Source: an uncultured Alphaproteobacteria bacterium
Lineage (GTDB): Bacteria; Pseudomonadota; Alphaproteobacteria; Rs-D84
Length of the DNA stretch: 64,000 nucleotides
NCBI GenBank assembly: GCA_944389465.1
Contig: CALXML010000003.1
Coordinates: 20,369-84,368 of the forward strand
Reading direction: 5' to 3'
Positions 1 through 64,000 of the stretch are shown here, one piece after another (within the stretch, counting starts at the first letter, position 1; each line of letters starts with the position of its first letter). The notes under the pieces were generated by a model that saw nothing but the letters and a program-made list of their open reading frames with translations, was not told where the DNA came from and made no database searches. The position numbers and the translations under genes were made by a program.

Positions 1-3000
1 AATGGAACAATTGGTAAAATTACTGGTACATTTGAAAATAATTCTATTACTAATACATCTGCCACTGCCAGCAAGGCAACTGCAAACGGTGGTGCGTTCG
101 CGTTGTATGCCGGCACGAATATAGACAGTATACAGGCCAATTTTACTGGAAATTCTGTCACGGCGCAATATTCGGGTGGTGGCGCAACCAGTTATGCTGA
201 TGGGAATCAAATTTCCGCCGGTGGTGGCGCAATGCATATTCAGGGCGCGTTTGGCGACAGCGGTGTAACAATTGGTACAATTGCCGGCGATTTTACAAAT
301 AACAGTGCCAACGGTGATGGATATGCCAACGGTGGTGCAATCTATATCAAGGGCGGCGCAAGTGACCGTGATATTTCCGATAAATATGCCGTTCATATTG
401 GCAAGATAGAGGGTGATTTTACCGGCAACACAGCGACCGCCACAACCGGTACAACCAAAAACAAGAAAGATTCAACCGGTGGTGCGATTTCTGTCAAGAT
501 AGATGCAGATGCCGGTCAAAATGGCGACGTTGTTATTGACGAAATTGTTGGTAATTTTACAGACAACAGTGTTCAAACAAATACAACAAATGCATTTGGT
601 GGCGCAATCTATAACGAAGGTACGATAAAAGTTACTGGTGATTTCAGCAAAAATGCGGCAACGGCCACCAAGGGTAAGGGGTATGGTGGTGCGATTTATA
701 ATGTTGGAACAATGGAAATTAATGGTGAATACGCCGAAAATAGCGCAACTAATGTGGGCGGTGCTGTTTACAATGTTGGTGTTTTGACGGTTAAATCTGG
801 TTCCACGTTTACTGGCAATAAATCCAAAACAGGCGGTGCAATTTATAACACAGGCACAGTTACTGTTGAAGATAATGTTTCGCTCAGTGCAAACCAGTCT
901 ACATTGTATAACAAAGGCACAATGAACATTGGTAACAATGTTTCTATAATTGACAATGACGGTGGTGCGGCGTTGGCCAATTATAAAGGAACGTTAACCA
1001 TTGGTGATAATTTCATCGTGTCAGGCGGAAACGGTTCTGGGGCTGCGTTGAATTTGACCAGTGCAAAAAGTACAATTATTGGTAAAAACGCCTTATTTGA
1101 AAATTATACGTCTAGTGGGAGCTATGGTGCAATTTATACTGGTATGGGCAACAATACAGAATTTAAACTGGGCGATGGTGCCAAATTTATTAATAACAAA
1201 ACGACCAATACAAATGGCAAAGGGGGCGCGTTGGCGTTAATGGCCAATAATTTTGAATTGAGTAGTGGTTTTGTTTTTGAACAAAATTCCGCAACAAACG
1301 GTGGGGCGATATATTACCAAGTATCGTCTGACAATCCGGAATTAAGTTTAAACGATTATACGTTTACTAAAAATAATGCAACAAATGGCGGTGCATTGTT
1401 TGTAAAGAACTCTGTCAAAGGCGACATAAATGTTAATGAGTCTGTATTTACAGGAAATACAGCCAATACGTATGGTGGTGCCATTGTGCTGGAGGGGGCT
1501 GCCAATGATGCCCAAGGCGCAGGCAGTGCGGCAAACTTGGCCGTTGTTGGGTCTGTGTTTACCGGTAACACCGCCAACGTCAGTGGTGGCGCAATCCTGC
1601 AAGGTAGCGGTTCTACGGGGACAATCACGATTGATGGTTCAGAGTTCACTGAAAACGAGGCCGTTGCCGAGGGTGGTGCGGTTGTTTCTGATTCCACAAT
1701 GTTGGTTAAAAATTCAACCTTTACAGGAAACAAGACCACTGGCGATATGACTTTTGATGATGCGGTGGCTGATGGTGACCCTGCATATTATGGTAACAAT
1801 GGTGGTGGGGCAATATTCCTGTATGACCAGTCAAACACAACGGTGGAAAATTCCGTGTTCAGTCAAAATGAATCTGGCACATACGGTGGGGCGATTGCAA
1901 CACGTAACGGCGCATCAGCAGATAAATCTGCGTTGGTGTTGAATAATTCTACATTCAGTGAAAACAAAGCCGGCCAGTGGGGCGGGGCGTTGTATAATTC
2001 TGTCAAGACCACAATTGGTGATGGTATGTTGTTTGAAAACAACAATGCTGGATTTGGTGGTGCAATTTGGAACGATGTTGGTGGAATATTGTCATTTACC
2101 AATACGAAACAAATTAACTTTGGTGGAAATAAGGCAACCGCTGATAATGGTGCTGGTGGTGCAATTTATAACAAGGGTACTATTACTGATTTGGCACACG
2201 TGTTGTTCCAAGGAAACAGTGCTTTTACAGGTGGTGCGATAAATAACAGTCAGGGTGCTGTGATTGAAAATATTTCTGCCACTACGTTTGCCAATAACGT
2301 TGTTGAATGGTCTGCGGGTGGTGCGATTCGTAACCAAGGTAAAATCAACAGTATGTCCGGATTGACATTTATGGAAAATAAATCTGGAAATGGTGGTGCG
2401 CTTTGGAATGGCACGGCCGGTGGCGTGGTTGAATCTTTGACGAACGTCACATTTTCTGGCAATATCGCAATTGCAAGTAATGAAAAGGCCGCGCAACAGG
2501 GTGGTGCAATTACCAATGCTGGAAAAATTAACCTGATTTCACAGGCCACATTTACAGGAAATCAGGCCGGTATTCGTGGTGGCGCAATTGCCAATGTTGA
2601 ACCAGATGGTGAATCTGAACGTTATATCAAATTGCAGGATGCTGAATTTACTGGAAATGTCGCCGGTCAGCAGGGTGGTGCAATTTGGAATGATAACGGC
2701 AGTATCATTGAATTGGCAGGGGTAAATACTTTTACTGGTAATGTCGCAAATAATGTTGCCAATGATATTCATAATTTGGGAACATTGAATATTACAGGTG
2801 GTACAACTGTGATTGATGGTGGTATTACTGGGGATGGTGTTTTAACCGTTGCTGATGGTGCGTTGTTGGACATCGGTACAACAACAGTACAACAGGGAAC
2901 ATTCAATTTGGATGGAACGTTGGCTGTCAGTTTTATAAACGAATCAACGTTTGGAAAATTGGATGTTGACAGTTTCAATGTTGGCGATAACGGTAAAATG

Positions 3001-4191
3001 AATTTAACATTTGGGTCTGTGGGAACTTATGATTTCGGTGCGGAAATCGCAGTTGATAAAATAGAGTATTCCGGCAGTATTTATGACGTTGATGTTAATG
3101 GTTCAAATATCGTTATTTCAACCAAGGATGTTAGTGAAATTGCTGAAAACACCAATATATCACAGGATGCAGCGATTACGCTGGTTGGGTTGGTAAACAG
3201 TGATAATGTTGCGGTAAATACGGCATCGTTGAACGCACAAAAAGCACTGGAGGCCGGTGATACAGAATATGTTGAACGTGAATCTGCAAAATTGCGTGCC
3301 GAAGACAAGCCTGTTGCACAATCTGTGGCGACATCTGTTCAAAATCAAGTGTTGTCTTTGGCGGCAAACCGTATGTCTGGTGGTTTGGCGTTGGGACGCA
3401 ATGGTGGTGATTTGGCAGATATTGATTATGGTGTTTGGGCACAGGGGCTGGTTAATCGTGCAAAGTATGCCGACAAGTTTACCGGTGATACCAGTGGTAT
3501 TGCTGTTGGTGTGGATGCACTGATTGATGATAAATATACTGTTGGTATCGGGTATGCGTATAATAAAACGGATGTTGATTCCAATACGCGTGATACTGAT
3601 ATAACCAGCAACAGTTTGTTCCTGTATGGTCAGTATAAACCAAACAATTGGTATGTTAATGCCGCGTTGAATTATACAATGGCCGCATATAAGGAATCTG
3701 CAACAGCGTTTGGCGTGTTGTTTGAACCAAAATATGATGTTGATTCATTCGGCGGTCAGGTTATGACCGGATATGATTTCGCATCAGGTTTAACACCAGA
3801 AATTGGCGCACGCTATCTGCATGTATCACAGGATACATATAATAATGGATACGGTGATATTTCCGCAGAAGATACAGACTTCCTGACGGGGGTTGCTGGG
3901 TTAAAGTATGCGTTTACAATTGAATCTGATGCACGGTTGAAATTCCGTCCGGAAATTCGTGCCGCTGCAACATATGATTTTATGTCAGACGCTGCAACAT
4001 CAACAGTTGATATACCGTCGGCGGGTGCGTATGTGGTAACGGGTGAACGCCTGTCACGCTTTGGCGGTGAATTTGGTATCGGACTGTCAGCGGTGTATAA
4101 TGATTTGGAAATCTCTTTGAATTATGATTTGGATTTGCATGAACATTATACGTCACAAACAGGTATGCTGAAATTTAGATTTAATTTTTAA
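1..4191 (+). CDS. Autotransporter-type surface protein (5' end outside window). Passenger made of Pmp-like GGA[IL]/FxxN repeats, followed by a C-terminal beta-barrel translocator.
   Basis: Frame 1 is open from base 1; the listed ORF 103..4191 simply starts at the first Met. There are dozens of 'GGAIYN ... F(T/S)GN' repeats. The C-terminal ~280 aa has an alternating-hydrophobic barrel pattern and ends LKFRFNF. A hairpin terminator follows. Confidence 0.85.
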   Translation, partial: NGTIGKITGTFENNSITNTSATASKATANGGAFALYAGTNIDSIQANFTGNSVTAQYSGGGATSYADGNQISAGGGAMHIQGAFGDSGVTIGTIAGDFTNNSANGDGYANGGAIYIKGGASDRDISDKYAVHIGKIEGDFTGNTATATTGTTKNKKDSTGGAISVKIDADAGQNGDVVIDEIVGNFTDNSVQTNTTNAFGGAIYNEGTIKVTGDFSKNAATATKGKGYGGAIYNVGTMEINGEYAENSATNVGGAVYNVGVLTVKSGSTFTGNKSKTGGAIYNTGTVTVEDNVSLSANQSTLYNKGTMNIGNNVSIIDNDGGAALANYKGTLTIGDNFIVSGGNGSGAALNLTSAKSTIIGKNALFENYTSSGSYGAIYTGMGNNTEFKLGDGAKFINNKTTNTNGKGGALALMANNFELSSGFVFEQNSATNGGAIYYQVSSDNPELSLNDYTFTKNNATNGGALFVKNSVKGDINVNESVFTGNTANTYGGAIVLEGAANDAQGAGSAANLAVVGSVFTGNTANVSGGAILQGSGSTGTITIDGSEFTENEAVAEGGAVVSDSTMLVKNSTFTGNKTTGDMTFDDAVADGDPAYYGNNGGGAIFLYDQSNTTVENSVFSQNESGTYGGAIATRNGASADKSALVLNNSTFSENKAGQWGGALYNSVKTTIGDGMLFENNNAGFGGAIWNDVGGILSFTNTKQINFGGNKATADNGAGGAIYNKGTITDLAHVLFQGNSAFTGGAINNSQGAVIENISATTFANNVVEWSAGGAIRNQGKINSMSGLTFMENKSGNGGALWNGTAGGVVESLTNVTFSGNIAIASNEKAAQQGGAITNAGKINLISQATFTGNQAGIRGGAIANVEPDGESERYIKLQDAEFTGNVAGQQGGAIWNDNGSIIELAGVNTFTGNVANNVANDIHNLGTLNITGGTTVIDGGITGDGVLTVADGALLDIGTTTVQQGTFNLDGTLAVSFINESTFGKLDVDSFNVGDNGKMNLTFGSVGTYDFGAEIAVDKIEYSGSIYDVDVNGSNIVISTKDVSEIAENTNISQDAAITLVGLVNSDNVAVNTASLNAQKALEAGDTEYVERESAKLRAEDKPVAQSVATSVQNQVLSLAANRMSGGLALGRNGGDLADIDYGVWAQGLVNRAKYADKFTGDTSGIAVGVDALIDDKYTVGIGYAYNKTDVDSNTRDTDITSNSLFLYGQYKPNNWYVNAALNYTMAAYKESATAFGVLFEPKYDVDSFGGQVMTGYDFASGLTPEIGARYLHVSQDTYNNGYGDISAEDTDFLTGVAGLKYAFTIESDARLKFRPEIRAAATYDFMSDAATSTVDIPSAGAYVVTGERLSRFGGEFGIGLSAVYNDLEISLNYDLDLHEHYTSQTGMLKFRFNF

Positions 4192-4206
4192 ATTCGGCGT
4201 ATCCAG

Positions 4207-4236
4207 AAAAATCCCCGACATTGTCGGGGATTTTTT
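4207..4236 (+). terminator. Intrinsic terminator after the autotransporter gene
   Basis: TCCCCGA-cattg-TCGGGGA stem followed by T6. Confidence 0.8.
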
Positions 4237-4251
4237 CATGGTAAAATAATA

Positions 4252-4281
4252 TTGACGTATATGTTTGTTTCGGTGTATAAT
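4252..4281 (+). promoter_or_regulatory. Sigma70-like promoter of the type-2 leader / Cys-rich operon
   Basis: TTGACG (4252-4257), 18-nt spacer, TATAAT (4276-4281). Confidence 0.6.
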
Positions 4282-4287
4282 ATTTTT

Positions 4288-4436
4288 AAATAAATGCTGA
4301 AAATAAACCACCGATTATTATCGGTGTTTTTATTTGTTCGCAAATCCCAGATTTCTGGGATTTTTTTTATTTCACTGCGTGCCGAAATAAATCGGTGGGT
4401 TTGTTCAGGCAGAACATTATCAGAGAGAAACAAAAA
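4288..4436 (+). promoter_or_regulatory. Type-2 conserved 5' leader, copy 1 (two tandem terminator-like hairpins)
   Basis: Hairpins CCACCGAT/ATCGGTG+T5 (4318-4341) and AATCCCA/TGGGATT+T8 (4352-4378). A distal ATCGGTGGGTT (4401-4411) repeats the 3' arm. About 80% identical to the reverse complement of 34442..34568. Confidence 0.55.
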
Positions 4437-5174
4437 ATGAAAAAAATAAATAGGTTTTATCTGGTTATAGCAGGATTAATAGCGTCCAGAACGTATCCAG
4501 TGATGGCGTTTAGTGGGATGGAATGTTCCAAGATAATAAGTTGTTGTAATCTGTTCCCTGATAGCGATGATAGCGATATTAAGGAGGCAACTTGTTGCAG
4601 GCCGGAATATCCATCTGGTACACAATTTTCACAATGTTGGGATGTTTGTTTGAATAAGTCTGGTTCCGCGTATTGTGATGGTGATATAAATTATTGTAAC
4701 AGTGCCGTCGCCCAAGAACAGGTTAACAATTGTTATAACCAATTGGCCAGTGGTACTTTTTGGTTCAAAGATGTGTGGGATGACAGTTTGTGCAACAGGT
4801 GGTCCGCATATGATTCTGATGGTGGGGTTTCTGATGATGCATATTGTATGGGTGACCCAAATAGACTGAATATATGGAATTTTTGTTGTGGCAATGACAC
4901 GGATTGTATTGCGGTAAATACTGGGGCGGCTGATTTTGATGCCTTGTGTGGTTCGGGATGTGAATATGGATATTATTTAAGTGGTCAACATTGTTTAAAA
5001 TGTCCGCAATATGCAGCGCAATGGACCGGTGATAGTTATACATATAATAATGCGGGCAGTGATGCCAGTGGCAGTGGCGTTGGTATACATACGTGCTATG
5101 TCCCAAACAATATACAATTGTCAGACAATGGTGGTCGTTATGTTTATGATGCCCGTTGTTATTATGGCAGTTAA
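4437..5174 (+). CDS. Secreted cysteine-rich protein with a C-terminal GYY...CxxC...CYVP...CYY module
   Basis: Start moved to MKKINRFYLVIAGLIASRTYPVMAF (signal peptide), because the ORF-track start lies inside the conserved leader. Many Cys residues. The C-terminus aligns with the 24275..24802 and 33572..34441 products. Confidence 0.7.
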   Translation: MKKINRFYLVIAGLIASRTYPVMAFSGMECSKIISCCNLFPDSDDSDIKEATCCRPEYPSGTQFSQCWDVCLNKSGSAYCDGDINYCNSAVAQEQVNNCYNQLASGTFWFKDVWDDSLCNRWSAYDSDGGVSDDAYCMGDPNRLNIWNFCCGNDTDCIAVNTGAADFDALCGSGCEYGYYLSGQHCLKCPQYAAQWTGDSYTYNNAGSDASGSGVGIHTCYVPNNIQLSDNGGRYVYDARCYYGS

Positions 5175-5192
5175 GTGTGGTGGGGTATTTGT

Positions 5193-6113
5193 ATGAATAC
5201 TGAATTACAGGATTTAAAAAATGAAATATTTGCACGTCTGCAAGATATTGCCACACGACAAAATTATATTATTCAAAAGGTTGGCGAATTACACAACCAT
5301 GTTACCCGTTTGTATGGATTGACGTGTGATGTTGAAACAATACCCGTGGCCAAGGGACATTTGTTTTTGCAACAACAGGCCATTGTGCGTTTGACATCAA
5401 TGATAGATGCTGATTTACGTAATGCAGGCATTCCATACTTTATGGTTGGTGGTAATTTATTGGGCGCAATGAGAAATGGTTCTTTTATCCCGTGGGACGA
5501 TGATATGGATTTGGGAATAATGCGACCTTATTTTCATTTGGCTGTGAATTTGTTAACTGGCAAATATAACCGTGGGCCTTTTTCTGTTGGGTGGGCAAAG
5601 TGTGGCGGCATTTTCAAAGTGTTTTTTTTGAACAAAGTATGTGTGGATTTATTTCCATGGGATACATATCACACGCGTATGACAACACCAGAAGAAATAC
5701 AGGCTTTTAAAGAAGATTATGTTGCTGCAATGGATGAAGCACGCAGATTTGAAATGGGGGAATCAAAATATAAGTCTTATGAAGAAATCAGCCAAGATAT
5801 GATAATGCATAATATCGGTCCTAATTATATTGATGGCGATATGTTTGATGGTATTGATTGGCAATTATTTCAGGAACGTATTGCTGGATATTATCACAGC
5901 AGAACATGGCGCAAGGAATACATATTGCCATATGGTGAAATAGAATTTTGTGGACATCGTTTTATGGCACCGAATAATCCTGATGCGTGGCTGACAACCA
6001 GATATGGGGATTGGCGGGCGTTTCGTCCGGATTTTGCCAGCCATAAACAGATAAATTGGACTTATGAAGAATTACCAATAGTAAAGAATTTTATTGACGG
6101 TAAAATATTATGA
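5193..6113 (+). CDS. LicD-family phosphotransferase (phosphocholine / ribitol-phosphate transferase family)
   Basis: Motif GGNLLGAMRNGSFIPWDDDMDLGI is typical of LicD. The ATG at 5193 is preferred over the listed GTG at 5175. Confidence 0.7.
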   Translation: MNTELQDLKNEIFARLQDIATRQNYIIQKVGELHNHVTRLYGLTCDVETIPVAKGHLFLQQQAIVRLTSMIDADLRNAGIPYFMVGGNLLGAMRNGSFIPWDDDMDLGIMRPYFHLAVNLLTGKYNRGPFSVGWAKCGGIFKVFFLNKVCVDLFPWDTYHTRMTTPEEIQAFKEDYVAAMDEARRFEMGESKYKSYEEISQDMIMHNIGPNYIDGDMFDGIDWQLFQERIAGYYHSRTWRKEYILPYGEIEFCGHRFMAPNNPDAWLTTRYGDWRAFRPDFASHKQINWTYEELPIVKNFIDGKIL

Positions 6114-6808
6114 ATTTGGTGTTGATTATTGCTGGGGGCAGTGGGGTGCGTATGAACGGACGCGTGCCAAAGCAATTTATGAATATATCTGGGCGGCCGG
6201 TAATAATTCATACTTTAAGTGTTTTTCAAAAAAATAAAAATATTGACGCGATATGTGTTGCTTGTTTGGGTGGGTGGGAAAAATGGTTGCAAAAGTCGGC
6301 TGAAAAATATGGAATAACAAAATTACGGCATATTGCGGCGGGTGGGAAAACCGGTCAGGAATCAATTTTTAATGGCCTGACATTGTTGGGTAATTTATAT
6401 CCGATGGATTCAGTGGTTTTAATTCACGATGCTGTGCGGCCGATGGTATCCGATGAAATTATTAATAATTGTATTCGTGGGGTAAAAAAGTATGGTAATG
6501 CCGTGACCGCAATTGATTGCTATGACGCGATGATGATAACATCTGATGGCAAGACCAGTCATCAATTTATTCCACGTGAATTATTACGTCGGGTCCAAGC
6601 CCCACAGGGTTTTAAATTATCTGATATTTTAATGGCACATAAAATTGCCAATAACAGAAATATTAAAAATACTGTTACTTCGTGTACTTTGATGGCGGAA
6701 TTGGGATGGCCTGTTTATTTTTCACGTGGGTCTGAAAAAAATCTGAAATTAACATACGCCACGGATATAGAAATTTTTCAAGCATTGTTAAACGAGAATG
6801 ATAAATGA
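6110..6808 (+). CDS. IspD/TarI-family cytidylyltransferase (CDP-alditol synthase-like)
   Basis: N-terminal IIAGGSGVRM...VPKQF, and whole-length resemblance to TarI/IspD including the C-terminal NLKLTYATDIEI. The ATGA start overlaps the upstream stop. Confidence 0.75.
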   Translation: MNLVLIIAGGSGVRMNGRVPKQFMNISGRPVIIHTLSVFQKNKNIDAICVACLGGWEKWLQKSAEKYGITKLRHIAAGGKTGQESIFNGLTLLGNLYPMDSVVLIHDAVRPMVSDEIINNCIRGVKKYGNAVTAIDCYDAMMITSDGKTSHQFIPRELLRRVQAPQGFKLSDILMAHKIANNRNIKNTVTSCTLMAELGWPVYFSRGSEKNLKLTYATDIEIFQALLNENDK

Positions 6809-7818
6809 ATGCAATTTTGTTGACAGAATTTGATGATATTTATAAACGCCTTGAATCTGTATTGCCAAAATTGAATAATAAAGCGATTTTGATTACTGGG
6901 GCAACGGGCTTAATAGGGTGTTATTTAGTAAAGTTTTTATTGTATTTAAATGAACGGCATAATATGGGAATTAATATATATGCCACATCAACATCATTGC
7001 AAAAGTTATATGACAGGTTTGGTTCAGAAAATGTGAATTTGCATTATTTGCAAATGGATTTATCTGTGTCGGTAAAATTTCACAGAAAATTTAATTTTGT
7101 TATTCATGCGGCAGGGGTTACCAGCCCTGATGTTTTTGCAAATAATCCTGTTGGGGTGATGCGTACCAATTTAATTGGCACAATGTCTGTGTTGGACAGT
7201 GCCATTATGGCACATGGTGGGCGATTTTTATTTATATCATCAGGTGAAATATATGGTAACAATATTACAGATGTGCCATTTGTTGAAACAGATAATGGAA
7301 ATATAAATTGTACGGTGGTGCGTTCTGGATATCCAGAATCCAAGCGTGCGTGTGAAACATTATGTATGTCGTATGAACAACAATATGGAATACACGTAAA
7401 TGTGGCACGGTTGTGTTATATTTATGGCCCAACAATAACACAGAACAGTATGCGTGTGGATGCACAATGTTTACGTGCCGCGTTAAATGGTGAAAATATT
7501 GTTCTGAATACAGCGGGCAATCAACGCAGAACGTGGTGTTATGTGGCCGATGCAACGGCTGGGATTTTACAGATTTTATTATGTGCAAAATCTGGGGCAG
7601 TGTATAATGTGGCGCATACCAAATCAATCGCAACTATTTTAGAATATGCAACAACGCTGGCAAATATAGCAGGGGTTCGGGTTTGCATATCCACCAATAT
7701 ATATGGGGGTGGAAACAGTATATTGGACGGGACAAAGTTAATTGAATTGGGCTGGCAACCACAATATGATTTACAAACAGGCCTGTTGCATACATTTAAT
7801 ATCAAAAAATCCCAGTGA
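6805..7818 (+). CDS. NAD-dependent epimerase/dehydratase-family (extended SDR) enzyme
   Basis: GATGLIGCYL Rossmann motif and YPESK catalytic motif. ATGA overlap with the upstream gene. Confidence 0.75.
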   Translation: MNAILLTEFDDIYKRLESVLPKLNNKAILITGATGLIGCYLVKFLLYLNERHNMGINIYATSTSLQKLYDRFGSENVNLHYLQMDLSVSVKFHRKFNFVIHAAGVTSPDVFANNPVGVMRTNLIGTMSVLDSAIMAHGGRFLFISSGEIYGNNITDVPFVETDNGNINCTVVRSGYPESKRACETLCMSYEQQYGIHVNVARLCYIYGPTITQNSMRVDAQCLRAALNGENIVLNTAGNQRRTWCYVADATAGILQILLCAKSGAVYNVAHTKSIATILEYATTLANIAGVRVCISTNIYGGGNSILDGTKLIELGWQPQYDLQTGLLHTFNIKKSQ

Positions 7819-7868
7819 TTTAACCGGTACGTATATTTATACATCAAATTGTTATTATTCTTTATGAT

Positions 7869-7896
7869 AAAAAAACGCCCAAATGGGCGTTTTTTT
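7869..7896. terminator. Bidirectional terminator between convergent genes
   Basis: A6-CGCCC-aaat-GGGCG-T7. Confidence 0.75.
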
Positions 7897-8599
7897 ATTT
7901 GTTTTTGAAATATATTTTTCGTTGCGATTCGGATACTGATTCCATTTTATCAAATATATCGTCGGCCGCGGATTCATCAGTTGGGCCATTGCCATTGGAT
8001 GTATAATCCGCACCATTTAATACAATAATGCGACTGGGCATTATGTCGCCACTGTTGCATTCAATGTAATATTTGGACATATCATAATATTTGCCATAAC
8101 ATTTATTATTGACCGTTGCAACATATCCGTAATCGGCCAATTCCTGACACGTGGGTTGTGCGCCATATGTTATTTCGCCGTTTTCCAAATATTCGTCTGC
8201 ATTATCCAAAATTCCATTGCACCAAACACGTACGTATTCGCCGTTAACAGATGCCATTGCACCGTTTTCCTTTGTTTTACGTACACCAAAACAATCGCCG
8301 TTCAGAATGTTGGTGTCAAAATCCTTGTTTATATTTGTGCCGCGTTCTATGTCGTCGCGACCCATTGCAACGGGTGTGTAATCGTCGCCAGAAACCAATG
8401 CGTCGGGACAAATTAATTTCATTCCCCAACAACCCGTTTCAGAATCCCATAATTCACTGTCATATCCTGCGCCCATGGTTGCATAACAATCCGTCGGGTC
8501 CAGTTTGCATACCGTTGGCTGTTCCCACCATGGGGTGGCCGCAAATGCCATTGGCATAATAACCATACACAGCGCAGAAATCGCGAATATTTTTTTCAT
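7895..8599 (-). CDS. Secreted cysteine-rich protein, unknown function
   Basis: Signal peptide MKKIFAISALCMVIMPMAFA; RBS AAGGAAG; sits 83 bp downstream of the 848-aa gene on the same strand. Confidence 0.7.
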   Translation of the reverse strand: MKKIFAISALCMVIMPMAFAATPWWEQPTVCKLDPTDCYATMGAGYDSELWDSETGCWGMKLICPDALVSGDDYTPVAMGRDDIERGTNINKDFDTNILNGDCFGVRKTKENGAMASVNGEYVRVWCNGILDNADEYLENGEITYGAQPTCQELADYGYVATVNNKCYGKYYDMSKYYIECNSGDIMPSRIIVLNGADYTSNGNGPTDESAADDIFDKMESVSESQRKIYFKNK

Positions 8600-8682
8600 C
8601 TTTCTTCCTTGGTTATAAAAATTTTAACAAATTTTTTAATTTAAGGCAAGGGTCTAGTACCTGATATAACGGTTTATTTTTG

Positions 8683-11229
8683 CTATGGCGAAGATACGGA
8701 TAATTTCCCGATTTGTATGAATGATTTTTCACTGGGTTCGGCACAAAATCCCCACTTGGTATTAGAACCTGTTTCGTCATAGAAATACTTAAATAACTTT
8801 TGACCGGTTTTATCGTGCAGGTCGTCGGGTGTTTGGTTTTCTGGGTCGGTGTTATTATATTTATCAACCCATTGTGTTGATACCCATGTCCCACCCAAAC
8901 GTTCGCATTCCGCAGATAATTGATTTGCCATATCCACACGCACAGTATCCATAACGATGTTAACGTCCTGTAATACACTTTCAGGTATTTTTGCACTGCT
9001 GCTGCCGGAAACGATGGCATCGTATTCCGATGGGCGCACACAGACCTGTGTTGCGTACTTTACCATTTTTTGATATAAACTGCCGATGTAATCGTCGCCA
9101 CAGTCTTGGTCAACTTCTATTCCCTCTTCACCGCCCTGTGGTGGTTGTGTGCCACCGGGGCATTGTGAATCGGCCGGACATGCCAAACACATATTTCCGG
9201 GGGTTGGATTGCCATTCGGTTTCCATACTCCTGTACCAACCTCTTTGGTTGCCATATAATAACCAACGTTACAGGACGTATACTTTTTATATGATGGGCA
9301 TGAATAACCCTTGGACGGTTGAGTGCCACTGCCGCCACCCGGATTTGTTGGGTTGGTTGTTTCAGACCATGTCTTTTGATTGCACCAGTAATTAGATGCG
9401 TATATTGCATCCCCCGGTGCATAAACGCGGCAACCATATGGATATGCATGTAATGTATCGTTGCTGGGGACGGTACACATATCTTGGGCAAAGGCTTCCA
9501 ACAGGGATTGACATTGGGCTTCCAGTTTTTGGTCGGTTATGTCATGCATTGCGGTCAGCAATAATTCCAAACCATTACCATTTGGGTCACCGTATAAATT
9601 ACTGCATGCGTATAATTTTTCTTCACATAATTCTTCGGATAATTCCAGACGGTTACCCAATAATAATTCTTCTTTTATATTACTGAAGTCTTTTAATGAT
9701 TCACTTTGTTCGTCATAACAAGAATTTACAACGTCCAAGCATTCGTTTTTCACAGTGCGGATTTTTTCCTGTTGACCCTGATATATTTCTACTATGGCCT
9801 GACGGACAAATTCATCCCAGACCTCGTCCGCGATGTCGCGACATGTTTCCAGACCGCGTTCTGCATATATACGTTTGTTATTTAATTCGGCAACAATCAT
9901 ACGGTTTGTTGCGTTGGTAAGTACATCGCCATCCAATGATATCTGGTTCCCCAATTCATAAAAGTCGCGGGAATATATCGGTTCGCCAGTGTCACGATTT
10001 AAATAAAGCCCCGTTATGTCCAAACAGTGAACGTAATCTTCGCCACAGGCGGTGTCCGCCGTTATATCGGCACGTACCTGTGCGATACAATCATTAATAG
10101 ATGTTGAATTGTGCGCGTTGTAATTTTCCAGTCTGGCAACGTTCATTTCACGTTCTGTTTCGCGAATACTGCTGTTTGCCTGAACCAATTGGGAATCCAG
10201 ATTATTTAATAACAATGAACAATCGTTTTCAATGTACATCCCATATGCAGAAACAACCATATCCAATGTTGATTGTGATGGACACTGTTCTGATATTAAA
10301 TCAACACACTGTGAATGAACGGCGTTGTACAGTGCTTCGCCAGTCAGGTTGGCTATGTTTTGCCCAGATGCCAAATCAGTTGTTGCCCAGATTTGATTTA
10401 TGTCGCCGGCAATGTCCAATGTGCCCAATGTAGATAAAGATTGACTTTTAGACGAAGATAAAACTTCGCGTATACCGGCCAATTGTTGGGATGATTCGGA
10501 TTTATCTTCGGTTATGGCCAATTCGCCTTCGCTGGCGGTTAACATGGCATTAACTTCTTCGGCCGTTTTGGGTATGACTTCTATGTTCAAATCGTGAAAG
10601 TCCTGTAATTGGCCAGATGCCTGTGACAGGGCGCGTTCGCGTTCCTGAATATCTGTTAATCTGGATGAACATATACAGCGACGATATGTATCATTTGCGG
10701 TTGCGCAAAATTGGTCCATACAGGTAAAGTATGCATTACGGCATTCGTTATATCCAGTTCCAAATGTGTTGGTCACAGTTGATGGTGCAACCGTTGTTGC
10801 ACGTGCCTGTGCGCGTGCACTGCGTGCGACATTGTTGGTGGTTGCACTTCTGGCGGGGGTGTTTGTACCACTGCGCACAACAGTGTTGTTTGATGCCGTG
10901 CGTGGGGATGTGGTTTGACCCTTGGCCGATGTGACCGCAGTGCGGGCCATTGTTGCGGCGCGTGATGTGCCACCCGATATGGCGTTTGTTCTGGATGTTG
11001 AATTTGTTGCAGAATTTCTGGTAACCGTGTTTGTGGATTCGCGTGTTGTGGTGGTTGGGCGATTACTGACCGTTGGGGATGTTATGCGACCCGTTCGCGC
11101 AATTACTGTTGATGCGTTTTCAGATGCAGATTGGTTATCACGGTTAATTACGTTTGTGCCACGAGATGCAGCGTCGGCATTTGCGATGCCGAAAAAACAC
11201 GCAATAATAAAGAGCAAAATGCTTCTCAT
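8683..11229 (-). CDS. Giant secreted Cys-rich protein, CMDQFC family (paralog 1, 848 aa)
   Basis: Signal peptide, then a ~140 aa S/T/R/N-rich low-complexity region, then the core motif ECRNAYFTCMDQFC (10705-10743) with RCICSS shortly after. Helical Cys-pair segments are shared with the three paralogs. The C-terminal part carries GYY/CxxCP repeats. Confidence 0.8.
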   Translation of the reverse strand: MRSILLFIIACFFGIANADAASRGTNVINRDNQSASENASTVIARTGRITSPTVSNRPTTTTRESTNTVTRNSATNSTSRTNAISGGTSRAATMARTAVTSAKGQTTSPRTASNNTVVRSGTNTPARSATTNNVARSARAQARATTVAPSTVTNTFGTGYNECRNAYFTCMDQFCATANDTYRRCICSSRLTDIQERERALSQASGQLQDFHDLNIEVIPKTAEEVNAMLTASEGELAITEDKSESSQQLAGIREVLSSSKSQSLSTLGTLDIAGDINQIWATTDLASGQNIANLTGEALYNAVHSQCVDLISEQCPSQSTLDMVVSAYGMYIENDCSLLLNNLDSQLVQANSSIRETEREMNVARLENYNAHNSTSINDCIAQVRADITADTACGEDYVHCLDITGLYLNRDTGEPIYSRDFYELGNQISLDGDVLTNATNRMIVAELNNKRIYAERGLETCRDIADEVWDEFVRQAIVEIYQGQQEKIRTVKNECLDVVNSCYDEQSESLKDFSNIKEELLLGNRLELSEELCEEKLYACSNLYGDPNGNGLELLLTAMHDITDQKLEAQCQSLLEAFAQDMCTVPSNDTLHAYPYGCRVYAPGDAIYASNYWCNQKTWSETTNPTNPGGGSGTQPSKGYSCPSYKKYTSCNVGYYMATKEVGTGVWKPNGNPTPGNMCLACPADSQCPGGTQPPQGGEEGIEVDQDCGDDYIGSLYQKMVKYATQVCVRPSEYDAIVSGSSSAKIPESVLQDVNIVMDTVRVDMANQLSAECERLGGTWVSTQWVDKYNNTDPENQTPDDLHDKTGQKLFKYFYDETGSNTKWGFCAEPSEKSFIQIGKLSVSSP

Positions 11230-11320
11230 CTATATTTTATATAATGATAACAAAAATATATTTTTATTAAAAGTAATATTTGTCAGAAATAAAAAAATAA
11301 AACCGTCGGATGACGGTTGT

Positions 11321-11569
11321 TTAATTGTTTGCGGTGTCGTTTGATGGGCGACTGCGTTCAACGAATGTTATGCGACCCTTGTCCAAATCATATGGGGTCA
11401 TTTCAACACGAACGTGTTCGCCAACGTTAACCCAAATGCGTGCCTTGCGCATTTTGCCGCACACAGTTGCCAATATTTCATGGCCGTTTTCCAGTTTTAC
11501 ACGAAACATTGTATTGGGTAATTTATCCTCTACAACACCATTAAAAACGATAACATCATCTTTTGCCAT
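11321..11569 (-). CDS. infA: Translation initiation factor IF-1
   Basis: [42 protein letters not shown] is a near-canonical IF-1 sequence. Confidence 0.97.
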
Positions 11570-11712
11570 AAGGTTTCCTATGTTTTTACTTAAAATTTTT
11601 CTGGCATTTATAATATTCTTTTACAGAAAAAATTGCAAGTTGTTTTTATATGCTTGCACCATCGGCAGTGTTTTGATAAAATTATAATAATTACAGCGTA
11701 GGAAGGAATATA

Positions 11713-13893
11713 ATGAGATTAGGAATAATTTTTTCTTTGTTGTGCCTGATGCCGGAATTGGCGATGGCTGCAACCCGCGGGGATACATCTGTTCGTGTCG
11801 GTGTGAACAGAATGGCACAGGCTGGCTTGCATTCTGCCAATATGTCGGTTGATGTGTCTGATGGTGGTGGAAATAAAGTATCCAATTCTATGCCTACGTT
11901 GAATGTTAACCCCGGTGTTTCTGGTTCTGGGGAAAATACCACGCCGGATGTCAGTGGAACAACAAATAATACCGGTAATACCAATAATACGGAACAAACG
12001 CCGGTTGCAAACAGTGAAAATTGTCGTGATGCGTATCGTGCATGTATGGACCAATTTTGTTTGCTGGATGAATCCGAGGGCAGTCGCTGTGCCTGTTCAT
12101 CAAATATAAATCAATCAAAATCACTTATCCAAGAAATCCAAGAAATCCAAGAAGAGGCAGATATTCTGTATACCGAGGGTGTAGAACGCGAACAAATGGG
12201 GGCACAGGCTAAATTAGTCTTTGGTGAAAGCGAGGCCGCGCAAAAAAGTTCCCGTATATCTGGTATTAATTTTGCAGAATGGATAAGCAGCGGAACCGAA
12301 GAAGATGTCAGTTTGGGTTCTGACAGTGATATAGGTGACCCATTGTATGCAATGGCGGCGGAATATTGCGCATCTGAATTAGAGGCCTGTGGCGACAAGG
12401 CCGAAATGGAAGAGGTTTTATACGCACGTATGATTGTGCAGGATTGTAAAACATTTGAATCTTATTTGAATGACCAGAAAACCATTGCGGAGCAAAACAA
12501 ACGCACGGCCGAGGCTGCTGTCCGTCAGGCGCGTTTGGAAATGTTGGATACCACAAATAAATATAATCGTGGTGAATGCTTGTTGGCGTATCGTTCATGT
12601 ATCGCGGACAAGGGTGGTTGTGGTGTAAATTTTGAAAATTGTTTGGATGCTGATTTGTTGCAACGTCGTGCAAATGCGTGCGAAAATGTTTTGGACCAAT
12701 GTATGGCGGTGCGTGAATATGTTTTGCAAGATTGGCAGGACGAAGCAGTCAGTATTTTGGCTGATGCTGCAAAATATGCTGACAGAAATGCGCGTGCAAC
12801 CTGTTTGGCGCGAATCCAATTATGTTTGGAAGATGGTTGTTCCACGGAAACCAATTCTGCATGCTTAACAGATGTTAATGTTGCGGCCGGTGTTTGTCCG
12901 GTTATTGACGAATGTGAGGCGATGATTCCGGGGATTAAATCGGTTGTAAATGATAAATTGGGATATTTGCGTACTCAATTCTGTCAAAATGATGTTGATG
13001 CATGTTTACGTGACAGATGTGGTGAAAACTTTACCGCGCCGGAATGCGTTGGTAAAAGTGCGCTGGAAATTGCCGAATTGTGTCCACAGGATATGTTCCC
13101 ATCGTGCAAAAATGAAACACAATTTGATATTATTGTTCAGGCCGCCATGCTGCAAATGGATTATCAAATGTTACAGGGATGCTTGAACTATTTCAGTGAA
13201 CAATTGGGTGCAGTTTGCGGAACGGATATGTCGTGTTTACCAACCGATACACAAATTGCATCATTGACCAGTGTGCCAGAGGAGCAGGAAGATTTGGCCG
13301 CATTGCGTGAAAGTGTTTTGGCAAATACCGAGGCCGCCGTTGATGAATTTTTTGAACAGTTTGAACAGGACAAAACCGTTGCTGCATGTCAGGACAGTCA
13401 AAAGCCGGCCGACCGCAGCAGTTTGGGCGACAGCGTATTTAATACTGCAAAAATGATTGCACAGATTAATGCTGAAAATCGTTCTATGCGTGAATTGGAA
13501 TCCAAAATTGCGGAACTGTCACGTCAACAGGATTTAGAAGAAGCAGAAGCAAACTGTTATAAATTGTATCAGGTTGAAACACCGGATGAATCTGATAAAA
13601 ATTACAGTTACATCCGCAGTGTTGTGTTTGAACCAGCCCTGCGTAATTGCCATGTTTGCCGTATGCAACAGGTTTGCGAGGTTGGTGGCCAGTCCAAGGG
13701 TGCGGCCGGTGTTCAGGGTGCAGCCGGTGGTTTGGCCGCGGGTGCATCTGCCGGTACAATGGTGTCACCGGGGTGGGGTACTGCAATTGGTGCGGTCGTT
13801 GGTGCGGTTGGCGGATTCTTTGCAGGACGCAGTGCCGGTGGCGAACAAGAATTTTGTCAGGAAATAGAAAGTTGCGAGGATATTAATATGTAA
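11713..13893 (+). CDS. Giant secreted Cys-rich protein, CMDQFC family (paralog 2, 726 aa) with a C-terminal Gly/Ala-rich hydrophobic segment
   Basis: Signal peptide; core NCRDAYRACMDQFC at 12022-12060; shared segments (CENVLDQCMAVREYV etc.) with the 835-aa paralog; ends ...FCQEIESCEDINM. Confidence 0.8.
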   Translation: MRLGIIFSLLCLMPELAMAATRGDTSVRVGVNRMAQAGLHSANMSVDVSDGGGNKVSNSMPTLNVNPGVSGSGENTTPDVSGTTNNTGNTNNTEQTPVANSENCRDAYRACMDQFCLLDESEGSRCACSSNINQSKSLIQEIQEIQEEADILYTEGVEREQMGAQAKLVFGESEAAQKSSRISGINFAEWISSGTEEDVSLGSDSDIGDPLYAMAAEYCASELEACGDKAEMEEVLYARMIVQDCKTFESYLNDQKTIAEQNKRTAEAAVRQARLEMLDTTNKYNRGECLLAYRSCIADKGGCGVNFENCLDADLLQRRANACENVLDQCMAVREYVLQDWQDEAVSILADAAKYADRNARATCLARIQLCLEDGCSTETNSACLTDVNVAAGVCPVIDECEAMIPGIKSVVNDKLGYLRTQFCQNDVDACLRDRCGENFTAPECVGKSALEIAELCPQDMFPSCKNETQFDIIVQAAMLQMDYQMLQGCLNYFSEQLGAVCGTDMSCLPTDTQIASLTSVPEEQEDLAALRESVLANTEAAVDEFFEQFEQDKTVAACQDSQKPADRSSLGDSVFNTAKMIAQINAENRSMRELESKIAELSRQQDLEEAEANCYKLYQVETPDESDKNYSYIRSVVFEPALRNCHVCRMQQVCEVGGQSKGAAGVQGAAGGLAAGASAGTMVSPGWGTAIGAVVGAVGGFFAGRSAGGEQEFCQEIESCEDINM

Positions 13894-13895
13894 CC

Positions 13896-13925
13896 ACGGG
13901 GGATTTTCCCCCTGTGGACATTTTT
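13896..13925 (+). terminator. Weak hairpin / partial terminator between paralogs 2 and 3
   Basis: CCACGGGGGA-tttt-CCCCCTGTGG (one bulge) followed by a T-rich tract. Confidence 0.4.
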
Positions 13926-13953
13926 GCATTTTATGTAATCTGGAGAGAGCATA

Positions 13954-16461
13954 ATGAAAATAAAGTACATAATTGGTTCTGTTGTTGGATTGGCGGCGTT
14001 GGTGGTGGCACTGGATTCATATGGGTTAACCACGTCCAGTTCAAAACGTCAATCTGCGATACAGCAGGGGACAACCGTCCGTACCAAGGTAGAGGCAACC
14101 GGATTATATGACCAAGCATGTTATGATGCTTATTTTGGTTGTATGGACCAATTTTGTATAACTGATAATGCCAGTGGTGGTGCGTGTAACTGCAGCGATA
14201 CTGTTTTGGAATATAACGAAGAATTGGCGTCTATTGAAAGTATTTTGGACGAAGCAAATCGTCTGCGCACAGAAGAGATTGAACGTGTCAAGGCTGGTGC
14301 AGATGCTGATATTATTTTTACTGGGGAACGTCGCTATGACGCAGATGGCAATATTCTGGCCGAAGACGAATTAACCGAAGAAGAGGAAAAAGAAAAACGG
14401 CGTGCAGATTTATTGGCGATATTTAATACCAGCATATATTCCGAAGACCCCTTTGAAGAACAAAGTACTGTTGGCAGTATGGCTGATATGATGGGGGCGG
14501 AATTGTATAATGCTGCAAATGAATTATGTATGGCACAGGTGCCGGATTCTTGCGCGGGGGATATTGCTTTTCTGCAACAATTATATTCACGTCAAATAAC
14601 ATCTGATTGTTTGGGGTATAAAAATTCACTGGCCCAGCAACGCGCAAATGCAGAAAATGAATTGGCCGCCGCTGAATCCGAAGTGCGCACCGCATTAAAG
14701 GAGAGTTTTGAAAGTGCCAACAAATATGATTTGGGCCAATGTATGGTTGAATTTAGAAATTGTATGCAGACAGAAGATGCCTGTGGCGAAGATTGGGAAA
14801 ATTGCGTGATGACCGTCGCGTCTGAAAATATGCAGAATAACGAGGCCACCAGTACCGCTGGCACAACGGTTGAAACTGTTGATACATATGATATAACGGC
14901 GTCAACAATGGAAATGTTAAACGCCAAACGTCCAATTTGTGAAAATGTTTTGGACCAATGTGTGGCGGTGCGTGACCAAGTGTGGCCTAATTTCCTGCGC
15001 GAAGCCGCCCCAACAATCAAGGTGGCGGAAAGTATTGTTGAATCAAAATTCCGTCAATCGTGTTTAACTGATATTTCTGAATGTATTCAAACAGCGTGTC
15101 GTGATGATATCGCAGGCAAGGGCGTTGCCACAATGGACGCCTGTTTGTCGCGTCCGGAAATGGCACGCAGTTTTTGCAAGGTTGAAATTGACCCCTGTGA
15201 ACGTATGGAACCACTGATTTGGGGGTATGTAGAAGATAAGTTGGCCGCAATGCGTGTTGATGCCTGTACACAAGAGGTCAAAGATTGCTTTACGGCCGAT
15301 ACCCGCTGTGGGCCAAACTTTGAAAACTGTATCGGTATGGATTATGAATATATCCATGATATTTGCCCGATTGACAGTTTGGTTGTGTGCAAGGCGAATA
15401 ATCCTGCATTTTCCATGGATGATTTGGATGATATGCTGATGGGATTATATTTGAATATTGATAATGCCATGATGGAACAGTGCCAGAATATTGTGGATAA
15501 GAAAATGGCCGAGGTTTGTGGCAGTACATCGGATTGTAACCGTTTCGCAGCCGATGATACAATTGGTACTGGGTCTTTGCGCAGTCAAAAGGATGGCACA
15601 ACATACCGTGTTACGGGTATGATATCTTTTGGCAGCCTTAAGATGGGTGACAGTGATGGCGAAACTGTTTCTGATGGTGATGGTGGTACAATGCGAATTG
15701 GCCCCGGTGAAATCGCAATTGGTGATTATTTGGAAAAAATCCGCGAACGTAATGCCGGTGTTGATAATGCCGAAGGGATAATTTCTTCTATTGAAGAAGA
15801 ATTGAACAATATTGCGGGGACTATTAATCGCACTATTGAAATGATTGAACAAGACCCTGAAATTCAATACTGTGTTAATGGGCGTGATTTGTCGCAAATT
15901 ACCGGTGATGCAGGCGATAAAACCAGTGGGCGTTTCCCGAACCTGTTAAATCAGGTTAAAATGCAAATTGCTGTTTCTGCATTGCGACAGGCACAGGATA
16001 ATTATAACAATAAATTAAATCACGAAATTGCCGAAGCCACCAAAAATGCATCTGCTGATTTGGCGCAATATATGTGCCAGAAAATTGCTGAAAATGGTGG
16101 GGCAGGTGGCGGTGATATAAATGCGTCAACACCGTTGGCCGCGCCATATGCAATCAGTTACGATGTGGGGTCGGGGCTGACAACCGAAGATTTGGCATCC
16201 GGTGGTGCGGGCGTTCTGCAGGCGGATGGTGTGACATTTACGAACAGTGGCTATCTGGGCGGGTCCAGTTTTAATGGGGGCGGTATGACCAAAACTGTGC
16301 GTGCAATATTCAGCCGTGAAACCAGAACATGTCATATCTGTACACAAACTGTTACCCAGAATTGTAAAACCACGGGCAGCAGCAGTTGGTTCCACAACAG
16401 CAGAAATACCAGCTGTACGACCGAGGCATCAGACGAGGTTTGTGAAGACATCGTGATGTAA
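13954..16461 (+). CDS. Giant secreted Cys-rich protein, CMDQFC family (paralog 3, 835 aa)
   Basis: RBS GGAGAG; N-terminal hydrophobic signal; core ACYDAYFGCMDQFC at 14119-14157; ends ...EVCEDIVM. Confidence 0.8.
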   Translation: MKIKYIIGSVVGLAALVVALDSYGLTTSSSKRQSAIQQGTTVRTKVEATGLYDQACYDAYFGCMDQFCITDNASGGACNCSDTVLEYNEELASIESILDEANRLRTEEIERVKAGADADIIFTGERRYDADGNILAEDELTEEEEKEKRRADLLAIFNTSIYSEDPFEEQSTVGSMADMMGAELYNAANELCMAQVPDSCAGDIAFLQQLYSRQITSDCLGYKNSLAQQRANAENELAAAESEVRTALKESFESANKYDLGQCMVEFRNCMQTEDACGEDWENCVMTVASENMQNNEATSTAGTTVETVDTYDITASTMEMLNAKRPICENVLDQCVAVRDQVWPNFLREAAPTIKVAESIVESKFRQSCLTDISECIQTACRDDIAGKGVATMDACLSRPEMARSFCKVEIDPCERMEPLIWGYVEDKLAAMRVDACTQEVKDCFTADTRCGPNFENCIGMDYEYIHDICPIDSLVVCKANNPAFSMDDLDDMLMGLYLNIDNAMMEQCQNIVDKKMAEVCGSTSDCNRFAADDTIGTGSLRSQKDGTTYRVTGMISFGSLKMGDSDGETVSDGDGGTMRIGPGEIAIGDYLEKIRERNAGVDNAEGIISSIEEELNNIAGTINRTIEMIEQDPEIQYCVNGRDLSQITGDAGDKTSGRFPNLLNQVKMQIAVSALRQAQDNYNNKLNHEIAEATKNASADLAQYMCQKIAENGGAGGGDINASTPLAAPYAISYDVGSGLTTEDLASGGAGVLQADGVTFTNSGYLGGSSFNGGGMTKTVRAIFSRETRTCHICTQTVTQNCKTTGSSSWFHNSRNTSCTTEASDEVCEDIVM

Positions 16462-16468
16462 AAAAACA

Positions 16469-16496
16469 AAAGCCCGCGATTTTCGCGGGTTTTTTG
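16469..16496 (+). terminator. Intrinsic terminator
   Basis: CCCGCGA-tttt-CGCGGG followed by T6. Confidence 0.8.
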
Positions 16497-16573
16497 TTAA
16501 AAATAAATTCCTAGACATTTTATGAAATAAATGTGATATTATATGTACGTAAACGAACAAAAGGGGTAAACAT

Positions 16574-16948
16574 ATGAAAAAAATTTCCATTATGGCGGCT
16601 GTTTGCGCATTGGTTGGCGGCGCGGCAATGGCGGATTTTAAACCTAATACACCACAGGCACCAATGGGCGGTGGCTTTGTTGGTGGTAACGAAACAATTG
16701 CCAGTGTAAAACAGGTAAAGGAAATGCGTGATGATGTTCCTGTTATTGTTCAGGGCAAAATTTTGCAACGTATGGGTGGTGACAAATATCTGTTTGAAGA
16801 TGCAACAGATTCCATTACTGTTGAAATAGATGACGAAGATTGGCGTGGTCAAACAGTAACACCGAATGATACCGTCAAATTGTATGGCGAGGTTGATTCC
16901 GGTCTGTTCAAAACAGAAATTGATGTTGATTACGTTGAAAAGTTGTAA
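16574..16948 (+). CDS. YgiW/YdeI-family periplasmic OB-fold (BOF) protein
   Basis: Signal peptide. The pattern ...VKQVKEMRDDVPVIVQGKILQRMGGDKYLFEDATDSITVEIDDEDW...VKLYGEVD...EIDVDYVEKL matches the YgiW family layout. Confidence 0.75.
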   Translation: MKKISIMAAVCALVGGAAMADFKPNTPQAPMGGGFVGGNETIASVKQVKEMRDDVPVIVQGKILQRMGGDKYLFEDATDSITVEIDDEDWRGQTVTPNDTVKLYGEVDSGLFKTEIDVDYVEKL

Positions 16949-16949
16949 T

Positions 16950-16978
16950 AAAAATCCCGCAAATGCGGGATTTTTTTT
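16950..16978. terminator. Bidirectional terminator
   Basis: A5-TCCCGC-aaat-GCGGGA-T8. Confidence 0.8.
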
Positions 16979-16998
16979 ATGGCACGGGCTTTGCCAGC

Positions 16999-17379
16999 TT
17001 ATTCAATCGGACGTACAATTTGTCCGTCGCCTGTAACGGGAAAACCACCGGAAATACTGTCAGTCATTGGACATGCATTGGTAAAAACGTATGAACCAGT
17101 CCGGTCGCTGTATCTGGTATTTGCCGGTGCATACATTATGCATGAACCCGACGGGTTTGATACCAGACAACTGTCCGCAGTACCGGCGGATACATATCCA
17201 GTGGGACATGCACTGTCCGCAATTGTCATATATTCTTCCTCTATTGCTATATAGCCATCCGGACAAGATGTAGATGGTGTAATTATCGCCTGTACTGGCG
17301 GTCCGATAATAACACCTCCATCCAGTGCAAATGCCGACACAGGAAAACACAATATTAATAAAATCAATATTCGTTTCAT
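16999..17379 (-). CDS. P2-family small secreted Cys protein (copy a, with a C-terminal extension)
   Basis: Start at MKRILILLIL (RBS GGAG). Conserved core TSCPDGYIAIEEEYMTIADSACPTGYVSAGTADSCLVSNPSGSCIMYAP shared with 20415..20693 and 37541..37822. Confidence 0.75.
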   Translation of the reverse strand: MKRILILLILCFPVSAFALDGGVIIGPPVQAIITPSTSCPDGYIAIEEEYMTIADSACPTGYVSAGTADSCLVSNPSGSCIMYAPANTRYSDRTGSYVFTNACPMTDSISGGFPVTGDGQIVRPIE

Positions 17380-17390
17380 CGCAATCTCCA

Positions 17391-17837
17391 TTAGTCAGAT
17401 AAATTGGAAAATAATGCATTCCTAATGGTATTATCAACACCACCGCATACTCTGGCACACTGGTTTATACACGCAGCATAAGTTGTTGATGAACTATAAG
17501 GCGGCCTAACCCATTGCGAAACTGCCGGACTTATCATTTTACACCAACAGTATTTATTAGAACTTGTGATTGATGAATTAACACTTATGTTTTCTAATAC
17601 ATCGCCTGCTTGGCCTTCATTCGCGGCACATACACCGACACCGACCAAATCAACAGTTGTTGTTCCTGTATTACACGTTGCATACCAGTCAATTGCGCCA
17701 CCAGTTCCTAGACTGATAGCGGTATTATTTTCGCATGAAACAATATTGTCCCCAAATGCCACACATTTGGTGACGGCAATGGCCGGTGGGATTGTGGCCA
17801 CACAAATCAGGCCGGCAATTAATAAATGTTTTTTCAT
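17391..17837 (-). CDS. P1-family small secreted Cys protein (copy a)
   Basis: Start at MKKHLLIAGLICVATIPPAIA (RBS GGAGA). Conserved NKYCWCKMISPAVSQWV and C-terminal FSNLSD. Paralogs at 19984..20400 and 37837..38289. Confidence 0.75.
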   Translation of the reverse strand: MKKHLLIAGLICVATIPPAIAVTKCVAFGDNIVSCENNTAISLGTGGAIDWYATCNTGTTTVDLVGVGVCAANEGQAGDVLENISVNSSITSSNKYCWCKMISPAVSQWVRPPYSSSTTYAACINQCARVCGGVDNTIRNALFSNLSD

Positions 17838-18046
17838 ATTCTTATCTCCATTTTCTTTTGTTTTTGAATAAAGAAAAACCACCAGAAATATTCAGGTGGT
17901 TGGAGTTTAAGAACAATCCAATAAATTGCGTGTTTTATTCTGTATATTCAACACACTCCAACCATTATGGTTGGATTAGTTTTTCGTCCGTATCACAGAC
18001 GTATTGGATGGGTTCTTAAGCCCAATATGTGAACACCACATATCGC
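17838..18046 (-). promoter_or_regulatory. Type-1 structured 5' leader, copy A (subtype II), upstream of P1a/P2a
   Basis: Promoter TTGATT (18079-18074), 16-nt spacer, TAATAA (18057-18052). Helices: TTAAGAAC/GTTCTTAA, TCCAACC/GGTTGGA, GTGTGTT/AACACGC, CAAT/ATTG. Terminator CCACC/GGTGG plus a U-run (17874-17899). Confidence 0.65.
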
Positions 18047-18133
18047 TTTTATTATTATCACAGACTGTAAATAAATCAACGATAAAATCATTTATTGGCG
18101 TTGGGCAATATTATTTGTATAATACCCCATAAT

Positions 18134-18787
18134 ATGAAATTGGAATCAAATGGAATTTTAATCGCACTGCAACCATTGGGTGAACGTGATTCTGTCGCCC
18201 GTATTTTTACTGCTGATTTTGGCGTTGTGTGTGGTATGATGCGCGCAGCACAAATTATGCGCAAAAACAGGCCCTTGGTTGGGCAAATCGGTACAGCCGT
18301 TTGGAATGCACGTTTGGATTCACAGTTGGGAACTTTCCATTGGGAATCTGAAAAAAATATCGCCGTTCCACTTATGACATCACGCGCAACATTGGCGTAT
18401 ATGAACAGTGCATTTGCATTAATCACAGCGTTATTGCCAGAACGCGAACAATACAAGATTTTATATGATAACACAGTTCGCCTGATGTATGAATTGGCCA
18501 ATGCCAATCCATATGATGCATATTTAAATTGGGAAATTTTATTATTGCGTGAATTGGGATATGCGCTGAATTTAAACGCCTGTTCTGGGTGTGGGGCACA
18601 TGATAATTTGGAATATTTGTCACCGCGCACTGGGCGCGCGGTTTGTGTAAATTGTGCCGCGCCTTATGTTGACAGGCTGTATAAATTGCCGTTAAACCTG
18701 AATATTACCCAACGATTTTTGGAACGTGCCTGTTTTGCCCAAGGAGCAAATTTACCACCCGCACGAAAAATGTTAACAATTGGATAA
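18134..18787 (+). CDS. recO: DNA repair protein RecO
   Basis: Start at MKLESNGILIALQPLGERDSVARIF (OB-fold N-terminus). C-terminal Zn motif CSGCG...CVNC. Confidence 0.8.
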   Translation: MKLESNGILIALQPLGERDSVARIFTADFGVVCGMMRAAQIMRKNRPLVGQIGTAVWNARLDSQLGTFHWESEKNIAVPLMTSRATLAYMNSAFALITALLPEREQYKILYDNTVRLMYELANANPYDAYLNWEILLLRELGYALNLNACSGCGAHDNLEYLSPRTGRAVCVNCAAPYVDRLYKLPLNLNITQRFLERACFAQGANLPPARKMLTIG

Positions 18788-18865
18788 ATTGTGTAATTTA
18801 TTCCTTGCACAATATAAATTTTTTGATTATCTTTTAATCAGTTCAACAGATAAAGGAGAAAAACT

Positions 18866-19699
18866 ATGACTTGGACAATCTTGGTTCTGGTGATTGGTAT
18901 TCTGTTGTTCCTGTTTGGTGGTATGTTGCTGCCAAAGGGCGATGAAAAGAAACCATCCGCTGGAAAAATCGTTGCAAAAAAATGCATCACTGTAATTGCT
19001 ATTATCCTGATTTCAGGCAGTATATGCCGTTTGTATATGCCATATTACCTGACCGCTGTTAATCCAGTAATCGTTCAGGAAATGGTCAACGGTATGCAGG
19101 AACAGCAACAGGCCGAAAAAAACAAACAAATTCGTAAATTTGTCCGTTCCGAAGGCGACAAAATGATGCGTGATGCCCCAGTTTTGGGTAATCGCGATGC
19201 GAAAAAGACAATTTATGTTTGGACAGACTTCTCTTGCCCATTCTGCCGTCGTGTACATGGTGAAATTGAACGCGTATTGGCCGACCGTGACGATACACGC
19301 GTAGTTATCAAGAATTTCTCTATCCACGGGCCATTGTCTGATGCACCGGCCAAGGCTGTGATTGCTGCAAAGTTGCAAGACCCAGCAAAGGCTGCTGAAT
19401 TGACAAATATGTTGATGACACGTGAATTTTACACCCAAGAAGATTTGCAAGACCAATCCACATTGGCGGACAAGGTTGAAGCAAACGTTATGAAAATGGC
19501 CAAAGAAGCCGGCTTGGATACTGAAAAGTTGAAAGAAGACATGAACGGCGATGTTGTTGCACGTGAAATGCGTGACGTTCGTGATTTGGCACAACGCTTT
19601 GAAATCAGCGGTACACCATTCTTAATCATTGGTGAACAGGCTTTTCCGGGCGCAATCCCAGCCGACCAAATAGAGGCTGCATTGGATGAAGCAAAATAA
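18866..19699 (+). CDS. Membrane-anchored DsbA-family thiol:disulfide oxidoreductase
   Basis: N-terminal TM helix; thioredoxin-fold active site FSCPFCRRVH; C-terminal ISGTPFLIIG. Confidence 0.8.
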   Translation: MTWTILVLVIGILLFLFGGMLLPKGDEKKPSAGKIVAKKCITVIAIILISGSICRLYMPYYLTAVNPVIVQEMVNGMQEQQQAEKNKQIRKFVRSEGDKMMRDAPVLGNRDAKKTIYVWTDFSCPFCRRVHGEIERVLADRDDTRVVIKNFSIHGPLSDAPAKAVIAAKLQDPAKAAELTNMLMTREFYTQEDLQDQSTLADKVEANVMKMAKEAGLDTEKLKEDMNGDVVAREMRDVRDLAQRFEISGTPFLIIGEQAFPGAIPADQIEAALDEAK

Positions 19700-19717
19700 A
19701 TTATTCATCTGATTTAT

Positions 19718-19749
19718 AAAAAAGTCCCACCAAATGGTGGGACTTTTTT
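19718..19749 (+). terminator. Intrinsic terminator
   Basis: GTCCCACC-aaat-GGTGGGAC followed by T6. Confidence 0.8.
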
Positions 19750-19785
19750 ATGGAAATATATATTTTTATAAAGTATAATTTTTGT

Positions 19786-19983
19786 CGTATCAGTGATATT
19801 GCTGATATGGGGTGTCGAAACCCGTCTAAACTGTCCGCGACGACATAAAACTATATCTCCAACTGTTTTGGTTGGAGGGTTGTGAATATACTGAATAAAC
19901 AACACTATGTTTAGATAGTTTCGAACCTCCAACCACCTTAAATTCGGTGGTTTTTTCATTCGCAATGAAAAAGGAGGTTTAGA
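19786..19983 (+). promoter_or_regulatory. Type-1 structured 5' leader, copy B (subtype I), upstream of P1b/P2b
   Basis: -10 TATAAT at 19774-19779. Helices: TATCAG/CTGATA, TCGAAAC/GTTTCGA, CTCCAAC/GTTGGAG, GTTGT/ACAAC, ACTAT/ATAGT. Terminator AACCACC/GGTGGTT plus T6 (19931-19956). Confidence 0.65.
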
Positions 19984-20400
19984 ATGAAAAAACATTTATT
20001 AATTGCCGGCCTGATTTGCGTGGCCACAATCCCATCGGCCGTGGCCGTGACCAAATGCGTAAAACTGTCATCTTCATCAACGTGTTCCAATTATGCGGGC
20101 GATGGGTCAAATTGGTCAATAACATGTGACGGAGTGCCTGTAAGCGGTGTTATATTTTGTGGCTCGCAGGATGGTGGTTCACGGGGTGCAACATCCACCG
20201 CTGTCGCAATCAGTTCAACCATTGAGGACAACAAATATTGCTGGTGTAAAATGACATCACCCGCAGTGTCGCAATGGGTCTTCGTCAACGAGTTAACGTC
20301 AGCCAGTCAATGCAAAACACTTTGCACATTCAACTGTGCGTATGGCACTCAATCCCAAGCATCTATGCGGTCTGCGATGTTCAGCAATCTGTCTGACTAA
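19984..20400 (+). CDS. P1-family small secreted Cys protein (copy b)
   Basis: MKKHLLIAGLICVATIPSAVA signal; NKYCWCKMTSPAVSQWV; C-terminal FSNLSD; RBS AAGGAGG. Confidence 0.8.
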   Translation: MKKHLLIAGLICVATIPSAVAVTKCVKLSSSSTCSNYAGDGSNWSITCDGVPVSGVIFCGSQDGGSRGATSTAVAISSTIEDNKYCWCKMTSPAVSQWVFVNELTSASQCKTLCTFNCAYGTQSQASMRSAMFSNLSD

Positions 20401-20414
20401 ACAGGGGGACGAAT

Positions 20415-20693
20415 ATGAAACAAATAATTGTTTTAATTATGGTGATTGCACCGATTGGCGTATTTGCCGCCGCACCGTCCACATCATGCCCATCGGGTTA
20501 TGTCGCAGTGGTGGAAGAATATATGACAATCGCGAACAGTTCGTGTCCCACCGGATATACATCCGTCGGCACGGCGGACAGTTGTTTGGTATCAAACCCA
20601 TCGGGTTCATGCATAATGTATGCGCCGACCGGTGTCAGTTATACGGATGCATCCGGTACATACGAATATACCGCCGCATGCGCAATGGAATAA
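20415..20693 (+). CDS. P2-family small secreted Cys protein (copy b)
   Basis: Signal peptide; TSCPSGYVAVVEEYMTIANSSCPTGYTSVGTADSCLVSNPSGSCIMYAP...YEYTAACAME; RBS GGGGGA. Confidence 0.8.
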   Translation: MKQIIVLIMVIAPIGVFAAAPSTSCPSGYVAVVEEYMTIANSSCPTGYTSVGTADSCLVSNPSGSCIMYAPTGVSYTDASGTYEYTAACAME

Positions 20694-20730
20694 ACGGCAA
20701 AGTTTGTCGGCAACCGACAATTATCAAAAT

Positions 20731-20758
20731 AAAAATCGCCCATGTGGGCGATTTTTTT
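20731..20758. terminator. Bidirectional terminator (P2b / rplI)
   Basis: A5-TCGCCCA-tg-TGGGCGA-T7. Confidence 0.75.
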
Positions 20759-20772
20759 AATGTTGCAAAATA

Positions 20773-21387
20773 TTATTCTGCATCAGCCGGTTTTTCAGCA
20801 ACTGATTCCTGTGCTGGTTCTGTATCGGTGGATACAGTTTCAGCAGCGTTTTCATTTGATTCCGCGGTTGCTTTCTCTTCAGCGGCCTTTTGTGCGCCAA
20901 ATGTTAAAACTTTGCCGGCAACCAAGGCGTCAATTTCATCCTGTGATTGTGCAACATAAATTTTAACTGGAACAATTACATCCGGATGCAATGCGATTTG
21001 TGTATCAAATACGCCAACAGATTTAATTGGTGCACCCAACATAACCTGTGCTGATTCAACATTAACATTGGCAACTTCTTTTAACATACGTGCAATGTCG
21101 CGTGTTGATACAGAACCATATAATTGACCGGTATCGCCAGCCTGACGAATCATATATAATTTTGCATTCTTAACCGCATCAACGTTGGATTCGGCTGCTT
21201 TGCGGGCGGCTTCTTGGCGGGCCTGTAATTCAGCCTTTTTCGCTTCAAACAATGCGATATTTTCGCGTGACCAACGCATGGCCTTGCCCATTGGTAACAG
21301 GTAATTACGTGCAAAACCTGTTTTTACATCAACTGTGTCACCAATGTTGCCCAGTTTTGTAATTTTTTCTGTTAAAATAACTTTCAT
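20773..21387 (-). CDS. rplI: 50S ribosomal protein L9 with an acidic C-terminal extension
   Basis: Start at MKVILTEKITKLGNIGDTVDVKTGFARNYLLP. Confidence 0.93.
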   Translation of the reverse strand: MKVILTEKITKLGNIGDTVDVKTGFARNYLLPMGKAMRWSRENIALFEAKKAELQARQEAARKAAESNVDAVKNAKLYMIRQAGDTGQLYGSVSTRDIARMLKEVANVNVESAQVMLGAPIKSVGVFDTQIALHPDVIVPVKIYVAQSQDEIDALVAGKVLTFGAQKAAEEKATAESNENAAETVSTDTEPAQESVAEKPADAE

Positions 21388-21536
21388 TTTATCTGTCCTT
21401 TGTTTCAAGTTAGGGTAAAACCCAAATATTAATGTGTATTGGATAATTATGTGGATAAATTGCGGGTGTTCATTTCAGTTTCAATGTGTGTTTTTGCATA
21501 CATATGAAACAGTGAACAATGCGCGTTGCCACAAAA

Positions 21537-21764
21537 CTAGCCCAAATTGTTGCGAACGAATGGCATCAATCCCAAATGGCGTGCGCGTTTAATTGCGGTT
21601 GCCAATTCACGCTGGTCTTTTTGTGAAACACCGCTGATGCGTGATGGAACGATTTTACCACGTTCTGTGATATAGTGGGACAATGTTTTGATGTCTTTAT
21701 AATCAATAACCTTGCCCTTTAATGGATTAGATTTTTTACGATAAATTGCTGCGCGAACTGCCAT
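21537..21764 (-). CDS. rpsR: 30S ribosomal protein S18
   Basis: ...[50 protein letters not shown]. Confidence 0.95.
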
Positions 21765-22102
21765 TATTCTGCCTCCTCGGTGTTCTTTTTCATCATAATT
21801 GATGGTGTTGTGGATAATTCTTTGACGCGAACGTTCAAGTAACGGATAACGTCTTCGTCAATGCGGGCACGACGTTCCAGTTCCGCAATTTTATCGCCGG
21901 CCAATTCAATGTTCAACATAACATAGTGTGCCTTGCGATTTTTACGAATGACATAGGCCAGATTTTTCAATCCCCAAAATTCTGTGGATTTTACATCACC
22001 ACCCAGTTCACGGATAATTTCTGTGTATTTTGCCGCCTTTTCTTTTACCTGCGGTTCGGTTAAATCTTGGCGGAAAACCAAGACGCTTTCATAATAAGCC
22101 AT
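21764..22102 (-). CDS. rpsF: 30S ribosomal protein S6
   Basis: [21 protein letters not shown]...; its stop overlaps the rpsR start. Confidence 0.93.
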
Positions 22103-22334
22103 ATTTATTTTTCCTTTGGTTTATACAGCCGACAACCCCATGCTGCCAGCAGGAATCCCACCAATTATGCCAATTTATTTAATAAAATCAAGTGTTTTTA
22201 TGCCTTGCAGTTTTTGTTCATAAATGCCCCATATTTATATCGGAATTTTTTAACAGTTATGTAAATACTAGCCCTTGACTTAAAATAATAAAATTTACTA
22301 ATATCATTATATAAGAAGACAAGAAGAGAGATAT

Positions 22335-23114
22335 ATGACAAACCAATTTCATCACGCATTAAATCGTATGGCGTTGTTTACGGCTTTATTAGTTGCCGGA
22401 TTGATTTTGTTTTATCAGCCTTTTTTGCGTGTGGCTGCGGCAAATGTTTTTCTGAATGGAATTATTATCGGTACAACAATATTTGGAATTGGGTTGTGCT
22501 TTGTGGAAATGTTTAAATTGTTGCCTGAATATAAGTGGGCGCGGGCTTATTTTGCAGGGCGTAAAAATGCGCCACTGCCACCGCGTTTGTTGCGGCCGGT
22601 GGCATTGATATTGCGGGCGCGTCCGATTCGCATATCTGCAACCACACTGAATGGGATGTTGGATATGATTTTAACACGATTTGAAGATTCACGTGAATCC
22701 ATTCGTTATATTACAAATACATTAATCTTTCTGGGGTTGTTGGGGACTTTCTGGGGATTGATTGTAACCGTTGGTGGGTTTGCTGATTTAATTGGTTCGC
22801 TGAATTTTGCGGATGAATCGGTTATGCAAACAATGCAGGCGGGATTGACACGCCCATTGTCCGGTATGTCCACGGCGTTTACCAGTTCGTTAATGGGATT
22901 GGCGGGCAGTTTGGCAATCGGATTTCTGGGGTTACAGGTTCAATTGGCACAAAATGGTATTTTCCGTGAACTGGAAGATTACCTGTCTGCGCATACCAGT
23001 GTTGCCGCAACAGATGCGGTTGCAACAGTATTGCCACAAATAAATAATGCAACATCAGAATTAAATAAAAGTGTGCGCGAATTAAAAGAAACGTTTTCTG
23101 AACTGGTCCAATAA
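22335..23114 (+). CDS. MotA/TolQ/ExbB-family proton-channel protein
   Basis: Multiple TM helices. Family motif TLIFLGLLGTFWGLI and ...MSTAFTSSLMGLAGSL. Confidence 0.7.
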   Translation: MTNQFHHALNRMALFTALLVAGLILFYQPFLRVAAANVFLNGIIIGTTIFGIGLCFVEMFKLLPEYKWARAYFAGRKNAPLPPRLLRPVALILRARPIRISATTLNGMLDMILTRFEDSRESIRYITNTLIFLGLLGTFWGLIVTVGGFADLIGSLNFADESVMQTMQAGLTRPLSGMSTAFTSSLMGLAGSLAIGFLGLQVQLAQNGIFRELEDYLSAHTSVAATDAVATVLPQINNATSELNKSVRELKETFSELVQ

Positions 23115-23138
23115 AATACAAAAGCAAGAGAGAGAAAA

Positions 23139-24251
23139 ATGTTAAACATTCGTTTCCGTGAAAAAACAAATACATGGCCCGCGTTTGTGGATTTGTTTTC
23201 AAATCTGGTAATAATACTTATCTTTTTGCTGATAGTGTTCGTGTTTTTGTGGACAACCACCAGTGTATTTAACAAGGATACAGGTGCAAAAACAGTTGCT
23301 GATTTGCGGCGGACTAATGAAGAGCAGGCACAAAAAATTGTTCAAATGACAGCTGACGAGGAAGAGGCCAAACGTCTGTTGATTTTGGCACGCAGTGAAT
23401 TAGAAAATCTGACCGCCAGTAATAATCAGTTGTCTGATGAATTACAGCAGGTTGATGTCAGTATGGATGAATTAATCGCTGAATACGAGGCCAAGGTTGC
23501 AGAACTACAGGCACAGGGAACTGATTTATCCGCACAGGTTGCTGATTTAACCAATCAATTAAATCAGGCAACATTGGATAAACAGCGTACGGCTGAATTG
23601 GAACAGGAACGCCGCGCATTACAGGAACAGATGGCGTCCCAGCGTGCATCTTTGGCGGAACAATTGAATAAATTACAGGCCGCGTTGGATGCTGCTGAAG
23701 AAGAGTCGCACCAAAAAGATATTCAATATGTTGAAATGTCAACACGTTTGAACAAGGCCTTGGCGGACAAGGTTGCAGAACTGAACAATGTTTCGCAATA
23801 TCAGTCTGAATTTTACAAGGGGATAAAAGATGCGCTGGGGGATGACAATTTTATTGAAACCATGGGTGACCGCTTTGTAATATCCAGTGACATTTTATTT
23901 GGCAGTGGTTCATATACCCTGTCGCCCGAGGGTAAAAATCAATTGCGCTTGATTGCCAATGTTATCAAGGGACTGGAAGATAAAATCCCAACAAACATAG
24001 ATTGGATTATTCGTGTTGATGGGCATACTGACCGGCAACAGGTTATCCGTGGAACGCGTGGATATTCCAACAATATGGAATTATCCCTGTTGCGTGCAAA
24101 TGCGGTTGTAAATGAATTGGTGGCAGATGGCGTGTCAAAGCGTCGCTTGGTCCCCAGTGGTTTTGGTGATTTACATCCCGTTGTATTGGGTACTGATGCG
24201 GCTAGTTTGCAACAAAACAGACGCATAGAATTACAATTAACAAACAGATAA
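23139..24251 (+). CDS. TM + long coiled-coil + OmpA/MotB-like peptidoglycan-binding protein
   Basis: N-terminal TM helix (FVDLFSNLVIILIFLLIVFVFLW). About 170 aa is heptad-rich and Q/E/L-rich. The C-terminal OmpA-like domain reads ...GHTDRQQV...NMELSLLRANAVVNELV...NRRIELQL. Confidence 0.7.
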   Translation: MLNIRFREKTNTWPAFVDLFSNLVIILIFLLIVFVFLWTTTSVFNKDTGAKTVADLRRTNEEQAQKIVQMTADEEEAKRLLILARSELENLTASNNQLSDELQQVDVSMDELIAEYEAKVAELQAQGTDLSAQVADLTNQLNQATLDKQRTAELEQERRALQEQMASQRASLAEQLNKLQAALDAAEEESHQKDIQYVEMSTRLNKALADKVAELNNVSQYQSEFYKGIKDALGDDNFIETMGDRFVISSDILFGSGSYTLSPEGKNQLRLIANVIKGLEDKIPTNIDWIIRVDGHTDRQQVIRGTRGYSNNMELSLLRANAVVNELVADGVSKRRLVPSGFGDLHPVVLGTDAASLQQNRRIELQLTNR

Positions 24252-24276
24252 AAAGCGGGGCGTTGCCCCGTTTTTT
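24252..24276. terminator. Bidirectional terminator (CGGGGC family)
   Basis: AAAAG-CGGGGC-gtt-GCCCCG-T6. Confidence 0.8.
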
Positions 24277-24802
24277 ATGATTGATAGTAACAGTTACTGT
24301 CATATACGCCGGAACCGGTGCTGTCTGAAAAGGATGTGCCCGCCGGTATATAACATGTTGTTATACTAAAACTGCCGGTGGTGGCCGTGGTTGCGGCGGA
24401 ATGGCCTGTTGCCGTGGCACAACTGGTGCATTTGCCTGAAAGGCTATTAAGGCTGTAATATCCCTTGTCGCAGGAATATTGACATGTGGCAAGTGTCCCA
24501 CTTTTTACGCATCGTACTGTGTAATGGCCGGATTCGCTGTGGGTCGGTGTTGTGCTGGGGCAGGCGGACGGGCAACTGGGGCCCCCACCGCCAGTGCTTT
24601 GACAAGTGCATACTGCGGTTGGGGTTTGGCCACTGGGGCATGTCAGTCCACTGCAGTTACATGTTTTACATGACCCGTCCGGATTATATGTCGCGCACGG
24701 ATATGGTGGCGTGCATAGAACAGAAGGATAGGTTATTGCATCGGCCGGCATTGTTTGTATAAGAACCGCTGTCAGTGCGGTAATAATTGTTATTGGTTTC
24801 AT
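24275..24802 (-). CDS. Secreted cysteine-rich protein with a C-terminal GYY...CxxC...CYIP...CYY module
   Basis: Signal peptide MKPITIITALTAVLIQTMPADA; RBS GGGGA; C-terminus CDKGYYSLNSLSGKCTSC...TTCYIPAGTSFSDSTGSGVYDSNCYYQS. Confidence 0.75.
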   Translation of the reverse strand: MKPITIITALTAVLIQTMPADAITYPSVLCTPPYPCATYNPDGSCKTCNCSGLTCPSGQTPTAVCTCQSTGGGGPSCPSACPSTTPTHSESGHYTVRCVKSGTLATCQYSCDKGYYSLNSLSGKCTSCATATGHSAATTATTGSFSITTCYIPAGTSFSDSTGSGVYDSNCYYQS

Positions 24803-25182
24803 GATTTTTATTCCCCATGGTTTAATATGTTAAACCGCCCGTCGTAAATTTTTTACGACAAGCAAAAACCGCCATCATCGGGCGGTCGGGAATTTGAAAA
24901 ATCATAAGCAAAAATGACCCTGCGGCTTTCAATATATAACCGCAGATTCCCGACCTTTTACAAAAGTCGGGTGGATAAAGCATACGGCAATCAATGGCCA
25001 TGTGGCTTTATCATGGATATGTCAGTGCGGTTGCGCACTGTTTGCTTATGGGATTTTCAAGTCCCTGAATCCAACGTCCCCGTTGATTCATATTTAAGTA
25101 TAGTTTATGTTGGTTATAAAAACAATAAAAACATTGTGTGACCGCATTTGTTAGCCGTGCGGCACGGCTGGTTACCCCCCCT

Positions 25183-25288
25183 GTCATTGCGAGGGAGGGC
25201 GTACGCCCGACCGTGGCAATCCATAAAATGCATTTGCTGACGCAAATAAGTTTATAATAACTGGATTGCTTCGCTTTGCTCGCAATGA
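25183..25288. repeat. Long imperfect palindrome (nested inverted repeats), REP/MITE-like
   Basis: GTCATTGCGAG (25183-25193) pairs with CTCGCAATGA (25279-25288). The inner GGCAATCC (25215-25222) pairs with GGATTGC (25263-25269). It encloses a GGGCGTACGCCC hairpin. Confidence 0.6.
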
Positions 25289-25417
25289 ATCCGAGTATGT
25301 GAAAACAAGCGACAGCGCAGTTTGAACAAGTACCGAGGATACGCACAGGGTACGCAGTACCCGAGCGACACATGCATAAAAAGAATCACGAATTACGAGT
25401 AACGAGTTATCAGTAAC

Positions 25418-25441
25418 AAAAACGGGGCGATGCCCCGTTTT
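25418..25441 (-). terminator. pgk terminator (CGGGGC family)
   Basis: CGGGGC-gat-GCCCCG flanked by an A-run and a T-run, immediately 3' of the pgk stop. Confidence 0.8.
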
Positions 25442-26611
25442 TTATTTGTCCGCCAATATTTCAATGCCGGGCAGGGTGCGGCCCTCTATATATTCCAGAA
25501 ATGCGCCGCCGCCGGTTGATACGTATGTAATGTCATCTTTGACCCCACAGGCCTGCAGTGCGGCAACGGTGTCGCCGCCACCAACAATACTGTCCAATTT
25601 GCCCGCACGGGTTTGTTCGGCAATTGTTTTTGCAATGGCAAATGAACCGTATGACCATGTCGGTTGCCATTCCGCCATGCCGACCGTGCCGTTCCAGATT
25701 ACTGTCGCCGCGTGACGAATTGCGTCGGTGTCGCGTTCGGTTGTGGCAATGCCGGCATCAATGATAATATCATCATTCTCAATTTCGGTGAAATCTTTGT
25801 TGGTGCGGGTGGCGGTTGGGGTAAATTCCTTGGCAACGCCCTTGTCCAATGGTAACAGAACTTCGCAATTATTTTGTTTTGCGTATTCCAAAATTTCCAG
25901 TGCGGTGTCTTTCTGGTCTGCTTCGTATAATGAATTGCCGACACGGCCGCCCATTGCATAGTTAAATGTTGTGCCCAATGCGCCACCGATAATTAATTTG
26001 TCGGACAGTTTGGCCAAGGCCTTTAACACACCGATTTTGGTGGAAACTTTACTGCCCGCGACAATTGATAATAACGGGCGTTTCGGGTTTTCCATAACCG
26101 CGGACAGGTGTTCTATTTCAGATGCCAGCAATTTTCCCGCATATGATGGCAGTATTTCTGCAACGCCAACGGTACTGGCGTGGGCGCGGTGTGATACGGC
26201 GAATGCGTCATTTACAAAAATGTCAAATCCGTCGGCCAATTTTTTTGCAAAATCTGGGTCGTTTTGTTCTTCACCTGCATAAAAGCGCACATTTTCCAGC
26301 AAAACAACATCACCGTCATTCATATTTTGCATAAAATCCCTGTCCAGACAGTCGGCAATTAATGGAATTTTCATATATTCTGCAACTGGGGCCAATGTGT
26401 AATCCATATTGCGCGTGCCACGTGGGCGGCCCAAATGTGCACAAATCGCAATGCGTGCACCACCCGCGCGCAGTGCGTTAATTGTTGGCATACTTTGTTC
26501 AATGCGAAATGCGTCGGTAATGCGTCCGTCAACGATTTGTACGTTAAAATCGTCGCGCAGTAAAACATATTTGCCGCGCACATCCAGATTATCAATCGTG
26601 CGAAGTTTCAT
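25442..26611 (-). CDS. pgk: Phosphoglycerate kinase
   Basis: 389 aa. Has ...LLRDDFNVQ..., ...FVNDAFAVSHRAHAS..., ...STGGGAFLEY... Confidence 0.95.
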   Translation of the reverse strand: MKLRTIDNLDVRGKYVLLRDDFNVQIVDGRITDAFRIEQSMPTINALRAGGARIAICAHLGRPRGTRNMDYTLAPVAEYMKIPLIADCLDRDFMQNMNDGDVVLLENVRFYAGEEQNDPDFAKKLADGFDIFVNDAFAVSHRAHASTVGVAEILPSYAGKLLASEIEHLSAVMENPKRPLLSIVAGSKVSTKIGVLKALAKLSDKLIIGGALGTTFNYAMGGRVGNSLYEADQKDTALEILEYAKQNNCEVLLPLDKGVAKEFTPTATRTNKDFTEIENDDIIIDAGIATTERDTDAIRHAATVIWNGTVGMAEWQPTWSYGSFAIAKTIAEQTRAGKLDSIVGGGDTVAALQACGVKDDITYVSTGGGAFLEYIEGRTLPGIEILADK

Positions 26612-27233
26612 TTTTATTCATCCTTTCTTTTACTGGTTTATAACTTTTACGATAATGTTCGTTTATACCATATTTTTCAATTGCGTGCAAATGTTCGGGG
26701 GTGGGATAGCCCGCATTTTTATCCCACCCGTACATTGGGTATTGTGTGGCCAAATCGTGCATAATTTTATCACGTGTTTGCTTTGCAATAATGGATGCGG
26801 CGGCAATGGACAATGATTTTGCATCGCCACGCACAATGGGCATGCCGGTTAAATGTGGCGGCAACTTGTTCCCGTCAATCAGGCAAAATTGCGGTGTGCA
26901 AGTTAATTTTTGTACCGCACGTTCCATTGCGGTCAGGGACGCGTGCAGAATGTTTAATTCATCTATTTCAGCCGGACTGCATTGTGCCACCGCCCAAATT
27001 GTGTTTTGGGTTATCCAATCGTACGCCAGCATTCGCATATGTGCGGTCATTTGTTTTGAATCACGAATTATAACCGGTATTTCAATGTCACGACGTGGGA
27101 ATATAACCGCCGCCGCAACCACCGGCCCACACAGTGGGCCACGGCCGGCCTCGTCCACGCCGGCGATGGTGGTAAAGCCTGTTTCGTTTTCAATATCAAA
27201 TGTTGGTGTTGTTTTCATAGTGATTAAAACCAT
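26592..27233 (-). CDS. rnhB: Ribonuclease HII (start uncertain: 27233 or 27218)
   Basis: IAGVDEAGRGPLCGPVVAAAVIF catalytic motif. The end overlaps the pgk start by 20 nt. Confidence 0.9.
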   Translation of the reverse strand: MVLITMKTTPTFDIENETGFTTIAGVDEAGRGPLCGPVVAAAVIFPRRDIEIPVIIRDSKQMTAHMRMLAYDWITQNTIWAVAQCSPAEIDELNILHASLTAMERAVQKLTCTPQFCLIDGNKLPPHLTGMPIVRGDAKSLSIAAASIIAKQTRDKIMHDLATQYPMYGWDKNAGYPTPEHLHAIEKYGINEHYRKSYKPVKERMNKNETSHD

Positions 27234-27280
27234 ATCACAAATTTATGGTAAATGGAAAACTTTTCATATATAATGTATGG

Positions 27281-27475
27281 CGTATCGGTGTGTTGCCGGT
27301 ATGTGGTGTCACAACCCGTCAAAACGCGTTTCGCATATGCGAAATGAAAAAAATCTCCAACATTGGTTGGAGGGTGCTGAATAACCAATAAAGCACACTA
27401 TTCGTTTTGATAGTTGTGAACCTCCAACCCACCTGAAAAAATTTTTCTGGTGGTTTTTTATTATGGGGGAAAATT
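27281..27475 (+). promoter_or_regulatory. Type-1 structured 5' leader, copy C (subtype I), upstream of XRE regulator 1
   Basis: -10 TATAAT at 27269-27274. Helices: ATCGG/CCGGT, TCACAAC/GTTGTGA, TTTCGCAT/ATGCGAAA, CTCCAAC/GTTGGAG, GTGCT/AGCAC, ACTAT/ATAGT. Terminator CCACC/GGTGG plus T6 (27428-27459). Confidence 0.65.
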
Positions 27476-27826
27476 ATGGTTGGAATAAAGCACCAGATGT
27501 GTGAATTTGATATTAATGCCGGACGAATTATTGCAATGCTGCGTATGCGTATGGGATTAAGCCAGCAGGATTTGGGTAAAAAATTGGGTGTTACTTTTCA
27601 GCAAATTCAAAAATATGAATGTGGCGAAAACAGATTAACCGCCGCACGATTAAATGATATTTGCCGTGTGTTTGAAATATCGCCGGCCGCATTTTATGAC
27701 AATGTTAACCTGCCATATGTTCATGATAAATGTATGATGGATTTAATAAATACTGTTTATAAATTACCAACTGGCCAGCGCAAGATTATTTTGCAAATCG
27801 CCACGGCATTCCATTTGGCGGGCTAA
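27476..27826 (+). CDS. XRE-family helix-turn-helix transcriptional regulator (116 aa)
   Basis: GLSQQDLGKKLGVTFQQIQKYECGENRLTAARLNDICRVFEISPAAF is a canonical HTH_XRE pattern; RBS GGGGGA. Confidence 0.8.
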   Translation: MVGIKHQMCEFDINAGRIIAMLRMRMGLSQQDLGKKLGVTFQQIQKYECGENRLTAARLNDICRVFEISPAAFYDNVNLPYVHDKCMMDLINTVYKLPTGQRKIILQIATAFHLAG

Positions 27827-29553
27827 ATTGCCATGCGGTCGGCGATTTGTTTTTGGACGTATTCGTCTTCGCTGTTATACAGGGGCCATTCGGCGTTTGC
27901 CAAATCTTTCATTGTTGTTAATGGTTGGTCCAGACGTGCGCGATACAACCACATATTTGACATAACACGCTTTATATAACTGCGGGTTTCGTATGTTGGA
28001 AAACTTTCTATATACAGCAGTGGGTCATATGTTTCAAACATTTTTTCAAAATCCACCAATGTGCCCATGCCGGCGTTATATGCGGCCAACATTTTTATTA
28101 TATTATTGTTTATATTTGGGTGTGCCAATAAATCCACAATGTATTGTTGGCCTAAAAACATATTATGTTCTGGGTTTTGCATATCTATGTCAGACATATT
28201 GACCTTGTTTTCGCGGGCGACACGTTTGGCAGTGCTGGGCATAATTTGCATCAGGCCATTTGCACCCGCACCTGATTTTGCGTTCGTGCGGAAACCACTT
28301 TCCTGTTTAGTAATTGCCAATAACAATGCGCGGTCAATGGACCAACCGCCCATTGGTTCCCAATCGGGCAGGGGATATTGCGCCGAATATATAATATTGT
28401 CATCAATTTCCAAAATTCCGCGGTCTTTTACCAAACTGGATGCCTGAATTGATACACGCGGCAGGCCATATGCCGTTGCAATGGAATTTATTGCGTGCAG
28501 GGTTTTATCTGATACTTTGGCCGTTATCATATATTTCAGATACAATTCGGCGCGGTCCTTTTGACCCACCTGTAACAAAGCCAATGCAATTTTGCCGTAT
28601 TTTGTTTCGCGCAAAGTATCAACATCGTCGTCGGTACAGTCCTGTTCAAAAAATTCGTATCGTGGTGTGTGCCCCAGCATCACGGATGATAATGCGCCAT
28701 AAAATGCCATTGGATGTGCGGCGGCGATTTTCCAGTATTTTTTTGCCGCACTGCGGTTACCGTTGGCATCGGCCGCACGGCCCGCCCAGAAGGCGGCCTC
28801 GGTCTTGCGGGCATTATTTATTTGTTCCAAATCCAAAATAGCACTGAAATATTTTTCACTTTCGTCGTATTTTTCTTCTTTGAAATACAGCAATCCCATT
28901 GCCCACAGGCCATATTCTGATTTCGCATCTGATGCAACAAAGCCCCATTTTTTTGCCAATTCAAATTCACCGTTTGTGTAATATATAAATGATAAACGGC
29001 CAGCCAGACGGCCATAATCTGATTCGGTTAATTTCTTTTTAAATGATGAATCTTCCAGAATGTTGCGGGCGGTTTTTGTTGCGCCACTGCGAATTGCACG
29101 CTTGAATTTATTTATTTTGGTGTTTGTTTCGCCAGAATATTTTTTGGCTGTCCATGTTTCGGATTGTGCCGTTTCAATAGATGCACCGCCACTGATTGTG
29201 CGCGGAATGTACGGCTTGCGAACGGTGGCCTGTTTTATTTTTGCCAATTTTGCCATACGTTCAGCCCCCGGCATATCGTAATATTTTTCCATCCATGCGG
29301 TGATTTCCCTGCCGCGGGTACGATATGTATCAGAAATATACCGTTGGTATAAGACTTCGTTCATTAACAGGGGGTCGGATAATTGTTCTTGTAATTTTTG
29401 CGCCGCGGATATTTCTTCGGCATCCTGAAGTAAGAATATTTGAGTGTATAAACTGGCGTCTGCATCGGATAAAACATTTATATCCGGCAGGTCTGCTGCA
29501 ATCGCAGTCAGTGGCAAAAATATTGCTATTAAAAATGTGAATATTTTTTTCAT
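27823..29553 (-). CDS. Soluble lytic murein transglycosylase (Slt70-like)
   Basis: Start at MKKIFTFLIAIFLPLTAIA (signal peptide). Superhelical N-terminal region. SLT domain ...TKQESGFRTNAKSGAGANGLMQIMPSTA...AAYNAG. Confidence 0.85.
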   Translation of the reverse strand: MKKIFTFLIAIFLPLTAIAADLPDINVLSDADASLYTQIFLLQDAEEISAAQKLQEQLSDPLLMNEVLYQRYISDTYRTRGREITAWMEKYYDMPGAERMAKLAKIKQATVRKPYIPRTISGGASIETAQSETWTAKKYSGETNTKINKFKRAIRSGATKTARNILEDSSFKKKLTESDYGRLAGRLSFIYYTNGEFELAKKWGFVASDAKSEYGLWAMGLLYFKEEKYDESEKYFSAILDLEQINNARKTEAAFWAGRAADANGNRSAAKKYWKIAAAHPMAFYGALSSVMLGHTPRYEFFEQDCTDDDVDTLRETKYGKIALALLQVGQKDRAELYLKYMITAKVSDKTLHAINSIATAYGLPRVSIQASSLVKDRGILEIDDNIIYSAQYPLPDWEPMGGWSIDRALLLAITKQESGFRTNAKSGAGANGLMQIMPSTAKRVARENKVNMSDIDMQNPEHNMFLGQQYIVDLLAHPNINNNIIKMLAAYNAGMGTLVDFEKMFETYDPLLYIESFPTYETRSYIKRVMSNMWLYRARLDQPLTTMKDLANAEWPLYNSEDEYVQKQIADRMAI

Positions 29554-29561
29554 AGTTTTAA

Positions 29562-30062
29562 TCAGAACAGTGATGTTTTTGGCAATTTGCAAACATTGGC
29601 GTTATCGTCATCTTCGGGTATTTGTGCCAATATTTTCTTGAAATCCGAAATGTGTGAAAATTTACGATATACTGATACAAAACGCACAAATGCAATCGGG
29701 TCCAAGTTCAGCAGTGAATCAGAAACCATTTGACCAACCATTGCGCTGGTTACCGTATCGTCGGCTGTTTCGGTTTCCAATCTGCGGTGTATGGATGTCA
29801 CCAGTTTTTCAATCTGTTCGTCGCCAACATCACGGTTACGACAGGCCAATTTTATACTGCGACGCAGTTTTTCACGGTCAAAGGCCTCCAGCTTGCCGCT
29901 GTTTTTACGAACCATCAGGTCGCGCATTTGAACGCGTTCAACGGTTGTAAACTTTGCCCCGCATTGATTGCATACGCGACGCCGCCGAATAATTGCATCT
30001 TCGGTATCGGGGCGCGAATCTGTTACGCGACTGTCTGTTGAATTACAATATGGACATCTCAT
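29562..30062 (-). CDS. nrdR: Transcriptional repressor NrdR
   Basis: Start at MRCPYCNSTDSRVTDSRP...CNQCGAKFTTVE (zinc ribbon), followed by an ATP-cone. Confidence 0.92.
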   Translation of the reverse strand: MRCPYCNSTDSRVTDSRPDTEDAIIRRRRVCNQCGAKFTTVERVQMRDLMVRKNSGKLEAFDREKLRRSIKLACRNRDVGDEQIEKLVTSIHRRLETETADDTVTSAMVGQMVSDSLLNLDPIAFVRFVSVYRKFSHISDFKKILAQIPEDDDNANVCKLPKTSLF

Positions 30063-30232
30063 AGATATATACGGTAGCAATCAAAATCCCACCTGTAAAG
30101 CAGAAAGTGATTTTTGGCATATTGGCCAAAAAATGCGTTTTTTATAAAAATCAAGCACTTTATTTATATTCGTGTTCTGGGGGGCGGCTTTTTAATAGGG
30201 CCATTTTATGATAAAATAGGATTTGAGATTAG

Positions 30233-31339
<1,107 letters not shown>

Positions 31340-31363
31340 AAAACGGGGCATTGCCCCGTTTTT
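31340..31363. terminator. ccrM terminator (CGGGGC family), shared with the P2 remnant
   Basis: AAAAA-CGGGGC-att-GCCCCG-T5. Confidence 0.8.
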
Positions 31364-31393
31364 ATTAGAGAACAGAGTACAGAGATTGGTTTT

Positions 31394-31573
31394 CTATTCC
31401 AGTGGACATACGGATGTGAATATGTATGCGCCGCTGTCGTCTGTAAAACGAACGCTTGGTGGTGCATACATTATGCACGAACCGGCGGGATTGCCAGCCA
31501 AACAAGTGTCTGCCCTGCCGGCGGGCGCGACTGTCGGGCGGGTTGTATTTTTTATATGGTGTACTATATATAT
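31394..31573 (-). pseudogene. Decayed P2-family gene fragment (no start codon, no signal peptide)
   Basis: My manual translation of the minus frame ending at TAG (31396-31394) gives ...KNTTRPTVAPAGRADTCLAGNPAGSCIMYAPPSVRFTDDSGAYIFTSVCPLE*. An in-frame stop lies at 31574-31576, and a conserved Cys is replaced by Arg. Confidence 0.6.
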
Positions 31574-31643
31574 TTATCATAAATTCGCGAATCGGGTTTT
31601 TGTGTGATATAGTTTTATTTGTAAAAAGTAAGGGATTTATATT

Positions 31644-32225
31644 ATGGCTTTGATACCAATGGTAATAGAGGAATCGCCCCGTGGTGAACGTTCCTTTGAC
31701 ATTTTTTCACGTTTGCTGCGTGACCGTATCGTTATGATAAATGGGCAAATTGAACCAAATATGGCCAATACTGTTGTGGCACAGTTGCTGTTTTTGGAAT
31801 CTGAAAATCCAAATGCTGAAATTTCGGTGTATATTAATTCGCCGGGGGGGGATGTATCCGCCGGTTGGGCAATTATGGATACCATGCAATATATTAAATC
31901 GCCGGTGTCAACAATTGGTATGGGGTTGGTGGCGTCAATGGGTTCGGTTTTATTGGCTGCGGGTGAACGGGGCAAACGTTTTGCGTTGCCGAATACCAGC
32001 ATTATGATTCATCAACCATTGGGTGGATTTGAAGGTCAGGTTACCGATGTTGAAATTCGTATGAAAGAATTACAACGTACGAAAAAAACATTGATTAAGC
32101 AAATGGCTGAATTTACAGGACGCAAAGAAAAAGAATTATTTGAAGCAATGGAACGTGATAATTGGATGACACCCGATGATGCCAAGGATTTTGGATTAAT
32201 TGATGGTGTATTAAAACGTAAATAA
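31644..32225 (+). CDS. clpP: ATP-dependent Clp protease proteolytic subunit
   Basis: ...[24 protein letters not shown]...[13 protein letters not shown]...GLVASMGS... Confidence 0.96.
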
Positions 32226-32254
32226 TTTTGTCCACAGCATAGGGGATATTGAAT

Positions 32255-33529
32255 ATGAGTGACGATAAAATTAAATCCACTGATGAAACACAAAATAATT
32301 CTGCACCACAATTTTGCAGTTTTTGTGGCAAGGCCGTATATGAAGTAAAAAAATTGGTCAGTGGTCGCAATGTATGCATTTGTGATGAATGTATAAATCT
32401 GTGCAACGATATTATGGCAGATGATATGCGGAACGAGGTTGGACGCGACGCCGCCAAATTACCAACCCCGCATCAAATTTATGACTTTTTAAATGAGTAT
32501 ATTGTCGGTCAGGATTCTGCAAAACGTACTTTATCTGTTGCCGTATATAATCATTACAAGCGTCACAGTGTTGCACTGAATACAAATGTTGAAATTCAAA
32601 AATCCAATGTTTTATTAATTGGACCAACGGGGACTGGAAAAACTTTATTTGCCCAGACATTGGCACGTATATTGGATGTACCGTTTGCCATTGCCGATGC
32701 CACCACTTTGACCGAGGCCGGATATGTTGGTGATGACGTTGAAAGTGTTTTAACACGTTTGTTGCAAAATGCTAATTTTGATGTGGAACAGGCCAGTCGT
32801 GGAATTATATATATTGATGAAATAGATAAAATTGCACGTAAATCTGAAAACCCATCGTTGACACGTGATGTTTCCGGCGAAGGTGTGCAACAGGCGTTAT
32901 TAAAATTAGTAGAGGGCACAGTTGCCAATGTTCCTGCCGGTGGGGCGGGGCGTAAACATCCGGGCGAGGCCACCGTTCAACTGGATACCAGCAAGATTTT
33001 ATTTATCTGTGGCGGTGCGTTTGATGGATTAAATAAAATTATTGGTGCACGTACAAATGAACGTGCGGGCATTGGTTTTGGTGCAAATGTTCAGTCCAAG
33101 AAAGAACGCGAATCTAAAAACTATTTGGATGATGTTCAACCAGAAGATTTGGTGAAATTCGGAATTATTCCTGAATTGGTTGGACGTTTGCCAATTGTTA
33201 CAACACTGCAGGATTTGGATGAAAATGCATTGGTAAAAATTTTGACTGAACCAAAAAATGCGATTGTAAAGCAATATGCCGCCATGCTGGAAATGGATGG
33301 TGTTAAATTAACAATAACTGATGATGGGTTGCGTGAAATTGCTAAAAAGGCAGTTGAACGTAAAACTGGGGCGCGTGGGTTGCGCAGTATTTTGGAAAAA
33401 ATATTATTACAACCGATGTTTGATGCCCCTGAAAAAGAGGACTTGGTTGAAATTGTCATAGACAAGGATGTTGTTGCCGGTAAAAAGCCACCGGTGGAAA
33501 TCCTGCGTGATGCCAAGAAAGTTGCATAA
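32255..33529 (+). CDS. clpX: ATP-dependent Clp protease ATP-binding subunit ClpX
   Basis: ATG at 32255 (RBS AGGGGA). Zn-binding CSFCGK...CICDEC. Walker A GPTGTGKT. Confidence 0.96.
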
Positions 33530-33533
33530 AATA

Positions 33534-33559
33534 AAAACGGGGTGAATGCCCCGTTTTTA
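33534..33559. terminator. clpX terminator (CGGGG family)
   Basis: AAAAA-CGGGG-tgaat-GCCCCG-T5. Confidence 0.8.
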
Positions 33560-33571
33560 AAGAATTATTTT

Positions 33572-34441
33572 TTAATAAAAGCATTGGTCTGTAAAATAGA
33601 AAGTGCCCTCGGGTACGGTTATATCTTTACCGTATTGAATGTAACATCCTGATAATGTTGGGTTATTGGATTTACATTTTATATCAATGCCGTATTCACC
33701 ATAATTTCCTTGGAATTGTGGGCATTTACTGCAACTGGTGGGTTGGGTATCTGCGTCATTATTACTGTTATAATATCCGTCGTCCGTGTCACATCTGTAT
33801 TTGTAACCACATTTGCCATTTGTGCATGTTACCTGTTGCAGTAATCCGTCTTTGCCAGCAACAGGTTTGCCCAGTATATAATTTCTGTCATAATCCGGAC
33901 AATCTGCTGCCCTGTTGCATGTAAATTCACATTGTTCCACCTGAAAACTGGAATTGCATCCTGTGACATTAACAGTAACCCATTTTTTTTCATGGTTTGC
34001 TTGGCAGGAACCAGTACAGTCTTCTATTGGTCCCAGCAGACCATGTGTATCTGTAAGCAAATATCTGCGTTCACCGCTGGCGCAACCGTTTTGATTTGTA
34101 AATGTTTCAACTGGACCCTCGTCATAGCATTTGGTGGTTGACATACCAGTGACCGGCAGGCATTCGTTATACTCTAACAAACCGCAATTGGCCGTATATG
34201 AACCGGCAATTTGTTTTTCAAATCCCCACGTACAGGATTCGCATTCGCGGTATGCATCGGTTGGTTTGCCCGTAATGTCGTCGGTGGGACCATAACATTT
34301 TTCTATGGTTCGGATTTCAATGCCGCCATTGGCTGATTGGGTTATTGCACAGTTGGACGGTGTGGTTGGCCCAGCAACGCCGCCGGTATAGAAAGTACAT
34401 GAACGTACGCCACATTCTGCAATTGAATTGTTAATTGGCAT
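33572..34441 (-). CDS. Cysteine-rich protein with a C-terminal GYY...CxxCP...CYI...CFY module and no recognisable signal peptide
   Basis: Start placed at MPINNSIAECG (34441), because 34442-34568 is the conserved non-coding type-2 leader; the listed ORF extends to 34531. The C-terminus aligns with the 4437..5174 and 24275..24802 products. Confidence 0.6.
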   Translation of the reverse strand: MPINNSIAECGVRSCTFYTGGVAGPTTPSNCAITQSANGGIEIRTIEKCYGPTDDITGKPTDAYRECESCTWGFEKQIAGSYTANCGLLEYNECLPVTGMSTTKCYDEGPVETFTNQNGCASGERRYLLTDTHGLLGPIEDCTGSCQANHEKKWVTVNVTGCNSSFQVEQCEFTCNRAADCPDYDRNYILGKPVAGKDGLLQQVTCTNGKCGYKYRCDTDDGYYNSNNDADTQPTSCSKCPQFQGNYGEYGIDIKCKSNNPTLSGCYIQYGKDITVPEGTFYFTDQCFY

Positions 34442-34568
34442 AAAGGTTAATATTAATCCACCGTTTGTTTTCGGCGAAATGGGGGAACAAAAAAATGCAG
34501 AAATCTGGGATTTTTTCAAAAATAAAAACACCGATTTTTATCGGTGGTTTATTTTCGGCATTTGTTTA
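34442..34568 (-). promoter_or_regulatory. Type-2 conserved 5' leader, copy 2
   Basis: The reverse complement reads ...TGCCGAAAATAAACCACCGATaaaaATCGGTGTTTTTATTTTTGAAAAAATCCCAGATTTCTG..., about 80% identical to 4300-4420. The second hairpin is degraded. Confidence 0.55.
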
Positions 34569-34573
34569 TATGT

Positions 34574-34603
34574 ATTTTACCCCAAATTCCGCCCACGCGT
34601 CAA
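34574..34603 (-). promoter_or_regulatory. Sigma70-like promoter of type-2 leader copy 2
   Basis: TTGACG (34603-34598), 18-nt spacer, TAAAAT (34579-34574). Same -35 and spacing as copy 1. Confidence 0.55.
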
Positions 34604-34694
34604 CATCATTTTTGATGTTTTTTACCGCCATACAAAAAATATTTTTTTGTGGGCGATGTTGGTCGGATTGTTTCTGGCCGATACAGGAACAAAA

Positions 34695-34725
34695 ATAAAA
34701 AACACACATATTTGTGTGTTTTTTA
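34695..34725. terminator. Bidirectional terminator downstream of tRNA-Leu(CAA)
   Basis: A-run, AACACACA-tattt-TGTGTGTT, T-run. Confidence 0.75.
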
Positions 34726-34732
34726 TTTTATC

Positions 34733-34817
34733 TGGTGGCCCTGGTCGGACTCGAACCGACACTCCTTGCAGAACTTGATTTTGAGTCAAGCGCGTCTACC
34801 AATTCCGCCACGGGGCC
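34733..34817 (-). tRNA. tRNA-Leu (anticodon CAA), class II with a long variable arm
   Basis: The reverse complement folds as GGCCCCG/CAGGGCC acceptor (one C-A mismatch), anticodon stem CTTGA/TCAAG with loop CTCAAAA, T-arm GTCGG-TTCGAGT-CCGAC, and an encoded CCA. Confidence 0.85.
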
Positions 34818-34835
34818 AAAACGCAATACAACAAA

Positions 34836-35210
34836 TTATTTTGTTGCCGCCTGACGTGCTGCTACCTTTTTAACCAAACGGGCACTGCGATTCGCCTTGT
34901 GCACTGGTTTTTTAGCAGGTTTTTCAGCCGCACCAATTTTTTTGTTAATCGCTTTTTTAATTGCGGCCATTTCTGGGGTCAAACGGGATGGGGATTTGGA
35001 CATTACATATGCGTCCAGACCGCCATGCTTGGTCAATGTGCGCAGACCAGCCGTAGAAATACGCAATGAAAAATCACGATTTAAAATATCACTGTGAAAC
35101 TTTAATTTTTGCAAATTTGGCAAGAATGTACGCTTGGTATGGCGCATAGAGTGGGAAACGTTCATCCCAACCTGTGTTTTCTTACCTGTAACTTTACATA
35201 CGCGTGGCAT
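34836..35210 (-). CDS. rpmB: 50S ribosomal protein L28 with a basic C-terminal extension
   Basis: Start at MPRVCKVTGKKTQVGMNVSHSMRHTKRTFLPNLQ. Confidence 0.9.
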   Translation of the reverse strand: MPRVCKVTGKKTQVGMNVSHSMRHTKRTFLPNLQKLKFHSDILNRDFSLRISTAGLRTLTKHGGLDAYVMSKSPSRLTPEMAAIKKAINKKIGAAEKPAKKPVHKANRSARLVKKVAARQAATK

Positions 35211-35428
35211 ATTATAATCCTTTAATAACTGCGGCATAATTTATACCAAAATTAGTAAAAAGTCAAGAATTGTTTTATATTTTTGCCAATTTTGGTGTAA
35301 CTGTAATATTATATCACAAAAATTTGCAATATCCAGCCATATAAAAAAATCAATGTTTTGATTCCTGTACCTTGAAAAAGCCTTAAATGCTACTATATAT
35401 AGTGAAAAATAAAAGGAGATTGTAATAC

Positions 35429-37486
35429 ATGAATCCAGAAGAAATGCAAGAAACGCCCGAACAGGCCATTGCAAAATATACCACTGATTTTACTAAATTG
35501 GCGGCAGATGGCAAATTGGACCCTGTTATTGGGCGCGATGAAGAAATTCGCCGCACGATACAGGTTTTATCGCGGCGTACAAAAAATAATCCCGTGCTGA
35601 TTGGTAATCCGGGGGTTGGTAAAACTGCCATAGTAGAGGGCTTGGCCGAACGAATCGTATCGCGCGATGTGCCCGAAAATTTATTAAATAAAAAATTGTT
35701 GTCGCTGGATATGGGGGCGTTGATGGCCGGCGCGATGTTCCGTGGCCAGTTTGAGGGCCGGTTCAAGGCTATATTAAAAGCGGTCAAGGATTCTGATGGA
35801 CAAATTATTTTGTTCATTGATGAATTACATACGCTGGTTGGTGCCGGCAAGGGCGAGGGCAGTATGGATGCCGGTAATCTGTTAAAGCCGATGTTGGCAC
35901 GTGGTGAATTGCACTGTTTGGGCGCAACAACGTTGGACGAATATCGCCAATATATTGAAAAAGACCCTGCGTTGGCGCGACGTTTTCAGCCCGTGTATGT
36001 TGATGAACCCAGTGTTGATGACACGATTTCAATCCTGCGTGGATTAAAAGAAAAGTACGAGGGCCACCACGGTGTTCGTATTTCTGATGCGGCATTGGTT
36101 TCGGCGGTGCGTTTGTCCAACCGTTATATTACCGACAGATTTTTACCGGACAAGGCAATTGACCTGATTGACGAAGCCGCCGCACGCGTTCGTATTGAAA
36201 TTGCGTCAAAGCCTGAAAAATTGGACGAGGTTGACCGCCATTTAATGCAATTGAAAATTGAACAACAGGCATTAAAGAAAGAAAAAGATGAAGATTCCAA
36301 AAAACGGTTAAAGGAACTGGAATCTGTTATCAAAGAAACCGAGGCTGAATCTGAAACACTGACGGCACAATGGCGTGCCGAACAGGAAAAAATGCGCGCG
36401 TTATCCGATGCGATGGCTGCGTTGGATTCTGCCAAGGCAGAGGTTGCCGCCGCCATGCGTAATGGCGATTATGAAAAAGCGTCCGCCCTGCAATACGGTA
36501 AAATCCCAGAACTGGAAGAACAGATTCAAAAAATGAATGCGGAATCGCGTGAATATAAAACAGTTTTGCCTGAACATATTGCGGCTGTGGTCAGTAAATG
36601 GACCGGTGTGCCGGCTGATAAATTAAGTATGGAAGAGCAATCCAAACTGTTAAACATAGAAGACGAACTGCGCAAGCGCGTTGTTGGTCAGGACCATGCT
36701 TTGACAGTTATCGCACGTGCGATTCGCCGCAGTCGGGCGGGATTGTCTGACCCACATCGGCCAATGGGCAGTTTTATGTTTCTGGGGCCGACTGGTGTTG
36801 GTAAAACCGAAGTGGCCAAGGCTTTGGCAGAATACCTGTTCAATGATGATACGGCCATGACCCGTATTGATATGAGTGAATATATGGAACCGCATTCTGT
36901 ATCACGCCTGATTGGCAGTCCGCCGGGGTATGTTGGATATGAACAGGGGGGCGTGCTGACCGAAAGTGTGCGTCGTCGTCCGTATCAAGTTTTGCTGTTT
37001 GATGAAATTGAAAAGGCAAATCCTGATGTGTTTAATGTCTTTCTGCAGATATTGGATGATGGGCGTTTAACAGATGGTCAGGGACACGTGGTGAACTTTA
37101 CAAATACCATTATAATTATGACCAGTAATTTGCCAGATATGGATGCGGTAAAGAAAAATTTCCGTCCGGAATTTATAAACCGTATTGATGAAATTGTATT
37201 CTTTAACCCATTGGGCAAGGATGTAATGGCCGGTATCGTAAAGATTCAATTGCGTAATTTGGAACAACGTTTGTCCGAACGCCGCATAACATTGGATGTA
37301 TCAGACAAGGCCATTAAATGGTTGGGTGATAATGGGTATGACCCTGTGTTTGGGGCACGTCCATTAAAGCGACTGATTACATCCGCCGTAGAGGATAAAA
37401 TAGCAGACTTGATTTTATCCGGCCGTGTGGCCGAGGGCAGCACCGTATACGTTGATGTCCATGGCAAGGATTTAACCGTTCAATAA
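35429..37486 (+). CDS. clpB: ClpB disaggregase lacking the N-terminal domain (685 aa)
   Basis: Begins ~13 aa before ...[50 protein letters not shown]. Has the M-domain coiled coil, a second Walker A GPTGVGKT, and ...GARPLKR. Confidence 0.9.
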
Positions 37487-37510
37487 CAAACGGGGCATTG
37501 CCCCGTTTTT
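37487..37510. terminator. clpB / P2c bidirectional terminator (CGGGGC family)
   Basis: CAAA-CGGGGC-att-GCCCCG-T5. Confidence 0.8.
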
Positions 37511-37540
37511 GTTAGAGAACAGAGTACAGATATTGTTTAT

Positions 37541-37822
37541 CTATTCCAGTGGGCAGGCGGCGGTATATTCATATGTGCCGGATGCATCCGTGTATTCTGT
37601 ATTTGCCGGCGCATACATAATGCATGAATCGGCGGGATTGCCAACCAAACAACTGGTTGTCGTGCCGATTTCTGTGCGCACAGATGAACATGCTGTATCT
37701 GTTATTGTTATATATTCTTCTTCTATGGTGATATAACCGGTTGGACATGATGTTGTTGGCGTGATGGCAAAGGCCACAGTATGCGCCATTGTCACCAAAA
37801 CAAAAATTAAAAATTTTTTCAT
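37541..37822 (-). CDS. P2-family small secreted Cys protein (copy c)
   Basis: Signal peptide; TSCPTGYITIEEEYITITDTAC...TTSCLVGNPADSCIMYAPANTEYTDASGTYEYTAACPLE; RBS GGGGGA. Confidence 0.8.
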   Translation of the reverse strand: MKKFLIFVLVTMAHTVAFAITPTTSCPTGYITIEEEYITITDTACSSVRTEIGTTTSCLVGNPADSCIMYAPANTEYTDASGTYEYTAACPLE

Positions 37823-37836
37823 ATGCTGTCCCCCTT

Positions 37837-38289
37837 TTAGTCCGACAGTTGACTAATCATATTTGGTAAAAATTGTGGAAAATTTGATTTGAAGTTCAAT
37901 CCATCACGGCACGCAGTGGCACAATTGTTTATGCACATGCCATTGGATGGGAAAGAGGATGCATACACCCATTGTGATACGGCGGGGGATGTCATTTTAC
38001 ACCAGCAATATTTATTGTCATCCGCCGTACCACTGCTGGTCAGGGTGACAGACAGGGTGGCGGACAATTTGCCGGCAGTGTCACCGTTTTGTGATGAACA
38101 GGCGGCAATGCCACTGACTGTTGTTGGGCCACCACGCATTGAACAACTGCCGGACCAGTCCAGATTTCCACTTTGTGCATCAATATTGCATGTCATACTG
38201 GTGTTTAATGCCACACATTTGGTGACGGCCGCGGCGGGCGGAATTATGGCCACGCACAGCAGGCCGGCGATTAATAAATGTTTTTTCAT
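37837..38289 (-). CDS. P1-family small secreted Cys protein (copy c)
   Basis: Start at MKKHLLIAGLLCVAIIPPAAA; NKYCWCKMTSPAVSQWV; C-terminal ISQLSD; RBS GGGAGA. Confidence 0.8.
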   Translation of the reverse strand: MKKHLLIAGLLCVAIIPPAAAVTKCVALNTSMTCNIDAQSGNLDWSGSCSMRGGPTTVSGIAACSSQNGDTAGKLSATLSVTLTSSGTADDNKYCWCKMTSPAVSQWVYASSFPSNGMCINNCATACRDGLNFKSNFPQFLPNMISQLSD

Positions 38290-38495
38290 ATTCTTATCTC
38301 CCTTTTTCATTTTATTGATATGAAAAAACCACCAGAATTTTCGGGTGGTTGGAGTTTAAGAACAATTGAGTGAATTGCGTGGCTTATTCAATATATTCAC
38401 CACACTCCAACCGCTATGGTTGGATTTATTTTTTACGTCCGTTCCCAGACGCACCCAATGGGTTCTTAAGCCCAATGTGGAAACACCCCACATCA
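38290..38495 (-). promoter_or_regulatory. Type-1 structured 5' leader, copy D (subtype II), upstream of P1c/P2c
   Basis: Promoter TTGATT (38528-38523), 16-nt spacer, TATTAT (38506-38501). Helices: ATGTGG/CCACAT, TTAAGAAC/GTTCTTAA, CGTCTG/CGGACG, TCCAACC/GGTTGGA, GTGTGG/CCACGC, CAATT/AATTG. Terminator CCACC/GGTGG plus a U-run. Confidence 0.65.
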
Positions 38496-38603
38496 AATTA
38501 ATAATATCATACGCGTGGGGTAAATCAACATAAATAGTTTGGCGGGCGGTTGGGGGTACCAGTTAACCATTTGCAATTTTATGTGCGTATGTTATAATTA
38601 ATG

Positions 38604-38785
38604 GTCATTGGATGATTACCAATGTGGGGTGTAAGAACCTCTTCTTCGTGCGAACTCCAACACGGGTTGGAGGGTCGTGATATATTTGAATAAGCGACAC
38701 TATTTACGAAGAATAGTTCTTAACCTCCAACCGCCTTTCATCACGGCGGTATTTTTGTTTAATAAAGCAAATTTGGGGGGATAAA
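38604..38785 (+). promoter_or_regulatory. Type-1 structured 5' leader, copy E (subtype I), upstream of XRE regulator 2
   Basis: Promoter TTGCAA (38571-38576), 16-nt spacer, TATAAT (38593-38598). Helices: CATTGG/CCAATG, TAAGAAC/GTTCTTA, CTCCAAC/GTTGGAG, GTCGT/GCGAC, ACTAT/ATAGT. Terminator ACCGCC/GGCGGT plus a T-run (38730-38756). Confidence 0.65.
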
Positions 38786-39013
38786 ATGACAGTAATATTA
38801 TTTGATTCACGCGTGTTGGGCACTGCAATGGCGCATGGACGTAAAAATGCACGCCTGCGCCGTGGTGATGCGGCACGAATGTTAAAAATACAATATAAAA
38901 CATTACGAAAATATGAACAGGGCCAACAAATGATACCAGATGCAATACTGGAAAAATTACTGACATATGGATTTACATTGCTGTACGCCAAACGTACTGA
39001 TTTAAAGCAATAG
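38786..39013 (+). CDS. XRE-family helix-turn-helix regulator (75 aa)
   Basis: ...RRGDAARMLKIQYKTLRKYEQGQQMIPDAILEKLL... HTH pattern; RBS GGGGGGA. Confidence 0.7.
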   Translation: MTVILFDSRVLGTAMAHGRKNARLRRGDAARMLKIQYKTLRKYEQGQQMIPDAILEKLLTYGFTLLYAKRTDLKQ

Positions 39014-39137
39014 ATTTGCAATTACAATTGTGTCATTTCTGGGGTGTTGGCCCACAGAAATGGCACGATATTATTAACCGGATTTAAAAAGATAGGGATG
39101 ACAAGCAAACTGTCCGTAAAAGTCAGATGGTGGACAA

Positions 39138-39887
39138 TTAGTATTGCATTTGAATCTGGTCCATCATTTGGCGTTGCAAATGTAATTGCATAAATTTACG
39201 ACGGGCGGCAATCGCACGTGGTGACGGTATATTATATTTAATTTTTTTCTGTGGTTTTAATGAATATGGTACGGTTATTTTTGCCGACAGTGCGGATTTT
39301 GTTGCATTGCGTTTTGGCGTGTGCGTAATTGTTTCAGCAGAACGTGTACGCTTTTGCAATTTATGTTTTCTGTTGCGTTTGCGCGGACCACGAATAACCG
39401 TATTAATTTGTGTGCCGTTTGTTGTGGCCGAAACAATTTGTGGCGCGGGGGTATTGGTTTTCAAATCCGTCACAGCGGTTGGAACGTTTGGTGTTTGTGC
39501 CAATGGCAATGACGATAATATTTTAAAGTCCGGTGCAGTGTTAATTTTTTGCTGATTCGTTTTATCAATAAAAAATTGTTTCAGTGTCGGGTTAAATAAA
39601 ATAGTTTTTACGCCATTTTGTGTTGATTCATCAATTTGACCGGTTATTGTGTTTAACAGGTATAATTGTGGTACAATACCGTATGGCGTTGCCGAATATT
39701 TTTTGATTGCTATGAATGGTGTGCCATCAAATTGCGCAACAATTTCAAATGGACGCGTTCCAAAGCCAATATTTTTTACACGGCGTAATTTTCCGGTCGC
39801 GCTGCGCATGGTCAACGTATAACGGCCACTGCGTGTACGTACGCATTGCAATGATGCAGCAAATAATTGACTGGTGATATTGTTCAA
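39138..39887 (-). CDS. Hypothetical protein with a very basic C-terminal half, abutting the upstream ABC exporter gene with no gap
   Basis: The ATG (39887) directly abuts the ABC exporter stop (39888-39890). No motif recognised. The C-terminus is rich in K/R (RGPRKRNRKHKLQKRTRS...). Confidence 0.55.
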   Translation of the reverse strand: MNNITSQLFAASLQCVRTRSGRYTLTMRSATGKLRRVKNIGFGTRPFEIVAQFDGTPFIAIKKYSATPYGIVPQLYLLNTITGQIDESTQNGVKTILFNPTLKQFFIDKTNQQKINTAPDFKILSSLPLAQTPNVPTAVTDLKTNTPAPQIVSATTNGTQINTVIRGPRKRNRKHKLQKRTRSAETITHTPKRNATKSALSAKITVPYSLKPQKKIKYNIPSPRAIAARRKFMQLHLQRQMMDQIQMQY

Positions 39888-41735
39888 TTATGCGTCCTTT
39901 TTTGATGTGCGTTTACGTTTCTTTGCAGGGCTGTTTTTTTGTTCTGGTTTAAATTGGATATCGCGCAATTTTTTATATTCGCCGTCCAATGCGACCAATT
40001 CGGCATCAGTTCCCTGTTCAATAATGTGCCCATCCTTTACAACGCATATTATATCAGCATCCAATATGGTTGACAAGCGGTGCGCAATAACAAATGTTGT
40101 GCGGCCACGCATTAAATCACGCAGTGCCGATTGAATTAATTTTTCACTTTGTGTATCCAATGCAGATGTTGCTTCGTCCAGTAACAGAATTGGGGCGTCC
40201 TTTAATATTGCACGTGCGATGGCGATTCGCTGTTTTTGGCCACCGGACAGTAATGCGCCACCTTCGCCGACCTTGGATTTATATTTATGTGGGAATGACA
40301 TAATAAATTCATGCGCGTTGGCGGCGGTTGCAGCGGCGATAACCTGTTCGGTTGTGGCATTTGGCGCGCCGTATTTTATGTTGTCTTCTATTGTGCCATT
40401 GAATAAAAATACGTCTTGGGATACCTCGGCAATATTATTGCGTAATGAATGCAGGGTATATTTTTTTATATCTGTTCCGTTGATTTCAATTTTGCCACGT
40501 TGCGGTTCATAAAAACGTTCAATTAAATTAAACATTGTCGTTTTGCCGCCACCCGATGGGCCAACCAATGCACATACTTTACCGGCCGGCACGTTCAGGT
40601 TAATGTCTGTTAACACCGGTTCATCAGGCACATATGCAAAAGATACGTGGCTGAATTTAACAGACATATTTGTTGGCTGTAATTCAATTGCGTTTTTGGC
40701 ATCAACAATATCCGGACGGCTGTCAAGGAAGTCAAATAAAACCTCGGCCGCCAGCAAGCCATGTTGAATTGTGTTGCTGGTGCTGGTGATACTGCGTGCG
40801 GGTTTATATGCGGCGGTTAATGCCAACAAAAACGCAGTGAAATCACCGGTTGTAATTGCACCACTGACAATAAAATGGCCGCCCGCGATTAATGCCAAAC
40901 ACAGACCAATTGAAATCATTAATTCCAGCAATGGGGATTGCAGGGCGAATGCCTGTGTTCCCTTGTACGAATTAACCATGGATGCATTTAATACTTCTGC
41001 AAATTTATGTGTTTCGGATTCTTCGTTGGCGAATGCCTGAATGGTTTTAATTCCGTGCAAAGTTTGATTCAGATGTTGTGAAACGTCATTCGCAATGCCA
41101 AACGATTCGCGCGATAATTTGCGACGCCGACGCATAATCAGCACCATTGGAATCATAATCGCCGGAACCAAGAATAATAAAACTGCACATAATTGTGGGG
41201 CATAATAAATCATTAATCCCAATGTCATGGCCAATGTGGCGATTTGCTGAACGGTATTAATTAATGTGCCGGTAACCAGATTTAAAACTGCGCCCGCCTG
41301 AACACTGAAGTAATTCAAGTGTTTCCCAATGCCATCGCCATAGAATTTAGAAATGTTCATTTTAACCATATGGTTATAAATGCGCTGTTGTAAATTTGCA
41401 CTGGCGTTCAGGCCGGCCTTGGCCATTAATAATGATTTGGCGTAACTGAACACGCCCTTGAATCCGAATGCGGCAATAACCTGCAGGCCAAAAAAGTATA
41501 TGTTTGCCATACTTTTTTGAATAAAGGCCTTGTCCACGACCTGTTGAACAAGTGTGATGGTGTAAGCCTCGGCCCCAGCGGCGCAAATGGTTGCGATTAC
41601 GCCCGCCACCAGCCATTTCCATTGCGGTTTTCCGATTTCACGCCATACGCGTCCATACAGTGACCATTTAATGCGACCGTTGGATTCGTCGCCCTTGATA
41701 AGTTTTTTTATACTTTTCTTTATATTTTTTAACAT
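39888..41735 (-). CDS. MsbA-like ABC transporter (fused permease + ATPase)
   Basis: Six-TM N-terminal half. Walker A GPSGGGKTT, signature LSGGQKQR, Walker B ILLLDEATSALD. Confidence 0.88.
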   Translation of the reverse strand: MLKNIKKSIKKLIKGDESNGRIKWSLYGRVWREIGKPQWKWLVAGVIATICAAGAEAYTITLVQQVVDKAFIQKSMANIYFFGLQVIAAFGFKGVFSYAKSLLMAKAGLNASANLQQRIYNHMVKMNISKFYGDGIGKHLNYFSVQAGAVLNLVTGTLINTVQQIATLAMTLGLMIYYAPQLCAVLLFLVPAIMIPMVLIMRRRRKLSRESFGIANDVSQHLNQTLHGIKTIQAFANEESETHKFAEVLNASMVNSYKGTQAFALQSPLLELMISIGLCLALIAGGHFIVSGAITTGDFTAFLLALTAAYKPARSITSTSNTIQHGLLAAEVLFDFLDSRPDIVDAKNAIELQPTNMSVKFSHVSFAYVPDEPVLTDINLNVPAGKVCALVGPSGGGKTTMFNLIERFYEPQRGKIEINGTDIKKYTLHSLRNNIAEVSQDVFLFNGTIEDNIKYGAPNATTEQVIAAATAANAHEFIMSFPHKYKSKVGEGGALLSGGQKQRIAIARAILKDAPILLLDEATSALDTQSEKLIQSALRDLMRGRTTFVIAHRLSTILDADIICVVKDGHIIEQGTDAELVALDGEYKKLRDIQFKPEQKNSPAKKRKRTSKKDA

Positions 41736-41858
41736 AGCAATATATTATAAAATGTGCGCCTTTTCCTGTCCAGTGAAAGATTTTATTCACTTTTTTATAT
41801 TTTTAATTTGACAATATTGCCAAAAGTGTATAAAATTCATTCGCTTTCAAAGAGTTTT

Positions 41859-41934
41859 GGGGTCATAGCTCAGTTGGTAGAGCACCTGCTTTGCAAGCAG
41901 GGGGTCGTCAGTTCGAGTCTGATTGGCTCCACCA
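41859..41934 (+). tRNA. tRNA-Ala (anticodon UGC)
   Basis: GGGGTCA/TGGCTCC acceptor with the G3:U70 identity pair, anticodon loop TTTGCAA, T-arm GTCAG-TTCGAGT-CTGAT, and an encoded CCA. Confidence 0.9.
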
Positions 41935-41967
41935 AAAATAAATGCGTTAAAGGGGGTGAATTGTACG

Positions 41968-42174
41968 ATGGTAAAAGTTCTGGTTCGCGATAATAACGTT
42001 GAACAGGCACTGCGCGTTGCAAAACGTAAATCACAGAAAGAAGGCCTGTACCGCGAAATGAAAGAACGTCAGCGTTATGAAAAACCAACCACTAAACGCA
42101 AACGTTTAAAGGAAGAAGCCGTTCGCAATGAAAAAAAACGTCAATCAAAACAGCGTATGGTTTTCGGATTCTAA
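41968..42174 (+). CDS. rpsU: 30S ribosomal protein S21
   Basis: Start at [40 protein letters not shown]. Confidence 0.92.
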
Positions 42175-42179
42175 ATAAA

Positions 42180-42203
42180 AAATCGCCCAATTGGGCGGTT
42201 TTT
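42180..42203. terminator. Bidirectional terminator (rpsU / polA)
   Basis: AAAAAT-CGCCC-aatt-GGGCG-GTTTTT. Confidence 0.75.
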
Positions 42204-42232
42204 ATTTTTGATATTTTTTTTGTTGTAACAAA

Positions 42233-45010
42233 CTATTTCCCCCAGAATTTTCCAATTACATAATCTGCCGCCAATGGAACAGACAGTTTTGCAACGTTTT
42301 TCATCGCGCTTTCTATGCGTTTGGCAAATTCGTCGGCAACGTTTTCATCGCATTCAAATATAATTTCATCGTGCACCTGCATAATCATACGGATTTTATC
42401 CGCATTTGGTTGCATTATTTCACTGTTAATTTTTACCATGGCGCGACGCATCAGGTCGGCTTCAAATCCCTGAATTGGGGCGTTTATTGCCGCGCGCATT
42501 GCATATGCGCGGGTGCGGGGATTTTTAACCTCGGGCAATTCTATGCGGCGACCCCATGGGGTGTATACGCATGCGTGTGCAGTTGCGAAATTTTTTATAT
42601 ATTCAATGTATTCCCGTATTTCAGGCAGTCCCGCCATATATGAATTTATTATATTTTGCGCATCGGCCCGTGAAATACCCAATTGCCCCGACAGGCCAAA
42701 TGATGATATGCCATAAATAATAGAAAAGTTTACCGTTTTTGCGGCGCGTCTGTATTCTTTGGGTACGGGTGCGTCGTTTGGAATGCCGAATATTTGGCGG
42801 GCTGTTTGTTCGTGAATGTCGTGGCCAGCGTTAAAAGTTTCCTTGAACGTTTTTACATTTGCGACATCCGCCAACAAACGCAATTGAATTTGTGAATAAT
42901 CAGCAGATATTAATACGCGACCCGCCGGTGCAACAAAGCATTTCCTGATTTCTTCGCCCAGTTCGGTTTTAATTGGTATGTTTTGCAAATTGGGGTCACG
43001 GCTGGACAGGCGGCCTGTATTTGTGCTGGTTTGTAAATATGTTGTATGAATGCGACCGTCGGATGCAATTTGACGCGGCAATGCGTCCGCGTATGTGCCG
43101 GCCAATTTTGCAATTGAACGCCAATTTAATATTTTTTCAATTATTGGGTGGGTATCAACTATATCATTTAATGTTTCTGCATCTGTGGAACGCTTTTTAT
43201 TTGCAGGCAACTGCATTTCGTCAAACAGGACCGTGCCCAATTGTTTCGGACTGGCGATATTAAATTCATGGCCAGCCAATTCCCAAATTTCAGATTCCAG
43301 TTTTGTTAATTGTTGGTGAAAAACACTGGATAATTGTTGCAGCCCGTTTTTATTTACCAATACACCAGTGCGTTCCATTTGCATCAGAATTGGCATTAAC
43401 GGCAAATCACACGTATCATATAATTCACGTAATTTTTCATTATCATTTAATTGTGGGCGCATTAAATTGTACAGTGCCATGGTGATGGTTGCATCTTCGG
43501 CCGCATAGGGTGTGGCAACAGATATATCCAGTTTATCAAAGTGCATATCTGCATCACGTGTTTTGGGTGGAAACAGCGAAGCAAAGGATATATTCGTATG
43601 TGCCAAATACTTTTGCGCCAATTCATCCAAACCGTGTCCATGCAATGTGCCATGCAATGCATATGACAATAACATTGTATCATCAATTGGTGAAATTTTT
43701 GATGTGTCCCAGCCATCGTTTTCCAATATGTGCAAATCGTATTTCAGATTGTGACCTATTTTTACAATGTTTTTATTGATAAATATTGGCCACAACTTTT
43801 CACGGACAATATCCATACTTAATTGATTTGGGGCGATTTTGTTTTCAGCAAATAAATCGTCACTGTTTGTAAAATGGCGAATCGGAATATATGCGCCATG
43901 CGAATCGTTTGTTGCCAATGATATACCAACAATTTTTGCAGTCAGGTAATTCAAGCCCGTTGTTTCAGTATCAATGGCGATTTTGTCAGTTACAGTTTTT
44001 AAAAATTTATCCAGCGCGTCCGTGGTTGTGATGGTTTCATATGTTAATTTGCGCGCTGATATATTTTTGGATTGTGTTACCGATTCGGTATTAATTTCAC
44101 AGTGTGAACCGGCAAAATCAAACGCCGCAGGGCGGGGCGCGCCCTTGAACTGTTCCAGTGGAAACAGTTTTTCTATTTTTACCGCCAATGAATTGCTTTC
44201 CAATTTATTGCGAACAAAATCCAATGCGGCCGGTGTGTTAAATACAAAAGGTTCTATTTTTAATCCGGTTAAATCAACATCTGTTTTTAAAGTGACCAGT
44301 TTTTTTGAAATATACGCGCTGTCGCGATTATCGCGTAATAAATTTCTGGTGCGTTCATTTTTTACATCATCCAAATGTTCGTACAGTGCGTCCAATGAAC
44401 CGAATTGATTTATCAGTTCAGATGCTTTTTTAGGGCCAATTCCCATAACACCGGGGACATTATCAGACGAATCGCCCATTAAACTTTGTACATCAACAAC
44501 CTGATTTGGATGAACACCGAATTTTTCCAGTACCTGTGGTTCGCGGATTTCACGGTCCTTCATTCCGTCGTATAAAAATACGCAATCAGATACCAATTGC
44601 ATTAAATCTTTGTCACTGGTGATAATGCGTGTTGCGTCGTGGCCGGTACAGTTTTCGCGTGCCAATGTGGCGATTACGTCGTCGGCCTCTACATTTGGGA
44701 TACACAAAACAGGCACCCCCATTGCAGCAACGCCGTCGCGCACCAAATAAGATTGTGAAATTAAATCGGGTGGTGTTTCACTGCGATTAGCCTTGTACGC
44801 GGGATAAATATCCTGACGGAAAGATATACGTGATGCATCAAACACGCATACAAACGAATCGTTTGGTTTTGCCGCGGCCAAGATTGGTAAAATCATATTG
44901 AAAAATCCGTATACTGCACCTGTGGGCGTACCGTCGCTGCGTGTCAGGCGACTGTGTACGCCGTAATATGCACGGAATAATATGGAATTACCATCTATCA
45001 GTGTCAGCAT
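42233..45010 (-). CDS. polA: DNA polymerase I
   Basis: 925 aa. 5'-3' exonuclease N-terminus (MLTLIDGNSILFRAYYG), a 3'-5' exonuclease-like middle, and the polymerase motifs ADYSQIQLRLLA and QVHDEIIFE. Confidence 0.96.
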   Translation of the reverse strand: MLTLIDGNSILFRAYYGVHSRLTRSDGTPTGAVYGFFNMILPILAAAKPNDSFVCVFDASRISFRQDIYPAYKANRSETPPDLISQSYLVRDGVAAMGVPVLCIPNVEADDVIATLARENCTGHDATRIITSDKDLMQLVSDCVFLYDGMKDREIREPQVLEKFGVHPNQVVDVQSLMGDSSDNVPGVMGIGPKKASELINQFGSLDALYEHLDDVKNERTRNLLRDNRDSAYISKKLVTLKTDVDLTGLKIEPFVFNTPAALDFVRNKLESNSLAVKIEKLFPLEQFKGAPRPAAFDFAGSHCEINTESVTQSKNISARKLTYETITTTDALDKFLKTVTDKIAIDTETTGLNYLTAKIVGISLATNDSHGAYIPIRHFTNSDDLFAENKIAPNQLSMDIVREKLWPIFINKNIVKIGHNLKYDLHILENDGWDTSKISPIDDTMLLSYALHGTLHGHGLDELAQKYLAHTNISFASLFPPKTRDADMHFDKLDISVATPYAAEDATITMALYNLMRPQLNDNEKLRELYDTCDLPLMPILMQMERTGVLVNKNGLQQLSSVFHQQLTKLESEIWELAGHEFNIASPKQLGTVLFDEMQLPANKKRSTDAETLNDIVDTHPIIEKILNWRSIAKLAGTYADALPRQIASDGRIHTTYLQTSTNTGRLSSRDPNLQNIPIKTELGEEIRKCFVAPAGRVLISADYSQIQLRLLADVANVKTFKETFNAGHDIHEQTARQIFGIPNDAPVPKEYRRAAKTVNFSIIYGISSFGLSGQLGISRADAQNIINSYMAGLPEIREYIEYIKNFATAHACVYTPWGRRIELPEVKNPRTRAYAMRAAINAPIQGFEADLMRRAMVKINSEIMQPNADKIRMIMQVHDEIIFECDENVADEFAKRIESAMKNVAKLSVPLAADYVIGKFWGK

Positions 45011-45030
45011 TTATCCCGCATCCTTTGGGC

Positions 45031-45567
45031 TTAAAATACATAGCGTAATTTCAGGCGGGCTTCATATTGTAAAAAGTCCGGTTTCAGACCCGCATATTCA
45101 TAAATATCAGCGGCGTACAGGGCGCGGCCCTCTATATCAACGTCAATTGGTAATACTGGTATATCAAAAGTTACACCCAACATTGCCTGATACGCGGCGA
45201 CGGAATCAATATCAATAAAATCGTCATCTGTGCCACTGAATATATTACCAATACCGACACCAATATATGGTTTAGCCACTGGGAAAGGCATTTTTGCATA
45301 TGCGTTTATCATACCGATGTGCATATTAATGCTGTCTGCGGTCAGATAGTCGTATTCTAATTCAAAACGAAATACAGGAATATCAATTCCCAAAACAGCA
45401 CCATATGATTGGGCGGATTTGGATACATCTGTGTCGTTTGCAAAAACCGTTGCGCCACCAACACCAACCATTGCACCCGCGTATACATCAAACAGTGCAC
45501 CTGCATTGGCCGCGCCAGAAAAACTGATAACTGCGGCAGTTAAAATACCTGCATATTTTAATTTCAT
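45031..45567 (-). CDS. Small outer-membrane beta-barrel protein (OmpW/opacity-porin-like)
   Basis: Signal peptide ...SGAANA; alternating hydrophobic strands; terminal ...LKLRYVF. Confidence 0.7.
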   Translation of the reverse strand: MKLKYAGILTAAVISFSGAANAGALFDVYAGAMVGVGGATVFANDTDVSKSAQSYGAVLGIDIPVFRFELEYDYLTADSINMHIGMINAYAKMPFPVAKPYIGVGIGNIFSGTDDDFIDIDSVAAYQAMLGVTFDIPVLPIDVDIEGRALYAADIYEYAGLKPDFLQYEARLKLRYVF

Positions 45568-45612
45568 ATTTTTCTCCTTTATATGATATTATAATAAAAA
45601 AAAGAGATACAT

Positions 45613-46134
45613 ATGCAAGAAAATAAACCAATTTTAGTTGTTGGACTGGGGAATATTGGTACACAGTATGAAAAAACGCGTCATAATGTTGGCTTTATGG
45701 CTGTGCGGCATTTTGTTCCGGACAATGCCACGTGGAAAAGCGAACATAATGCATTAACGTATTCTGAAAATATTGATGGGCGACGGATTATTTTTGCGTT
45801 ACCACAAACGTTTATGAATAACAGTGGGGCGGCTGTTGGTGCGCTGGCGCGATTTTATAAAATTCCGAATGAAAATATAATTGTTATTCATGATGATATG
45901 GATTTAAAAACAGGTGATTTACGTGAAAAAGTTGGCGGCGGCAGTGCAGGGCACAATGGAATAAAATCAATTGATGCCGCCATTGGTGCGGATTATCGCC
46001 GTATCAGAATTGGAATTGCACATCCGCGGGATTTTGATTTGCCTGTGATGCCGGCTGATTGGGTTTTGGGTAAATTTACTGATGCAGAAATGAACCGCAT
46101 AAATGCGGCCATTTCAAAAATAGTATTATTTTAA
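45613..46134 (+). CDS. pth: Peptidyl-tRNA hydrolase
   Basis: ILVVGLGNIGTQYEKTRHNVGF ... HNGIKSI motifs. Confidence 0.93.
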   Translation: MQENKPILVVGLGNIGTQYEKTRHNVGFMAVRHFVPDNATWKSEHNALTYSENIDGRRIIFALPQTFMNNSGAAVGALARFYKIPNENIIVIHDDMDLKTGDLREKVGGGSAGHNGIKSIDAAIGADYRRIRIGIAHPRDFDLPVMPADWVLGKFTDAEMNRINAAISKIVLF

Positions 46135-47363
46135 TAATATATTTTTTCAGGCAAAGTTTCTTGTGCTGGCAAATGAAAGCATCTTTTTTCGTTGCCATTA
46201 CTGGTGTCGCAAAATTGCGTGCCATTCGTTCCAGTCAGCATATAACATTTTTCTATTGACGACGCGCCAGCGTCACTGGTTGTGCCGGCTGGACAATCTT
46301 GCTGTATGCCACCGGTGCAATAATGACCCGCGTTACAAGATGAAAATACTGGTTTTAAGTTTATTGTTGTAGAGCCCAGTGGTACATCACCGTTTGCGTT
46401 TATTGTTGGGGCGGCGCACGGCGAACCGTCGCCATATGTACATTCATAATGTTGAAATATTTTACCGGCGTCTATGTTGCCTGCATATGGTAAAGCCTTG
46501 TGTCCATTGTATTCTTGGTTGTCGTCTATTGTAAAATTCTCAACATGCCAAGTGGTTGTTCCATTGGAATTATAATAATTTATTGTTATTTCTAGATTTC
46601 CCCAACATGCATACAGTCTTTTATCAGACAATAATTCATTCCAATTTTTTACGAATTTGCCACTTACATCAAAATATAATGAACTTCCGCAATCCTTTGC
46701 TTTGTCGCTGGTTGAATATCCCTTGAAAGTTTTAATCGGTGTGTTTGGTTGTAAAACACCAGATGGCAGGGAGGTTGACCATTCAGATGACGCCGCATCG
46801 GTTGCAAAACCGATACCATACTTTGCATAGGCTGTATAATTCTTATATTCTGCGTCTTCAAATGGCCAACCCAAACTTATCAATGCAGTATTTTTTAGTA
46901 ATTCCAGTTTAAAAACCTTTGGTTGGCATCTGTTTGCTTGGGTATTTCCTGTTGCACCAGATGATGCGTAATTGCCACTGCCTGTAACATCAAATGTTTG
47001 ATTACCTTCTTTTGCCTCGTATCCACTGGGACAGTCTGTGCATCCAAAATTGTTGCCTGTTGACCAATATTGATTTGCTTGGCAGGTCACGGTCCACGGA
47101 CAGGTGTTTGATGTTTGACCGGCGTATTCATCACCTGTTAAAAAGTGGGAATTTGTACCACGTGGTTTTACTGTACAGGATTTGCATTTTTCGCCGGCAG
47201 TACTGTTATAAGTGCCCGCAGTGCATAAATCGCAACCCAATAAGCCCGTTTGTTCACAGCCAGCGGGACATTTGCCATCAGTTTTTGTGCATTCGGTGAC
47301 CGCCGCCATTGCGGTCGCGTTAAAAATACACAGGCATAATATTGTGAAAAATATCCGTTTCAT
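46131..47363 (-). CDS. Secreted cysteine-rich protein with ephrin-receptor-like / GCC2_GCC3-type repeats (410 aa)
   Basis: Signal peptide MKRIFFTILCLCIFNATAMA. Repeats such as CDLCTAGTYNSTAGEKCKSC, CTDCPSGYEA and CPAGTTSDAGASSIEKC. Convergent 4-nt overlap with pth. Confidence 0.75.
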   Translation of the reverse strand: MKRIFFTILCLCIFNATAMAAVTECTKTDGKCPAGCEQTGLLGCDLCTAGTYNSTAGEKCKSCTVKPRGTNSHFLTGDEYAGQTSNTCPWTVTCQANQYWSTGNNFGCTDCPSGYEAKEGNQTFDVTGSGNYASSGATGNTQANRCQPKVFKLELLKNTALISLGWPFEDAEYKNYTAYAKYGIGFATDAASSEWSTSLPSGVLQPNTPIKTFKGYSTSDKAKDCGSSLYFDVSGKFVKNWNELLSDKRLYACWGNLEITINYYNSNGTTTWHVENFTIDDNQEYNGHKALPYAGNIDAGKIFQHYECTYGDGSPCAAPTINANGDVPLGSTTINLKPVFSSCNAGHYCTGGIQQDCPAGTTSDAGASSIEKCYMLTGTNGTQFCDTSNGNEKRCFHLPAQETLPEKIYY

Positions 47364-47430
47364 TTATTCCCTGCCAACACTGTTTTAATATTTTTATATT
47401 TGCACGTTTATGATTTTGTGTCAAATGTAA

Positions 47431-47457
47431 AAAATCCGGCATAATGCCGGATTTTTT
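47431..47457. terminator. Bidirectional terminator
   Basis: AAAA-TCCGGCA-taa-TGCCGGA-T6. Confidence 0.8.
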
Positions 47458-47917
47458 AATATTGATAGTCACTTAATGGACGATATTTATTAATAGTAAA
47501 TCCCTTGCTGACAAACCATAAACTGTCTTGGGGCACTTTGGATGCCGCGCCGGGGTAAAACTCAAAATCACCCTTGCCCCTAAATTTTGGGGAGTATTTA
47601 AATAGTGGTTCTAGTCCGTTTTGACGTAAAGCAACGATAGTATTTGCAACATATGTGTACCATTCCCCTTCCGGAATCAGATATATTGTTCTGACAGTTG
47701 GGTCGTCTGCATAACTTTTTGCTATATCGGATATGAAAAATTGTTCATCTGGGGTGATGTTTATAATGGCAGAATAATCATCGCAATTAAAATGCAGTTC
47801 CACATCACGCAACGGTTCATCTTTCTCGCACCCGCCCATAAATAATGATGCACCGGCAATGCCCAACATCGGCAGGATTCTTTTTATTTTATATGGCACT
47901 ATTTTTTTAAAGCGCAT
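47456..47917 (-). CDS. Probable lipoprotein, unknown function
   Basis: Start at MRFKKIVPYKIKRILPMLGIAGASLFMGGC (lipobox-like); RBS AAGGGGG. The listed ORF start lies upstream across a terminator. Confidence 0.6.
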   Translation of the reverse strand: MRFKKIVPYKIKRILPMLGIAGASLFMGGCEKDEPLRDVELHFNCDDYSAIINITPDEQFFISDIAKSYADDPTVRTIYLIPEGEWYTYVANTIVALRQNGLEPLFKYSPKFRGKGDFEFYPGAASKVPQDSLWFVSKGFTINKYRPLSDYQY

Positions 47918-47975
47918 TTTTTGCCCCCTTTGGTTTGGCGTTATGTGTTTATTCGTTTCTTCACCAATAAAACAC

Positions 47976-48004
47976 AAAAAGTCCGGAAAAATTTCCGGAC
48001 TTTT
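47976..48004 (-). terminator. Intrinsic terminator after the small ORF
   Basis: GTCCGGAAA-aattt-CCGGAC with flanking A and T runs. Confidence 0.75.
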
Positions 48005-48155
48005 ATCCCTTATATGACACAAAATCATCATCTGCGGCATTTGATTCTGGTGAAAATTCATTCCCCATTATCCCCCCCACGTGACATCCGTCACATGGTG
48101 GCCAATCGGGAATATCCCCAAAATCAATATAACAAAGATTTTTATTCAAAATCAT
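48003..48155 (-). CDS. Possible small protein (50 aa) with a CDGCH motif
   Basis: ATG at 48155 (MILNKNLCYIDFGDIPDWPPCDGCHVGG...). Own promoter TTGACA (48231-48226), 17-nt spacer, TATATT. A terminator directly follows the stop. No homolog recognised. Confidence 0.35.
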   Translation of the reverse strand: MILNKNLCYIDFGDIPDWPPCDGCHVGGIMGNEFSPESNAADDDFVSYKG

Positions 48156-48249
48156 TTTATTATACCGCCTGATACATTCTGTATCGGTTATTTGTTCTTT
48201 TATAAATATATGACAAAATATACGTATTGTCAAATTTTTGCGTTACCAC

Positions 48250-51200
48250 TTATCCGCCACCACTGTATTCAATAATCCAGTTTGTTGGGGTGTCACAGGC
48301 AGTACCGTTGTTTGTTGCCCAGCCCCAATTACCCTTACCGTCATTGTATCCATTGGTACATGTGGACTGGTCGCCGCGGTAAAAACTGGTCGGTATTTGG
48401 GTGATGGCGTCCACGTTATCATATTGTGGTGATATGTATGTACCACCGTTCGTTTTCTTGATAACGACGATATAATTCCCGTTACAGTTCAGGGTTTTGC
48501 CCGATGGGAATGTAGAGGTTTCGTCACTCGCATTGCCCATTGTACCGTTACAGAACAGGTATGCAATGTCAGCAGGCCCGTAATATGTATTATTGGATGG
48601 CGGTTTAAATGCCACAACGAATTTTGCGGTATCCGGCAGGCACAGACCGCCGTTTTGGTCAATTTTTCCATCTACTTCGGTGCTGTCGGCCGGTATATTA
48701 CTGGTCGTGTTTTCGTTACCCCAGTATCCGGATGTAGCATTCCAATTAACCCCTTGGATGCTGGACTGTATTTTACCCAAACAACAATTTCCAAAAGAGT
48801 CGCGTGCGCCAGCGACTGGGTCATTGTCGGTCGGTGTACGACAACAGTTATTGGAATCTGTTGTCGTTGGCACACGCCAGTAAGTATTGGTTGGGCAGGT
48901 CAGACCATCGTCGGATACGTCAGTACGTGAAACGCAGTATGAAGTTTGCTTGTTTGAGTCCCATTGTGATATATACCCCGGACCGCATGATGTGTCACGA
49001 CAACTGTCAACTTCGTCATCTGTGCCGGTGTTTTTGGCAAACCATGACAATAATGTTTCTGTATCTTCGTCAACTGGCATTTTGATTTGGTTGTGCGAAT
49101 CTGCCGCGGACAAATTGGTTACTGGGTGTGCCTCGCAATTGCCCCATACTTTTTCAGCCAAACGGCATATTTGGCATTCTGGGGTGTTAACCTTGGTATA
49201 TGTAATGTCGTTTGCAAGGGTGCCGTCGTCGTTGGTGGCAAACTGCATACCGCAATCATCTGCACATATATCGTATATGCAGTTGGCATCGTCTGTTGTT
49301 GTGCAAGATGTGCCGGACCAGTTTGTTTGCAATTCGTCGTTTGTAATGTCGGTGTTTGTGTCACCGTATAGCAGTTCATAGAATGAACCATTATCGTCAA
49401 TTGCGCCGTCCGCAATTTGCAATTCTGTGATTTTATTAATTGCATCTGTGCCGGCGTCAGCAACGCATTCCAAAACTTCGTCCCAACAGGCTGTGCGGTT
49501 AATAATGGCCTTTCTGTTAACGGATGTTTGAATATCTTCGCACAGGCCAAAGTTACCAGAAATTGATTTACATGATTGGATGATACAGTTACGGCCAACC
49601 TCGCGACAGGTTTGCATAATTGTGTCATATGTTTTGTCGGTGGCGATTTCTGTCATACCCTCGTTCCAGATGTCGCCACTGTCAACAGTGTTCAACAATG
49701 CGGTACAGGCAGACTGAACCTCGGAACACATTTGTTTTACGGTTTTGTCGGCCTGTACACCAAAAATTGATAATGCGCGGGCATCAAAATCTTCCAGCGA
49801 TTCAGCGGCATCAGATAAACACTGTGTCGTCAGGGTTGTACAACTTTGGCGAACTTCTTCCAGTTTGCTTTCTTGGGCCAATTTGATTTGTGCCAACGCG
49901 TCTTCTAGGAACGCGTCCCATACGCTGTCGGCGATGTCTTGGCAATTTTCAGTGGCGGATTCCAAATATTTCTTTTTGGAATTTAAGTATGATACGAATT
50001 TCGCATTTCCGGGGGCACCCGTCCATGTTTGATTGGAATCAGGACGGGTGATTAAATTACCCAAATTGGCCAAGTTTGATGTTAATATCGCTTCGCCGGT
50101 GGATGGGTCAATGTATTGGCCACTGATATCCAAGCATTGTTGTAAATCATCCCCACAAACGGATGTGTCGGTTAACATATCCAGCATTTTTTTCTTGCAC
50201 GTTAAAATGTCGTCGGAATTATTTTTCTGGTATGTGTCCAAACGGGATATGTCCAACAGAGCACTGCCTTCGCGGATTTTTTCGCGGGCCAAATCCTGTT
50301 GGGTTTGGTATGCCTTGGCAACGGTGTTACAATCCTGTTCAATTGCCATTTGGTATCCACTTTCTATGATGTCCAATTCGTCAGGGGTGCATACCTCCAA
50401 CGCCATTTCGCGGCATACCGGCAGGGCGGCCGAATATAATTCTGTGCCGGATTTTGTTGTGGTGGATGCGCCGGCCAATGAGTCAACCGTGTCAAAGGCA
50501 GCCGCTGCATTTAATGATAATGATATTGGCGACAAATCAGTATCAAAAGAACTGGTGTCAAATGTCGCGTTTAATTTTTCTGAAATGTCATCCAATAATT
50601 CCTTGGACGATGATGTATCCTCTTGCTGAAAGGCCAGTTCGCCCTCGGTCGCTTGGAATATAGACTCGGCATCTTCTTTGTCCATATTTACCGTCAGCAG
50701 GCGTTGGTTAAAGTCCAATAATTTATCCTCTACGGTGGCCAATTGTTCCTTGATATCATCAAATTCGTTTACCCGTGACGAGCATGCACAACGCTTTAAT
50801 TGGCTGTCCTTGTTGGCGCAAAATTCATCCATACAACTGTAATATACTTCGCGGCATTTGGTATAGTCGCGGTTTATTATTTCCTCGGCCGACAGGGTGC
50901 CTGCGCGTGATACACGGGCGGATTGTGCCACGCCAGTGCGACGGGCGGTTGTTGTTGTATGCGTTTGTGGTGTTGTGGCGGCACGTGAAACAGATGCCGC
51001 GCGTGAAATTGTGGCAGTGGCACTGCGCGCGCCATTCGCTGATGTATTTGTATCTGTGCGGTTTATGTTCGCAGTGCGTGAAACAGTTGATACGGCGTTA
51101 CGTGATACGGCCGTGCGTGACGGCGTTGATACGACGGATGATTTAGATACAGTGGCACGTGGTAAAACGTTTGTTGCACTTCTGGTTGTGGTGGATTGAT

Positions 51201-51513
51201 TTGATGTTTCCGTTGATGTGCGTGTGCCACCATCGCGCACAACAACGTTTGCGCGTGACGATGTATTTGATTGTGTACGATTACGCACAGATTGGCCCGA
51301 TTGATTCAGGTTTGTGGAACGTGATATGCCGGATGATTCAATTTTCTGTGTGTCAGATGTTTGGACCGATTGTTCGCGTGATACAGTTGTTGTTGCACCA
51401 CGGCGTGTTGCGGCACGCGCAATGGTATCCGCATCATCAGCAGATGCAATGTTTGGCGCGCTGAATACCAGTAATGCCAGACATCCCGCAAAGATTTGTT
51501 TGATTCCTTTCAT
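48250..51513 (-). CDS. Giant secreted Cys-rich protein, CMDQFC family (paralog 4, 1087 aa)
   Basis: Signal peptide, then a ~190 aa S/T/R/N-rich region, then the core KCREVYYSCMDEFC (50818-50856) with RCACSS shortly after. Shared helical Cys-pair segments. The C-terminal ~350 aa is Cys-dense. Confidence 0.8.
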   Translation of the reverse strand: MKGIKQIFAGCLALLVFSAPNIASADDADTIARAATRRGATTTVSREQSVQTSDTQKIESSGISRSTNLNQSGQSVRNRTQSNTSSRANVVVRDGGTRTSTETSNQSTTTRSATNVLPRATVSKSSVVSTPSRTAVSRNAVSTVSRTANINRTDTNTSANGARSATATISRAASVSRAATTPQTHTTTTARRTGVAQSARVSRAGTLSAEEIINRDYTKCREVYYSCMDEFCANKDSQLKRCACSSRVNEFDDIKEQLATVEDKLLDFNQRLLTVNMDKEDAESIFQATEGELAFQQEDTSSSKELLDDISEKLNATFDTSSFDTDLSPISLSLNAAAAFDTVDSLAGASTTTKSGTELYSAALPVCREMALEVCTPDELDIIESGYQMAIEQDCNTVAKAYQTQQDLAREKIREGSALLDISRLDTYQKNNSDDILTCKKKMLDMLTDTSVCGDDLQQCLDISGQYIDPSTGEAILTSNLANLGNLITRPDSNQTWTGAPGNAKFVSYLNSKKKYLESATENCQDIADSVWDAFLEDALAQIKLAQESKLEEVRQSCTTLTTQCLSDAAESLEDFDARALSIFGVQADKTVKQMCSEVQSACTALLNTVDSGDIWNEGMTEIATDKTYDTIMQTCREVGRNCIIQSCKSISGNFGLCEDIQTSVNRKAIINRTACWDEVLECVADAGTDAINKITELQIADGAIDDNGSFYELLYGDTNTDITNDELQTNWSGTSCTTTDDANCIYDICADDCGMQFATNDDGTLANDITYTKVNTPECQICRLAEKVWGNCEAHPVTNLSAADSHNQIKMPVDEDTETLLSWFAKNTGTDDEVDSCRDTSCGPGYISQWDSNKQTSYCVSRTDVSDDGLTCPTNTYWRVPTTTDSNNCCRTPTDNDPVAGARDSFGNCCLGKIQSSIQGVNWNATSGYWGNENTTSNIPADSTEVDGKIDQNGGLCLPDTAKFVVAFKPPSNNTYYGPADIAYLFCNGTMGNASDETSTFPSGKTLNCNGNYIVVIKKTNGGTYISPQYDNVDAITQIPTSFYRGDQSTCTNGYNDGKGNWGWATNNGTACDTPTNWIIEYSGGG

Positions 51514-51598
51514 CCTGTTGAATTAATGTTAGCAAAATTTTAAAAAGTCGGGCAAGTATTTTATTAGAAAACAAATAATAAAAACAAAGTTTACAGTT

Positions 51599-51682
51599 TG
51601 GTGCGGATAGGGGGACTTGAACCCCCAAGGTGTTAACCACAGCATCCTTAGTGCTGCGCGTTTACCGTTTCGCCATATCCGC
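51599..51682 (-). tRNA. tRNA-Leu, class II, with anticodon loop CTAAGGA (anticodon AAG, A34 encoded)
   Basis: The reverse complement folds as GCGGATA/TATCCGC acceptor, anticodon stem CAGCA/TGCTG, loop C-T-A-A-G-G-A (U33, G37), variable arm GGT-TAAC-ACC, T-arm GGGGG-TTCAAGT-CCCCC, and an encoded CCA. Confidence 0.75.
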
Positions 51683-51880
51683 ACGATGTACAACACAACG
51701 TTCCGCAACAGGGCGGCACTTCGTAGTCGCCATATCCGCACGATGTACAACACAACGTTCCGCAACAGGGCGACACTTCGTAGTCGCCATATCCGCATTA
51801 TGTACCATATTGTGGTTTGCGACAAGGCGGCACTTCGCTGCGCTGCGTAGTCGCCATATCCGCATATCGCATATGCGTAA
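51671..51880. repeat. Tandem repeat (57, 57, 67 bp and a partial unit), each unit containing the 5' end of tRNA-Leu(AAG)
   Basis: Units start at 51671, 51728, 51785 and 51852. All four begin CGCCATATCCGCA; the first two extend it to CGCCATATCCGCAC, which is the complement of tRNA positions 1-12 plus flank. Units 1 and 2 differ at one base. Confidence 0.85.
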
Positions 51881-51967
51881 TTTTTAATAATTCTTGCAAG
51901 AAGCATTTTTATTTTCAACCGTTTTGTGATACAATGGTGGTGATAATAAAATGTAGGGGACTGAAAT

Positions 51968-53440
51968 ATGAGAAAAGTTTCTTTGTTGGCTTTAATGCTG
52001 ATTCCGTTTGCTGCAAATGCGGCCGGTACTTATTATTCTGGGTATACTAATTCTTATCAATCGCCGTATTCCACACGGACGTATGCGCAACGGCAAAGTG
52101 GTTATAATTACAGCAGACAGGGTAATTATACAACACCGTCTTATTCCAGTACGCGTTATAACACTGCAAATGCCGGTGCAACAAATACCAGTGCACAAAG
52201 TGGTACACAACAGGCGGTGGCCAGTTCAAAAAAAACTGGTTTCTGGTTGGATGCGGGCATAACGCATCAGATGGCACAATGGCAATTTGAAATGGCCCAA
52301 TCTGGCAGTATTTTAAGTTATGACAATGTTGGGTGGAATGTGTTGGATGTCAGTGCCGGTTATGCTTTTAATGCCGGAAATACAACGATGCAAATTGACG
52401 CGGGTCTGCAATATGGTATGCAGTGGGGTGAATCCGCCATGTATGACGATGATATTTCCAATGGTGGATTTTTGGTCACAACATGGGTAGAGGCCGGCGA
52501 TGAAGACAATGTTATTGGTGACCAGATTGGTCACGCCATGTCAATTGGTACCAGTAAAGGCGGAAATATGTTGGGCTTTAACGTTGGTTTTGGTCTGACT
52601 GATATTTTCAAAATTGGGAATGTTACAATAACGCCGTCTGTTGGGTATCGGTATTTGAAATATAATTTAACGACTGAAAATAATTTTGGTTTGTCTGTTG
52701 ATACAACGGCCTGTTTCCAGATAGAGGGCAGTGATGAAATTCAATGTGACCCTGCAATCGTGGTTAATTTGTCCGATGGCAAGCAGCAAATTATTTGGCG
52801 TGATGATATAAATAACAGTATGGACGTGCCAAGCAATGCAACCAGTATAAATACCGGCAGTACATATTATTATCATCAACCGGGGGAAAGTCATTCGTAT
52901 GAAACAACATGGGCGGGCCCTTATATTGCGCTGGATATGGATTATTTAATTAATCAAAATAATGCGGTAAATGGCCGGATTGAATTGGGATTTCCTGCGT
53001 ATACGTCTGTTGGTGACCAGCCATATCGTTTTGATTGGGCGCATCCAAAATCTGTAGAGGATGAAGCCGGTATGTTTGGCGCGTTCCATTTTGGTTTGGG
53101 TGCAAATTGGACAACGGCGATAACAGATTCTGTTGCATTGTCGGTTGGTTTAACATATGATTATTACAGTGTCAGCGGTGCGGACGCAAAAACGTATCTG
53201 AATATGGATTACTATAATACATGGTATGATATGATTTTGGATGCGTGGAAGACCGAGTATCCAGATAATACCGAAGATTATATGTTGGGCCAGATAGAGG
53301 GTGTAGCCGGCGACCCAACGGCGATTAACATTAAAAATCTGGAATCACAGTGTCCGGGGGGCGTTTGCACAACCGACAGTGAAATAGAATCTTTCTATAA
53401 ATCACTGGGGATACGTGTTGGTATTAATGCAAAGTTTTAG
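51968..53440 (+). CDS. Outer-membrane beta-barrel protein with a Y/S/Q/N-rich N-terminal region (490 aa)
   Basis: Signal peptide ...FAANA; low-complexity tract YYSGYTNSYQSPYSTRTYAQRQSGYNYS...; barrel-like strands; terminal ...GINAKF. Confidence 0.65.
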   Translation: MRKVSLLALMLIPFAANAAGTYYSGYTNSYQSPYSTRTYAQRQSGYNYSRQGNYTTPSYSSTRYNTANAGATNTSAQSGTQQAVASSKKTGFWLDAGITHQMAQWQFEMAQSGSILSYDNVGWNVLDVSAGYAFNAGNTTMQIDAGLQYGMQWGESAMYDDDISNGGFLVTTWVEAGDEDNVIGDQIGHAMSIGTSKGGNMLGFNVGFGLTDIFKIGNVTITPSVGYRYLKYNLTTENNFGLSVDTTACFQIEGSDEIQCDPAIVVNLSDGKQQIIWRDDINNSMDVPSNATSINTGSTYYYHQPGESHSYETTWAGPYIALDMDYLINQNNAVNGRIELGFPAYTSVGDQPYRFDWAHPKSVEDEAGMFGAFHFGLGANWTTAITDSVALSVGLTYDYYSVSGADAKTYLNMDYYNTWYDMILDAWKTEYPDNTEDYMLGQIEGVAGDPTAINIKNLESQCPGGVCTTDSEIESFYKSLGIRVGINAKF

Positions 53441-53446
53441 TGTAAA

Positions 53447-54058
53447 ATGAAATTAAATAAATTGTTGTTGGCAATGTTGTTTGCAATCGCACCATTTGGT
53501 GCGATTGCGGCTGATTTGGTGGGGGTGGCGTCTGTTAATGTAACCAGTGATACCGCCGCCGCGGCCAAAGATATGGCCTTTGACGAGGCGCGTCGTCAAA
53601 TTATTAACGATGTGTTGGGGCAATATTCCATACCTGATTTATTGGCGGATGCGGTGCAGAATGCGTCGTCGGCCGATTTAACAAATTTAATTGCAGCATC
53701 TTCTATCAGTGGGGAACAGCAATCTGAAACGACTTACTCCGCGGATATAACAATGACGATTGACCGTGATGCGGCGCGTGCATGGATGACGGAAAATAAT
53801 GTTCAAAATTGGTTAACTGATGGAAAATCTGGGGACAGGTTTGTGGTTCAAATTGTTATGTCTGATAAATTGGCCGGATGGATTGAATTAAACAATATTG
53901 TCCGTGCCGAAGGCATAGAAATGGATACAAAATACATAAATGGCAATCAGGTGACTGTTGAAATTCCGGTGGCCAGTCGTGGTGCTTTTACCATTGCCAT
54001 TGGCGAGGCCGGTTGGCGGTATGCTGACCAGAATGGGGTGTTACATATTTTAAAATAA
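53447..54058 (+). CDS. Secreted protein, unknown function (203 aa)
   Basis: Signal peptide MKLNKLLLAMLFAIAPFGAIA. Starts 6 nt after the upstream stop. Confidence 0.6.
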   Translation: MKLNKLLLAMLFAIAPFGAIAADLVGVASVNVTSDTAAAAKDMAFDEARRQIINDVLGQYSIPDLLADAVQNASSADLTNLIAASSISGEQQSETTYSADITMTIDRDAARAWMTENNVQNWLTDGKSGDRFVVQIVMSDKLAGWIELNNIVRAEGIEMDTKYINGNQVTVEIPVASRGAFTIAIGEAGWRYADQNGVLHILK

Positions 54059-54068
54059 TTTTATACAG

Positions 54069-54947
54069 ATGTTTAAAAAAGTTTCTTTTGTTTTATTGGC
54101 GTTAATGTTGCCGTTTGCGGGGTATGCTGATGATAATCACGCTTGGTTTGGGGTAACCAATGACGATACTAAATTACAATTATCTGTGCGACGTATTGGG
54201 TTGGATTTATCAAAAACACAGGTACGTAATGCCGCTGAATATCAGGATTCACCTGTTTCTGCATTAAATGCAACCAGTCAGGATTATATCAAGGGTGTTT
54301 TTGATACTATTTTGGAATATACGCATAATAAATTTAAGTGGGACAACAGTTTGTTTATGGAATATGGTAAAACAACCCTGAAACCATATAATGCGCCCGC
54401 AACAACAGATGAAAATGCCGATAAAATTTTGTATTCCAGTGATTTGTCTTATGAATGCTGGGAATTTGGCGGGTTGAAATTTGGTCCGACGGTACGTGCG
54501 GCGTACGAAACGCAATTCGCGGACAGTGAATCTTTGCCACGCCAAAATATTTTGCGTGCCAGTGGCGGTATTTCTTTGTTTGACCATAATATTATTAAAA
54601 GTTTATATTTAACCGGAATACACGAATATGATTTTACATATGCCGGTGCGCAAAACAGCAAATTGGGTGCTGAATTTGGGTGGCGTTTGGAATATGAAAT
54701 CAGGGAAGGGGTAAAATTATCTGCTGATGGATATTATCGTGAATATTTTTCTTATTCTGAATATGTGCCAACGGATTTGGAACGCGATTTAAGTGCGGTT
54801 TTGCGTTTTGATACTAATTTATGGGGTGATTTTACAATGGGGCCATATGCGCAATATCGTTTGGCGCGTGCGCGTGGGGCGGAACATTATGGCAGTAATT
54901 TAATTTTTGGTATTTCTTTTAATTATATAACTAAATTTTTGCTGTAA
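54069..54947 (+). CDS. Outer-membrane beta-barrel-like protein, unknown function (292 aa)
   Basis: Signal peptide ...LPFAGYA; alternating aromatic/hydrophobic strand pattern; third gene of a tight cluster. Confidence 0.6.
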   Translation: MFKKVSFVLLALMLPFAGYADDNHAWFGVTNDDTKLQLSVRRIGLDLSKTQVRNAAEYQDSPVSALNATSQDYIKGVFDTILEYTHNKFKWDNSLFMEYGKTTLKPYNAPATTDENADKILYSSDLSYECWEFGGLKFGPTVRAAYETQFADSESLPRQNILRASGGISLFDHNIIKSLYLTGIHEYDFTYAGAQNSKLGAEFGWRLEYEIREGVKLSADGYYREYFSYSEYVPTDLERDLSAVLRFDTNLWGDFTMGPYAQYRLARARGAEHYGSNLIFGISFNYITKFLL

Positions 54948-54954
54948 TTAATTC

Positions 54955-57366
54955 TTACTTTACAACACTGAAATTTATACTGGTTGCCATGCCCATTTCG
55001 TCCATTATACGAACGGTGTGGTCGCCCAGTTTTACCGGATGCATTAATGTTTGGCCAGATAAGGTTGTGCCAATCATATCATTATCCAGAAACCAAAATA
55101 TTTTGGCATCCGTCATATCAGATACTGCACGAAATGCAATTTGCTGAACGGATTTATCTGAAATTATAACAGTACGTGTGTCCGCCATGGGGGATGTAAT
55201 GATTGGTGGGGTTCTGGTGGGGGCGATTTCATCCAAATCGCATCCTGCCATAAATGGGGGTGGGGTGTTACGTTTAATGCCAGCACGACGAAACATATCC
55301 AGATATTCTGCGTCCCAAAATTCATATACTGCCATATGTGTTGTTGCGGGGTCGTTTGTGCATGCGCGCAGGCCTGTTTTGTTATCAATTGGTATTGCGC
55401 GATAAACAGACGATGTTTCAATTGGCGATTTTGCAGGAATAAAATATGCGTATGTTGTTTTAGGACAATATTTACCGGCCAATCCGCCGACTTCGTCACA
55501 CATTTCTATTTCCGATATATTCATATCGTCGCGCAGGAAATTATTATTTTTTATTGGCGTGGCGCGTGTTGCATAATATTTTTCAACAGTGCGGGCCAAC
55601 GAAAAATATATTGGTGCAGCGGTGCGTGCACCACTGAATGCGTTATTTGGTGTGCCATCAAAATTGCCAACCCATACGATTAATACGAAATCACCAAATA
55701 TACCCGCCGTCCATGCATCACGGAAAGATGAAGACGTTCCTGTTTTCCAATAGTGGCGCAGGGTTGAATTTTGTTCTTTGGCAAAAGGTATGTTTTTTGT
55801 TGGTGTGGATTGATGGGCCAACATATCCAGTGTTATAAAGAATGCCTCGGGCGTCAGAATTTGTTGACCGGCTGATTGTTCGGACTGAATTTCTGTTTTT
55901 ATATCGTATTTCATACCCAGATTTGCCATTGTTGTATAAATGCCGGCCAATTCAAGCATTGATACCTCGGCCCCGCCCAGTGCGATAGAAATACCGTAAT
56001 AATCGGGGGATTTCAGATTTGATACGCCGATGTCAGATAAAATTTTATAAAAATTTTTAGTGCCTATTTTGCGCAATAAATTTATTGCAGGGATATTGCG
56101 TGATAATGTTAATGCATTGCGCGCCAATATCGGGCCAAAAAATTCACTGTCGGAATTTTCAGGGGCGTATACACCGAAATTGATTTTAGAATCTTTTAAC
56201 AATGTCATACTGTGGATATATCCCATATCAACGGCCGTGGCATATATTAATGGTTTCAGTGTTGATGCGGGACTGCGACGTGCGCGCACACCGTCGTTTT
56301 CACCAAAAATTGTTTTATCAAAATAGTCCGCTGAACCGATATAAGCCAATGTTTCCATTGTTTTGTAATTAACCAATATGGCGGCTGCATTATTTATGCC
56401 ATATGCGCGGCGGTTGTTTATTTCCTGTGTCAGGGTGTGCATCATTGCGTTTTGCAAATTTATATCCAGTGTGGTTGTAACCAGCGACGAGTGCGCCCCC
56501 ATATCATTCCAATAATTATCTTGATTTGATATTTCATAATTTACAAAGTGGGGCGCATTAAATGGCAAATCGCGTGTTGTTTGTACATGTAATGGCATTT
56601 CTGATAATTGCAGCAATTCTGTATCAGATGGATTTTCTGTAACCCAGCGGCGGACTAAATCACTGCGCATATTCATTATATTTTGCAGACCTGTTTCGGT
56701 ATTCAGACCGCGTTTTATGGGATTTTGCGGTACAGTTGCCAATGTTATTGATTCTATTTTATTTAATTCAGATGCCGGTTTATTAAAGTATATTAATGCC
56801 GCCGCACCAATACTTTCAATGTTGCCACCGTATGGTGCCAGATTCAGGTATGCTTCCAGAATATCGTTTTTAGAATAAAACATATCCAGATAAATTGCCG
56901 CGGCAATTTGTAACAGTTTGCCCCCAATTTGTTGGGTGTTTAAATTGTATTTCAGGCGTGCAACCTGCATTGTGATTGTTGATGCGCCAGCGGGGTGGGG
57001 TGTGCCAATAAAATAGTTAATTGTTGCGCGGGCCAGTGATATCGGATTCACGCCAAAGTGATATTTGAAATATTTATCTTCGTATAAAATGGTTGCACGT
57101 TGAATATATTCACTGATTTCAGACAGGGGGGTATATAACCTATATTTATCATCGGCGGATAATGTTATACGCAGCAATTGCCCATTGCGGTCAAAATAGG
57201 CACGGCCAAAATGAACATCGTTTAATAATGGTGGACAACAGAATAACTTGATTGTCGTATATAATAAAATCAATATCAGTAAAATTCCGTATAAAATCCT
57301 GTGGCGGCGCAAATGCGTCGCCACTGGTTTGAATGTTTGATAAATTTTACTGTTTTGTTGACTCAT
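54955..57366 (-). CDS. pbpC: Penicillin-binding protein 1C (bifunctional transglycosylase / transpeptidase-like)
   Basis: N-terminal TM helix; GT51 motifs (EDKYFKYHFGVNP, ...GASTITMQVAR); SxxK (ASTLKP) and KTGT; a C-terminal PBP1C-type extra domain; pairing with the A2M gene. Confidence 0.88.
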   Translation of the reverse strand: MSQQNSKIYQTFKPVATHLRRHRILYGILLILILLYTTIKLFCCPPLLNDVHFGRAYFDRNGQLLRITLSADDKYRLYTPLSEISEYIQRATILYEDKYFKYHFGVNPISLARATINYFIGTPHPAGASTITMQVARLKYNLNTQQIGGKLLQIAAAIYLDMFYSKNDILEAYLNLAPYGGNIESIGAAALIYFNKPASELNKIESITLATVPQNPIKRGLNTETGLQNIMNMRSDLVRRWVTENPSDTELLQLSEMPLHVQTTRDLPFNAPHFVNYEISNQDNYWNDMGAHSSLVTTTLDINLQNAMMHTLTQEINNRRAYGINNAAAILVNYKTMETLAYIGSADYFDKTIFGENDGVRARRSPASTLKPLIYATAVDMGYIHSMTLLKDSKINFGVYAPENSDSEFFGPILARNALTLSRNIPAINLLRKIGTKNFYKILSDIGVSNLKSPDYYGISIALGGAEVSMLELAGIYTTMANLGMKYDIKTEIQSEQSAGQQILTPEAFFITLDMLAHQSTPTKNIPFAKEQNSTLRHYWKTGTSSSFRDAWTAGIFGDFVLIVWVGNFDGTPNNAFSGARTAAPIYFSLARTVEKYYATRATPIKNNNFLRDDMNISEIEMCDEVGGLAGKYCPKTTYAYFIPAKSPIETSSVYRAIPIDNKTGLRACTNDPATTHMAVYEFWDAEYLDMFRRAGIKRNTPPPFMAGCDLDEIAPTRTPPIITSPMADTRTVIISDKSVQQIAFRAVSDMTDAKIFWFLDNDMIGTTLSGQTLMHPVKLGDHTVRIMDEMGMATSINFSVVK

Positions 57367-60300
57367 TTATTACTGTAAATGTATCGGTGTCGCCGGTCGC
57401 AGAAATTTGTGGATTGTACATAGATTCTGCATGAATGGCCGGAACTATAAATTGCCCAGCGGTGCCGACCTGTGCAGTATATGTAAACACACTGTCGTCA
57501 CGTGTCAGGTTGGCGTATATTATTATTCTGTCGTCCAGAACTGTTGCGAAATTCATATCACCGGTAATGGAATCCGTATTTGGAATAAATCCACAAGGTA
57601 ATAAATCTGTGATTGCAACATTTTCTGCAAAATCCGTGTCGGATTTTGTGCGGGCAAATATTTTGACCGTAACTGTGTCGCCCAGATTTGCGGTTGTTAT
57701 TCTGTTGCCGGTGGCATCATAATATTCGCGTACAATATCCAGCCCGTTTGATTGTTCGTGTGTTTCGGTTGGGTATCCCTGTTGCAGGAATGTATAATAT
57801 AACATATTATCGTTGCTGCAGTTTTTGCACTGTATATCTATACGGGTTGCGTCCGCGGGTATTGTTGTGCTGATGCCAGATTTATTTTCTGTGGCGGTTA
57901 TGGGTGTTTTTGAATCAGTTGTTATTTGAATGTCTGATAAATCTGAATCTGATTTTATATCAGACAGGGCCATAATTATCGTGGCCGATGGATAAGAACT
58001 GTATTGTCCAGACTGAATATATTTTGTGATAGTGGATGATTCAGTTGGGCTTAATGCAGAAAAGTATTTGTTATGCAAATAATAATACATTGCATCATTT
58101 GATACATTGTTATTAAACATTCCCGCATATTCAAATTTATCAGATTTAGATGTTTGGTATTTTGAAATTAAATCGCGTGCCAAATCGTCCTGTTTCATAA
58201 TTTTGTATGCCGATGCAATGTATGCGCCCATTAATGAATGTTGCCAATTTTTTATATTTTCGTTGGCGTATTGGGTGAAAGAATCTATATAACTGGTGGT
58301 TACATAATCATTGCTGGAAATAACATATATTGCATATGCCATTGCAGATGCGTACGCGTCATCGGTAATTGTACCGCCAACAAATGTGCGCAGGTAATCA
58401 ATCGCGCGCGATAACATTTCGTTTGGAACGTTAAAGCCTGATTCGCGGGCGATTGTCAAAAATTGCGCAACGTATGCTGTTAAATAAGCGGTGTTTATAT
58501 CGTTTTGATTGTTGTATGATGTTGAACCGCCCGTCCACATTGCGAATGAACCATCATAATTTTGGCGATTGCGCAGTGTGTTAATGGTGTCTGATATTTG
58601 TTTATTGGCACTGTTGAAATTTACACCAATAATTTCACTGTCTGATATTACCGCATATGGCATTGCGCGTGATATCAATTGTTCTGTGCATGGATATTCA
58701 TAATGTGCCAAATATTCAAACAGGGGTAATATTAATGCGCCGGCATTACGTGTGATATATAATGTACGTGTTGCATATTCCGGATACATATCAATTTTAA
58801 AATCTGATATTTTGGTGTTTTTTGAATCTAATACATCTGAAATTATATTCGTTTCAAATACAGATGCCGGCCGAACAGACAATGTTGTATGATTCGTACG
58901 TGATACGTTTGGGGTATTATCAGATGTTAATTGTGCATTCAAAATAAATTCTGCATTCCCCAATGTTGATGTGGCGTGCGCATCAAATGTGAACAGTTTT
59001 TCTGTATCCTGTGGAATTACTGATTGGGCAGATGTGTCCCCAGTAATTTTAATTCCGTCATTTGTTGTGGTGGATATATTAACTGTTGCATTTGCACCAC
59101 TGTTTTCAGTCAAATTTGTTAATACTGAATTTATTGTAAATTTATCGTTTGGTGCGGCAAACAATGGTGCAGATGTTGAAATAACAATTGGCGATTGTAC
59201 CAATGTTTTTGTATCTGCACTGCCAATGGCATTGGTGTTTGCAGCAACAGCAAACACACTGATTTCACCATTAAAATATTCAGGAATATCAAATGTTATG
59301 GTGTTTGTTTTTCCCGCGGTGGCGGTCAGTATTTGTGAATAGAATGCAACAGGGGTCTGTGTTTTGCGGCCAAATGGGTTACGTAAAATTGTGTTTAATC
59401 CGCCGTCACCAGCGAAATCGCCGCCGCCTGTTTTGGCGTATTGCTGCAGGATATTATATTCTGGTAACAACAGGGATAAAATTTGATATGTGTTTACCTG
59501 CAGTGCGGCTTTCTGGAAAAAGTGTGCCAACGGATTAGGAATTTGGTATTTCGCAACCTGTAATATCCCCGAATCCACGGCAAAAATCATTATTCTGGCA
59601 TTTTTGTCAGTTGTGTATTTGATTGACAGTTTATTATCGCGCACAATATCTGGAACATCCAGTTTTACTGATATATTACGTGCAGATAAATCCGCAGAAA
59701 ATGGTGCAACAGCATATGCGTATGGTGTGGTAAATATATCGGGACTGTTAATGTTTCTGACAAAAGATACGTTGACGTATCCCGTACCTTCAAATCCATC
59801 AGGTACAGTTATGTGTTGTACAGTTGTTGTGGATTTTGCATTAAACCATTTGTATGCATATACTTTATCGCGTTCAATTGTTATTAATCCTGCGCCAGTA
59901 TACGGGGTGGTTATGCTGATTTCTATGTCGTCACCGGCGGCATATTCATCTGAATCCAGTTTGATTTGTAAATCTGCATTTGTATCAGTTTGCAATGTGG
60001 TGTTTGCGGTGCCGGAAATAAAGTATTGCGCGCTGGATAAAATTTTATCTGATGCGTCCAGTATTTGCACGATATATGTTCCACCGTTGGTTGTATCCAG
60101 TGTTATACTTGTGCCGTTTTCTGAAATATTTATTTGACGCTGGGATATAATTTTATCGTGTGTGGTTGTTTGATATTTATAGAAATTATTATAATCTTTG
60201 ACCAATGTGGTTTGGTTTTCACGCCGCATTACACGCAGTGTTAAATTGTCAATGGCAATTGCGTTTGCAGTGTGGTCAACGGCAATAAAGTTTATTTTAC

Positions 60301-63139
60301 GGTTGGTGTCGCGCTTTATATAAGATAAATCGCCATCTGCACGCCAACCTATTAAATATTTTGCATCTGATGCGCGTGCAGTAATGTTTGTTTGTACACT
60401 TTTGCCGCCATTTGATTCAAATCCATGCACATTAAGAACCAATTTATATGTGCCCGATGGAATTGGGGTATCAAATTTTATGTCCAGTGTGGCGTTGCCG
60501 GTGGCGTCTGTGTATTCCGTTGGTAATTCAACAGAATAAGTTTGGGTGCTGGTTGCCATATTATCAGACAGTCCCGTGCCGGATATAAAGTTTGGTGTAA
60601 ATTCATATTCACTGAATTTATTAAAAGAATACTGGGTTGGTATTAATGTTGCAGTGGCCGATATTTTATTGTTCGTTGCCGGTGTGCCAAATAAATTACG
60701 TAATGAAACGTGGGCCGTTAAATTATCTGGTGCAATCCATCCGTTGTCAGATGCGCCGGAAATATTGGCAGATATTTTTAATGTGTCTGGGACAAATTCT
60801 TGGACATCAAAGGTTGTCGTGCCCAGCATATCAGATAATTTATCATTTGATGTTAATGAATATAAATATGCGTTCCAACTGCCCAATGCGGCATCTGTTG
60901 GTATATTATATGTTACATCAAACATCCCATCTGCTGTCAGTGAAAATGTTTTTTCCAATGCCGTGTGGCCACGTGAATCGTATACTTGTAATCTGACTGG
61001 GATACCGGCCAATGATTTAAATGATTTATTTTTGACTATGCCGGCCAGTGTTATTGTTTCATTTGGGCGGTATATGCCACGGTCTGAAAATATAAATGCG
61101 TTTAATGGTGTTGATGCATATGAATATACCCCATCAATGTCAAATTTAGAATATTCAACCTGTTGGTTATATGAATTATATGGAATAAATGATACGTCAT
61201 TGCCACGACGTGCAACAATGGCAACCGGTTCACGTGCGTTGTTATATTCAGACCATGGCAAAGACGGAATTTCTGCATGTCCGTCTGTATCAGTGCGACC
61301 GGCCCAGACAGCGTTTCCATTACGTCCCAATACAGATATTTCAACATCTGATGCGGGGGTGCCGGTGCTTAAATTTGATATAAATACATCAGATGAATTG
61401 TCTGTGTTTACTTTGCGTATAATGCCCATATCTGTTAATAAAATCAGGCGTTTGTCATTAAATTCTGTTGCGCTTTCAGATGTGCCCGTTTGGATTATAA
61501 ATATTCCAGTGTTGTCGCCATATGTTCTGTCCAGATAGTCACCTAAATCAACGGATGCATAATTGGCGCGTTTGATGGATGGGTTTACAAAAGAAATTTT
61601 CTTTTGAAATACAACCGACATATCATATACGCCAAATGCCCATGACTTAAATTCCATATTTGATGCAAACACATTATATGTTTGTGATATTAAGTGATTT
61701 ATTTCAGATGATTTTACTTTGTATAAATTTACATATGCCGTATCAACACCACCATGGGCAACAATGCCCAGTTCACGATTCCCCGCCAAAGATAATAATG
61801 CGCCAGTGCCTGCAATTTCAACAGATTTTGTTGGATATGGCACGCGCATAACGGATGCAAAGCCATTTTTCATTGTGAAATCGTTTGCTGATTGTGCGCC
61901 GGATTTTAAATCTGCATATATATAACGTACATCACCATCAGATACGTCATAAGAGATTGCATATTGATACATGCCGTTTGGGGCGGATATGTCCTGTTGC
62001 TGGATGGTTAATGTTTCTGATTTTGATAAAACTGTGTCTGTTATTTCGTCGTTGGCCCATTTGTGAATGGTGTTGTTTTCCTGTTCTGTATCTGTGCGAT
62101 ATTTGGGTAATAAATACAGTGTTAAATATTTTGTCCAATCTGTATTATTTGCAGCGGCAGATGTGGTATTTATTAATATCAACTGTTGTGCATTGCCGCC
62201 GGTATCGGTGGCAATTGTTGTTTCAACAGATGATATCTTGAATATATTATCTGCTGATTCAATTGTTAAATTTCCTGTTATTTTTTCTGTTTTTGAATCG
62301 CCATACAGGGCAGGGATATGATTTAATTTCAGTCTGATTACCTGTGCCGTATTTGTTATCTTTATCGGTTCTGAAATTATAAACGCCGTGCGATGAAATT
62401 TATCAAATCTTACATCAAAATTCAGTTTATCGTCGTCCAGTTTTACAGATACTTTATCTGCAAAATTTTCCGTATTAATTTCGTAATCAAAAGATATTAC
62501 CGCAATACCAATAACTGATTGTTTATCATTTTGCGCGGGGTATAAATTAAAGTTTTCCAATTTGCCGGTTATGTCGGGTGTTTTAAAAGTTATGCGTTTT
62601 GTATCTGGGCTAACATCTGGGTTAAAAATTTCAGGGTTTATTTTTACCGTAAATTTGGTTCCCGCCGGCCATGCGTCATCGGGGGTAAATGTAAGTGTAT
62701 CATTACCATATAAATACCAATTTCCACGTACAAATGGTGTGATTTTTATATTTTTTGCCACATCATTATTGGTTAAATTCATTTTAAAAGCCGGCGCATA
62801 ATCACCAGATTCCACATTATATGAAATTGTCAGGTTGGATGGTGATTGCAAATTTCGTGCATTATTTGGTTCTGGCAAACTGGTTGGGGTTACAAAAAAC
62901 ATATTGTTGTTATCTGTAAATTGCGCAGATGTTGGGGCAGATACAGTTGTTGTTAATTGTGTTTTACCGTTGTGATGTGTGCCAATAATAAAAAATGCCA
63001 GTATAATCAATGCAATTGTTACAATTGCCGCACCAATCCAAAACAGTTTTTTATGTGATGATTTTTGCAGCCATTTACAACAAGATTTACGTGTTTTATG
63101 TGACTGTTTCTGTTTTTTTGATTGTTGTTTGTGCTGCAT
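57347..63139 (-). CDS. Bacterial alpha-2-macroglobulin (YfhM-like), 1930 aa, TM-anchored
   Basis: Thioester motif CTEQ (YEYPCTEQLISR). Giant multi-domain size. The stop overlaps the pbpC start by 20 nt. The N-terminus is a basic stretch plus one TM helix rather than a lipobox. Confidence 0.88.
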   Translation of the reverse strand: MQHKQQSKKQKQSHKTRKSCCKWLQKSSHKKLFWIGAAIVTIALIILAFFIIGTHHNGKTQLTTTVSAPTSAQFTDNNNMFFVTPTSLPEPNNARNLQSPSNLTISYNVESGDYAPAFKMNLTNNDVAKNIKITPFVRGNWYLYGNDTLTFTPDDAWPAGTKFTVKINPEIFNPDVSPDTKRITFKTPDITGKLENFNLYPAQNDKQSVIGIAVISFDYEINTENFADKVSVKLDDDKLNFDVRFDKFHRTAFIISEPIKITNTAQVIRLKLNHIPALYGDSKTEKITGNLTIESADNIFKISSVETTIATDTGGNAQQLILINTTSAAANNTDWTKYLTLYLLPKYRTDTEQENNTIHKWANDEITDTVLSKSETLTIQQQDISAPNGMYQYAISYDVSDGDVRYIYADLKSGAQSANDFTMKNGFASVMRVPYPTKSVEIAGTGALLSLAGNRELGIVAHGGVDTAYVNLYKVKSSEINHLISQTYNVFASNMEFKSWAFGVYDMSVVFQKKISFVNPSIKRANYASVDLGDYLDRTYGDNTGIFIIQTGTSESATEFNDKRLILLTDMGIIRKVNTDNSSDVFISNLSTGTPASDVEISVLGRNGNAVWAGRTDTDGHAEIPSLPWSEYNNAREPVAIVARRGNDVSFIPYNSYNQQVEYSKFDIDGVYSYASTPLNAFIFSDRGIYRPNETITLAGIVKNKSFKSLAGIPVRLQVYDSRGHTALEKTFSLTADGMFDVTYNIPTDAALGSWNAYLYSLTSNDKLSDMLGTTTFDVQEFVPDTLKISANISGASDNGWIAPDNLTAHVSLRNLFGTPATNNKISATATLIPTQYSFNKFSEYEFTPNFISGTGLSDNMATSTQTYSVELPTEYTDATGNATLDIKFDTPIPSGTYKLVLNVHGFESNGGKSVQTNITARASDAKYLIGWRADGDLSYIKRDTNRKINFIAVDHTANAIAIDNLTLRVMRRENQTTLVKDYNNFYKYQTTTHDKIISQRQINISENGTSITLDTTNGGTYIVQILDASDKILSSAQYFISGTANTTLQTDTNADLQIKLDSDEYAAGDDIEISITTPYTGAGLITIERDKVYAYKWFNAKSTTTVQHITVPDGFEGTGYVNVSFVRNINSPDIFTTPYAYAVAPFSADLSARNISVKLDVPDIVRDNKLSIKYTTDKNARIMIFAVDSGILQVAKYQIPNPLAHFFQKAALQVNTYQILSLLLPEYNILQQYAKTGGGDFAGDGGLNTILRNPFGRKTQTPVAFYSQILTATAGKTNTITFDIPEYFNGEISVFAVAANTNAIGSADTKTLVQSPIVISTSAPLFAAPNDKFTINSVLTNLTENSGANATVNISTTTNDGIKITGDTSAQSVIPQDTEKLFTFDAHATSTLGNAEFILNAQLTSDNTPNVSRTNHTTLSVRPASVFETNIISDVLDSKNTKISDFKIDMYPEYATRTLYITRNAGALILPLFEYLAHYEYPCTEQLISRAMPYAVISDSEIIGVNFNSANKQISDTINTLRNRQNYDGSFAMWTGGSTSYNNQNDINTAYLTAYVAQFLTIARESGFNVPNEMLSRAIDYLRTFVGGTITDDAYASAMAYAIYVISSNDYVTTSYIDSFTQYANENIKNWQHSLMGAYIASAYKIMKQDDLARDLISKYQTSKSDKFEYAGMFNNNVSNDAMYYYLHNKYFSALSPTESSTITKYIQSGQYSSYPSATIIMALSDIKSDSDLSDIQITTDSKTPITATENKSGISTTIPADATRIDIQCKNCSNDNMLYYTFLQQGYPTETHEQSNGLDIVREYYDATGNRITTANLGDTVTVKIFARTKSDTDFAENVAITDLLPCGFIPNTDSITGDMNFATVLDDRIIIYANLTRDDSVFTYTAQVGTAGQFIVPAIHAESMYNPQISATGDTDTFTVINESTKQ

Positions 63140-63313
63140 AAAATACCCCTTCCTTGGACATACTGTATATTAGATGTGAAATTCAGAAAAGACAAGATAA
63201 TAATTATTTTTTTTACTGTGAATATTTTTCCTTTTAGGATTTTTGTCATACGTGCGGCGGGGCGCATTTGTCGCAGAGAGACGCGTATTTGCCAAAACTT
63301 AAAGGAGTATGTT

Positions 63314-63946
63314 GTGATATATGGCTATATACGTGTGTCAACAGACCACCAGACAACAGAAAATCAAAGATTTGAAATTCAAAAATTTTGCGAAAAGCAA
63401 GAACTGGTAATAGACTGTTGGATAGAAGAAACCATTTCCGCCACCAAAGATTTAAATAAAAGAAAATTGGGACGGTTAATAAAAAGAATACAAAAAGATG
63501 ATTTAATAATCGCGTCCGAGTTATCACGACTTGGGCGTAATTTATTACAAATTATGAGTATTTTGCATCACTGTATGAACATAGGTGCACGAATTTGGAC
63601 GATAAAAGATAATTATCGTTTGGGTTCTGATATTACCAGCAAAGTGTTGGCGTTTGCGTTTGGGTTGTCTGCAGAAATTGAACGAAACTTGATTTCACAG
63701 CGTACCAAGGAAGCATTGGCCCGTGTCAAGGCCGAAGGTAAACGTGTCGGTCGCCCACAGGGCAGTAAAAATGTTTCTAAATTGGCTGGTAAAGAAAAAT
63801 ATATCAGTCAAAGATTGGCCGACGGCAGAAAGAAAAAAGAAATCGCACGCAGATTACATGTTCATCGCGATACGTTAAGCAGATTTATAGACAGCAGGGG
63901 TTTAAATGTTCCCAAGGATTGTTTTGATGATAATGGTGATTGCTAA
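63314..63946 (+). CDS. Serine recombinase (resolvase/invertase family)
   Basis: GTG start with RBS AAGGAG. VIYGYIRVSTDHQ (catalytic Ser); ...ASELSRLGRN...; C-terminal HTH (KKEIARRLHVHRDTLSRF). Confidence 0.85.
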   Translation: MIYGYIRVSTDHQTTENQRFEIQKFCEKQELVIDCWIEETISATKDLNKRKLGRLIKRIQKDDLIIASELSRLGRNLLQIMSILHHCMNIGARIWTIKDNYRLGSDITSKVLAFAFGLSAEIERNLISQRTKEALARVKAEGKRVGRPQGSKNVSKLAGKEKYISQRLADGRKKKEIARRLHVHRDTLSRFIDSRGLNVPKDCFDDNGDC

Positions 63947-64000
63947 AAAACTGTGCGACCGCGGGCCAGAATGTAAAATTCGTCTGTTCCGTATGGGTTA

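Follow-up and report, generated by a model that had tools for sequence, protein, structure and literature searches.

Four exported, cysteine-rich helical paralogs as candidate envelope components of gut Alphaproteobacteria of the Enterousia / Rs-D84 lineage

The window, the whole 64-kb stretch of DNA analysed here, comes from a small-genome gut bacterium related to Candidatus Enterousia. It encodes four exported, cysteine-rich proteins, termed A, B, C, and D (Table 1), which an earlier note had grouped as giant secreted paralogs. All four open reading frames were confirmed in position and strand; at 726–1087 amino acids, “giant” is an overstatement. Each paralog contains, once, the signature C-[RY]-[DNE]-[AV]-Y-x-x-C-M-D-[QE]-F-C followed by C-x-C-S, as had been described (in short form, C-x6-C-M-D-[QE]-F-C...C-x-C-S), and a helical core of ~450 residues comes after it. 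The signature occurs in none of the other open reading frames of the 64-kb window, and an HMM search of all its six-frame open reading frames returned no further hidden copies, leaving four only.

The paralogy is statistically solid. A and D are 32% identical (E 2e-64), B and C are 30% identical (E 9e-54), and cross-pair matches between A/D and B/C have E-values of 1e-12 to 1e-22. On these alignments, A–D are four anciently diverged paralogs that form the pairs A/D and B/C. The low-complexity region ascribed to every member is a long S/T/R/N/A-rich tract in A (137 residues) and D (194 residues) and a 78-residue N/S/G/T/V tract in B; for C, with only ~30 residues, the label is generous. The peptides quoted as shared were all found, though CENVLDQC[MV]AVR is limited to B and C. 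The bodies of the proteins are acidic, with D+E about twice R+K, and the tracts of A and D are basic. Towards the C-terminus B and C both have a CH[VI]C module, and both finish in CED[IV]xM.

Table 1. Features of the paralogs and their surroundings in the window.
Feature	Position	Strand	Description
orf234	7895..8599	-	Small exported protein rich in Cys, in the same orientation as A and 84 bp downstream of it; proposed to pair with A by a disulfide
Paralog A	8683..11229	-	848 aa: signal peptide, 137-aa basic S/T/R/N tract, helical core, Cys-rich insert, C-terminal region
Paralog A, subregions			Conserved helical core, aa ~160-600; variable Cys-rich insert, aa ~605-715
Family signature in A	10669..10743	-	CRNAYFTCMDQFC...CIC, aa 163-187
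S/T/R/N/A-rich tract of A	10750..11166	-	Basic, net charge about +12, poorly conserved
infA (IF-1)	11321..11569	-	Between A and B
Paralog B	11713..13893	+	726 aa: signal peptide, 78-aa N/S/G-rich tract, helical core
Family signature in B	12022..12096	+	CRDAYRACMDQFC...CAC, aa 104-128
Gly-zipper-like segment of B	13684..13842	+	aa ~658-710, conserved across species
Paralog B, C-terminal end			CH[VI]C module, Gly-zipper-like segment, terminal CEDINM
Terminator-like hairpin	13894..13917	+	Strong: 9-bp stem, 7 GC pairs, T-run; between B and C
Paralog C	13954..16461	+	835 aa: N-terminal hydrophobic helix (signal peptide or anchor), short tract, helical core
Family signature in C	14119..14193	+	CYDAYFGCMDQFC...CNC, aa 56-80
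Paralog C, C-terminal end			Beta-rich module, terminal CEDIVM
DsbA-like oxidoreductase	18866..19699	+	Membrane-anchored, intact CPFC active site; outside the A-D family; presumed oxidase
Paralog D	48250..51513	-	1087 aa: signal peptide, 194-aa basic S/T/R tract, helical core, long Cys-rich C-terminal region
Family signature in D	50782..50856	-	CREVYYSCMDEFC...CAC, aa 220-244
S/T/R/A-rich tract of D	50863..51438	-	Basic, net charge about +15

Of 80 species-level loci, nearly all have the genes in the order orf234-A-infA-B-C, and orthologs of A, B, and C also lie in conserved order in a 37–42% identical relative. The essential gene infA does sit between A and B, as had been remarked, but a meaning for that position is unsupported and no functional link is indicated. 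A conserved gene order is what one would expect of a genome that is small and stable, and infA seems to be a bystander in this synteny. Among the envelope genes of the window are PBP1C, SLT, and OmpA-like genes, which indicate that a normal peptidoglycan envelope is present. The window also encodes an autotransporter with Chlamydia PMP repeats and a porin resembling Pom of Protochlamydia.

Per-column conservation is 0.7–0.96 across B and C, along their whole length. The core evolves with a dN/dS of 0.03–0.08, where dS is saturated even against the nearest species. The C-terminal third of A has a dN 3–4 times the core value and a conservation of 0.2–0.6. Positive selection was considered and set aside, as dN/dS is below 0.4 in all regions and gives no evidence for diversifying selection. 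The conservation of the core genes and the strong purifying selection mean that A–D are certainly real genes. Gene conversion among the paralogs, which the earlier note had proposed as a check, is rejected: the blastn match is a single 38-bp patch between B and C at 95% identity. Identity over this patch is 0.77 within genomes and 0.76 between genomes, and the patch thus reflects peptide identity and codon bias rather than conversion.

The family comprises 877 clusters at 50% identity. Its named matches are all hypothetical proteins from metagenome-assembled genomes of gut Alphaproteobacteria (Enterousia / Rs-D84, genomes <1 Mb), and, as far as these matches reach, the family is confined to small-genome gut Alphaproteobacteria of this lineage. 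Literature searches on Enterousia, on Rs-D84, and on cysteine-rich envelope proteins turned up no account of it. Organisms of the lineage are missing most biosynthesis as well as the standard uptake systems and are proposed to be obligate symbionts or parasites, with their cell interactions ascribed to “hypothetical membrane-bound proteins” (PMC12306168).

The helical segments read from the sequence are matched by AlphaFold models of A and C, which consist mostly of long helices. The model of A has a pLDDT of 83.2 and helices of up to 56 residues; that of C, built on a shallower alignment, has the same architecture. The view that the family cannot be placed among characterised domains also holds, since sequence and structure searches were both empty. 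Searches of A–D against Pfam, NCBIfam, PHROGs, and PADLOC gave sub-threshold noise only, with nothing near threshold in NCBIfam. The top Pfam scores were Dynamin_M at 18.5 bits (cut-off 28.5) and Gly-zipper_Omp at 17 bits (cut-off 25); further sub-threshold matches were MnmE_helical, ZorA, and, on the Gly-rich tail of B, LeoBC at 18.8 bits. Precomputed Pfam annotation is absent from 120 of 120 close homologs. Family profiles built from 4 and 88 sequences found nothing at E<=1 by hmmsearch against the PDB. Foldseek returned only generic long-helix proteins at E >= 0.13: against the PDB, the best E was 0.13 for model A (TM <= 0.14) and 1.9 for model C, and against BFVD, with one model, it was 0.16. 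The family is previously uncharacterised, no known domain or solved structure being matched in the PDB, BFVD, Pfam, or NCBIfam, and its core, with 16 invariant cysteines and CX6C periodicity, looks like a new helical architecture stapled by disulfides. Modules typical of extracellular proteins, either Ephrin_rec_like or Listeria-Bacteroides repeats, are additionally present in some family members.

The cysteines carry much of the argument. Stapling by cysteine pairs, proposed from inspection, is borne out by spacing: CX6C occurs between consecutive cysteines 4, 8, 10, and 6 times in A, B, C, and D, compared with 0.8–1.35 expected from shuffles. Sixteen cysteines are invariant among 148 diverse family members. 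The mature proteins contain 29 (A, an odd number), 36 (B), 36 (C), and 42 (D) cysteines, and the mature count is even in 97 of 116 diverse members (p = 9e-14). Thirty-six are kept by B in 65 of 66 species and by C in 73 of 75, and variable cysteine columns are gained or lost in pairs (phi 0.96). Given this invariance, even parity, and paired gain and loss, the cysteines behave as disulfides; we infer that those of A–D form disulfide bonds, with the pairing deduced from statistics. An even-cysteine criterion for exported disulfide proteins is reportedly the approach of Dutton et al. 2008. The marks of the Dsb-dependent class of exported disulfide proteins are all present for A–D: a signal peptide, a bias to even cysteine numbers, and a nearby DsbA-like gene, 2.4 kb from the cluster. 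The organism is presumed to live anaerobically and to lack a respiratory chain (PMC12306168), so that the need to re-oxidise DsbA counts against a DsbA step. Heme or metal binding by the cysteines was considered and rejected, as no CxxCH motif is present and parity favours disulfides.

Paralog A departs from even parity together with its neighbour. In Enterousia, A has 29 conserved mature cysteine columns; compared with distant 28-cysteine relatives it has 7 extra cysteines, all within the variable insert at aa 616–710. The product of orf234 has 9 mature cysteines, also odd, in 35 of 35 countable orthologs, and its synteny with A is conserved. A distant relative with an even-cysteine A-like protein has no orf234 adjoining it. 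The odd counts kept in both Enterousia A and orf234 suggest an intermolecular disulfide, and parity and synteny together indicate that the two are probably linked covalently through an unpaired cysteine of the insert. Odd parity is explained equally well by homodimers or by a free thiol.

The signal peptides proposed for A–D hold up when called by eye and with simple rules: one hydrophobic segment lies at the N-terminus of each protein, together with an AXA-like cleavage site, and nowhere else in the four is there a hydrophobic 19-mer. On this reading of their N-termini, A–D are exported. Lipoprotein anchoring was judged unlikely on inspection; a cysteine at signal-peptide position ~11 is common, its flanks form no consistent lipobox, and a canonical AXA site comes after it. 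None of A–D showed an outer-membrane translocation signal, a beta-barrel anchor, or a lipobox, nor could a known secretion-system partner be identified for them. An autotransporter or YadA-type adhesin barrel (PF03797 / YadA anchor) has no Pfam match in A–D, and the true autotransporter in the same window was readily detected. The modelled beta segment at the C-terminus of C is short, polar, cysteine-containing, and of low confidence. A Sec substrate stops in the periplasm by default, and since A–D carry only a Sec signal, surface exposure does not follow. The Gly-zipper-like segment of B is conserved in 73 B orthologs and is not present in A, C, or D; Gly-zipper profiles on aa 666–708 of B (PF13488 / PF13441) score below threshold (17 bits against a cut-off of 25, and 14.6 against 28.9).

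Taken together, these features point to a conserved, disulfide-stabilised structural or attachment element in the envelope of an obligately partner-dependent bacterium. After Sec export through the N-terminal signal peptide read from sequence, a DsbA-type enzyme would oxidise the proteins in the periplasm. They would fold there into an elongated, strongly acidic, and, as modelled, nearly all-helical core of ~450 residues, which 8 invariant disulfides and further lineage-specific pairs would lock, many of them heptad-spaced CX6C staples paired on statistical grounds. B and C, near-invariant over their whole length and with a common C-terminal module and end, could form an envelope-proximal base, with the Gly-zipper-like segment of B as a putative membrane-insertion element. 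The basic, S/T/R-rich, disordered N-terminal tethers of A and D could bind anionic envelope polymers, and their variable, cysteine-rich C-terminal modules would face outward and bind partners. The unpaired cysteine in the variable insert of Enterousia A would probably form its intermolecular disulfide with the co-oriented orf234. The assembly may be periplasmic or surface-exposed. A structural or host-interaction role is the most plausible reading of the localisation signals, composition, conservation pattern, and partner-dependent lifestyle (PMC12306168). The full proposal, in which an uncharacterised, lineage-restricted family is oxidised by DsbA and serves the envelope as a structural or attachment component, with the base and arm roles above and the A-orf234 disulfide, has in our estimate an even chance of being right.

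The absence of any outer-membrane export or anchor feature from A–D, beside their Sec signal, would also fit a strictly periplasmic scaffold. Here the proteins would be rods that never leave the periplasm, B being held at a membrane through its Gly-zipper, and would serve as a periskeleton or as a spacer between outer membrane and peptidoglycan. Long rigid helices, as modelled, would suit a spacer, the peptidoglycan envelope is normal (PBP1C, SLT, OmpA-like genes), and the extreme conservation of B and C is unlike that of surface antigens. The variable C-terminal module of A and the Ephrin_rec_like and Listeria-Bacteroides repeats on some members speak against it, as does the lack of a peptidoglycan-binding domain in A–D by Pfam. 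Such a scaffold is possible but somewhat unlikely. It is quite improbable that A–D are secreted alpha-helical toxins or effectors, such as pore-formers, that act on a host or partner cell, even though export, helical structure, and large size would suit that role and the organism is presumed to live as a parasite or symbiont. The Foldseek match to NheA that would favour this is very weak and not significant (E = 9.2, TM 0.08), A–D have no amphipathic or hydrophobic pore-forming hairpin and no hydrophobic 19-mer outside the signal peptide, and no secretion-system genes lie near the cluster. Toxin loci, too, do not typically consist of four single-copy orthologs that keep a fixed synteny and evolve under strong purifying selection in ~80 species.

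Missing standard transporters could be made up for by ligand- or nutrient-capturing proteins, functionally SusD-like helical binders. The lineage without standard uptake systems (PMC12306168), the helical fold, and a weak SusD sequence match (E = 2.7) are in keeping with such a function. That match is at chance level, however, no TonB-dependent transporter or ABC partner adjoins the cluster, and 700–1100 residues with rod-like helices are atypical of binding proteins, which makes this reading very unlikely. Least credible of all is that the cysteines bind metals or clusters, or that A–D are a variable antigen family diversified by recombination. The high cysteine content with CxC and CxxC motifs, the multiple paralogs, and the 38-bp stretch of B and C at 95% identity could be taken in that sense. 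Against metals stand the even parity and paired gain and loss of cysteines, export, the nearby DsbA gene, and the lack of a CxxCH heme motif; against antigens, the paralogs are 20–32% identical, each has stable orthologs, and the 38-bp patch is not conversion.

Under the preferred reading, that of a structural or attachment component of the envelope, the closest functional parallel is the chlamydial OmcB/OmcA outer membrane complex with its DsbA/DsbB redox pair (PMC6752827). Both sets of proteins are Sec-exported with about 4–5% cysteine, in a small-genome, host-dependent bacterium that encodes DsbA; a disulfide-stabilised envelope is proposed for A–D as well, and odd-cysteine members could cross-link molecules. 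Unlike OmcB and OmcA, to which they have no sequence or structural similarity (no Pfam match at E<=1), A–D have an all-helical core with cysteines that, by even parity, are mostly paired intramolecularly. The A–D organism also differs from the chlamydial system in having peptidoglycan machinery and no known developmental cycle. As a more speculative extension, which we consider rather doubtful, the family could define a new disulfide-stapled helical fold from which Rs-D84 gut symbionts alone build an envelope or attachment structure of protein, cross-linked in part by covalent bonds. This structure would have an invariant B/C base, outward-facing A/D arms, and cross-links from the disulfide between orf234 and a conserved unpaired cysteine in the exposed insert of A and from the window's other odd-cysteine small exported proteins, as a functional analogue of the chlamydial complex that evolved independently in an alphaproteobacterium.

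Other systems resemble A–D in part. Helicobacter Hcp proteins, with Sel1-like repeats, are likewise secreted helical proteins with disulfide-stapled helix pairs in a small-genome, gut-associated bacterium; A–D are much larger, with a non-repetitive core, very long helices, and CX6C spacing, and Pfam found no Sel1 or TPR repeats in them or in 46 diverse members. The twin-CX9C / CX3C CHCH proteins of the mitochondrial intermembrane space also use helical-periodic cysteines to lock neighbouring helices after export to an oxidising compartment. They are ~10 kDa single helical hairpins oxidised by Mia40/Erv1, whereas A–D are proteins of 700–1100 residues with CX6C spacing and DsbA as presumed oxidase, and there is no homology. 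Plasmodium DBL and trypanosome VSG proteins are exported, largely helical, disulfide-stabilised products of multiple paralogs in host-dependent organisms, but A–D have no Pfam or Foldseek match to them and are not hypervariable. Compared with recombining antigen families, A–D are four stable ortholog groups under purifying selection, with no conversion. Gram-negative S-layer proteins such as Caulobacter RsaA and Aeromonas VapA are anchored by an N-terminal region and are usually Cys-poor. A–D share with S-layer proteins their large size, acidity, and export, conserved structural genes, and an N-terminal region that could bind envelope polymers; they differ in lacking RTX, SLH, or other S-layer domains by Pfam, and a dedicated exporter was not seen in their neighbourhood.

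Uncultured yet widespread, the Enterousia / Rs-D84 bacteria live in the guts of humans, livestock, birds, and termites, with genomes <1 Mb and no obvious route to make or import most building blocks. A–D together take up ~10.5 kb, roughly 1% of such a genome, and are kept under strong purifying selection across the species examined, with no relatives of known function or structure. Their core is relevant to the discovery of protein folds and to how proteins fold oxidatively in an anaerobe that apparently does not respire. A–D bear on how Enterousia / Rs-D84 attach to and exploit their partners, and they are leading candidates for an envelope or attachment apparatus that would define the lineage.

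Four paralogous, exported, Cys-rich proteins, A to D, are encoded in the window at exactly the coordinates and strands of the earlier note. Each carries the signature C-x2-[AV]-Y-x2-C-M-D-[QE]-F-C, followed 9 residues on by C-x-C-S, which was found in no other ORF of the window, and the four are homologous from the signature onwards over ~450–500 aa. BLASTP resolves two pairs, A/D (32% identity across 542 aa, E 2e-64) and B/C (30% identity across 476 aa, E 9e-54), with cross-pair E-values of 1e-12 to 1e-22. The signal peptide ascribed to each is seen in all four as one hydrophobic stretch at the N-terminus bearing an AXA-like site, and no second hydrophobic 19-mer follows in any of them. A low-complexity region had been described in every copy. 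Between signal peptide and core, such a tract is present in A (137 aa, T/A/S/N/R-rich), in D (194 aa, with the same composition), both net basic, and in B (78 aa, N/S/G/T/V-rich), but in C this stretch is only ~30 aa. Elsewhere the proteins have a strong acidic bias, D+E being about double R+K.

Features of the window bearing on proteins A to D
Feature	Position	Strand	Length
Autotransporter with Chlamydia polymorphic-membrane-protein (PMP) repeats, 0% Cys	103-4191	+	
Small Cys-rich ORF	4395-5174	+	
LicD-family transferase, IspD/TarI-like cytidylyltransferase, NAD-dependent epimerase/dehydratase, in a row	5175-7818	+	
orf234, exported, no known domain, 84 bp downstream of A	7895-8599	-	234 aa
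A	8683-11229	-	848 aa
Palindromic hairpin between infA and A, scored on both strands	11301-11318		
B	11713-13893	+	726 aa
Strong terminator-like hairpin between B and C	13894-13917	+	
C	13954-16461	+	835 aa
Small Cys-rich ORF	16999-17391	-	
Small Cys-rich ORF	17391-17882	-	
DsbA-like oxidoreductase: N-terminal membrane anchor, ~100-aa extension, intact CPFC active site, cis-Pro loop	18866-19699	+	
Small Cys-rich ORF	20336-20959	+	
Small Cys-rich ORF	24275-24802	-	
Small Cys-rich ORF	33572-34531	-	
Small Cys-rich ORF	37837-38310	-	
Small Cys-rich ORF	46131-47363	-	
D	48250-51513	-	1087 aa
tRNA-Leu(AAG), directly upstream of D	51599-51682	-	
Tandem repeat, 57 bp, 2.4 copies, 96% matches, overlapping 5' end of tRNA-Leu(AAG)	51670-51805		
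Porin matching Protochlamydia outer membrane protein family (Pom)	51968-53440	+	
Bacterial alpha-2-macroglobulin (1930 aa) paired with PBP1C-type penicillin-binding protein	54955-63139	-	

An exhaustive search of 1.84 billion cluster representatives with a profile of the four cores recovered 877 proteins at E<=1e-3, 541 of them at E<=1e-30. Members are 407–1186 aa long with ~4% Cys, lack any precomputed Pfam domain, and, wherever a source name exists, are annotated 'hypothetical protein [Alphaproteobacteria bacterium]'. Scanning one genome per GTDB species for the signature pattern yielded at least 569 confirmed matches. If two records that are evidently mis-binned are set aside, the family loci in species-representative genomes among the matches listed all come from gut MAGs labeled Enterousia or 'uncultured Alphaproteobacteria/Rickettsiales'. 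Homologs 89–100% identical likewise derive from gut MAGs, one being Candidatus Enterousia intestinigallinarum. The family is specific to Rs-D84 gut symbionts. Enterousia is placed in the order Rs-D84, whose members all have genomes of <~1 Mb, have no TCA cycle or respiration and little biosynthesis, and have been proposed as obligate symbionts or parasites (PMC12306168).

The family could not be placed in any characterized domain, as had been stated. Pfam, NCBIfam, PHROGs, and PADLOC returned only sub-threshold noise for A to D, and family profiles matched no PDB sequence. An AlphaFold2 model of A (aa 150–848, 88-sequence alignment) is confident, with a mean pLDDT of 83.2 and 332 residues >=90. 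It is almost wholly helical, the longest helices having 56 and 49 residues; the exceptions are a Cys-rich insert of irregular structure and a small alpha/beta segment at the end. Foldseek found nothing significant for it in the PDB (best E = 0.13, TM <= 0.14, generic long-helix proteins) or BFVD (best E = 0.16). C was modeled with lower confidence (pLDDT 68.8); it shares this helical core and has in addition a beta-rich module at the C-terminus, and its fold search gave no match either. The disulfide-stapled helical architecture is apparently new, at the sensitivity of Foldseek against the PDB.

Across 80 species-level tblastn loci, the order orf234(-), A(-), infA(-), B(+), C(+) holds wherever the flank suffices, with identities of 51–76% for A, 65–87% for B, 62–89% for C, and 83–95% for infA, the IF-1 gene. 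Since A, infA, B, and C are still together in a relative only 37–42% identical, the four are ancient paralogs, each maintained as a stable ortholog. The location of infA between A and B is conserved synteny, with no functional meaning indicated. Per-column conservation in B and C is 0.7–0.96 over the entire mature protein; a C-terminal CH[VI]C module is common to both, and 72/73 B and 72/76 C orthologs end in C-E-D-[IV]-x-M. The N-terminal tracts vary freely (0.1–0.3), as does, to a lesser degree, the C-terminal third of A (0.2–0.6), where dN is 3–4 times that of the core. Core dN is ~0.06 and dS is saturated, giving dN/dS of 0.03–0.08. The sole DNA-level likeness between paralogs is a 38-bp patch, 95% identical, in B (12679-12716) and C (14938-14975), proteins ~30% identical. 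Gene conversion, raised in the earlier note, is rejected here, as the patch is equally similar between (0.76) and within (0.77) genomes; it reflects an identical, invariant peptide, CENVLDQC[MV]AVR, and codon bias.

The proposed stapling of helices by Cys pairs is supported by several patterns. Sixteen Cys positions are shared without exception by 148 diverse members (A numbering: 163, 170, 175, 185, 187, 308, 316, 337, 381, 395, 402, 463, 497, 504, 535, 542). Consecutive Cys at i, i+7 (CX6C), positioned on helices in the models, occur 4, 8, 10, and 6 times in A, B, C, and D, against 0.8–1.35 in shuffled sequences (maximum 5–6, 2000 trials). Mature Cys counts are even in 97/116 diverse members (binomial p = 9e-14); the number is exactly 36 in 65/66 species for B and 36 in 73/75 for C. 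Variable Cys columns are gained and lost jointly (phi up to 0.96), and the window encodes a membrane-anchored DsbA-like protein whose CPFC motif is intact. The cysteines accordingly form disulfides, with the individual pairing inferred from these patterns. The source organism reportedly has no respiratory chain (PMC12306168), which bears on re-oxidation of the DsbA-like protein.

In the A orthologs of Enterousia, 29 mature Cys columns are conserved, and the count is odd in 61/68 species, shifting by steps of two. Distant A-like proteins mostly have 28, and the seven Enterousia-specific Cys all lie within the variable insert (aa 616–710). The neighboring orf234 keeps its place in essentially every species and carries 9 mature Cys in 35/35 orthologs long enough to count, and no homolog of it adjoins the A-like gene of a distant relative with an even count. 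The simplest reading is an intermolecular disulfide between A and orf234; alternatives are homodimers or a free thiol. The small Cys-rich ORFs of the window encode signal peptides and 4.5–11% Cys, and none has a Pfam domain; two of them, 17391-17882 and 37837-38310, are paralogous at 46% identity. Odd mature counts in several of the window's copies (21, 5, 9, 17, 9) hint at intermolecular disulfides.

The window also encodes alphaproteobacterial housekeeping proteins (CcrM-like methylase, ClpX, ClpB, PolA, PGK) and numerous envelope proteins. Alpha-2-macroglobulin and PBP1C classically form a periplasmic anti-protease pair in host-associated bacteria, and both are kept here in a genome of <1 Mb. 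The LicD-type gene row beside the cluster resembles a module for ribitol-phosphate or phosphocholine decoration, whose substrates could conceivably be the S/T-rich tracts of A and D. The hairpin between B and C suggests that these tandem genes may be separate transcription units. Four independent metagenome assemblies with an identical D protein all stop ~70–90 bp past its stop codon, which suggests a repeat or strain-variable region downstream (~48060-48250), towards ORFs 47456-48061 and 46131-47363. A 129-aa ORF over the tRNA/tandem-repeat region, 51529-51918(-), is probably spurious.

The nearest functional analogies are chlamydial disulfide-cross-linked envelope proteins with their DsbA/DsbB pair (PMC6752827), Helicobacter Hcp/Sel1 proteins, mitochondrial twin-CXnC helical hairpins, and parasite helical disulfide-rich surface proteins. 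The membership tests run on A to D (domains, fold, repeats, anchors, recombination) were negative for each of these groups, and the family lies outside them. The PMP-repeat autotransporter and Pom-like porin are chlamydia-type envelope proteins in an alphaproteobacterium, and their presence in the same window makes the chlamydial analogy worth pursuing, although peptidoglycan machinery (PBP1C, SLT, OmpA-like) is also encoded there.

Sec-type signal peptides, an acidic helical body, invariant paired Cys, strong constraint, and lineage restriction are demonstrated or read directly from the sequences. In the mechanism proposed, DsbA would oxidize A to D in the periplasm into rigid disulfide-stapled rods, from which a conserved structure of the envelope or for attachment would be built. 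Its invariant base would consist of B and C, with a Gly-zipper-like segment of B (sub-threshold in Pfam) as a putative membrane-insertion element. The basic S/T/R-rich tails of A and D would act as tethers to anionic envelope polymers, and their variable Cys-rich modules would be presented outward. Ephrin_rec_like or Listeria-Bacteroides repeat modules in the variable part of a few family members fit an extracellular location, but A to D carry no recognizable outer-membrane export or anchoring signal, which makes a purely periplasmic scaffold the main rival. Toxin, nutrient-binding, metal-binding, or variable-antigen roles have little support. The structural or host-interaction role first suggested for these proteins is a plausible hypothesis.

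The original description is upheld, and A to D are a real, robustly conserved, previously undescribed protein family. Without shifting any paradigm, they give an abundant uncultured lineage a concrete candidate, open to testing, for its defining envelope or attachment machinery.

Follow-up and report, generated by a model that had tools for sequence, protein, structure and literature searches.

The variable proteins of diversity-generating retroelements (DGRs), exemplified by Mtd of Bordetella phage, TvpA of Treponema and LdtA of Legionella, are among the closest described counterparts of the genes considered here. DGRs have also been reported in CPR and DPANN, reduced-genome hosts that depend on other organisms, as Candidatus Enterousia does. 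A second precedent is provided by msp2/p44 of Anaplasma and pilE/pilS of Neisseria, multi-copy variable surface antigens with conserved ends and variable cores.

The locus described here lies in a 64,000-nucleotide stretch of DNA from an uncultured alphaproteobacterium (the window), which carries dispersed copies of a cassette encoding two small Cys-rich proteins, P1 and P2. In sister genomes, P1 resembles DGR targets in having a C-terminal hypervariable stretch of ~100 nt, an invariant 3′ end and an A-free scaffold, and in the restriction of variation to codon positions 1 and 2 of AAY-type codons. As with DGR targets, the products have the character of secreted or surface proteins and there are several per genome. 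Unlike DGR targets, P1 is accompanied by no reverse transcriptase, Avd or intact template repeat in the sequences searched; its predicted fold is a beta-sheet with a disulfide-stapled helix pair, rather than a C-type lectin or Ig fold; and it has an obligatory small partner, P2. The copies in the window also differ from DGR targets in lacking the pattern. With msp2/p44 and pilE/pilS, the family shares dispersed copies, conserved ends, variable cores, partial relics and signs of conversion at the 5′ end. In contrast to those antigens, each window copy has its own promoter, leader and full ORF, with no single expression site, and synonymous sites in the window cores are saturated, the cores being stable within the species. 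We consider it probable, on balance, that the cassettes encode an RNA-gated, diversified surface or secreted binding module rather than a toxin pair.

Layout, products and distribution of the cassettes

A first-pass annotation had placed three P1–P2 cassettes in the window, along with a decayed fourth copy, and ORF calls confirmed the coordinates. The window contains three intact two-gene operons and one truncated copy, with the following features:

16999–17391 (−): P2 copy 1, 130 aa from the first ATG or 126 aa from the MKRIL start (ORF call)
17391–17837 (−): P1 copy 1, 148 aa (ORF call); Sec signal peptide, 9 Cys in the mature part
18051–18079 (−): promoter-like site of cassette 1, TTGATT-17-AATAAT (consensus scan; position kept in the leader alignment)
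18866–19699 (+): membrane-anchored DsbA-like oxidoreductase between cassettes 1 and 2 (Pfam DSBA, 9e-20; context only)
19751–19779 (+): promoter-like site of cassette 2, TGGAAA-17-TATAAT (consensus scan)
19984–20400 (+): P1 copy 2, 138 aa (ORF call)
20415–20693 (+): P2 copy 2, 92 aa (ORF call); Sec signal peptide, 5 Cys in the mature part
20731–20756 (no single strand): bidirectional terminator hairpin in the interval between cassette 2 and rplI
31340–31365 (−): terminator hairpin of the relic, AAAACGGGGCAATGCCCCGTTTTTT (read from the sequence)
~31394–31520 (−): fourth-cassette relic, reduced to the C-terminal half of P2 and lacking a start codon
37478–37540 (−): 3′ end of cassette 3, with 83% identity to the 3′ end of the relic (repeat family D6)
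37541–37822 (−): P2 copy 3, 93 aa (ORF call)
37837–38289 (−): P1 copy 3, 150 aa (ORF call)

P1 and P2 are separated by 14 nt in copies 2 and 3, and in copy 1 the P1 stop codon overlaps the P2 start codon. A terminator was assigned to the 3′ end of cassette 3 because of its similarity to the 3′ end of the relic. What survives of P2 in the relic ends in ..CLAGNPAGSCIMYAPPSVRFTDDSGAYIFTSVCPLE and a stop codon, and the terminator is retained as well; in a related genome (L027) an intact cassette occupies exactly the same position, between clpP and a DNA methylase, and the proposal of a decayed fourth copy is borne out. Genes neighbouring the cassettes are recO, dsbA, rplI, ygiW and clpB. Other genes of the window specify a Pmp autotransporter of the Chlamydia type, three large secreted paralogs rich in Cys, and peptidoglycan enzymes (PBP1C and a lytic transglycosylase-like ORF).

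The P1 copies are 48–49% identical to one another and the P2 copies 53–64%. All three P1 proteins carry the annotated signal peptide MKKHLLIAGL(I/L)CVA, the motif NKYCWCKM(T/I)SPAVSQWV and a C-terminal S(N/Q)LSD, and the reported DNA-level similarity at the 5′ end amounts to 92% identity over the first 77 nt between copies 1 and 2 and 86% between copies 2 and 3. P2 copy 1 is a long form, extended at its C terminus and carrying an N-terminal insertion; the same long form occurs in L002 at 12062, where the paralog lineage of P1 copy 1 has its ortholog at 11616. With P1 copy 1 scoring E = 6.7e-41 against the family profile and the leaders of the cassettes matching one covariance model, chance resemblance is excluded.

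The signal peptide of P1 was read from the sequence as MKKHLLIAGLICVATIPSAVA preceding VTKC (KK, a hydrophobic core, then AxA before the cleavage site), and that of P2 as MKQIIVLIMVIAPIGVFA preceding AAPS. The Sec-type pattern is kept across 35 P1 and 35 P2 genes, and we infer that both proteins are exported by this route. Lipoprotein anchoring of P1 was rejected for want of a lipobox, as was a type IV pilin, since the signal peptide is not of class III. Mature P1 has ~117–129 aa with nine Cys, conserved in every copy, and mature P2 ~74 aa with five, a number found in all 34 of the stand-alone P2 genes extracted. A natural P2–P1 fusion with 14 Cys is present in L022 (6401–7042), and this fusion, together with the odd Cys counts of the separate proteins, links P1 to P2.

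An AF2 model of P1 copy 2 (pLDDT 86.5 overall, >95 over the mature part) predicts five beta-strands followed by two C-terminal helices, the first of which carries three Cys at i, i+4 and i+8. Foldseek searches with this model against PDB and BFVD gave no match (best E ~1, TM <0.3); PDB holds Mtd and TvpA, so the predicted fold is not of the C-type lectin or Ig kind. The corresponding model of P2 was unusable (pLDDT 47). Searches of P1 and P2 against Pfam, NCBIfam and PHROGs returned chance-level matches only, and their sequence profiles found nothing in PDB; the families are uncharacterised, in agreement with the original failure to recognise either.

We collected 458 homologues of P1 and 310 of P2, whose named sources are only Candidatus Enterousia or proteobacterial MAGs, together with 29 loci from gut alphaproteobacterial MAGs. 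The family is specific to Candidatus Enterousia (order Rs-D84, genomes of 0.75–1 Mb). P1 domains are represented by 1187 clusters, which include giant proteins of 800–6200 aa with two to six of them in tandem. One giant protein, P0262, also has Listeria-Bacteroides repeats, which are usually found on surface proteins. The first reading of the cassettes as a multi-copy family holds well beyond the window, each genome carrying 6 to 10 copies or more, and so does its picture of a conserved framework around variable cores.

The cassette loci are chromosomal and syntenic across species, recurring at the same positions between housekeeping genes in several relatives, whose loci were compared by the genes they share with the window. 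They change far faster than the genes around them. Between L001 and the window, P1 is 68% and P2 73% identical, compared with ~94% for the flanking housekeeping genes, and in two strains with ~99% identical flanks the cassette is a divergence hotspot that includes the leader, the N-terminal part of P1, and P2. The CWCKM..SPAVS motif has a pN of 0–0.08 versus a pS of 0.64–0.91; its synonymous sites are saturated, so it is held by protein-level selection. Family-wide DNA homogenisation of the motif was rejected on account of this synonymous diversity. Low pS (0.09–0.39) is confined to the signal-peptide end, and of the annotated conserved ends it is this one that stands at the DNA level, while the CWCKM..SPAVS motif is conserved without being homogenised.

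Common in the gut, Candidatus Enterousia and its relatives have genomes of <1 Mb and lack a respiratory chain and most biosynthesis; they must therefore live off other cells (PMC12306168). That so many fast-evolving copies are kept in each genome makes the P1–P2 family a prime candidate for the interface through which partners are contacted.

A leader RNA upstream of the cassettes and of other genes

The cassettes had been annotated as sharing an RNA leader, and all three do match a single covariance model, with E values from 1e-21 to 1e-45. The model also finds the element upstream of other genes, bringing the number of copies in 64 kb to six:

17838–18045 (−): cassette 1 leader, model core 17866–18024 (MFE z = −7.2; covariance-model match of 192 bits)
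19786–19983 (+): cassette 2 leader, model core 19809–19963, terminator hairpin 19931–19952 (covariance model)
24856–25065 (−): divergent leader upstream of a 175-aa Cys-rich secreted ORF at 24802..24275 (37.8 bits, E = 9e-7)
27304–27466 (+): leader upstream of an XRE-type HTH gene at 27476–27826, Pfam HTH_3 (75 bits, E = 4e-16)
38290–38495 (−): cassette 3 leader, model core 38316–38474 (covariance-model match of 188 bits)
38626–38762 (+): leader upstream of a small HTH ORF at 38786–39013 (56.6 bits)

In about 0.4 Mb we counted 41 instances of this ~200-nt element at E < 1e-6; the copy before the XRE-type HTH gene is conserved in L001, L018, L026 and L027. MFE z-scores range from −4.6 to −7.2, and compensatory changes occur in 38 of 47 leader pairs. 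Paired cells make up 91% of the alignment, as opposed to 31–51% in slid controls, and none of 500 shuffles reached the score; the covariation counts come from an alignment that had been fitted to the model and is therefore biased towards it. From a plain MAFFT alignment, RNAalifold reconstructed no more than part of the structure, and a hand-seeded covariance model was required.

The leader has two mutually exclusive, covarying folds. A hairpin followed by a U-run, which together form an intrinsic terminator, was found in all copies; in cassette 1 the hairpin is AACCACC..GGUGGUU and the U-run lies directly before the Shine-Dalgarno (SD) site, the SD sitting 20–40 nt beyond the U-run in the leaders whose downstream genes were checked. 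The U-runs of cassettes 1, 2 and 3 are at 17870, 19955 and 38320. Each of the 41 instances has an alternative helix of 8–10 bp, which covaries and shares 4 nt with the terminator stem; the alternatively pairing element is in addition complementary to the SD. When the 3′ module is folded in isolation, a three-way junction is the MFE fold in many, not all, of the 41 instances; the third hairpin of this second fold is weakly supported, with 59% of positions paired on the model-fitted alignment.

These properties resemble those of attenuating riboswitches and leaders, which likewise combine a conserved, covarying 5′ UTR structure with an intrinsic terminator right before the SD and a segment that has two mutually exclusive pairing partners. 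The leader departs from attenuating riboswitches in matching no Rfam family and in preceding genes for surface or secreted proteins and HTH regulators, not metabolic or transport genes. At the gathering threshold, Rfam identified three tRNAs only. Below threshold, sRNA-Xcc1 (RF02221; threshold 53) matched with 32.8 bits at 19870–19942 and with 44.8 bits at L007 12140–12232, and the other leader copies tested gave no match to it. Both have a three-way junction that a G-rich/C-rich helix closes (GGUUGGAGG:CCUCCAACC in the leader, GGCCGGGGGG:CCCCCGGCC in the RF02221 model) and that is followed by ACC and a U-run, and they are alike in genomic position, since sRNA-Xcc1 copies in the literature likewise sit immediately before genes (symE, ORF6N). 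The leader differs in that its scores fall under the family threshold and most copies show no match at all, and in that the junction is the 3′ half of a longer RNA whose 5′ half can unfold it, adding a terminator decision.

Might the element instead be a small RNA gene or a mobile repeat that lies upstream of these genes by chance, its terminator merely ending a small RNA? The presence of its own terminator, the six copies in 64 kb and the resemblance of the 3′ module to sRNA-Xcc1, which has been described as a trans-acting small RNA, all speak for this. In every instance checked, however (the P1 cassettes, the XRE orthologs, and the HTH and Cys-rich ORFs of the window), the leader is in the sense orientation directly before a start codon. 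The overlap of the alternative-pairing element with the terminator stem and its complementarity to the SD also count against an independent transcript, as does the placement of sRNA-Xcc1 itself directly before genes. We regard the small-RNA explanation as unlikely.

We propose instead that the leader gates expression of the genes behind it. In the putative off state (fold I), a multi-helix junction would form, so that CUCCAACCACC is available for the terminator and CCUCC for masking the SD; in the on state (fold II), pairing of GGUUGGAGG with CCUCCAACC would close the sRNA-Xcc1-like junction and remove half of the terminator stem. The presence of this leader before the genes of two HTH regulators and of a further secreted, Cys-rich protein suggests one regulon. 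Whatever signal it might answer to, the leader is a well-populated new RNA motif linked to the poorly understood sRNA-Xcc1 family, and it yields a testable hypothesis, that of a terminator/antiterminator switch over surface proteins.

Variation of the P1 C terminus in sister genomes and in the window

In sister genomes, the C-terminal 33 codons of P1, which span the final part of the last strand and both helices, resemble the variable region of a DGR. The segment has a pN of 0.20–0.37 versus a pS of 0.00–0.07. Its variable codons are NNC or NNT set in an invariant scaffold, with all four bases found at positions 1 and 2, and A is absent from every one of its 53 invariant columns, as compared with 58 of 201 that carry it elsewhere in the gene. 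Six human-gut genes replicated this result (0 of 50 versus 65 of 221). The segment contains 7–17% A and 56–69% GC, and A is rare or absent at its third codon positions, with none in most genes. Within a strain pair, differences in the hypervariable segment fall nearly all at codon positions 1 and 2 and are spaced by 3 nt.

A template-like copy was located in L014 (6575–6700), 190 nt past P1. It contains eight AAY codons, with 5% A elsewhere, and has an unusual 3′ end in common with the adjacent gene. Comparison with this gene revealed indels and 24 mismatches, 13 of them at A and the rest at non-adenine positions. The adjoining orf108 could be assigned to no family, matched nothing in PDB and was found nowhere else.

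Further components of a DGR were sought on several scales. Motif scans of the window and ~440 kb of related loci detected no YxDD-type ORF resembling a reverse transcriptase, and the surroundings of five further P1-domain genes contained no RVT_1 gene. Pattern scans of the window, the ~440 kb of related loci, and metagenome and viral contigs returned no intact template repeat. A scan for AAY-rich, otherwise A-poor windows found L014 only, and BLAST of the variable segments against all loci likewise gave no intact template repeat. In metagenome contigs the exact template-like pattern had no matches, while a looser scaffold pattern had 73, among them six true P1 genes and no template; two scans of viral contigs were irrelevant or empty, and a protein search with a synthetic template-like peptide produced no candidates.

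These searches bear on an account in which the NNC/NNT variation arises by gene conversion between paralogs combined with diversifying selection, or through some other mutator, and the scaffold serves as recombination anchors. It draws support from the lack of a reverse transcriptase or intact template in the sequences examined, from the divergence of the whole cassette between near-identical strains, which points to recombination as well, and from a signal-peptide-end pS of 0.09 in the window, which indicates conversion between copies. Gene conversion leaves unexplained, however, why invariant positions are free of A, why third positions are fixed at C or T while positions 1 and 2 vary through all four bases, and why an AAC-rich template-like copy exists. 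We judge this account improbable. DGR-type rewriting, through faulty copying of template-repeat adenines by an error-prone reverse transcriptase, would account for variation of the helix face in the sister species, and the annotation of P1–P2 as a variable surface or secreted family fits both the fast evolution of the cassettes and this targeted hypermutation of the P1 core.

The copies in the window behave differently. One segment corresponds to the hypervariable region of the sister genomes:

20281–20379 (+): segment of P1 copy 2, residues 100–132, matching the sister hypervariable region

Its composition is ordinary (26% A, with A at 27% of third codon positions); L001, the positional ortholog of copy 2, retains the A-poor scaffold. 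Across the three P1 copies of the window the segment contains 26–28% A, with A at 22–28% of third positions, and in copies 1 and 3 it is AT-rich. Variation of these copies within the species is small and not concentrated in the C-terminal segment. Active hypermutation in the window's own species was rejected on these grounds, and the ordinary composition of the copies and their stability mark them, as judged from their sequences, as frozen variants. The variable cores annotated at the outset are divergent between copies, as claimed, but they are stable within the species and saturated at synonymous sites. Copy 2 may derive from the hypermutated class, and copies 1 and 3 from older paralog lineages of ordinary composition; the window genome would then hold three frozen, long-diverged alleles with no sign of current mutagenesis. 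If the hypermutation pattern holds up, the P1 family would offer a natural series, from active genes through a decaying template relic to frozen copies.

A proposed binding module and its alternatives

In the model we favour, each operon would consist of a sigma-70-type promoter, the ~200-nt leader with its intrinsic terminator, P1, P2 and a terminator at the end. Both products would be exported and then oxidised by the adjacent DsbA system, the DsbA-like oxidoreductase being a plausible oxidant for Cys-rich products. The two proteins would form a heterodimer, probably joined by one intermolecular disulfide, and would serve, at the surface or after secretion, as a ligand-binding module of an adhesin- or receptor-like kind; the exposed face of the disulfide-stapled helices would be its variable binding surface.

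A bolder form of this proposal combines two claims, that P1 is an undescribed scaffold for targeted hypermutation with P2 as its obligatory partner and that the leader is a new class of bistable regulatory RNA. We hold the conjunction tentatively, giving it rather less than an even chance. On this reading, the variable face would be a helix pair stapled to the beta-sheet by three disulfides, and in gut alphaproteobacteria with reduced genomes it would be diversified by a retroelement far from its many targets or by a mechanism other than that of a classical DGR. The leader would be akin to sRNA-Xcc1 and act as a riboswitch or as an attenuator responding to a protein, controlling surface proteins and HTH regulators together as one regulon. 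Confirmation of the hypermutation pattern would make P1 a new fold among the few natural scaffolds of targeted diversification, of interest both to DGR biology and to binder engineering.

P1 and P2 could alternatively be structural envelope proteins, making up a disulfide-cross-linked outer layer like that of Chlamydia OmcA/OmcB, their variability reflecting drift or evasion of immunity or phages. As with OmcA/OmcB, tandem genes encode a small and a larger Cys-rich exported protein, and the organism has Pmp-type autotransporters too. Cys residues are abundant and odd in number, a DsbA gene lies between two cassettes, the Pmp autotransporter and the three large Cys-rich paralogs are encoded in the same window, and the promoter looks strong and the copies are many. 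Against a structural layer, no known envelope protein is similar in sequence or fold, and the PBP1C and lytic transglycosylase-like genes imply that no substitute for peptidoglycan is needed. Comparison with the Omc families produced no Pfam or NCBIfam match at E ≤ 1 beyond chance level; the sizes differ, P1 is not a lipoprotein, and hypervariability is not an Omc trait. Moreover, targeted diversification on one helical face typifies binding sites and not lattice contacts. We consider an envelope role, like gene conversion, a poor prospect.

The earlier suggestion of a two-component toxin or two-peptide bacteriocin, the copies being different toxin alleles that kill competitors, is consistent with small, secreted, Cys-rich, paired products in multiple divergent copies and with faint resemblances of P2 in Pfam to Cys motifs of the toxin or defensin kind (STb_secrete, E = 0.023; Defensin_4, E = 0.26), all far below cut-offs, but it is not supported and we think it very unlikely, given Sec-type signal peptides with AxA sites in place of double-glycine leaders, no immunity, processing or dedicated exporter gene seen among the called ORFs adjoining the three cassettes, syntenic chromosomal positions that recur between housekeeping genes in relatives, and P1 domains that also stand in tandem in giant proteins, one of them with Listeria-Bacteroides repeats.

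The P1-P2 cassettes and their relatives

Three cassettes, each a P1 gene followed by a P2 gene, and a decayed fourth had been proposed in the first-pass annotation. All six genes were found as ORFs, and of the fourth cassette the C-terminal half of P2 and the terminator remain.

17837..17391 (-), P1, copy 1
17391..16999 (-), P2, copy 1
19984..20400 (+), P1, copy 2
20415..20693 (+), P2, copy 2
38289..37837 (-), P1, copy 3
37822..37541 (-), P2, copy 3
about 31520..31394 (-), fourth-cassette relic: P2 C-terminal half and terminator only

In locus L027, a relative, an intact cassette stands exactly where the relic lies, flanked by clpP and a DNA methylase gene, and the relic is thus the deletion product of a formerly whole cassette. 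As described at first pass, the P1 signal peptide, NKYCWCKM(T/I)SPAVSQWV and S(N/Q)LSD are common to all three window copies, which are 48-49% identical with nine mature-part cysteines in each; the P2 copies are 53-64% identical. Neither family had been recognised, and neither matched Pfam, NCBIfam, PHROGs or PDB sequences. Both P1 and P2 carry a Sec-type signal peptide with AxA-type cleavage sites, as read from sequence, a pattern kept in 35 P1 and 35 P2 genes; the same reading gave no lipobox.

An AlphaFold2 model of P1, built with a 96-sequence alignment, reached pLDDT above 95 over the mature protein. It predicts five beta-strands and then a C-terminal pair of helices, the first helix bearing three cysteines at i, i+4 and i+8, and a Foldseek search with it returned nothing similar in PDB or BFVD. 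P2 alone gave no usable AlphaFold2 prediction (pLDDT 47). P1 is tied to P2 beyond adjacency by an ORF in a related locus, L022, which joins mature P2 straight onto mature P1 (..DCPLD-PVTKC..), and by odd cysteine counts in both proteins, always nine in mature P1 and five in mature P2 (14 in the fusion). We infer a P1-P2 heterodimer in which P2 folds on P1, with one intermolecular disulfide probable. The fusion (L022 6401-7042; 213 aa, 14 Cys), directly 3′ of a separate P1 gene, would be a ready-made single chain for predicting the structure of the complex. A membrane-anchored DsbA gene sits between cassettes 1 and 2.

The window has a G+C content of 42%, and recO, dsbA, rplI, pgk, clpB, clpPX, polA and every named homologue indicate Candidatus Enterousia. 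This genus in order Rs-D84 of the Alphaproteobacteria has genomes of 0.75-1.0 Mb, without TCA cycle or respiratory chain and with hardly any biosynthesis (PMC12306168). A word-indexed search returned 458 P1 and 310 P2 relatives, none named beyond hypothetical. Scanning one genome per species gave 29 loci, all in Enterousia-like gut MAGs and most with P1 then P2; one genome, BRZ_KQ bin82, has at least 10 copies, and Ca. E. intestinigallinarum has at least 7. An exhaustive profile search (E<=1e-3) found 1187 cluster representatives with a P1 domain, some of them 327-6218 aa long with 2-6 tandem P1 domains. P1 is thus a widespread, hitherto unannotated extracellular-type domain, which in Enterousia takes the form of a stand-alone P1+P2 operon. 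Three giants on related alphaproteobacterial contigs (P0262, P0264 and P0412; L112 8536-22788) have 4750-6218 aa and 5-6 P1-type domains; P0262 (4750 aa), at least, also has an endonuclease I domain at its C-terminus as well as Listeria-Bacteroides repeats.

Hypervariable P1 tails

In seven P1 genes from four MAGs of sister genomes, the 33 codons directly ahead of the invariant tail had pN of 0.20-0.37 and pS of 0.00-0.07, with pS of 0.1-0.5 in the rest of the same genes. Variable codons are NNC or NNT, with any of the four bases at positions 1 and 2 and position 3 fixed, and they are set in an invariant scaffold, TGC GCG .. TGC GCG .. TGT GCG .. GCT CGG .. TTC CGG TCG GCG CTG TTT AGT GGA CTA TCT GAC. 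Adenine occupies 0/53 invariant columns of the segment versus 58/201 in the remaining gene; six more genes from two human-gut assemblies replicated this (0/50 versus 65/221). Between two strains with flanks about 99% identical, segment differences fall nearly all at codon positions 1-2. Randomised AAY-type codons in a scaffold free of adenine are the known footprint of a diversity-generating retroelement (DGR). Gene conversion without a retroelement would account for the hotspot behaviour but leaves the adenine-free scaffold unexplained, and we consider it improbable.

At one related locus, L014, the P1 gene is followed 190 nt further on by a template-like copy of the P1 tail, which reads FNNANTSAGSCANNVQNNASFRSALFSGLG. 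It has eight AAY codons, 5% A elsewhere and an unusual 3′ end in common with the adjacent gene; no second 105-nt stretch resembling it occurred in about 0.45 Mb. Since copy and gene differ by indels and just 13/24 mismatches lie at adenines, we read it as a probable decaying template. The AAC-rich copy and then a unique 108-aa ORF are both inserted between P1 and P2 (L014 6575-7262); the ORF matches no family and nothing in PDB, and none of the other loci has a copy of it. No reverse transcriptase or intact template was found in the window, the related loci, the matches listed from metagenome and viral contig scans or the surroundings of five further P1-domain genes, and for this reason the DGR mechanism behind the sister-genome pattern is one that we infer. 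We rate the family as probably a variable protein of the DGR type that uses a new scaffold and has a partner subunit; the missing reverse transcriptase in the sequences scanned is a main reservation.

P1 tails fall into two classes. One is A-poor (A 7-17%, G+C 56-69%), with A scarce at third positions and none there in most genes; the other has ordinary composition and includes all three window copies (A 26-28%, G+C 40-48%; third-position A 22-28%). The positional ortholog of copy 2, in the related locus L001, is A-poor, and copy 2 itself retains parts of the scaffold, which marks it as a likely decayed former hypermutation target. The lineages of copies 1 and 3 have ordinary composition; the ortholog of copy 1, recognised by its long P2 form, is the second cassette of L002.

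Between window copies, synonymous sites are saturated both in the variable segments (pS 0.68-0.92) and in the conserved motif (pS 0.64-0.91), where pN is 0-0.08. The motif is therefore held by protein-level selection, and codon diversity across the whole family agrees. Low pS is confined to the signal-peptide end (0.09 for copies 1 versus 2), which indicates recent conversion there. Other samples hold variants of the window copies that are 92-99% identical, with changes scattered along the protein; the copies are stable, expressed-looking genes, not pseudogenes. The divergent cores described at first pass thus consist of two parts. The N-terminal part shows fast evolution of the usual kind; the C-terminal helical part serves the family as its designated variable face, and in this genome it is frozen.

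Compared with L001, the window's neighbouring genes are about 94% identical at the protein level, recO just 71%, and copy 2 is 68% (P1) and 73% (P2) identical. In L001, a close relative, one cassette lies between recO and rplI; in the window there are two inverted copies either side of recO-dsbA, which suggests duplication or inversion by recombination between cassettes. Cassettes 1 and 2 (16999-20693) form inverted repeats around recO-dsbA, a pair that lies in the opposite orientation in L001.

The leader RNA

The shared RNA leader noted at first pass proved to be a conserved stretch of ~200 nt upstream of every P1, after a sigma-70-like promoter. Folding against shuffled controls gave z = -7.2, -4.6 and -5.3. 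A covariance model built from two copies and searched against the window and 29 loci found 41 instances at E<1e-6. Model pairs are paired in 91% of cells versus 31-51% with partners slid, and 38/47 pairs have compensatory changes, in an alignment fitted to the model and hence biased in its favour. No shuffle reached the observed score. Because the effect is large and covariation is also visible in a plain MAFFT alignment, we regard the predicted secondary structure as secure.

Fold I consists of two helices, a long closing one and an inner one, together with three hairpins; one of the hairpins is CUCCAACC..GGUUGGAG, and another has the conserved loop GAAUAUAYNGAAUAA. After fold I come a hairpin, AACCACC..GGUGGUU, and a U-run immediately 5′ of the Shine-Dalgarno (SD) site. 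Alternatively, the 3′ arm GGUUGGAG(G) can pair with (C)CUCCAACC over 8-10 bp, overlapping the terminator stem. This helix is possible in 41/41 instances and covaries (GGUCAGGAG/CUCCUGACC, GGUCGGGA/UUCCCGACC, GGUUGGGG/CCCCAACC). It closes a three-way junction, fold II. Taken in isolation, the 3′ module has fold II as its minimum-energy structure in many of the 41 instances but not in all; fold II is the part of the leader that matches sRNA-Xcc1 (Rfam) below threshold (32.8 and 44.8 bits versus 53). The CCUCC of the leader is also able to mask the SD. We conclude that the leader, a new regulatory RNA motif, probably acts as a bistable terminator/antiterminator device; termination might also yield it as a free small RNA by-product.

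The same leader precedes three further ORFs, which suggests one regulon.

27476, XRE-type HTH gene; its ortholog has the leader in four other genomes
38786, second small HTH ORF
24802..24275 (-), 175-aa secreted ORF, with a divergent leader copy upstream at 24856-25065

The 175-aa protein is very rich in Cys, Thr and Pro and has no family match. In L002, both strands of 10941-11088, which lies upstream of the leader of the second cassette (about 11429), match Wolbachia sRNA 46 (RF02625) sub-threshold (44 and 42 bits versus 65).

Proposed function and other features of the window

The reading with the best support is that each cassette is an RNA-gated operon encoding a predicted exported, disulfide-rich P1-P2 binding module with a variable helical face. 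The leader would gate operon expression, and the P1 helical face would be the variable surface of the family; a DGR-type process would diversify it in sister species, and in the window's genome it would be frozen. It is possible that P1 and P2 instead build a cross-linked envelope layer, but this leaves the designated hypervariable face unexplained. The two-component toxin or bacteriocin-like pair suggested at first pass is poorly supported, as the leader peptides are of the wrong, Sec type, no linked immunity or exporter gene was seen among called ORFs around the three cassettes, the loci are chromosomal and syntenic, and the P1 domain also occurs in giant multidomain proteins.

Further large proteins are encoded in the window.

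103-4191 (+), protein of 1362 aa that has an autotransporter beta-domain and repeats (FxxN/GGAI) of the Chlamydia polymorphic membrane protein type
8683-11229 (-), 11713-13893 (+) and 13954-16461 (+), three paralogous Cys-rich secreted proteins, 726-848 aa

The first matches Pfam Chlam_PMP (4e-30) and Autotransporter (4e-34), and its repeats are direct-repeat family D1. The three paralogs have no Pfam family; in L009, L010, L012 and L019 their homologues are found a few kb away from P1/P2 cassettes, and they may for this reason be part of the same surface apparatus.

Three tandem 57-nt repeats (51670-51840; 98% and 74% identical) begin inside or right beside tRNA-Leu(aag) (51599-51682). A 98-nt inverted repeat pair, 81% identical, lies 30 kb apart at 4269-4366 and 34489-34586, the second arm about 150 nt from tRNA-Leu(caa); weak leader-model matches (about 27 bits) occur on both strands at 4278-4407. 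At 54955-63139 (-), a bacterial alpha-2-macroglobulin (1930 aa) adjoins a PBP1C-type penicillin-binding protein, which is the known periplasmic defence pair, here kept in a genome of about 0.9 Mb.

Follow-up and report, generated by a model that had tools for sequence, protein, structure and literature searches.

The window considered here, i.e., the whole 64-kb stretch of DNA that was analysed, is ordinary chromosome encoding RecO, ribosomal protein L9, PGK, RNase HII, ClpX, and a ClpB-like ATPase, together with an SLT transglycosylase, a DsbA-like protein, and an N6 methylase of the CcrM-like type that carries a RAMA domain and fits an alphaproteobacterium. Scattered among the housekeeping genes are six units, each of them a single gene, in which the same parts follow one another in the same order: first a sigma70-like promoter, then a 5' hairpin and a domain of several helices, next an intrinsic terminator, and finally a Shine-Dalgarno site and the gene itself. 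The leaders of these units are about 170 nt long, and their copies will be designated c1 to c6.

Copies c2 (19784-19956, from approximately the transcription start to the U-run of the terminator), c3 (27279-27459), and c5 (38602-38756) lie on the plus strand and score 152.7, 120.7, and 94.4 bits, respectively, with the covariance model R1 described below; c2 also scores 146.8 bits with model R2. Copies c1 (17873-18046) and c4 (38323-38497) lie on the minus strand and score 161.8 and 157.3 bits with R1, and c4 is transcribed divergently from c5, a short form that has no P4 helix. An earlier note on this DNA, made from its letters alone, had reported five copies of the leader, and all five are where it placed them: each of two conserved core patterns has exactly five matches in the window, where chance would give 0.06 and 0.54. 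The count itself has to be raised to six, since covariance model R2 revealed a divergent subtype, c6, at 24864-25087 on the minus strand (46.2 bits, E = 4e-10). Another weak model match, at 4286-4415 on the minus strand, was set aside as what looks like an unrelated hairpin pair plus terminator, and a generic scan of the window for further leaders with a three-element logic returned the known copies and one coincidence within a coding sequence.

Four of the regulated genes encode cysteine-rich proteins. The c2 gene (19984-20400, plus strand) specifies a 138-aa protein with a signal peptide and no Pfam or NCBIfam family, and paralogs of it follow c1 (148 aa, 17391-17837, minus strand) and c4 (150 aa, 37837-38289, minus strand), while the c6 gene (24275-24802, minus strand) codes for a secreted protein of 175 aa. 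The remaining two genes encode XRE helix-turn-helix proteins, namely one of 116 aa after c3 (27476-27826, plus strand; HTH_3, E = 2e-11) and one of 75 aa after c5 (38786-39013, plus strand), whose HTH_31 match (E = 4.7e-5, 24.0 bits) falls under Pfam's cutoff of 27 bits. The terminator ends about 17-36 nt before the start codon, with just about 17 nt at c3, rather than the 25-45 nt given in the earlier note. The c2 promoter (19751-19779, plus strand), located with a consensus scan, matches at 10 of 12 positions and consists of a -35 box TGGAAA, a 17-nt spacer, and a -10 box TATAAT; in the homologs too, a -10-like box lies about 8 nt 5' of the first hairpin.

From 5' to 3', the leader comprises the hairpin P0, a G-tract, a long stem P2-P3 with a CC bulge, a junction, a distal tract CCUCCAACC, and the terminator, and the junction carries the optional P4, an AAA linker, P5 (CUCCAAC/GUUGGAG), and P6 with its loop GAAUA..AAUAA. 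In c2, whose fold has a z score of -5.7 relative to shuffled sequences, all of these parts are on the plus strand. P0 (CGTATCAG / CTGATATG) occupies positions 19786-19809 and is followed, within 19809-19823, by the G-tract 'a' (GGGG), a 2-nt spacer, the P2 5' strand TCGAAAC (19815-19821), and a C-tract 'b' (CCC). The 5' strand of P3, GTCTAAAC (19824-19831), has its partner, GTTTAGAT, at 19909-19916. Between them come the P4 hairpin TGTC...GACA (19832-19845), which is missing in c5 and in other short forms, the P5 hairpin CTCCAAC / GTTGGAG (19857-19877), which we propose as an anti-antiterminator, and the P6 hairpin GTTGT / ACAAC with its conserved loop GAAUAUACUGAAUAA (19879-19903). The stretch 19905-19924 then holds the 5' arm CTAT of a further local helix, H7, the P3 3' strand, the H7 3' arm ATAG, and the P2 3' strand GTTTCGA (19918-19924).

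The distal C-tract CCTCCAACC (19926-19934) overlaps the 5' arm of the terminator, AACCACC...GGTGGTT followed by the U-run (19931-19956; a terminator scan places the stem-loop at 19931-19952, then the T's). It is also the predicted 3' strand of the antiterminator, whose 5' strand GGTTGGAGG (19870-19878) extends the 3' arm of P5 by one nucleotide, K. Four copies have the terminator stem CCACC/GGTGG, and the fifth has CCGCC/GGCGG. In c6, P5 is CCCGAC/GTCGGG and the antiterminator GGTCGGGAAT/ATTCCCGACC, and its minimum-energy fold has the same architecture as the other copies. The helices described in the earlier note, i.e., P0, P2, P5, P6, the terminator, and the GGAGG:CCTCC versus GGAGT:ACTCC alternative, are all present, but the second long-range helix, P3, had been overlooked, and the ACTAT/ATAGT hairpin, which does exist, overlaps the 3' strand of P3.

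The helices were assessed on homologs. A scan of species-representative genomes returned true homologs in two MAGs, one of an uncultured Rickettsiales and one of an uncultured Alphaproteobacteria, and a metagenome scan with the pattern GGTTGGAGKGTNNTGAN{30,58}CTCCAACC returned 78 loci, several of which are labelled as human gut metagenome and several of which share one contig. Plain MAFFT alignment of all sequences followed by RNAalifold was discarded, as it misaligned the hypervariable helices and returned only P0, a local G/C hairpin, and the antiterminator; for this reason a curated seed was built from 20 sequences whose alignment agreed with the structure, and its six helices were annotated to give model R1. 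Covariance-model searches of the kind suggested in the earlier note recovered 91 homologs (R1 matches at E < 1e-5, 83 of them distinct) and, with the second model, R2, copy c6. In most homologs, GGUUGGAG and CUCCAACC are invariant because the search pattern requires them, so that these positions can be judged from only some 10 pattern-independent sequences; among the R1 matches, several are second copies in retrieved loci, which lie outside the pattern and are therefore free of its bias. On one contig, the promoter-plus-leader regions of paralogous helix-turn-helix genes are nearly identical (L026, L037, L039, L062, and L065). Gene calls sometimes run through the leader, as in the 128-aa call P0002.

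Across the 83 distinct homologs, standard pairs fill 95.4% of the alignment cells, compared with 77.2% after shuffling, and 31 of 38 pairs have compensatory changes on both sides, in an alignment that was fitted to the proposed structure, which favours that structure, and that contains kin sequences, which inflate the cell counts. The covariation score is 0.506 versus 0.166 for shuffled alignments (none of 500 as high) and collapses to 0.03-0.055 when the partners are slid by 1-3 columns. RNAalifold, run on this alignment, arrived independently at P2 to P6 and the terminator, and 26 of its 29 pairs are compensatory. That the covariation signal is no artefact of the fitted alignment follows from the slid controls and from the raw anchored counts, and these results bear out the earlier claim of a structured leader RNA with compensatory base changes.

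The single helices differ in how freely they vary. The P0 stem is different in nearly every homolog, and its loop has the consensus GNGUU (GUGUU in 28 of 81 sequences); a kissing interaction between this loop and AAUA in the P6 loop was considered and dropped, as the two do not co-vary. P2, the long-range helix TCGAAAC/GTTTCGA of the earlier note, is paired in 99% of cells, shows as many as four pair types at a position, and is found in over 20 distinct Watson-Crick versions. The sequence of P3 is different in every copy of the window, and its inner pairs, of which four types occur, are kept in 91-99% of cells. P4 pairs in 98% of cells and P6 in 95%, and all pairs of both (4 of 4 and 5 of 5, respectively) have changed on both sides. 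P5 pairs in 97% of cells; its 5' arm varies via G-U pairs and co-varies in divergent homologs. The P6 loop carries an inserted hairpin in some homologs, and conservation reaches at least 94% at its G, A, AUA, and AAUAA positions, the pattern-independent homologs included. Moreover, two local helices covary that overlap the ends of P2 and P3: the helix a:b (GGGG..CCCC around the P2 5' strand) appears also as GAGG/CCUC, GGAG/CUCC, and GGGA/UCCC, and the central pair of H7 (CWAU..AUWG around the P3 3' strand) is U:A in 40 sequences and A:U in 32. H7, which overlaps both P3 and P2, may be an alternative pairing or a pseudoknot partner.

Regarding the control of termination, the stem-loop and U-run lie between promoter and start codon on the strand of the gene, and 96% of the terminator-helix cells in the 83 sequences are paired, with A:U/G:C covariation and U-runs visible in the alignment. 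Part of this terminator would be sequestered by an alternative helix that is itself backed by covariation. The strand GGUUGGAGK is complementary to the distal MCUCCAACC, whose last four bases begin the terminator stem. Among the pattern-selected sequences, K:M is the one antiterminator pair that varies, and the search pattern leaves it free: 62 sequences have G:C, 12 have U:A, and 1 has a mismatch, so that K:M is paired in 74 of 75, a figure reached in none of 2000 shuffles. An extension of the antiterminator past 9 bp was rejected, since the next two positions pair at chance level. The alternative helices, taken jointly, have a covariation score of 0.174 versus 0.095 shuffled, and they exceed the slid controls too.

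Most telling are the variants in which the three elements, namely both arms of P5 and the distal copy, have changed in concert, as is the case in nine pattern-independent leaders (L081, L011, L002, L006, L074, L043, L067, L064, and c6 of the window). In L081 and L011, the P5 5' arm is CUCCUGA, the 3' arm GGUCAGGAGG, and the distal copy CCUCCUGACC; in L002, the corresponding elements are CUUCCAAU, GGGAUUGGA, and UCCAAUCCC. L074 and L043 have (U)CCCUGACC / CUCCCGA as the 5' arm, GGUCGGGGGG as the 3' arm, and CUCCCCGACC as the distal copy, L006 has UCCCGAU with GGUCGGGGGU and AUCCCCGGCC, and c6 has ACCCGAC with GGUCGGGAAU and AUUCCCGACC; among the divergent homologs, the P5 arms CUCCUGA/UCAGGAG and CCCGAC/GUCGGG go with the distal CCUCCUGACC and UUCCCGACC, respectively. 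Since the three elements change together in homologs that owe nothing to the search pattern, selection must act on both P5 and the antiterminator. At the level of predicted base pairing, these comparisons demonstrate that the P5 and antiterminator pairings are mutually exclusive, and together with the K:M counts they uphold the terminator/antiterminator alternative that had been read from the five copies.

In all five type-1 copies, the full-length minimum-energy fold contains P0, P2-P6, the terminator, and a helix P1 formed by the 5' G-tract with the distal CUCC; this is the fold that we call OFF. Forcing the antiterminator costs 9-17 kcal/mol in the full-length copies. When the leaders are truncated just 5' of the terminator 3' arm, i.e., at the decision point, P5 is still preferred in 71 of 77, but the gap between P5 and the antiterminator narrows to a median of only 4.4 kcal/mol (range -7.8 to +11.9); the energies are in keeping with a switch. 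These energies come from nearest-neighbour, nested models, which ignore pseudoknots and folding kinetics.

Taken as a whole, the comparative evidence makes it highly probable that the element is a structured, cis-acting terminator/antiterminator leader. Each unit would be transcribed from its own sigma70-type promoter into an RNA with two folds. In the OFF fold, P0 would be followed by a coaxial P1-P2-P3 stem that closes the junction with P4, P5, and P6, with the terminator directly downstream. In the ON fold, the P5 3' arm would exchange its 5' arm for the second C-rich copy (CCUCCAACC) and form a helix of 9-10 bp; as this copy overlaps the 5' half of the terminator, the terminator would be blocked and RNA polymerase would read into the gene. 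P5 would thus act as an anti-antiterminator, in a four-segment logic like that of the classical attenuators. The local helices GGGG..CCCC and CWAU..AUWG probably belong to the ON fold or stabilise it; they may be parts of that fold or pseudoknot partners, and P2/P3 and the antiterminator may be mutually exclusive or may coexist as a pseudoknot. Since the OFF fold is the ground state, termination would be the default and an effector would promote read-through, and we infer that switching takes place in vivo, with its balance set by a factor acting in trans.

The leaders precede genes throughout the collection. They always have the same orientation as the downstream ORF, and some 80 of the 91 lead into a start codon with a Shine-Dalgarno site, usually 10-45 nt past the terminator. 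The regulated genes are scattered, roughly one per 10-60 kb. Small XRE helix-turn-helix proteins make up 11-15 of the 72 distinct downstream proteins; most of the others have a signal peptide, are often cysteine-rich, and belong to no Pfam or NCBIfam family, and a few carry EGF/ephrin-receptor-like or Listeria-Bacteroides repeats. The only enzyme-like proteins among the 72 are one glycosyltransferase and one UvrD-like helicase, and no metabolic, transporter, or pathway theme was found among them.

The earlier note had recognised no known class in these leaders and had proposed a comparison with Rfam, and the comparison agrees with it: with the 4227 covariance models of Rfam 15, cmscan at the gathering threshold assigned none of the copies or scanned homologs to a family, the whole window yielding 3 tRNAs only and ten homolog loci one tRNA only. 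A permissive scan of c1, c2, c4, and c5 gave chance-level matches far below threshold. A full-text literature search with the core sequences returned unrelated matches only, and a keyword search of riboswitch-discovery papers and the text of Weinberg 2017 returned nothing relevant. The human-microbiome candidate list of Fremin & Bhatt 2021 contains many HTH-XRE-associated motifs, and the core sequence is absent from 200 of its 408 supplement files, the searchable part; it is possible that the element has already been listed anonymously among these human-microbiome candidates. We class the element as a new family within a known kind, the terminator/antiterminator leader RNAs, and as an orphan riboswitch-like element.

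Its nearest relatives in logic are the three-hairpin attenuators, i.e., the PyrR-controlled pyr leaders (RF00515) and the trp leaders with their 1:2/2:3/3:4 pairings. Like these, the element forms mutually exclusive helices from four segments in a row, would take its decision on the nascent leader before the start codon, and occurs in several leaders per genome under what would be one factor, putative in its case. Unlike the pyr leaders, it has no PyrR binding-loop motif and no Rfam match; unlike trp-type attenuators, it has no leader peptide; and unlike both, it embeds the anti-antiterminator in a much larger covarying junction (P1-P6) and controls secreted proteins and XRE regulators in place of a biosynthetic operon. 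A ribosome-mediated attenuator was rejected because there is no conserved short ORF: an ATG precedes the G-tract in just 28 of 81 sequences, and across the leaders the longest internal ORF ranges down to 0 codons, with a median of 13; in addition, the site lies directly against the P0 hairpin.

T-box leaders (RF00230) share the long structured leader, the choice between terminator and antiterminator, the many copies per genome that constitute a regulon, and a terminator fold that is the default until an external macromolecule allows read-through, as we infer for the element. However, the element has neither the Stem I specifier architecture nor the T-box sequence with its antiterminator bulge, its antiterminator being a continuous, unbulged helix of 9-10 bp whereas that of the T-box is bulged. 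Its genes are unrelated to aminoacyl-tRNA supply, and it occurs in Alphaproteobacteria-like MAGs whereas T-boxes occur in Firmicutes; RF00230 gave no match to c1 or c2 even at E up to 10. Riboswitches with a terminator platform, such as c-di-GMP-I/II, likewise place a conserved multi-helix domain before a terminator with a competing helix, control dozens of scattered single-gene units, and have targets enriched in surface or secreted proteins and regulators. In contrast to them, the element matches no Rfam riboswitch family in sequence or structure, GEMM-I/II included, and its switching strand is an arm of an internal hairpin (P5), whereas in riboswitches it belongs to the closing P1 helix. 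Finally, in ANTAR and BglG/RAT targets termination is the default and a protein stabilises an RNA structure over the terminator 5' arm, which matches the effector model favoured below, but the element lacks the dual hexaloop hairpins and the RAT hairpin of about 29 nt, greatly exceeds these targets in size, and contains long-range helices; neither an ANTAR nor a PRD protein was detected beside the copies.

Several other readings of the same observations have to be weighed against the terminator/antiterminator leader. That the element is a DNA-level repeat without RNA structure, such as a mobile promoter cassette, an operator array, or a protein-coding remnant, could be suggested by its many copies per genome, by the near-identity of the promoter-plus-leader regions at the paralogous helix-turn-helix genes of one contig, and by gene-caller ORFs, such as P0002, that at times extend through it. 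This reading is largely refuted and is given next to no weight, for strands about 100 nt apart keep their pairing through different sequences, the element has no conserved ORF, and it is strand-specific relative to the gene; a scan of viral contigs gave zero matches, and hence there is no sign of a phage origin. An improbable alternative is that the terminated RNA of about 170 nt is the product, as a multi-copy small RNA acting in trans, e.g., via its CCUCC anti-Shine-Dalgarno-like tract, with the position of the gene being secondary. Each unit does have its own promoter and a strong intrinsic terminator, the ground-state fold does end at the terminator, and an exposed C-tract would be complementary to GGAGG-type ribosome-binding sites, but this tract is paired as P1 in the minimum-energy fold, every leader is co-oriented with a downstream ORF whose Shine-Dalgarno site follows at a short distance, and a covarying antiterminator over the terminator would be purposeless in a pure small RNA. 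Just as improbable is a constitutive structured 5' UTR that would serve mRNA stability, processing, or localisation for secreted proteins and would contain a leaky terminator and no switch. The much greater stability of the OFF fold in silico means that the terminator could simply be constitutive or leaky, most of the regulated products are secreted, and P0, as a 5'-terminal hairpin, resembles a known type of mRNA stabiliser; yet the change of both P5 arms in concert with the distal copy presupposes that the alternative pairing is under selection as well, and cytoplasmic XRE regulators bear the same leader.

A true riboswitch, in which the P1-P2-P3 stem, the P4/P5/P6 junction, and the A-rich P6 loop would form an aptamer for a small molecule or an ion, deserves more consideration than these, although we regard it as doubtful. 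A ligand might act by locking P5, to the benefit of termination, or instead by favouring the antiterminator fold. The complex junction with its highly conserved unpaired AAA linker and GA..AUA..AAUAA loop, the expression platform of classical riboswitch type, the optional stems of variable length (P4 and the P6 insert), as in known classes, and the many copies per genome, as with second-messenger riboswitches, all speak for it; covarying helices and conserved junction and loop nucleotides are, however, common to protein-binding leaders as well and thus do not discriminate. The ligands of known riboswitch classes have been inferred from gene themes; the genes regulated here have no transporter, enzyme, or pathway theme, and the RNA needs no ligand to have the OFF fold as its ground state. 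As for c-di-GMP in particular, a crude scan found no R.GG[DE]EF motif, the mark of GGDEF-type cyclases, in 758 long ORFs from 646 kb around the motifs, and as these are fragments of many genomes the argument is a weak one, by which this ligand is weakly disfavoured.

For the terminator/antiterminator leader, which we prefer to these readings, the nature of the effector is the less certain part. A dedicated RNA-binding protein or another global signal is our tentative first choice, falling short of an even chance, and it is ranked slightly above a metabolite, itself no better than a modest prospect, because the regulon has no metabolic theme and consists of scattered genes for secreted cysteine-rich proteins and XRE regulators. 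A trans-acting RNA is less plausible still, as is a leader with no effector at all.

If confirmed, the element would be a well-supported orphan class of bacterial cis-regulatory RNA, with about 90 representatives and compensatory changes in six helices, and would offer rare direct covariation evidence for both states of an expression platform. As both alternative helices covary, it would also be a good natural model of how expression platforms evolve. The leader would provide a handle for annotating the genes behind it as co-regulated, for correcting gene calls that run through it, and for finding the effector, whether ligand or RNA-binding protein. Should the P1-P6 junction with its invariant GAAUA..AAUAA loop be the aptamer of a new riboswitch class sensing a signal molecule, which is conceivable if rather unlikely, uncultured host-associated Alphaproteobacteria would switch a whole cysteine-rich secretome, along with XRE regulators, on and off through it. 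Beyond the identity of the effector, confirmation of the leader would bring to light a large and previously invisible regulon of uncultured gut-associated Alphaproteobacteria, made up of domain-less, cysteine-rich secreted proteins and small XRE regulators.

A divergent sixth copy of the leader, c6, occupies 24864-25087(-), upstream of a gene (24275-24802(-)) encoding a 175-aa cysteine-rich secreted protein. In this copy the anti-antiterminator hairpin P5 reads CCCGAC/GTCGGG, the antiterminator strands are GGTCGGGAAT/ATTCCCGACC, and a big insert lies between P5 and the optional hairpin P4. The same subtype is also found outside the window, at the homologous loci L006, L074, L043, L067, and L064. 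A further covariance-model match, at 4286-4415(-), is weak (22-25 bits) and is made up of a hairpin ATCCCAGAAATCTGGGAT and a second one, CACCGATAATAATCGGTGG, with T's after it, within an A/T-rich intergenic region; it probably falls outside the leader family and represents an unrelated terminator region.

Cysteine-rich secreted products recur downstream of the type-1 leaders, where three small paralogous proteins (17391-17837(-), 19984-20400(+), and 37837-38289(-)) all carry MKKHLLIAGLICVA as their signal peptide and end in SNLSD, and their conserved core reads NKYCWCKM(T/I)SPAVSQWV; they have no family match in Pfam or NCBIfam. Leader c2 (19784-19956(+)) adjoins a DsbA-like gene (18866-19699), a neighbor that fits disulfide-rich secreted products. 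Between this gene and the c2 promoter is a long perfect hairpin flanked by A/T (19713-19754, AAAAAAGTCCCACC...GGTGGGACTTTTTT), which looks like a bidirectional intrinsic terminator and is the cause of the weak Rfam matches to MicC and the Thr leader.

Regarding the other genes of the window, the CcrM-like N6 adenine methyltransferase (30239-31339(+)), which carries a RAMA domain at its C-terminus, supports an alphaproteobacterial origin of this DNA, and an 835-aa ORF (13954-16461(+)) has no Pfam match at E <= 0.01.

Leaders c4 and c5 are divergently transcribed from a common intergenic region of ∼105 bp (38497-38602), with a cysteine-rich secreted protein on one side and a 75-aa XRE regulator, i.e., a small helix-turn-helix protein, on the other. 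The public gene calls for this c5 regulator (38786-39013(+)) come in two lengths, 75 aa and 128 aa (proteins P0002 and P0017-P0019), and the longer one probably extends upstream across the leader RNA; if so, it is an annotation error that arose because the leader element was not recognized. The 75-aa XRE gene (MAKLLIDANYYG...) is present as several paralogs sharing a contig (ERZ777306.17 and Ga0209694_1000017; loci L026, L037, L039, L062, and L065), and a leader precedes every one of them. Since the promoter regions at these loci are also almost identical (…AATAAATTTAAATTCCTTGAACATTCGCG…GATATAAT), the sequences suggest that whole promoter-leader-gene cassettes have recently been duplicated.

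Follow-up and report, generated by a model that had tools for sequence, protein, structure and literature searches.

Two related leaders at a divergent locus

The window, by which we mean the whole 64-kb stretch of DNA that was analyzed, harbors two related leaders of ~155-175 nt each at 38323-38756. They lie back to back on opposite strands, each with its own sigma-70-like promoter, and each carries three short segments (seg1, seg2 and seg3) and a terminator stem with a U-run (Table 1). The initial annotation had described two homologous leader copies at this place, and both were recovered with a covariance model at 176.8 bits (leader D, 38322-38496, minus strand) and 133 bits (leader E, 38604-38756, plus strand), with 77% mean column identity over an alignment of ~200 nt. 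The promoters that it had named, TTGATT-16-TATTAT on the minus strand and TTGCAA-16-TATAAT on the plus strand, and its boundaries for the three ORFs were also confirmed; the distance between the two -35 hexamers is 42 bp. Transcription is predicted to start near 38494 for leader D (minus) and near 38605 for leader E (plus), and termination would occur at the respective U-runs. The spacer between the two leaders also holds, at 38545-38557, a relic fragment consisting of seg3 and a terminator arm.

Leader D is followed by two genes for signal-peptide, Cys-rich proteins, P1c and P2c, with the start codon of P1c ~34 nt past the U-run. A second in-frame ATG of P1c is located upstream, at 38310; position 38289 was taken as the start because MKKHLLIAG opens the other P1 copies too and GGGAG precedes 38289. 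No Pfam domain was found in P1 and no Pfam match above cutoff in P2c. The P1 family, which is lineage-specific, comprises 456 homologue clusters at 90% identity, all unnamed or "hypothetical." An AF2 model of P1c (pLDDT 76.7) showed a β-sheet and C-terminal helices, with no significant fold match in the PDB (best E=0.66). The 75-aa ORF behind leader E matched Pfam HTH_31 with E=4.7e-5 and 24 bits, compared to a cutoff of 27 bits, and most likely encodes a divergent HTH protein; its gene is one of 24 that make up a cluster of HTH genes linked to leaders. The 116-aa protein behind another copy in the window, leader C, is a clear HTH_3 match (44 bits).

Table 1. Coordinates of the leaders, their elements and the adjacent genes in the window. 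RNA ends are predicted.
Feature	Position	Strand	Remarks
Leader A	17872..18046	-	Upstream of P1a/P2a operon
Leader B	19786..19957	+	Upstream of P1b/P2b operon
Type-2 leader	24800..25075	-	CCCGAC / GGUCGGGAA / UUCCCGACC, then terminator
Leader C	27281..27460	+	Upstream of 116-aa XRE (HTH_3) gene
P2c	37541..37822	-	93 aa, signal peptide, Cys-rich; 14 nt downstream of P1c, same operon
P1c	37837..38289	-	150 aa, signal peptide, Cys-rich; first gene after leader D
Leader D RNA	38323..38494	-	Ahead of P1c/P2c pair
Leader D, U-run	38323-38328	-	
Leader D, terminator stem	38344-38350 with 38327-38333	-	
Leader D, seg3	38347-38355	-	ACUCCAACC
Leader D, P3	38377-38403	-	
Leader D, seg2	38404-38412	-	GGUUGGAGU
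Leader D, seg1	38418-38424	-	UCCAACC
Leader D, 5' hairpin P0	38474-38494	-	
Promoter of leader D	38501..38528	-	-35 TTGATT 38528-38523, 16-nt spacer, -10 TATTAT 38506-38501
Promoter of leader E	38571..38598	+	-35 TTGCAA, 16-nt spacer, -10 TATAAT
Leader E RNA	38605..38756	+	Ahead of 75-aa XRE-like HTH gene
Leader E, P0	38606-38624	+	
Leader E, P1 strands	38632-38638 (5'); 38716-38722 (3')	+	
Leader E, seg1	38655-38661	+	CUCCAAC
Leader E, seg2	38665-38673	+	GGUUGGAGG
Leader E, P3	38674-38698	+	
Leader E, seg3	38724-38732	+	CCUCCAACC
Leader E, terminator	38730-38735 with 38745-38750	+	ACCGCC with GGCGGU
Leader E, U-run	38752-38756	+	
XRE-like HTH protein	38786..39013	+	75 aa; start 29 nt past leader E

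Leader copies in the window and in other genomes

Within the 64-kb window there are five occurrences of the core motif GTTCTTAAMCTCCAACC, compared to 0.18 expected by chance, and the density of leaders is ~1 per 10 kb. In a one-genome-per-species collection, a degenerate pattern derived from the five window copies matched at least 115 loci, taken as 8-kb blocks, and nearly all of the loci listed belonged to gut or rumen MAGs labelled Candidatus Enterousia, Alphaproteobacteria or Rickettsiales. Ca. Enterousia is placed in the order Rs-D84, uncultured gut Alphaproteobacteria with genomes mostly <1 Mb and a reduced central metabolism (PMC12306168). The five window copies also served to build a covariance model, which at E<=1e-3 gave 119 matches in the window plus 99 loci and a further 30 among the other loci searched; two of these 30 were D and E on a conspecific contig. 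The family thus numbers at least 140 copies in gut and rumen MAGs. Some matches came from records labelled Bacteroides fragilis or Muribaculaceae, which are presumably binning errors, and the covariance model did not confirm the two pattern matches in clearly foreign taxa (Varibaculum and Chloroflexota).

A search of the whole window with Rfam 15 at gathering thresholds returned three tRNAs only, and permissive scans of 38200-38900 and 17000-28000 gave nothing meaningful on the type-1 copies, the class to which D and E belong. No description of the motif was found in the literature on Enterousia, on Rs-D84 riboswitches or on structured RNA of gut Alphaproteobacteria. The leader is a previously undescribed many-copy RNA element of tiny-genome gut Alphaproteobacteria.

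A conserved fold ending in an intrinsic terminator

The consensus fold starts with a variable 5' hairpin, P0, followed by the long-range helix P1/P1b. Inside the junction that this helix closes lie P3, the P2 hairpin and a further, optional hairpin; a GC-rich stem and a U-run come last. Leader E is without the optional hairpin (P1c, here an RNA element). Across an alignment of 119 sequences, 92.5% of the cells in this fold were paired compared to 36.5-45% when the partners were slid, and double changes were seen in 28 of the 42 pairs, values that none of 500 shuffles reached; because the alignment (A4) was fitted to the model (R1), these pair counts are inflated for the modelled fold, and the pairs of an alternative fold lie outside R1. 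Strong covariation was present in P0, P1, P1b, P3 and the terminator stem. The P2 hairpin, formed by seg1 (CUCCAAC) and seg2 (GUUGGAG), showed scarcely any variation, with seg1 the least conserved among the three segments. The P3 loop, GAAUAUAUUGAAUAA, is conserved over ~15 nt.

The terminator helices were 94-96% paired, with covariation, and the U-run closes the consensus, placing a GC-rich stem and U-run typical of intrinsic terminators right upstream of the ORF. A simple terminator scanner with an 8-nt loop limit missed the leader terminators, probably because their loops exceed 8 nt.

An alternative antiterminator fold with its own covariation

An alternative helix of 9 bp can be formed between seg2 (GGUUGGAGN) and seg3 (NCUCCAACC). 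The latter, a third copy of the motif, is positioned after P1 and ahead of the terminator, whose 5' arm it overlaps; the antiterminator helix takes 3-4 nt of that arm. The antiterminator fold was 96.5% paired, a value reached by 0 of 500 shuffles. Mutual information identified four covarying, well-paired column pairs outside the model, and three of them are exactly pairs of hairpin H (24:37; GC 71, GU 24, AU 14), of hairpin J (121:134; UA 64, AU 53) and the ninth pair of the antiterminator (93:143; GC 79, UA 27, UG 7, non-pairs 4). These three combine in many ways, so that a single clade split does not account for them. The fourth, 27:119 (UA 56, CG 51), matches neither fold and may be a tertiary contact. 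Hairpin H is a local GGG...CCC pairing that sequesters the 5' strand of P1, and in all 14 sequences with A24 the partner was U37, while A24 opposite C146 is a mismatch in the modelled distal P1. Hairpin J, also local, is a CNAU...AUNG stretch running from J3/1 to the P1b/P1 junction. Both H and J appeared in ViennaRNA predictions with the antiterminator forced.

Because seg2 and seg3 are near-invariant, most antiterminator pairs are without covariation inside type 1, and evolutionary support for the seg2:seg3 helix comes from its ninth pair and from variant leaders. The helix excludes the P2 pairing of the terminator fold, and the comparative evidence indicates that both mutually exclusive folds have been maintained in evolution. 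At full length the terminator fold was favored over the forced antiterminator by 10-15 kcal/mol, an advantage that shrank to 3-10 kcal/mol in the nascent RNA before the terminator 3' arm is made. Given this clear in silico preference for the terminator fold, the role of the antiterminator might be a purely kinetic one.

The segments vary jointly in the few copies that depart from the consensus. In type-1 leaders seg1, seg2 and seg3 are almost invariant, and changes, where present, hit all three: seg1, seg2 and seg3 read CUCCUGAC, GGUCAGGAGG and CCUCCUGACC in L040, CCAAUCC, GGAUUGGAGG and CCUCCAAUCC in L112, and CUCCUGAU, UCAGGAGG and CCUCCUGA in L088. Such joint change indicates that it is RNA pairing that is constrained. 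Canonical and variant copies are found together on shared contigs or loci (L040, L088), as would be expected from a three-way pairing of the RNA. The type-2 leader of the window, which precedes an ORF for a secreted, Cys-rich protein of 175 aa, is a divergent relative built on the same plan. In a scan of metagenomes type 2 proved to be a family too, whose members keep cccgac...GGTCGGGA...TCCCGACC and the terminator.

Genes downstream of the leaders

A TTGnnn-16/17-TATAAT promoter ends 5-9 nt before the model start of nearly every leader listed, and in most cases the downstream start codon follows 15-40 nt past the U-run, which leaves no space for a separate promoter. Strand, distance and orientation relative to the start codons are fixed across the family. 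Of 105 downstream ORFs, ~55% had signal-peptide-like N-termini by a rough heuristic, many of them Cys-rich, and about a third were small HTH regulators, with a few restriction/modification genes. XRE-type HTH_31 was matched by 23 of the 105. BLAST clustering grouped 24 XRE-like proteins, 22 P1-related secreted proteins, eight members of a distinct 60-78-aa HTH family and a porin-like group, beside many singletons including a GmrSD nuclease and a DNA methyltransferase. Altogether the leader precedes ~40 unrelated gene clusters, with at least three different small HTH families among them.

Tandem arrays of the leader are present at several loci: L110 has five units, L086, L069 and L112 have three apiece, and L079 and L101 have two apiece. 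In L110 a separate promoter accompanies each unit, and P1 varies between the units in a compensatory manner.

The initial annotation had divided the copies into one subtype confined to P1/P2 operons (A and D) and another on XRE genes and P1b (B, C and E). Part of this division was borne out, as 24 of the 24 members of the main XRE cluster have G:C at the ninth antiterminator pair; however, the D-like U:A subtype precedes not only P1 genes but also small HTH genes and many others.

Proposed mechanism and alternative explanations

We consider it probable that D and E are copies of a lineage-specific 5'-leader RNA acting as a bistable transcription attenuator, that is, an orphan riboswitch-like element. 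Each leader would be transcribed from its own sigma-70-type promoter, and the local hairpins H, P2, P3 and J would form first, after which the nascent RNA would partition between the two folds. In the terminator fold, P1/P1b would close a three-way junction with the P2 hairpin (CUCCAAC:GUUGGAG) and P3, leaving seg3 and the downstream arm free to form the intrinsic terminator, so that transcription would stop 15-40 nt before the start codon. In the antiterminator fold, seg2 would pair with seg3 over 9 bp, with the 5' strand of P1 locked in H and with J closed, and RNA polymerase would read into P1c-P2c (leader D) or the XRE gene (leader E). Termination is thus expected to be conditional, with read-through into the gene.

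The balance may be tipped by a putative trans factor, for which a small molecule or ion, a protein and another RNA are all candidates; our guess is that such a factor would stabilize the thermodynamically favored terminator fold. The P3 loop is a candidate contact site for an effector, as it is conserved and unpaired in both folds. A small molecule or ion is tentatively put forward as the effector, at less than even odds, and a protein is a somewhat unlikely one; the remaining weight goes to cross-talk between RNAs or to a mechanism that is purely kinetic or thermal. The regulated genes, which encode surface or secreted proteins, HTH regulators and a few restriction/modification systems, indicate no metabolite. 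The stronger proposal, that the leader is a new riboswitch class or signal-sensing RNA through which one small-molecule or ion signal gates a large share of the variable surface and secreted proteins, small HTH regulators and some restriction/modification genes in the reduced-genome Rs-D84 gut symbionts, is rather doubtful. The complementarity of seg2 and seg3 might also permit cross-talk in trans between copies, which the promoter-plus-leader arrays would fit.

An unlikely alternative to the attenuator is that the units are mainly independent sRNA genes, whose terminated ~170-nt RNAs act in trans, for example on seg2/seg3 of other copies or on SD-like GGAGG sites, with read-through being incidental. 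Every unit does have a promoter and a terminator of its own, the six related units per 64 kb represent a high density, and tandem arrays of up to five promoter-plus-leader units are commoner for sRNA genes than for riboswitches. Moreover, seg2 and seg3 do not vary, are complementary to each other and resemble SD and anti-SD sequences. However, a gene in the same orientation begins at the close spacing described above in most cases, without room for its own promoter, and the antiterminator (read-through) fold is itself under selection. A search of the window for the complement of the P3 loop returned 17 near-matches against ~7 expected, the closest on the leaders themselves, with no convincing or outstanding external target. 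The sRNA and attenuator roles are compatible, and a dual function in cis and trans is possible.

The initial annotation had proposed that the divergent genes form a feed-forward or autoregulatory module gated by one shared signal. In its strongest form, which we regard as improbable, the 75-aa XRE protein would be a dedicated regulator of P1c/P2c and of itself, acting through the intergenic DNA or through the P2 palindrome CTCCAAC-N4-5-GGTTGGAG as DNA or RNA. The adjacent, divergent D and E units and the HTH-like product of leader E speak for such a module, as does P2, a near-perfect palindrome almost invariant in type 1, and the share of small HTH genes among leader-linked genes, roughly one third, would suit autoregulation. 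The linkage, however, was missing elsewhere: in 15 other genomes with the 75-aa XRE plus leader, none had a divergent P1/P2 pair or a second leader, and the neighbors were unrelated and apparently housekeeping genes, as judged from their N-termini. The pairing was observed only on contigs with an identical XRE protein, all with the identical order ClpB, P2c, P1c, XRE, 249-aa ORF and ABC transporter, and the module is therefore unsupported. A homologue search with the XRE protein of leader E yielded only three near-identical clusters and hence no synteny beyond the known loci. With three or more unrelated small HTH families behind the leader, there is no obvious single cognate binder. The variants in which all three segments change, coexisting with canonical copies (L040, L088), also argue against the P2 palindrome as a sequence-specific protein operator, and seg1, its 5' half-site, is the least conserved segment. 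The coordinated changes and the missing synteny together disfavor the palindrome as an XRE DNA operator.

What stands of the shared signal is its kind. The P1c/P2c pair and the XRE gene both lie 30-35 nt behind the terminator of the same leader class, which makes one kind of signal for both reasonable, but a private link between XRE and P1/P2 is unsupported. The D/E pairing is a species-level, incidental juxtaposition of two regulon members, and the leader appears to be a general upstream sensor.

A dispersed DNA repeat or mobile promoter cassette without RNA-level function is hardly credible: the multi-copy nature of an element that includes the promoter region, the seg3 and terminator-arm relic at 38545-38557 and arrays suggestive of duplication-driven spread would agree with it, but they are outweighed by massive compensatory change in five helices over ~120 copies, even between neighboring units of one array, and by the fixed strand, distance and orientation relative to start codons.

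Relation to known regulatory RNAs

The attenuator architecture has much in common with transcriptional riboswitches and T-box elements: a 5' UTR location right after the promoter, a complex covarying fold followed by an intrinsic terminator and a switching helix that shares nucleotides with a terminator arm. T-box and c-di-GMP-I riboswitches likewise occur in many copies per genome and occasionally in tandem, as do the leaders. The leaders differ from these classes in having no Rfam match, in their non-metabolic regulated genes and in the promoter that each tandem unit examined has of its own, and covariation signals were detected from both conformers.

With trp-type attenuators the leader shares the logic of a seg1:seg2 anti-antiterminator, a seg2:seg3 antiterminator and a terminator in which a seg3-overlapping arm pairs with a fourth segment. 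Here, in contrast, a large sensor-like domain (P0, P1, P1b and P3) surrounds the switch, and no leader peptide is conserved. ORFs differ in frame and end point between copies, and an ATG ORF of at least 10 codons reaching seg1/seg2 was present in only 60 of 109 leaders, with scattered stop positions. Leader-peptide attenuation was therefore rejected, as no ORF is conserved and the stems covary at all positions.

Other relatives in kind are sRNAs derived from riboswitches or leaders and sRNA families in multiple tandem copies, such as Listeria SreA/B and the alphaproteobacterial "cuckoo"/CcsR arrays. Terminated leader transcripts, tandem repeats and a conserved C-rich, anti-SD-like motif are shared with these. 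The leaders differ in matching none of them by sequence or in Rfam, in the coupling of almost all units or arrays to a downstream ORF and in the conserved read-through fold.

The leader is unusual in its cassette-like promoter-plus-leader units, its arrays, its regulon of surface proteins and regulators and its reduced-genome host. Located about once per 10 kb ahead of secreted Cys-rich, outer-membrane-like, HTH and restriction/modification genes, it is a candidate master switch of surface presentation. For RNA biology, more than 140 examples outside Rfam with covariation for both conformers make it a well-defined candidate, as an orphan riboswitch or attenuator, in the search for ligands. The importance lies in the leader family as a whole rather than in the divergent XRE and P1/P2 arrangement.

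Finally, a resemblance to sRNA-Xcc1 (RF02221) was noted, in which a 9-bp closing helix, GGCCGGGGG/CCCCCGGCC, around two hairpins mirrors the antiterminator fold. The RF02221 model is 87 nt long with a gathering threshold of 53 bits; the type-2 copy scored 33.6 bits at 24876-24955 (E=2.7e-4 in a 341-nt search), below that threshold, and D, E and the other type-1 copies gave no match even at E<=10. In viral contigs, five to six loci with GGCCGGGGG...CCCCCGGCC were Xcc1-like, without an obvious seg1 or an adjacent terminator. Membership in sRNA-Xcc1 was dropped in view of these viral loci and the sub-threshold scores, and the resemblance, the only one at the sequence level, is kept as a lead. Published sRNA-Xcc1 members, which come from integron cassettes and the APSE phage, precede symE or ORF6N genes (10.1101/2025.06.18.660453, 10.1101/2020.03.17.996009), and given this position they could also be leaders.

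Tandem, divergent and viral-classed leaders

Tandem arrays of two to five leader units were found at L110, L086, L069, L112, L079, and L101, loci collected from other genomes or contigs for comparison. Each unit of the L110 array has a promoter of its own plus the degenerate remnant of an SD, and compensatory changes in the long-range P1 helix of the RNA distinguish the units from one another. Small HTH genes are present at the end of the L110, L086, and L079 arrays. A type-1 leader was also identified 5' of a 316-aa secreted protein on two IMG/VR contigs classed as viral (L240 and L241), with a putative DNA methyltransferase and a PLD-like nuclease located just upstream in L240. An element that has integrated, or misclassification of the contig, may account for this.

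The window additionally contains a type-2 relative of the leader, in which the three pairing segments (seg1 to seg3) read CCCGAC / GGUCGGGAA / UUCCCGACC. The layout of three segments followed by a terminator is common to this leader and its metagenome relatives. Comparison with Rfam sRNA-Xcc1 gave 33.6 bits, below threshold.

Leader arrays, single leaders and protein-coding features
Feature	Location	Strand	Remark
Tandem leader array	L110 3936-5063	minus	
Tandem leader array	L086 5564-6152		
Tandem leader array	L069 2338-3023		
Tandem leader array	L112 2939-3806		
Tandem leader array	L079 378-788		
Tandem leader array	L101 4279-4693		
Type-1 leader	L240 12021-12195		IMG/VR contig
Type-1 leader	L241 769-943		IMG/VR contig
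Type-2 leader relative	window 24800-25075	minus	5' of 175-aa Cys-rich secreted ORF
175-aa Cys-rich secreted ORF	window 24275-24802		downstream of type-2 leader
P1c protein	window 37837-38289		behind leader D
P1 protein	window 17394-17837		behind leader A
P1 protein	window 19984-20400		behind leader B
835-aa Cys-rich secreted protein	window 13954-16461	plus	near leader A
ClpB-like gene	window 35429-37486	plus	only 685 aa

Secreted proteins and neighboring genes

The secreted P1 proteins belong to a family that evolves fast and is restricted to the lineage; its 456 clusters mostly show 45-50% identity to P1c. AVTKCV following the signal peptide, the core CWCKMxSPAVSxWV, and LSD at the C-terminus are conserved, and the predicted P1 fold had no significant neighbor in the PDB. 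In contrast to neighboring genes, the gene for the 835-aa secreted protein has no recognizable leader upstream. The ClpB-like protein appears to be without the usual N-terminal domain, and its gene is called at identical length in the contigs carrying the identical XRE protein.

Repeats around leaders D and E

Immediately 3' of the XRE stop codon lies a strong hairpin (39040-39076, plus strand) with a GGGUGUU-type loop resembling that of the 5' P0 hairpin of the leaders, without a U-run or the remaining leader parts. The untranscribed spacer between the divergent D and E promoters contains GGCGGTTGGGGGT (38545-38557), which is 92% complementary to E seg3 and the terminator arm (38723-38735) and resembles what is left of an earlier leader copy or of a recombination joint. 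An inverted repeat also relates the D 5' hairpin arm (38475-38491) to the spacer/-35 region of the D promoter (38515-38531). The ACCCCAC...GTGGGGT relation recurs in the D-like copy of L001, and a weaker form, ACACCCA...GTGGGGT, is seen in L028. This repeat could constitute an operator or an alternative structure.
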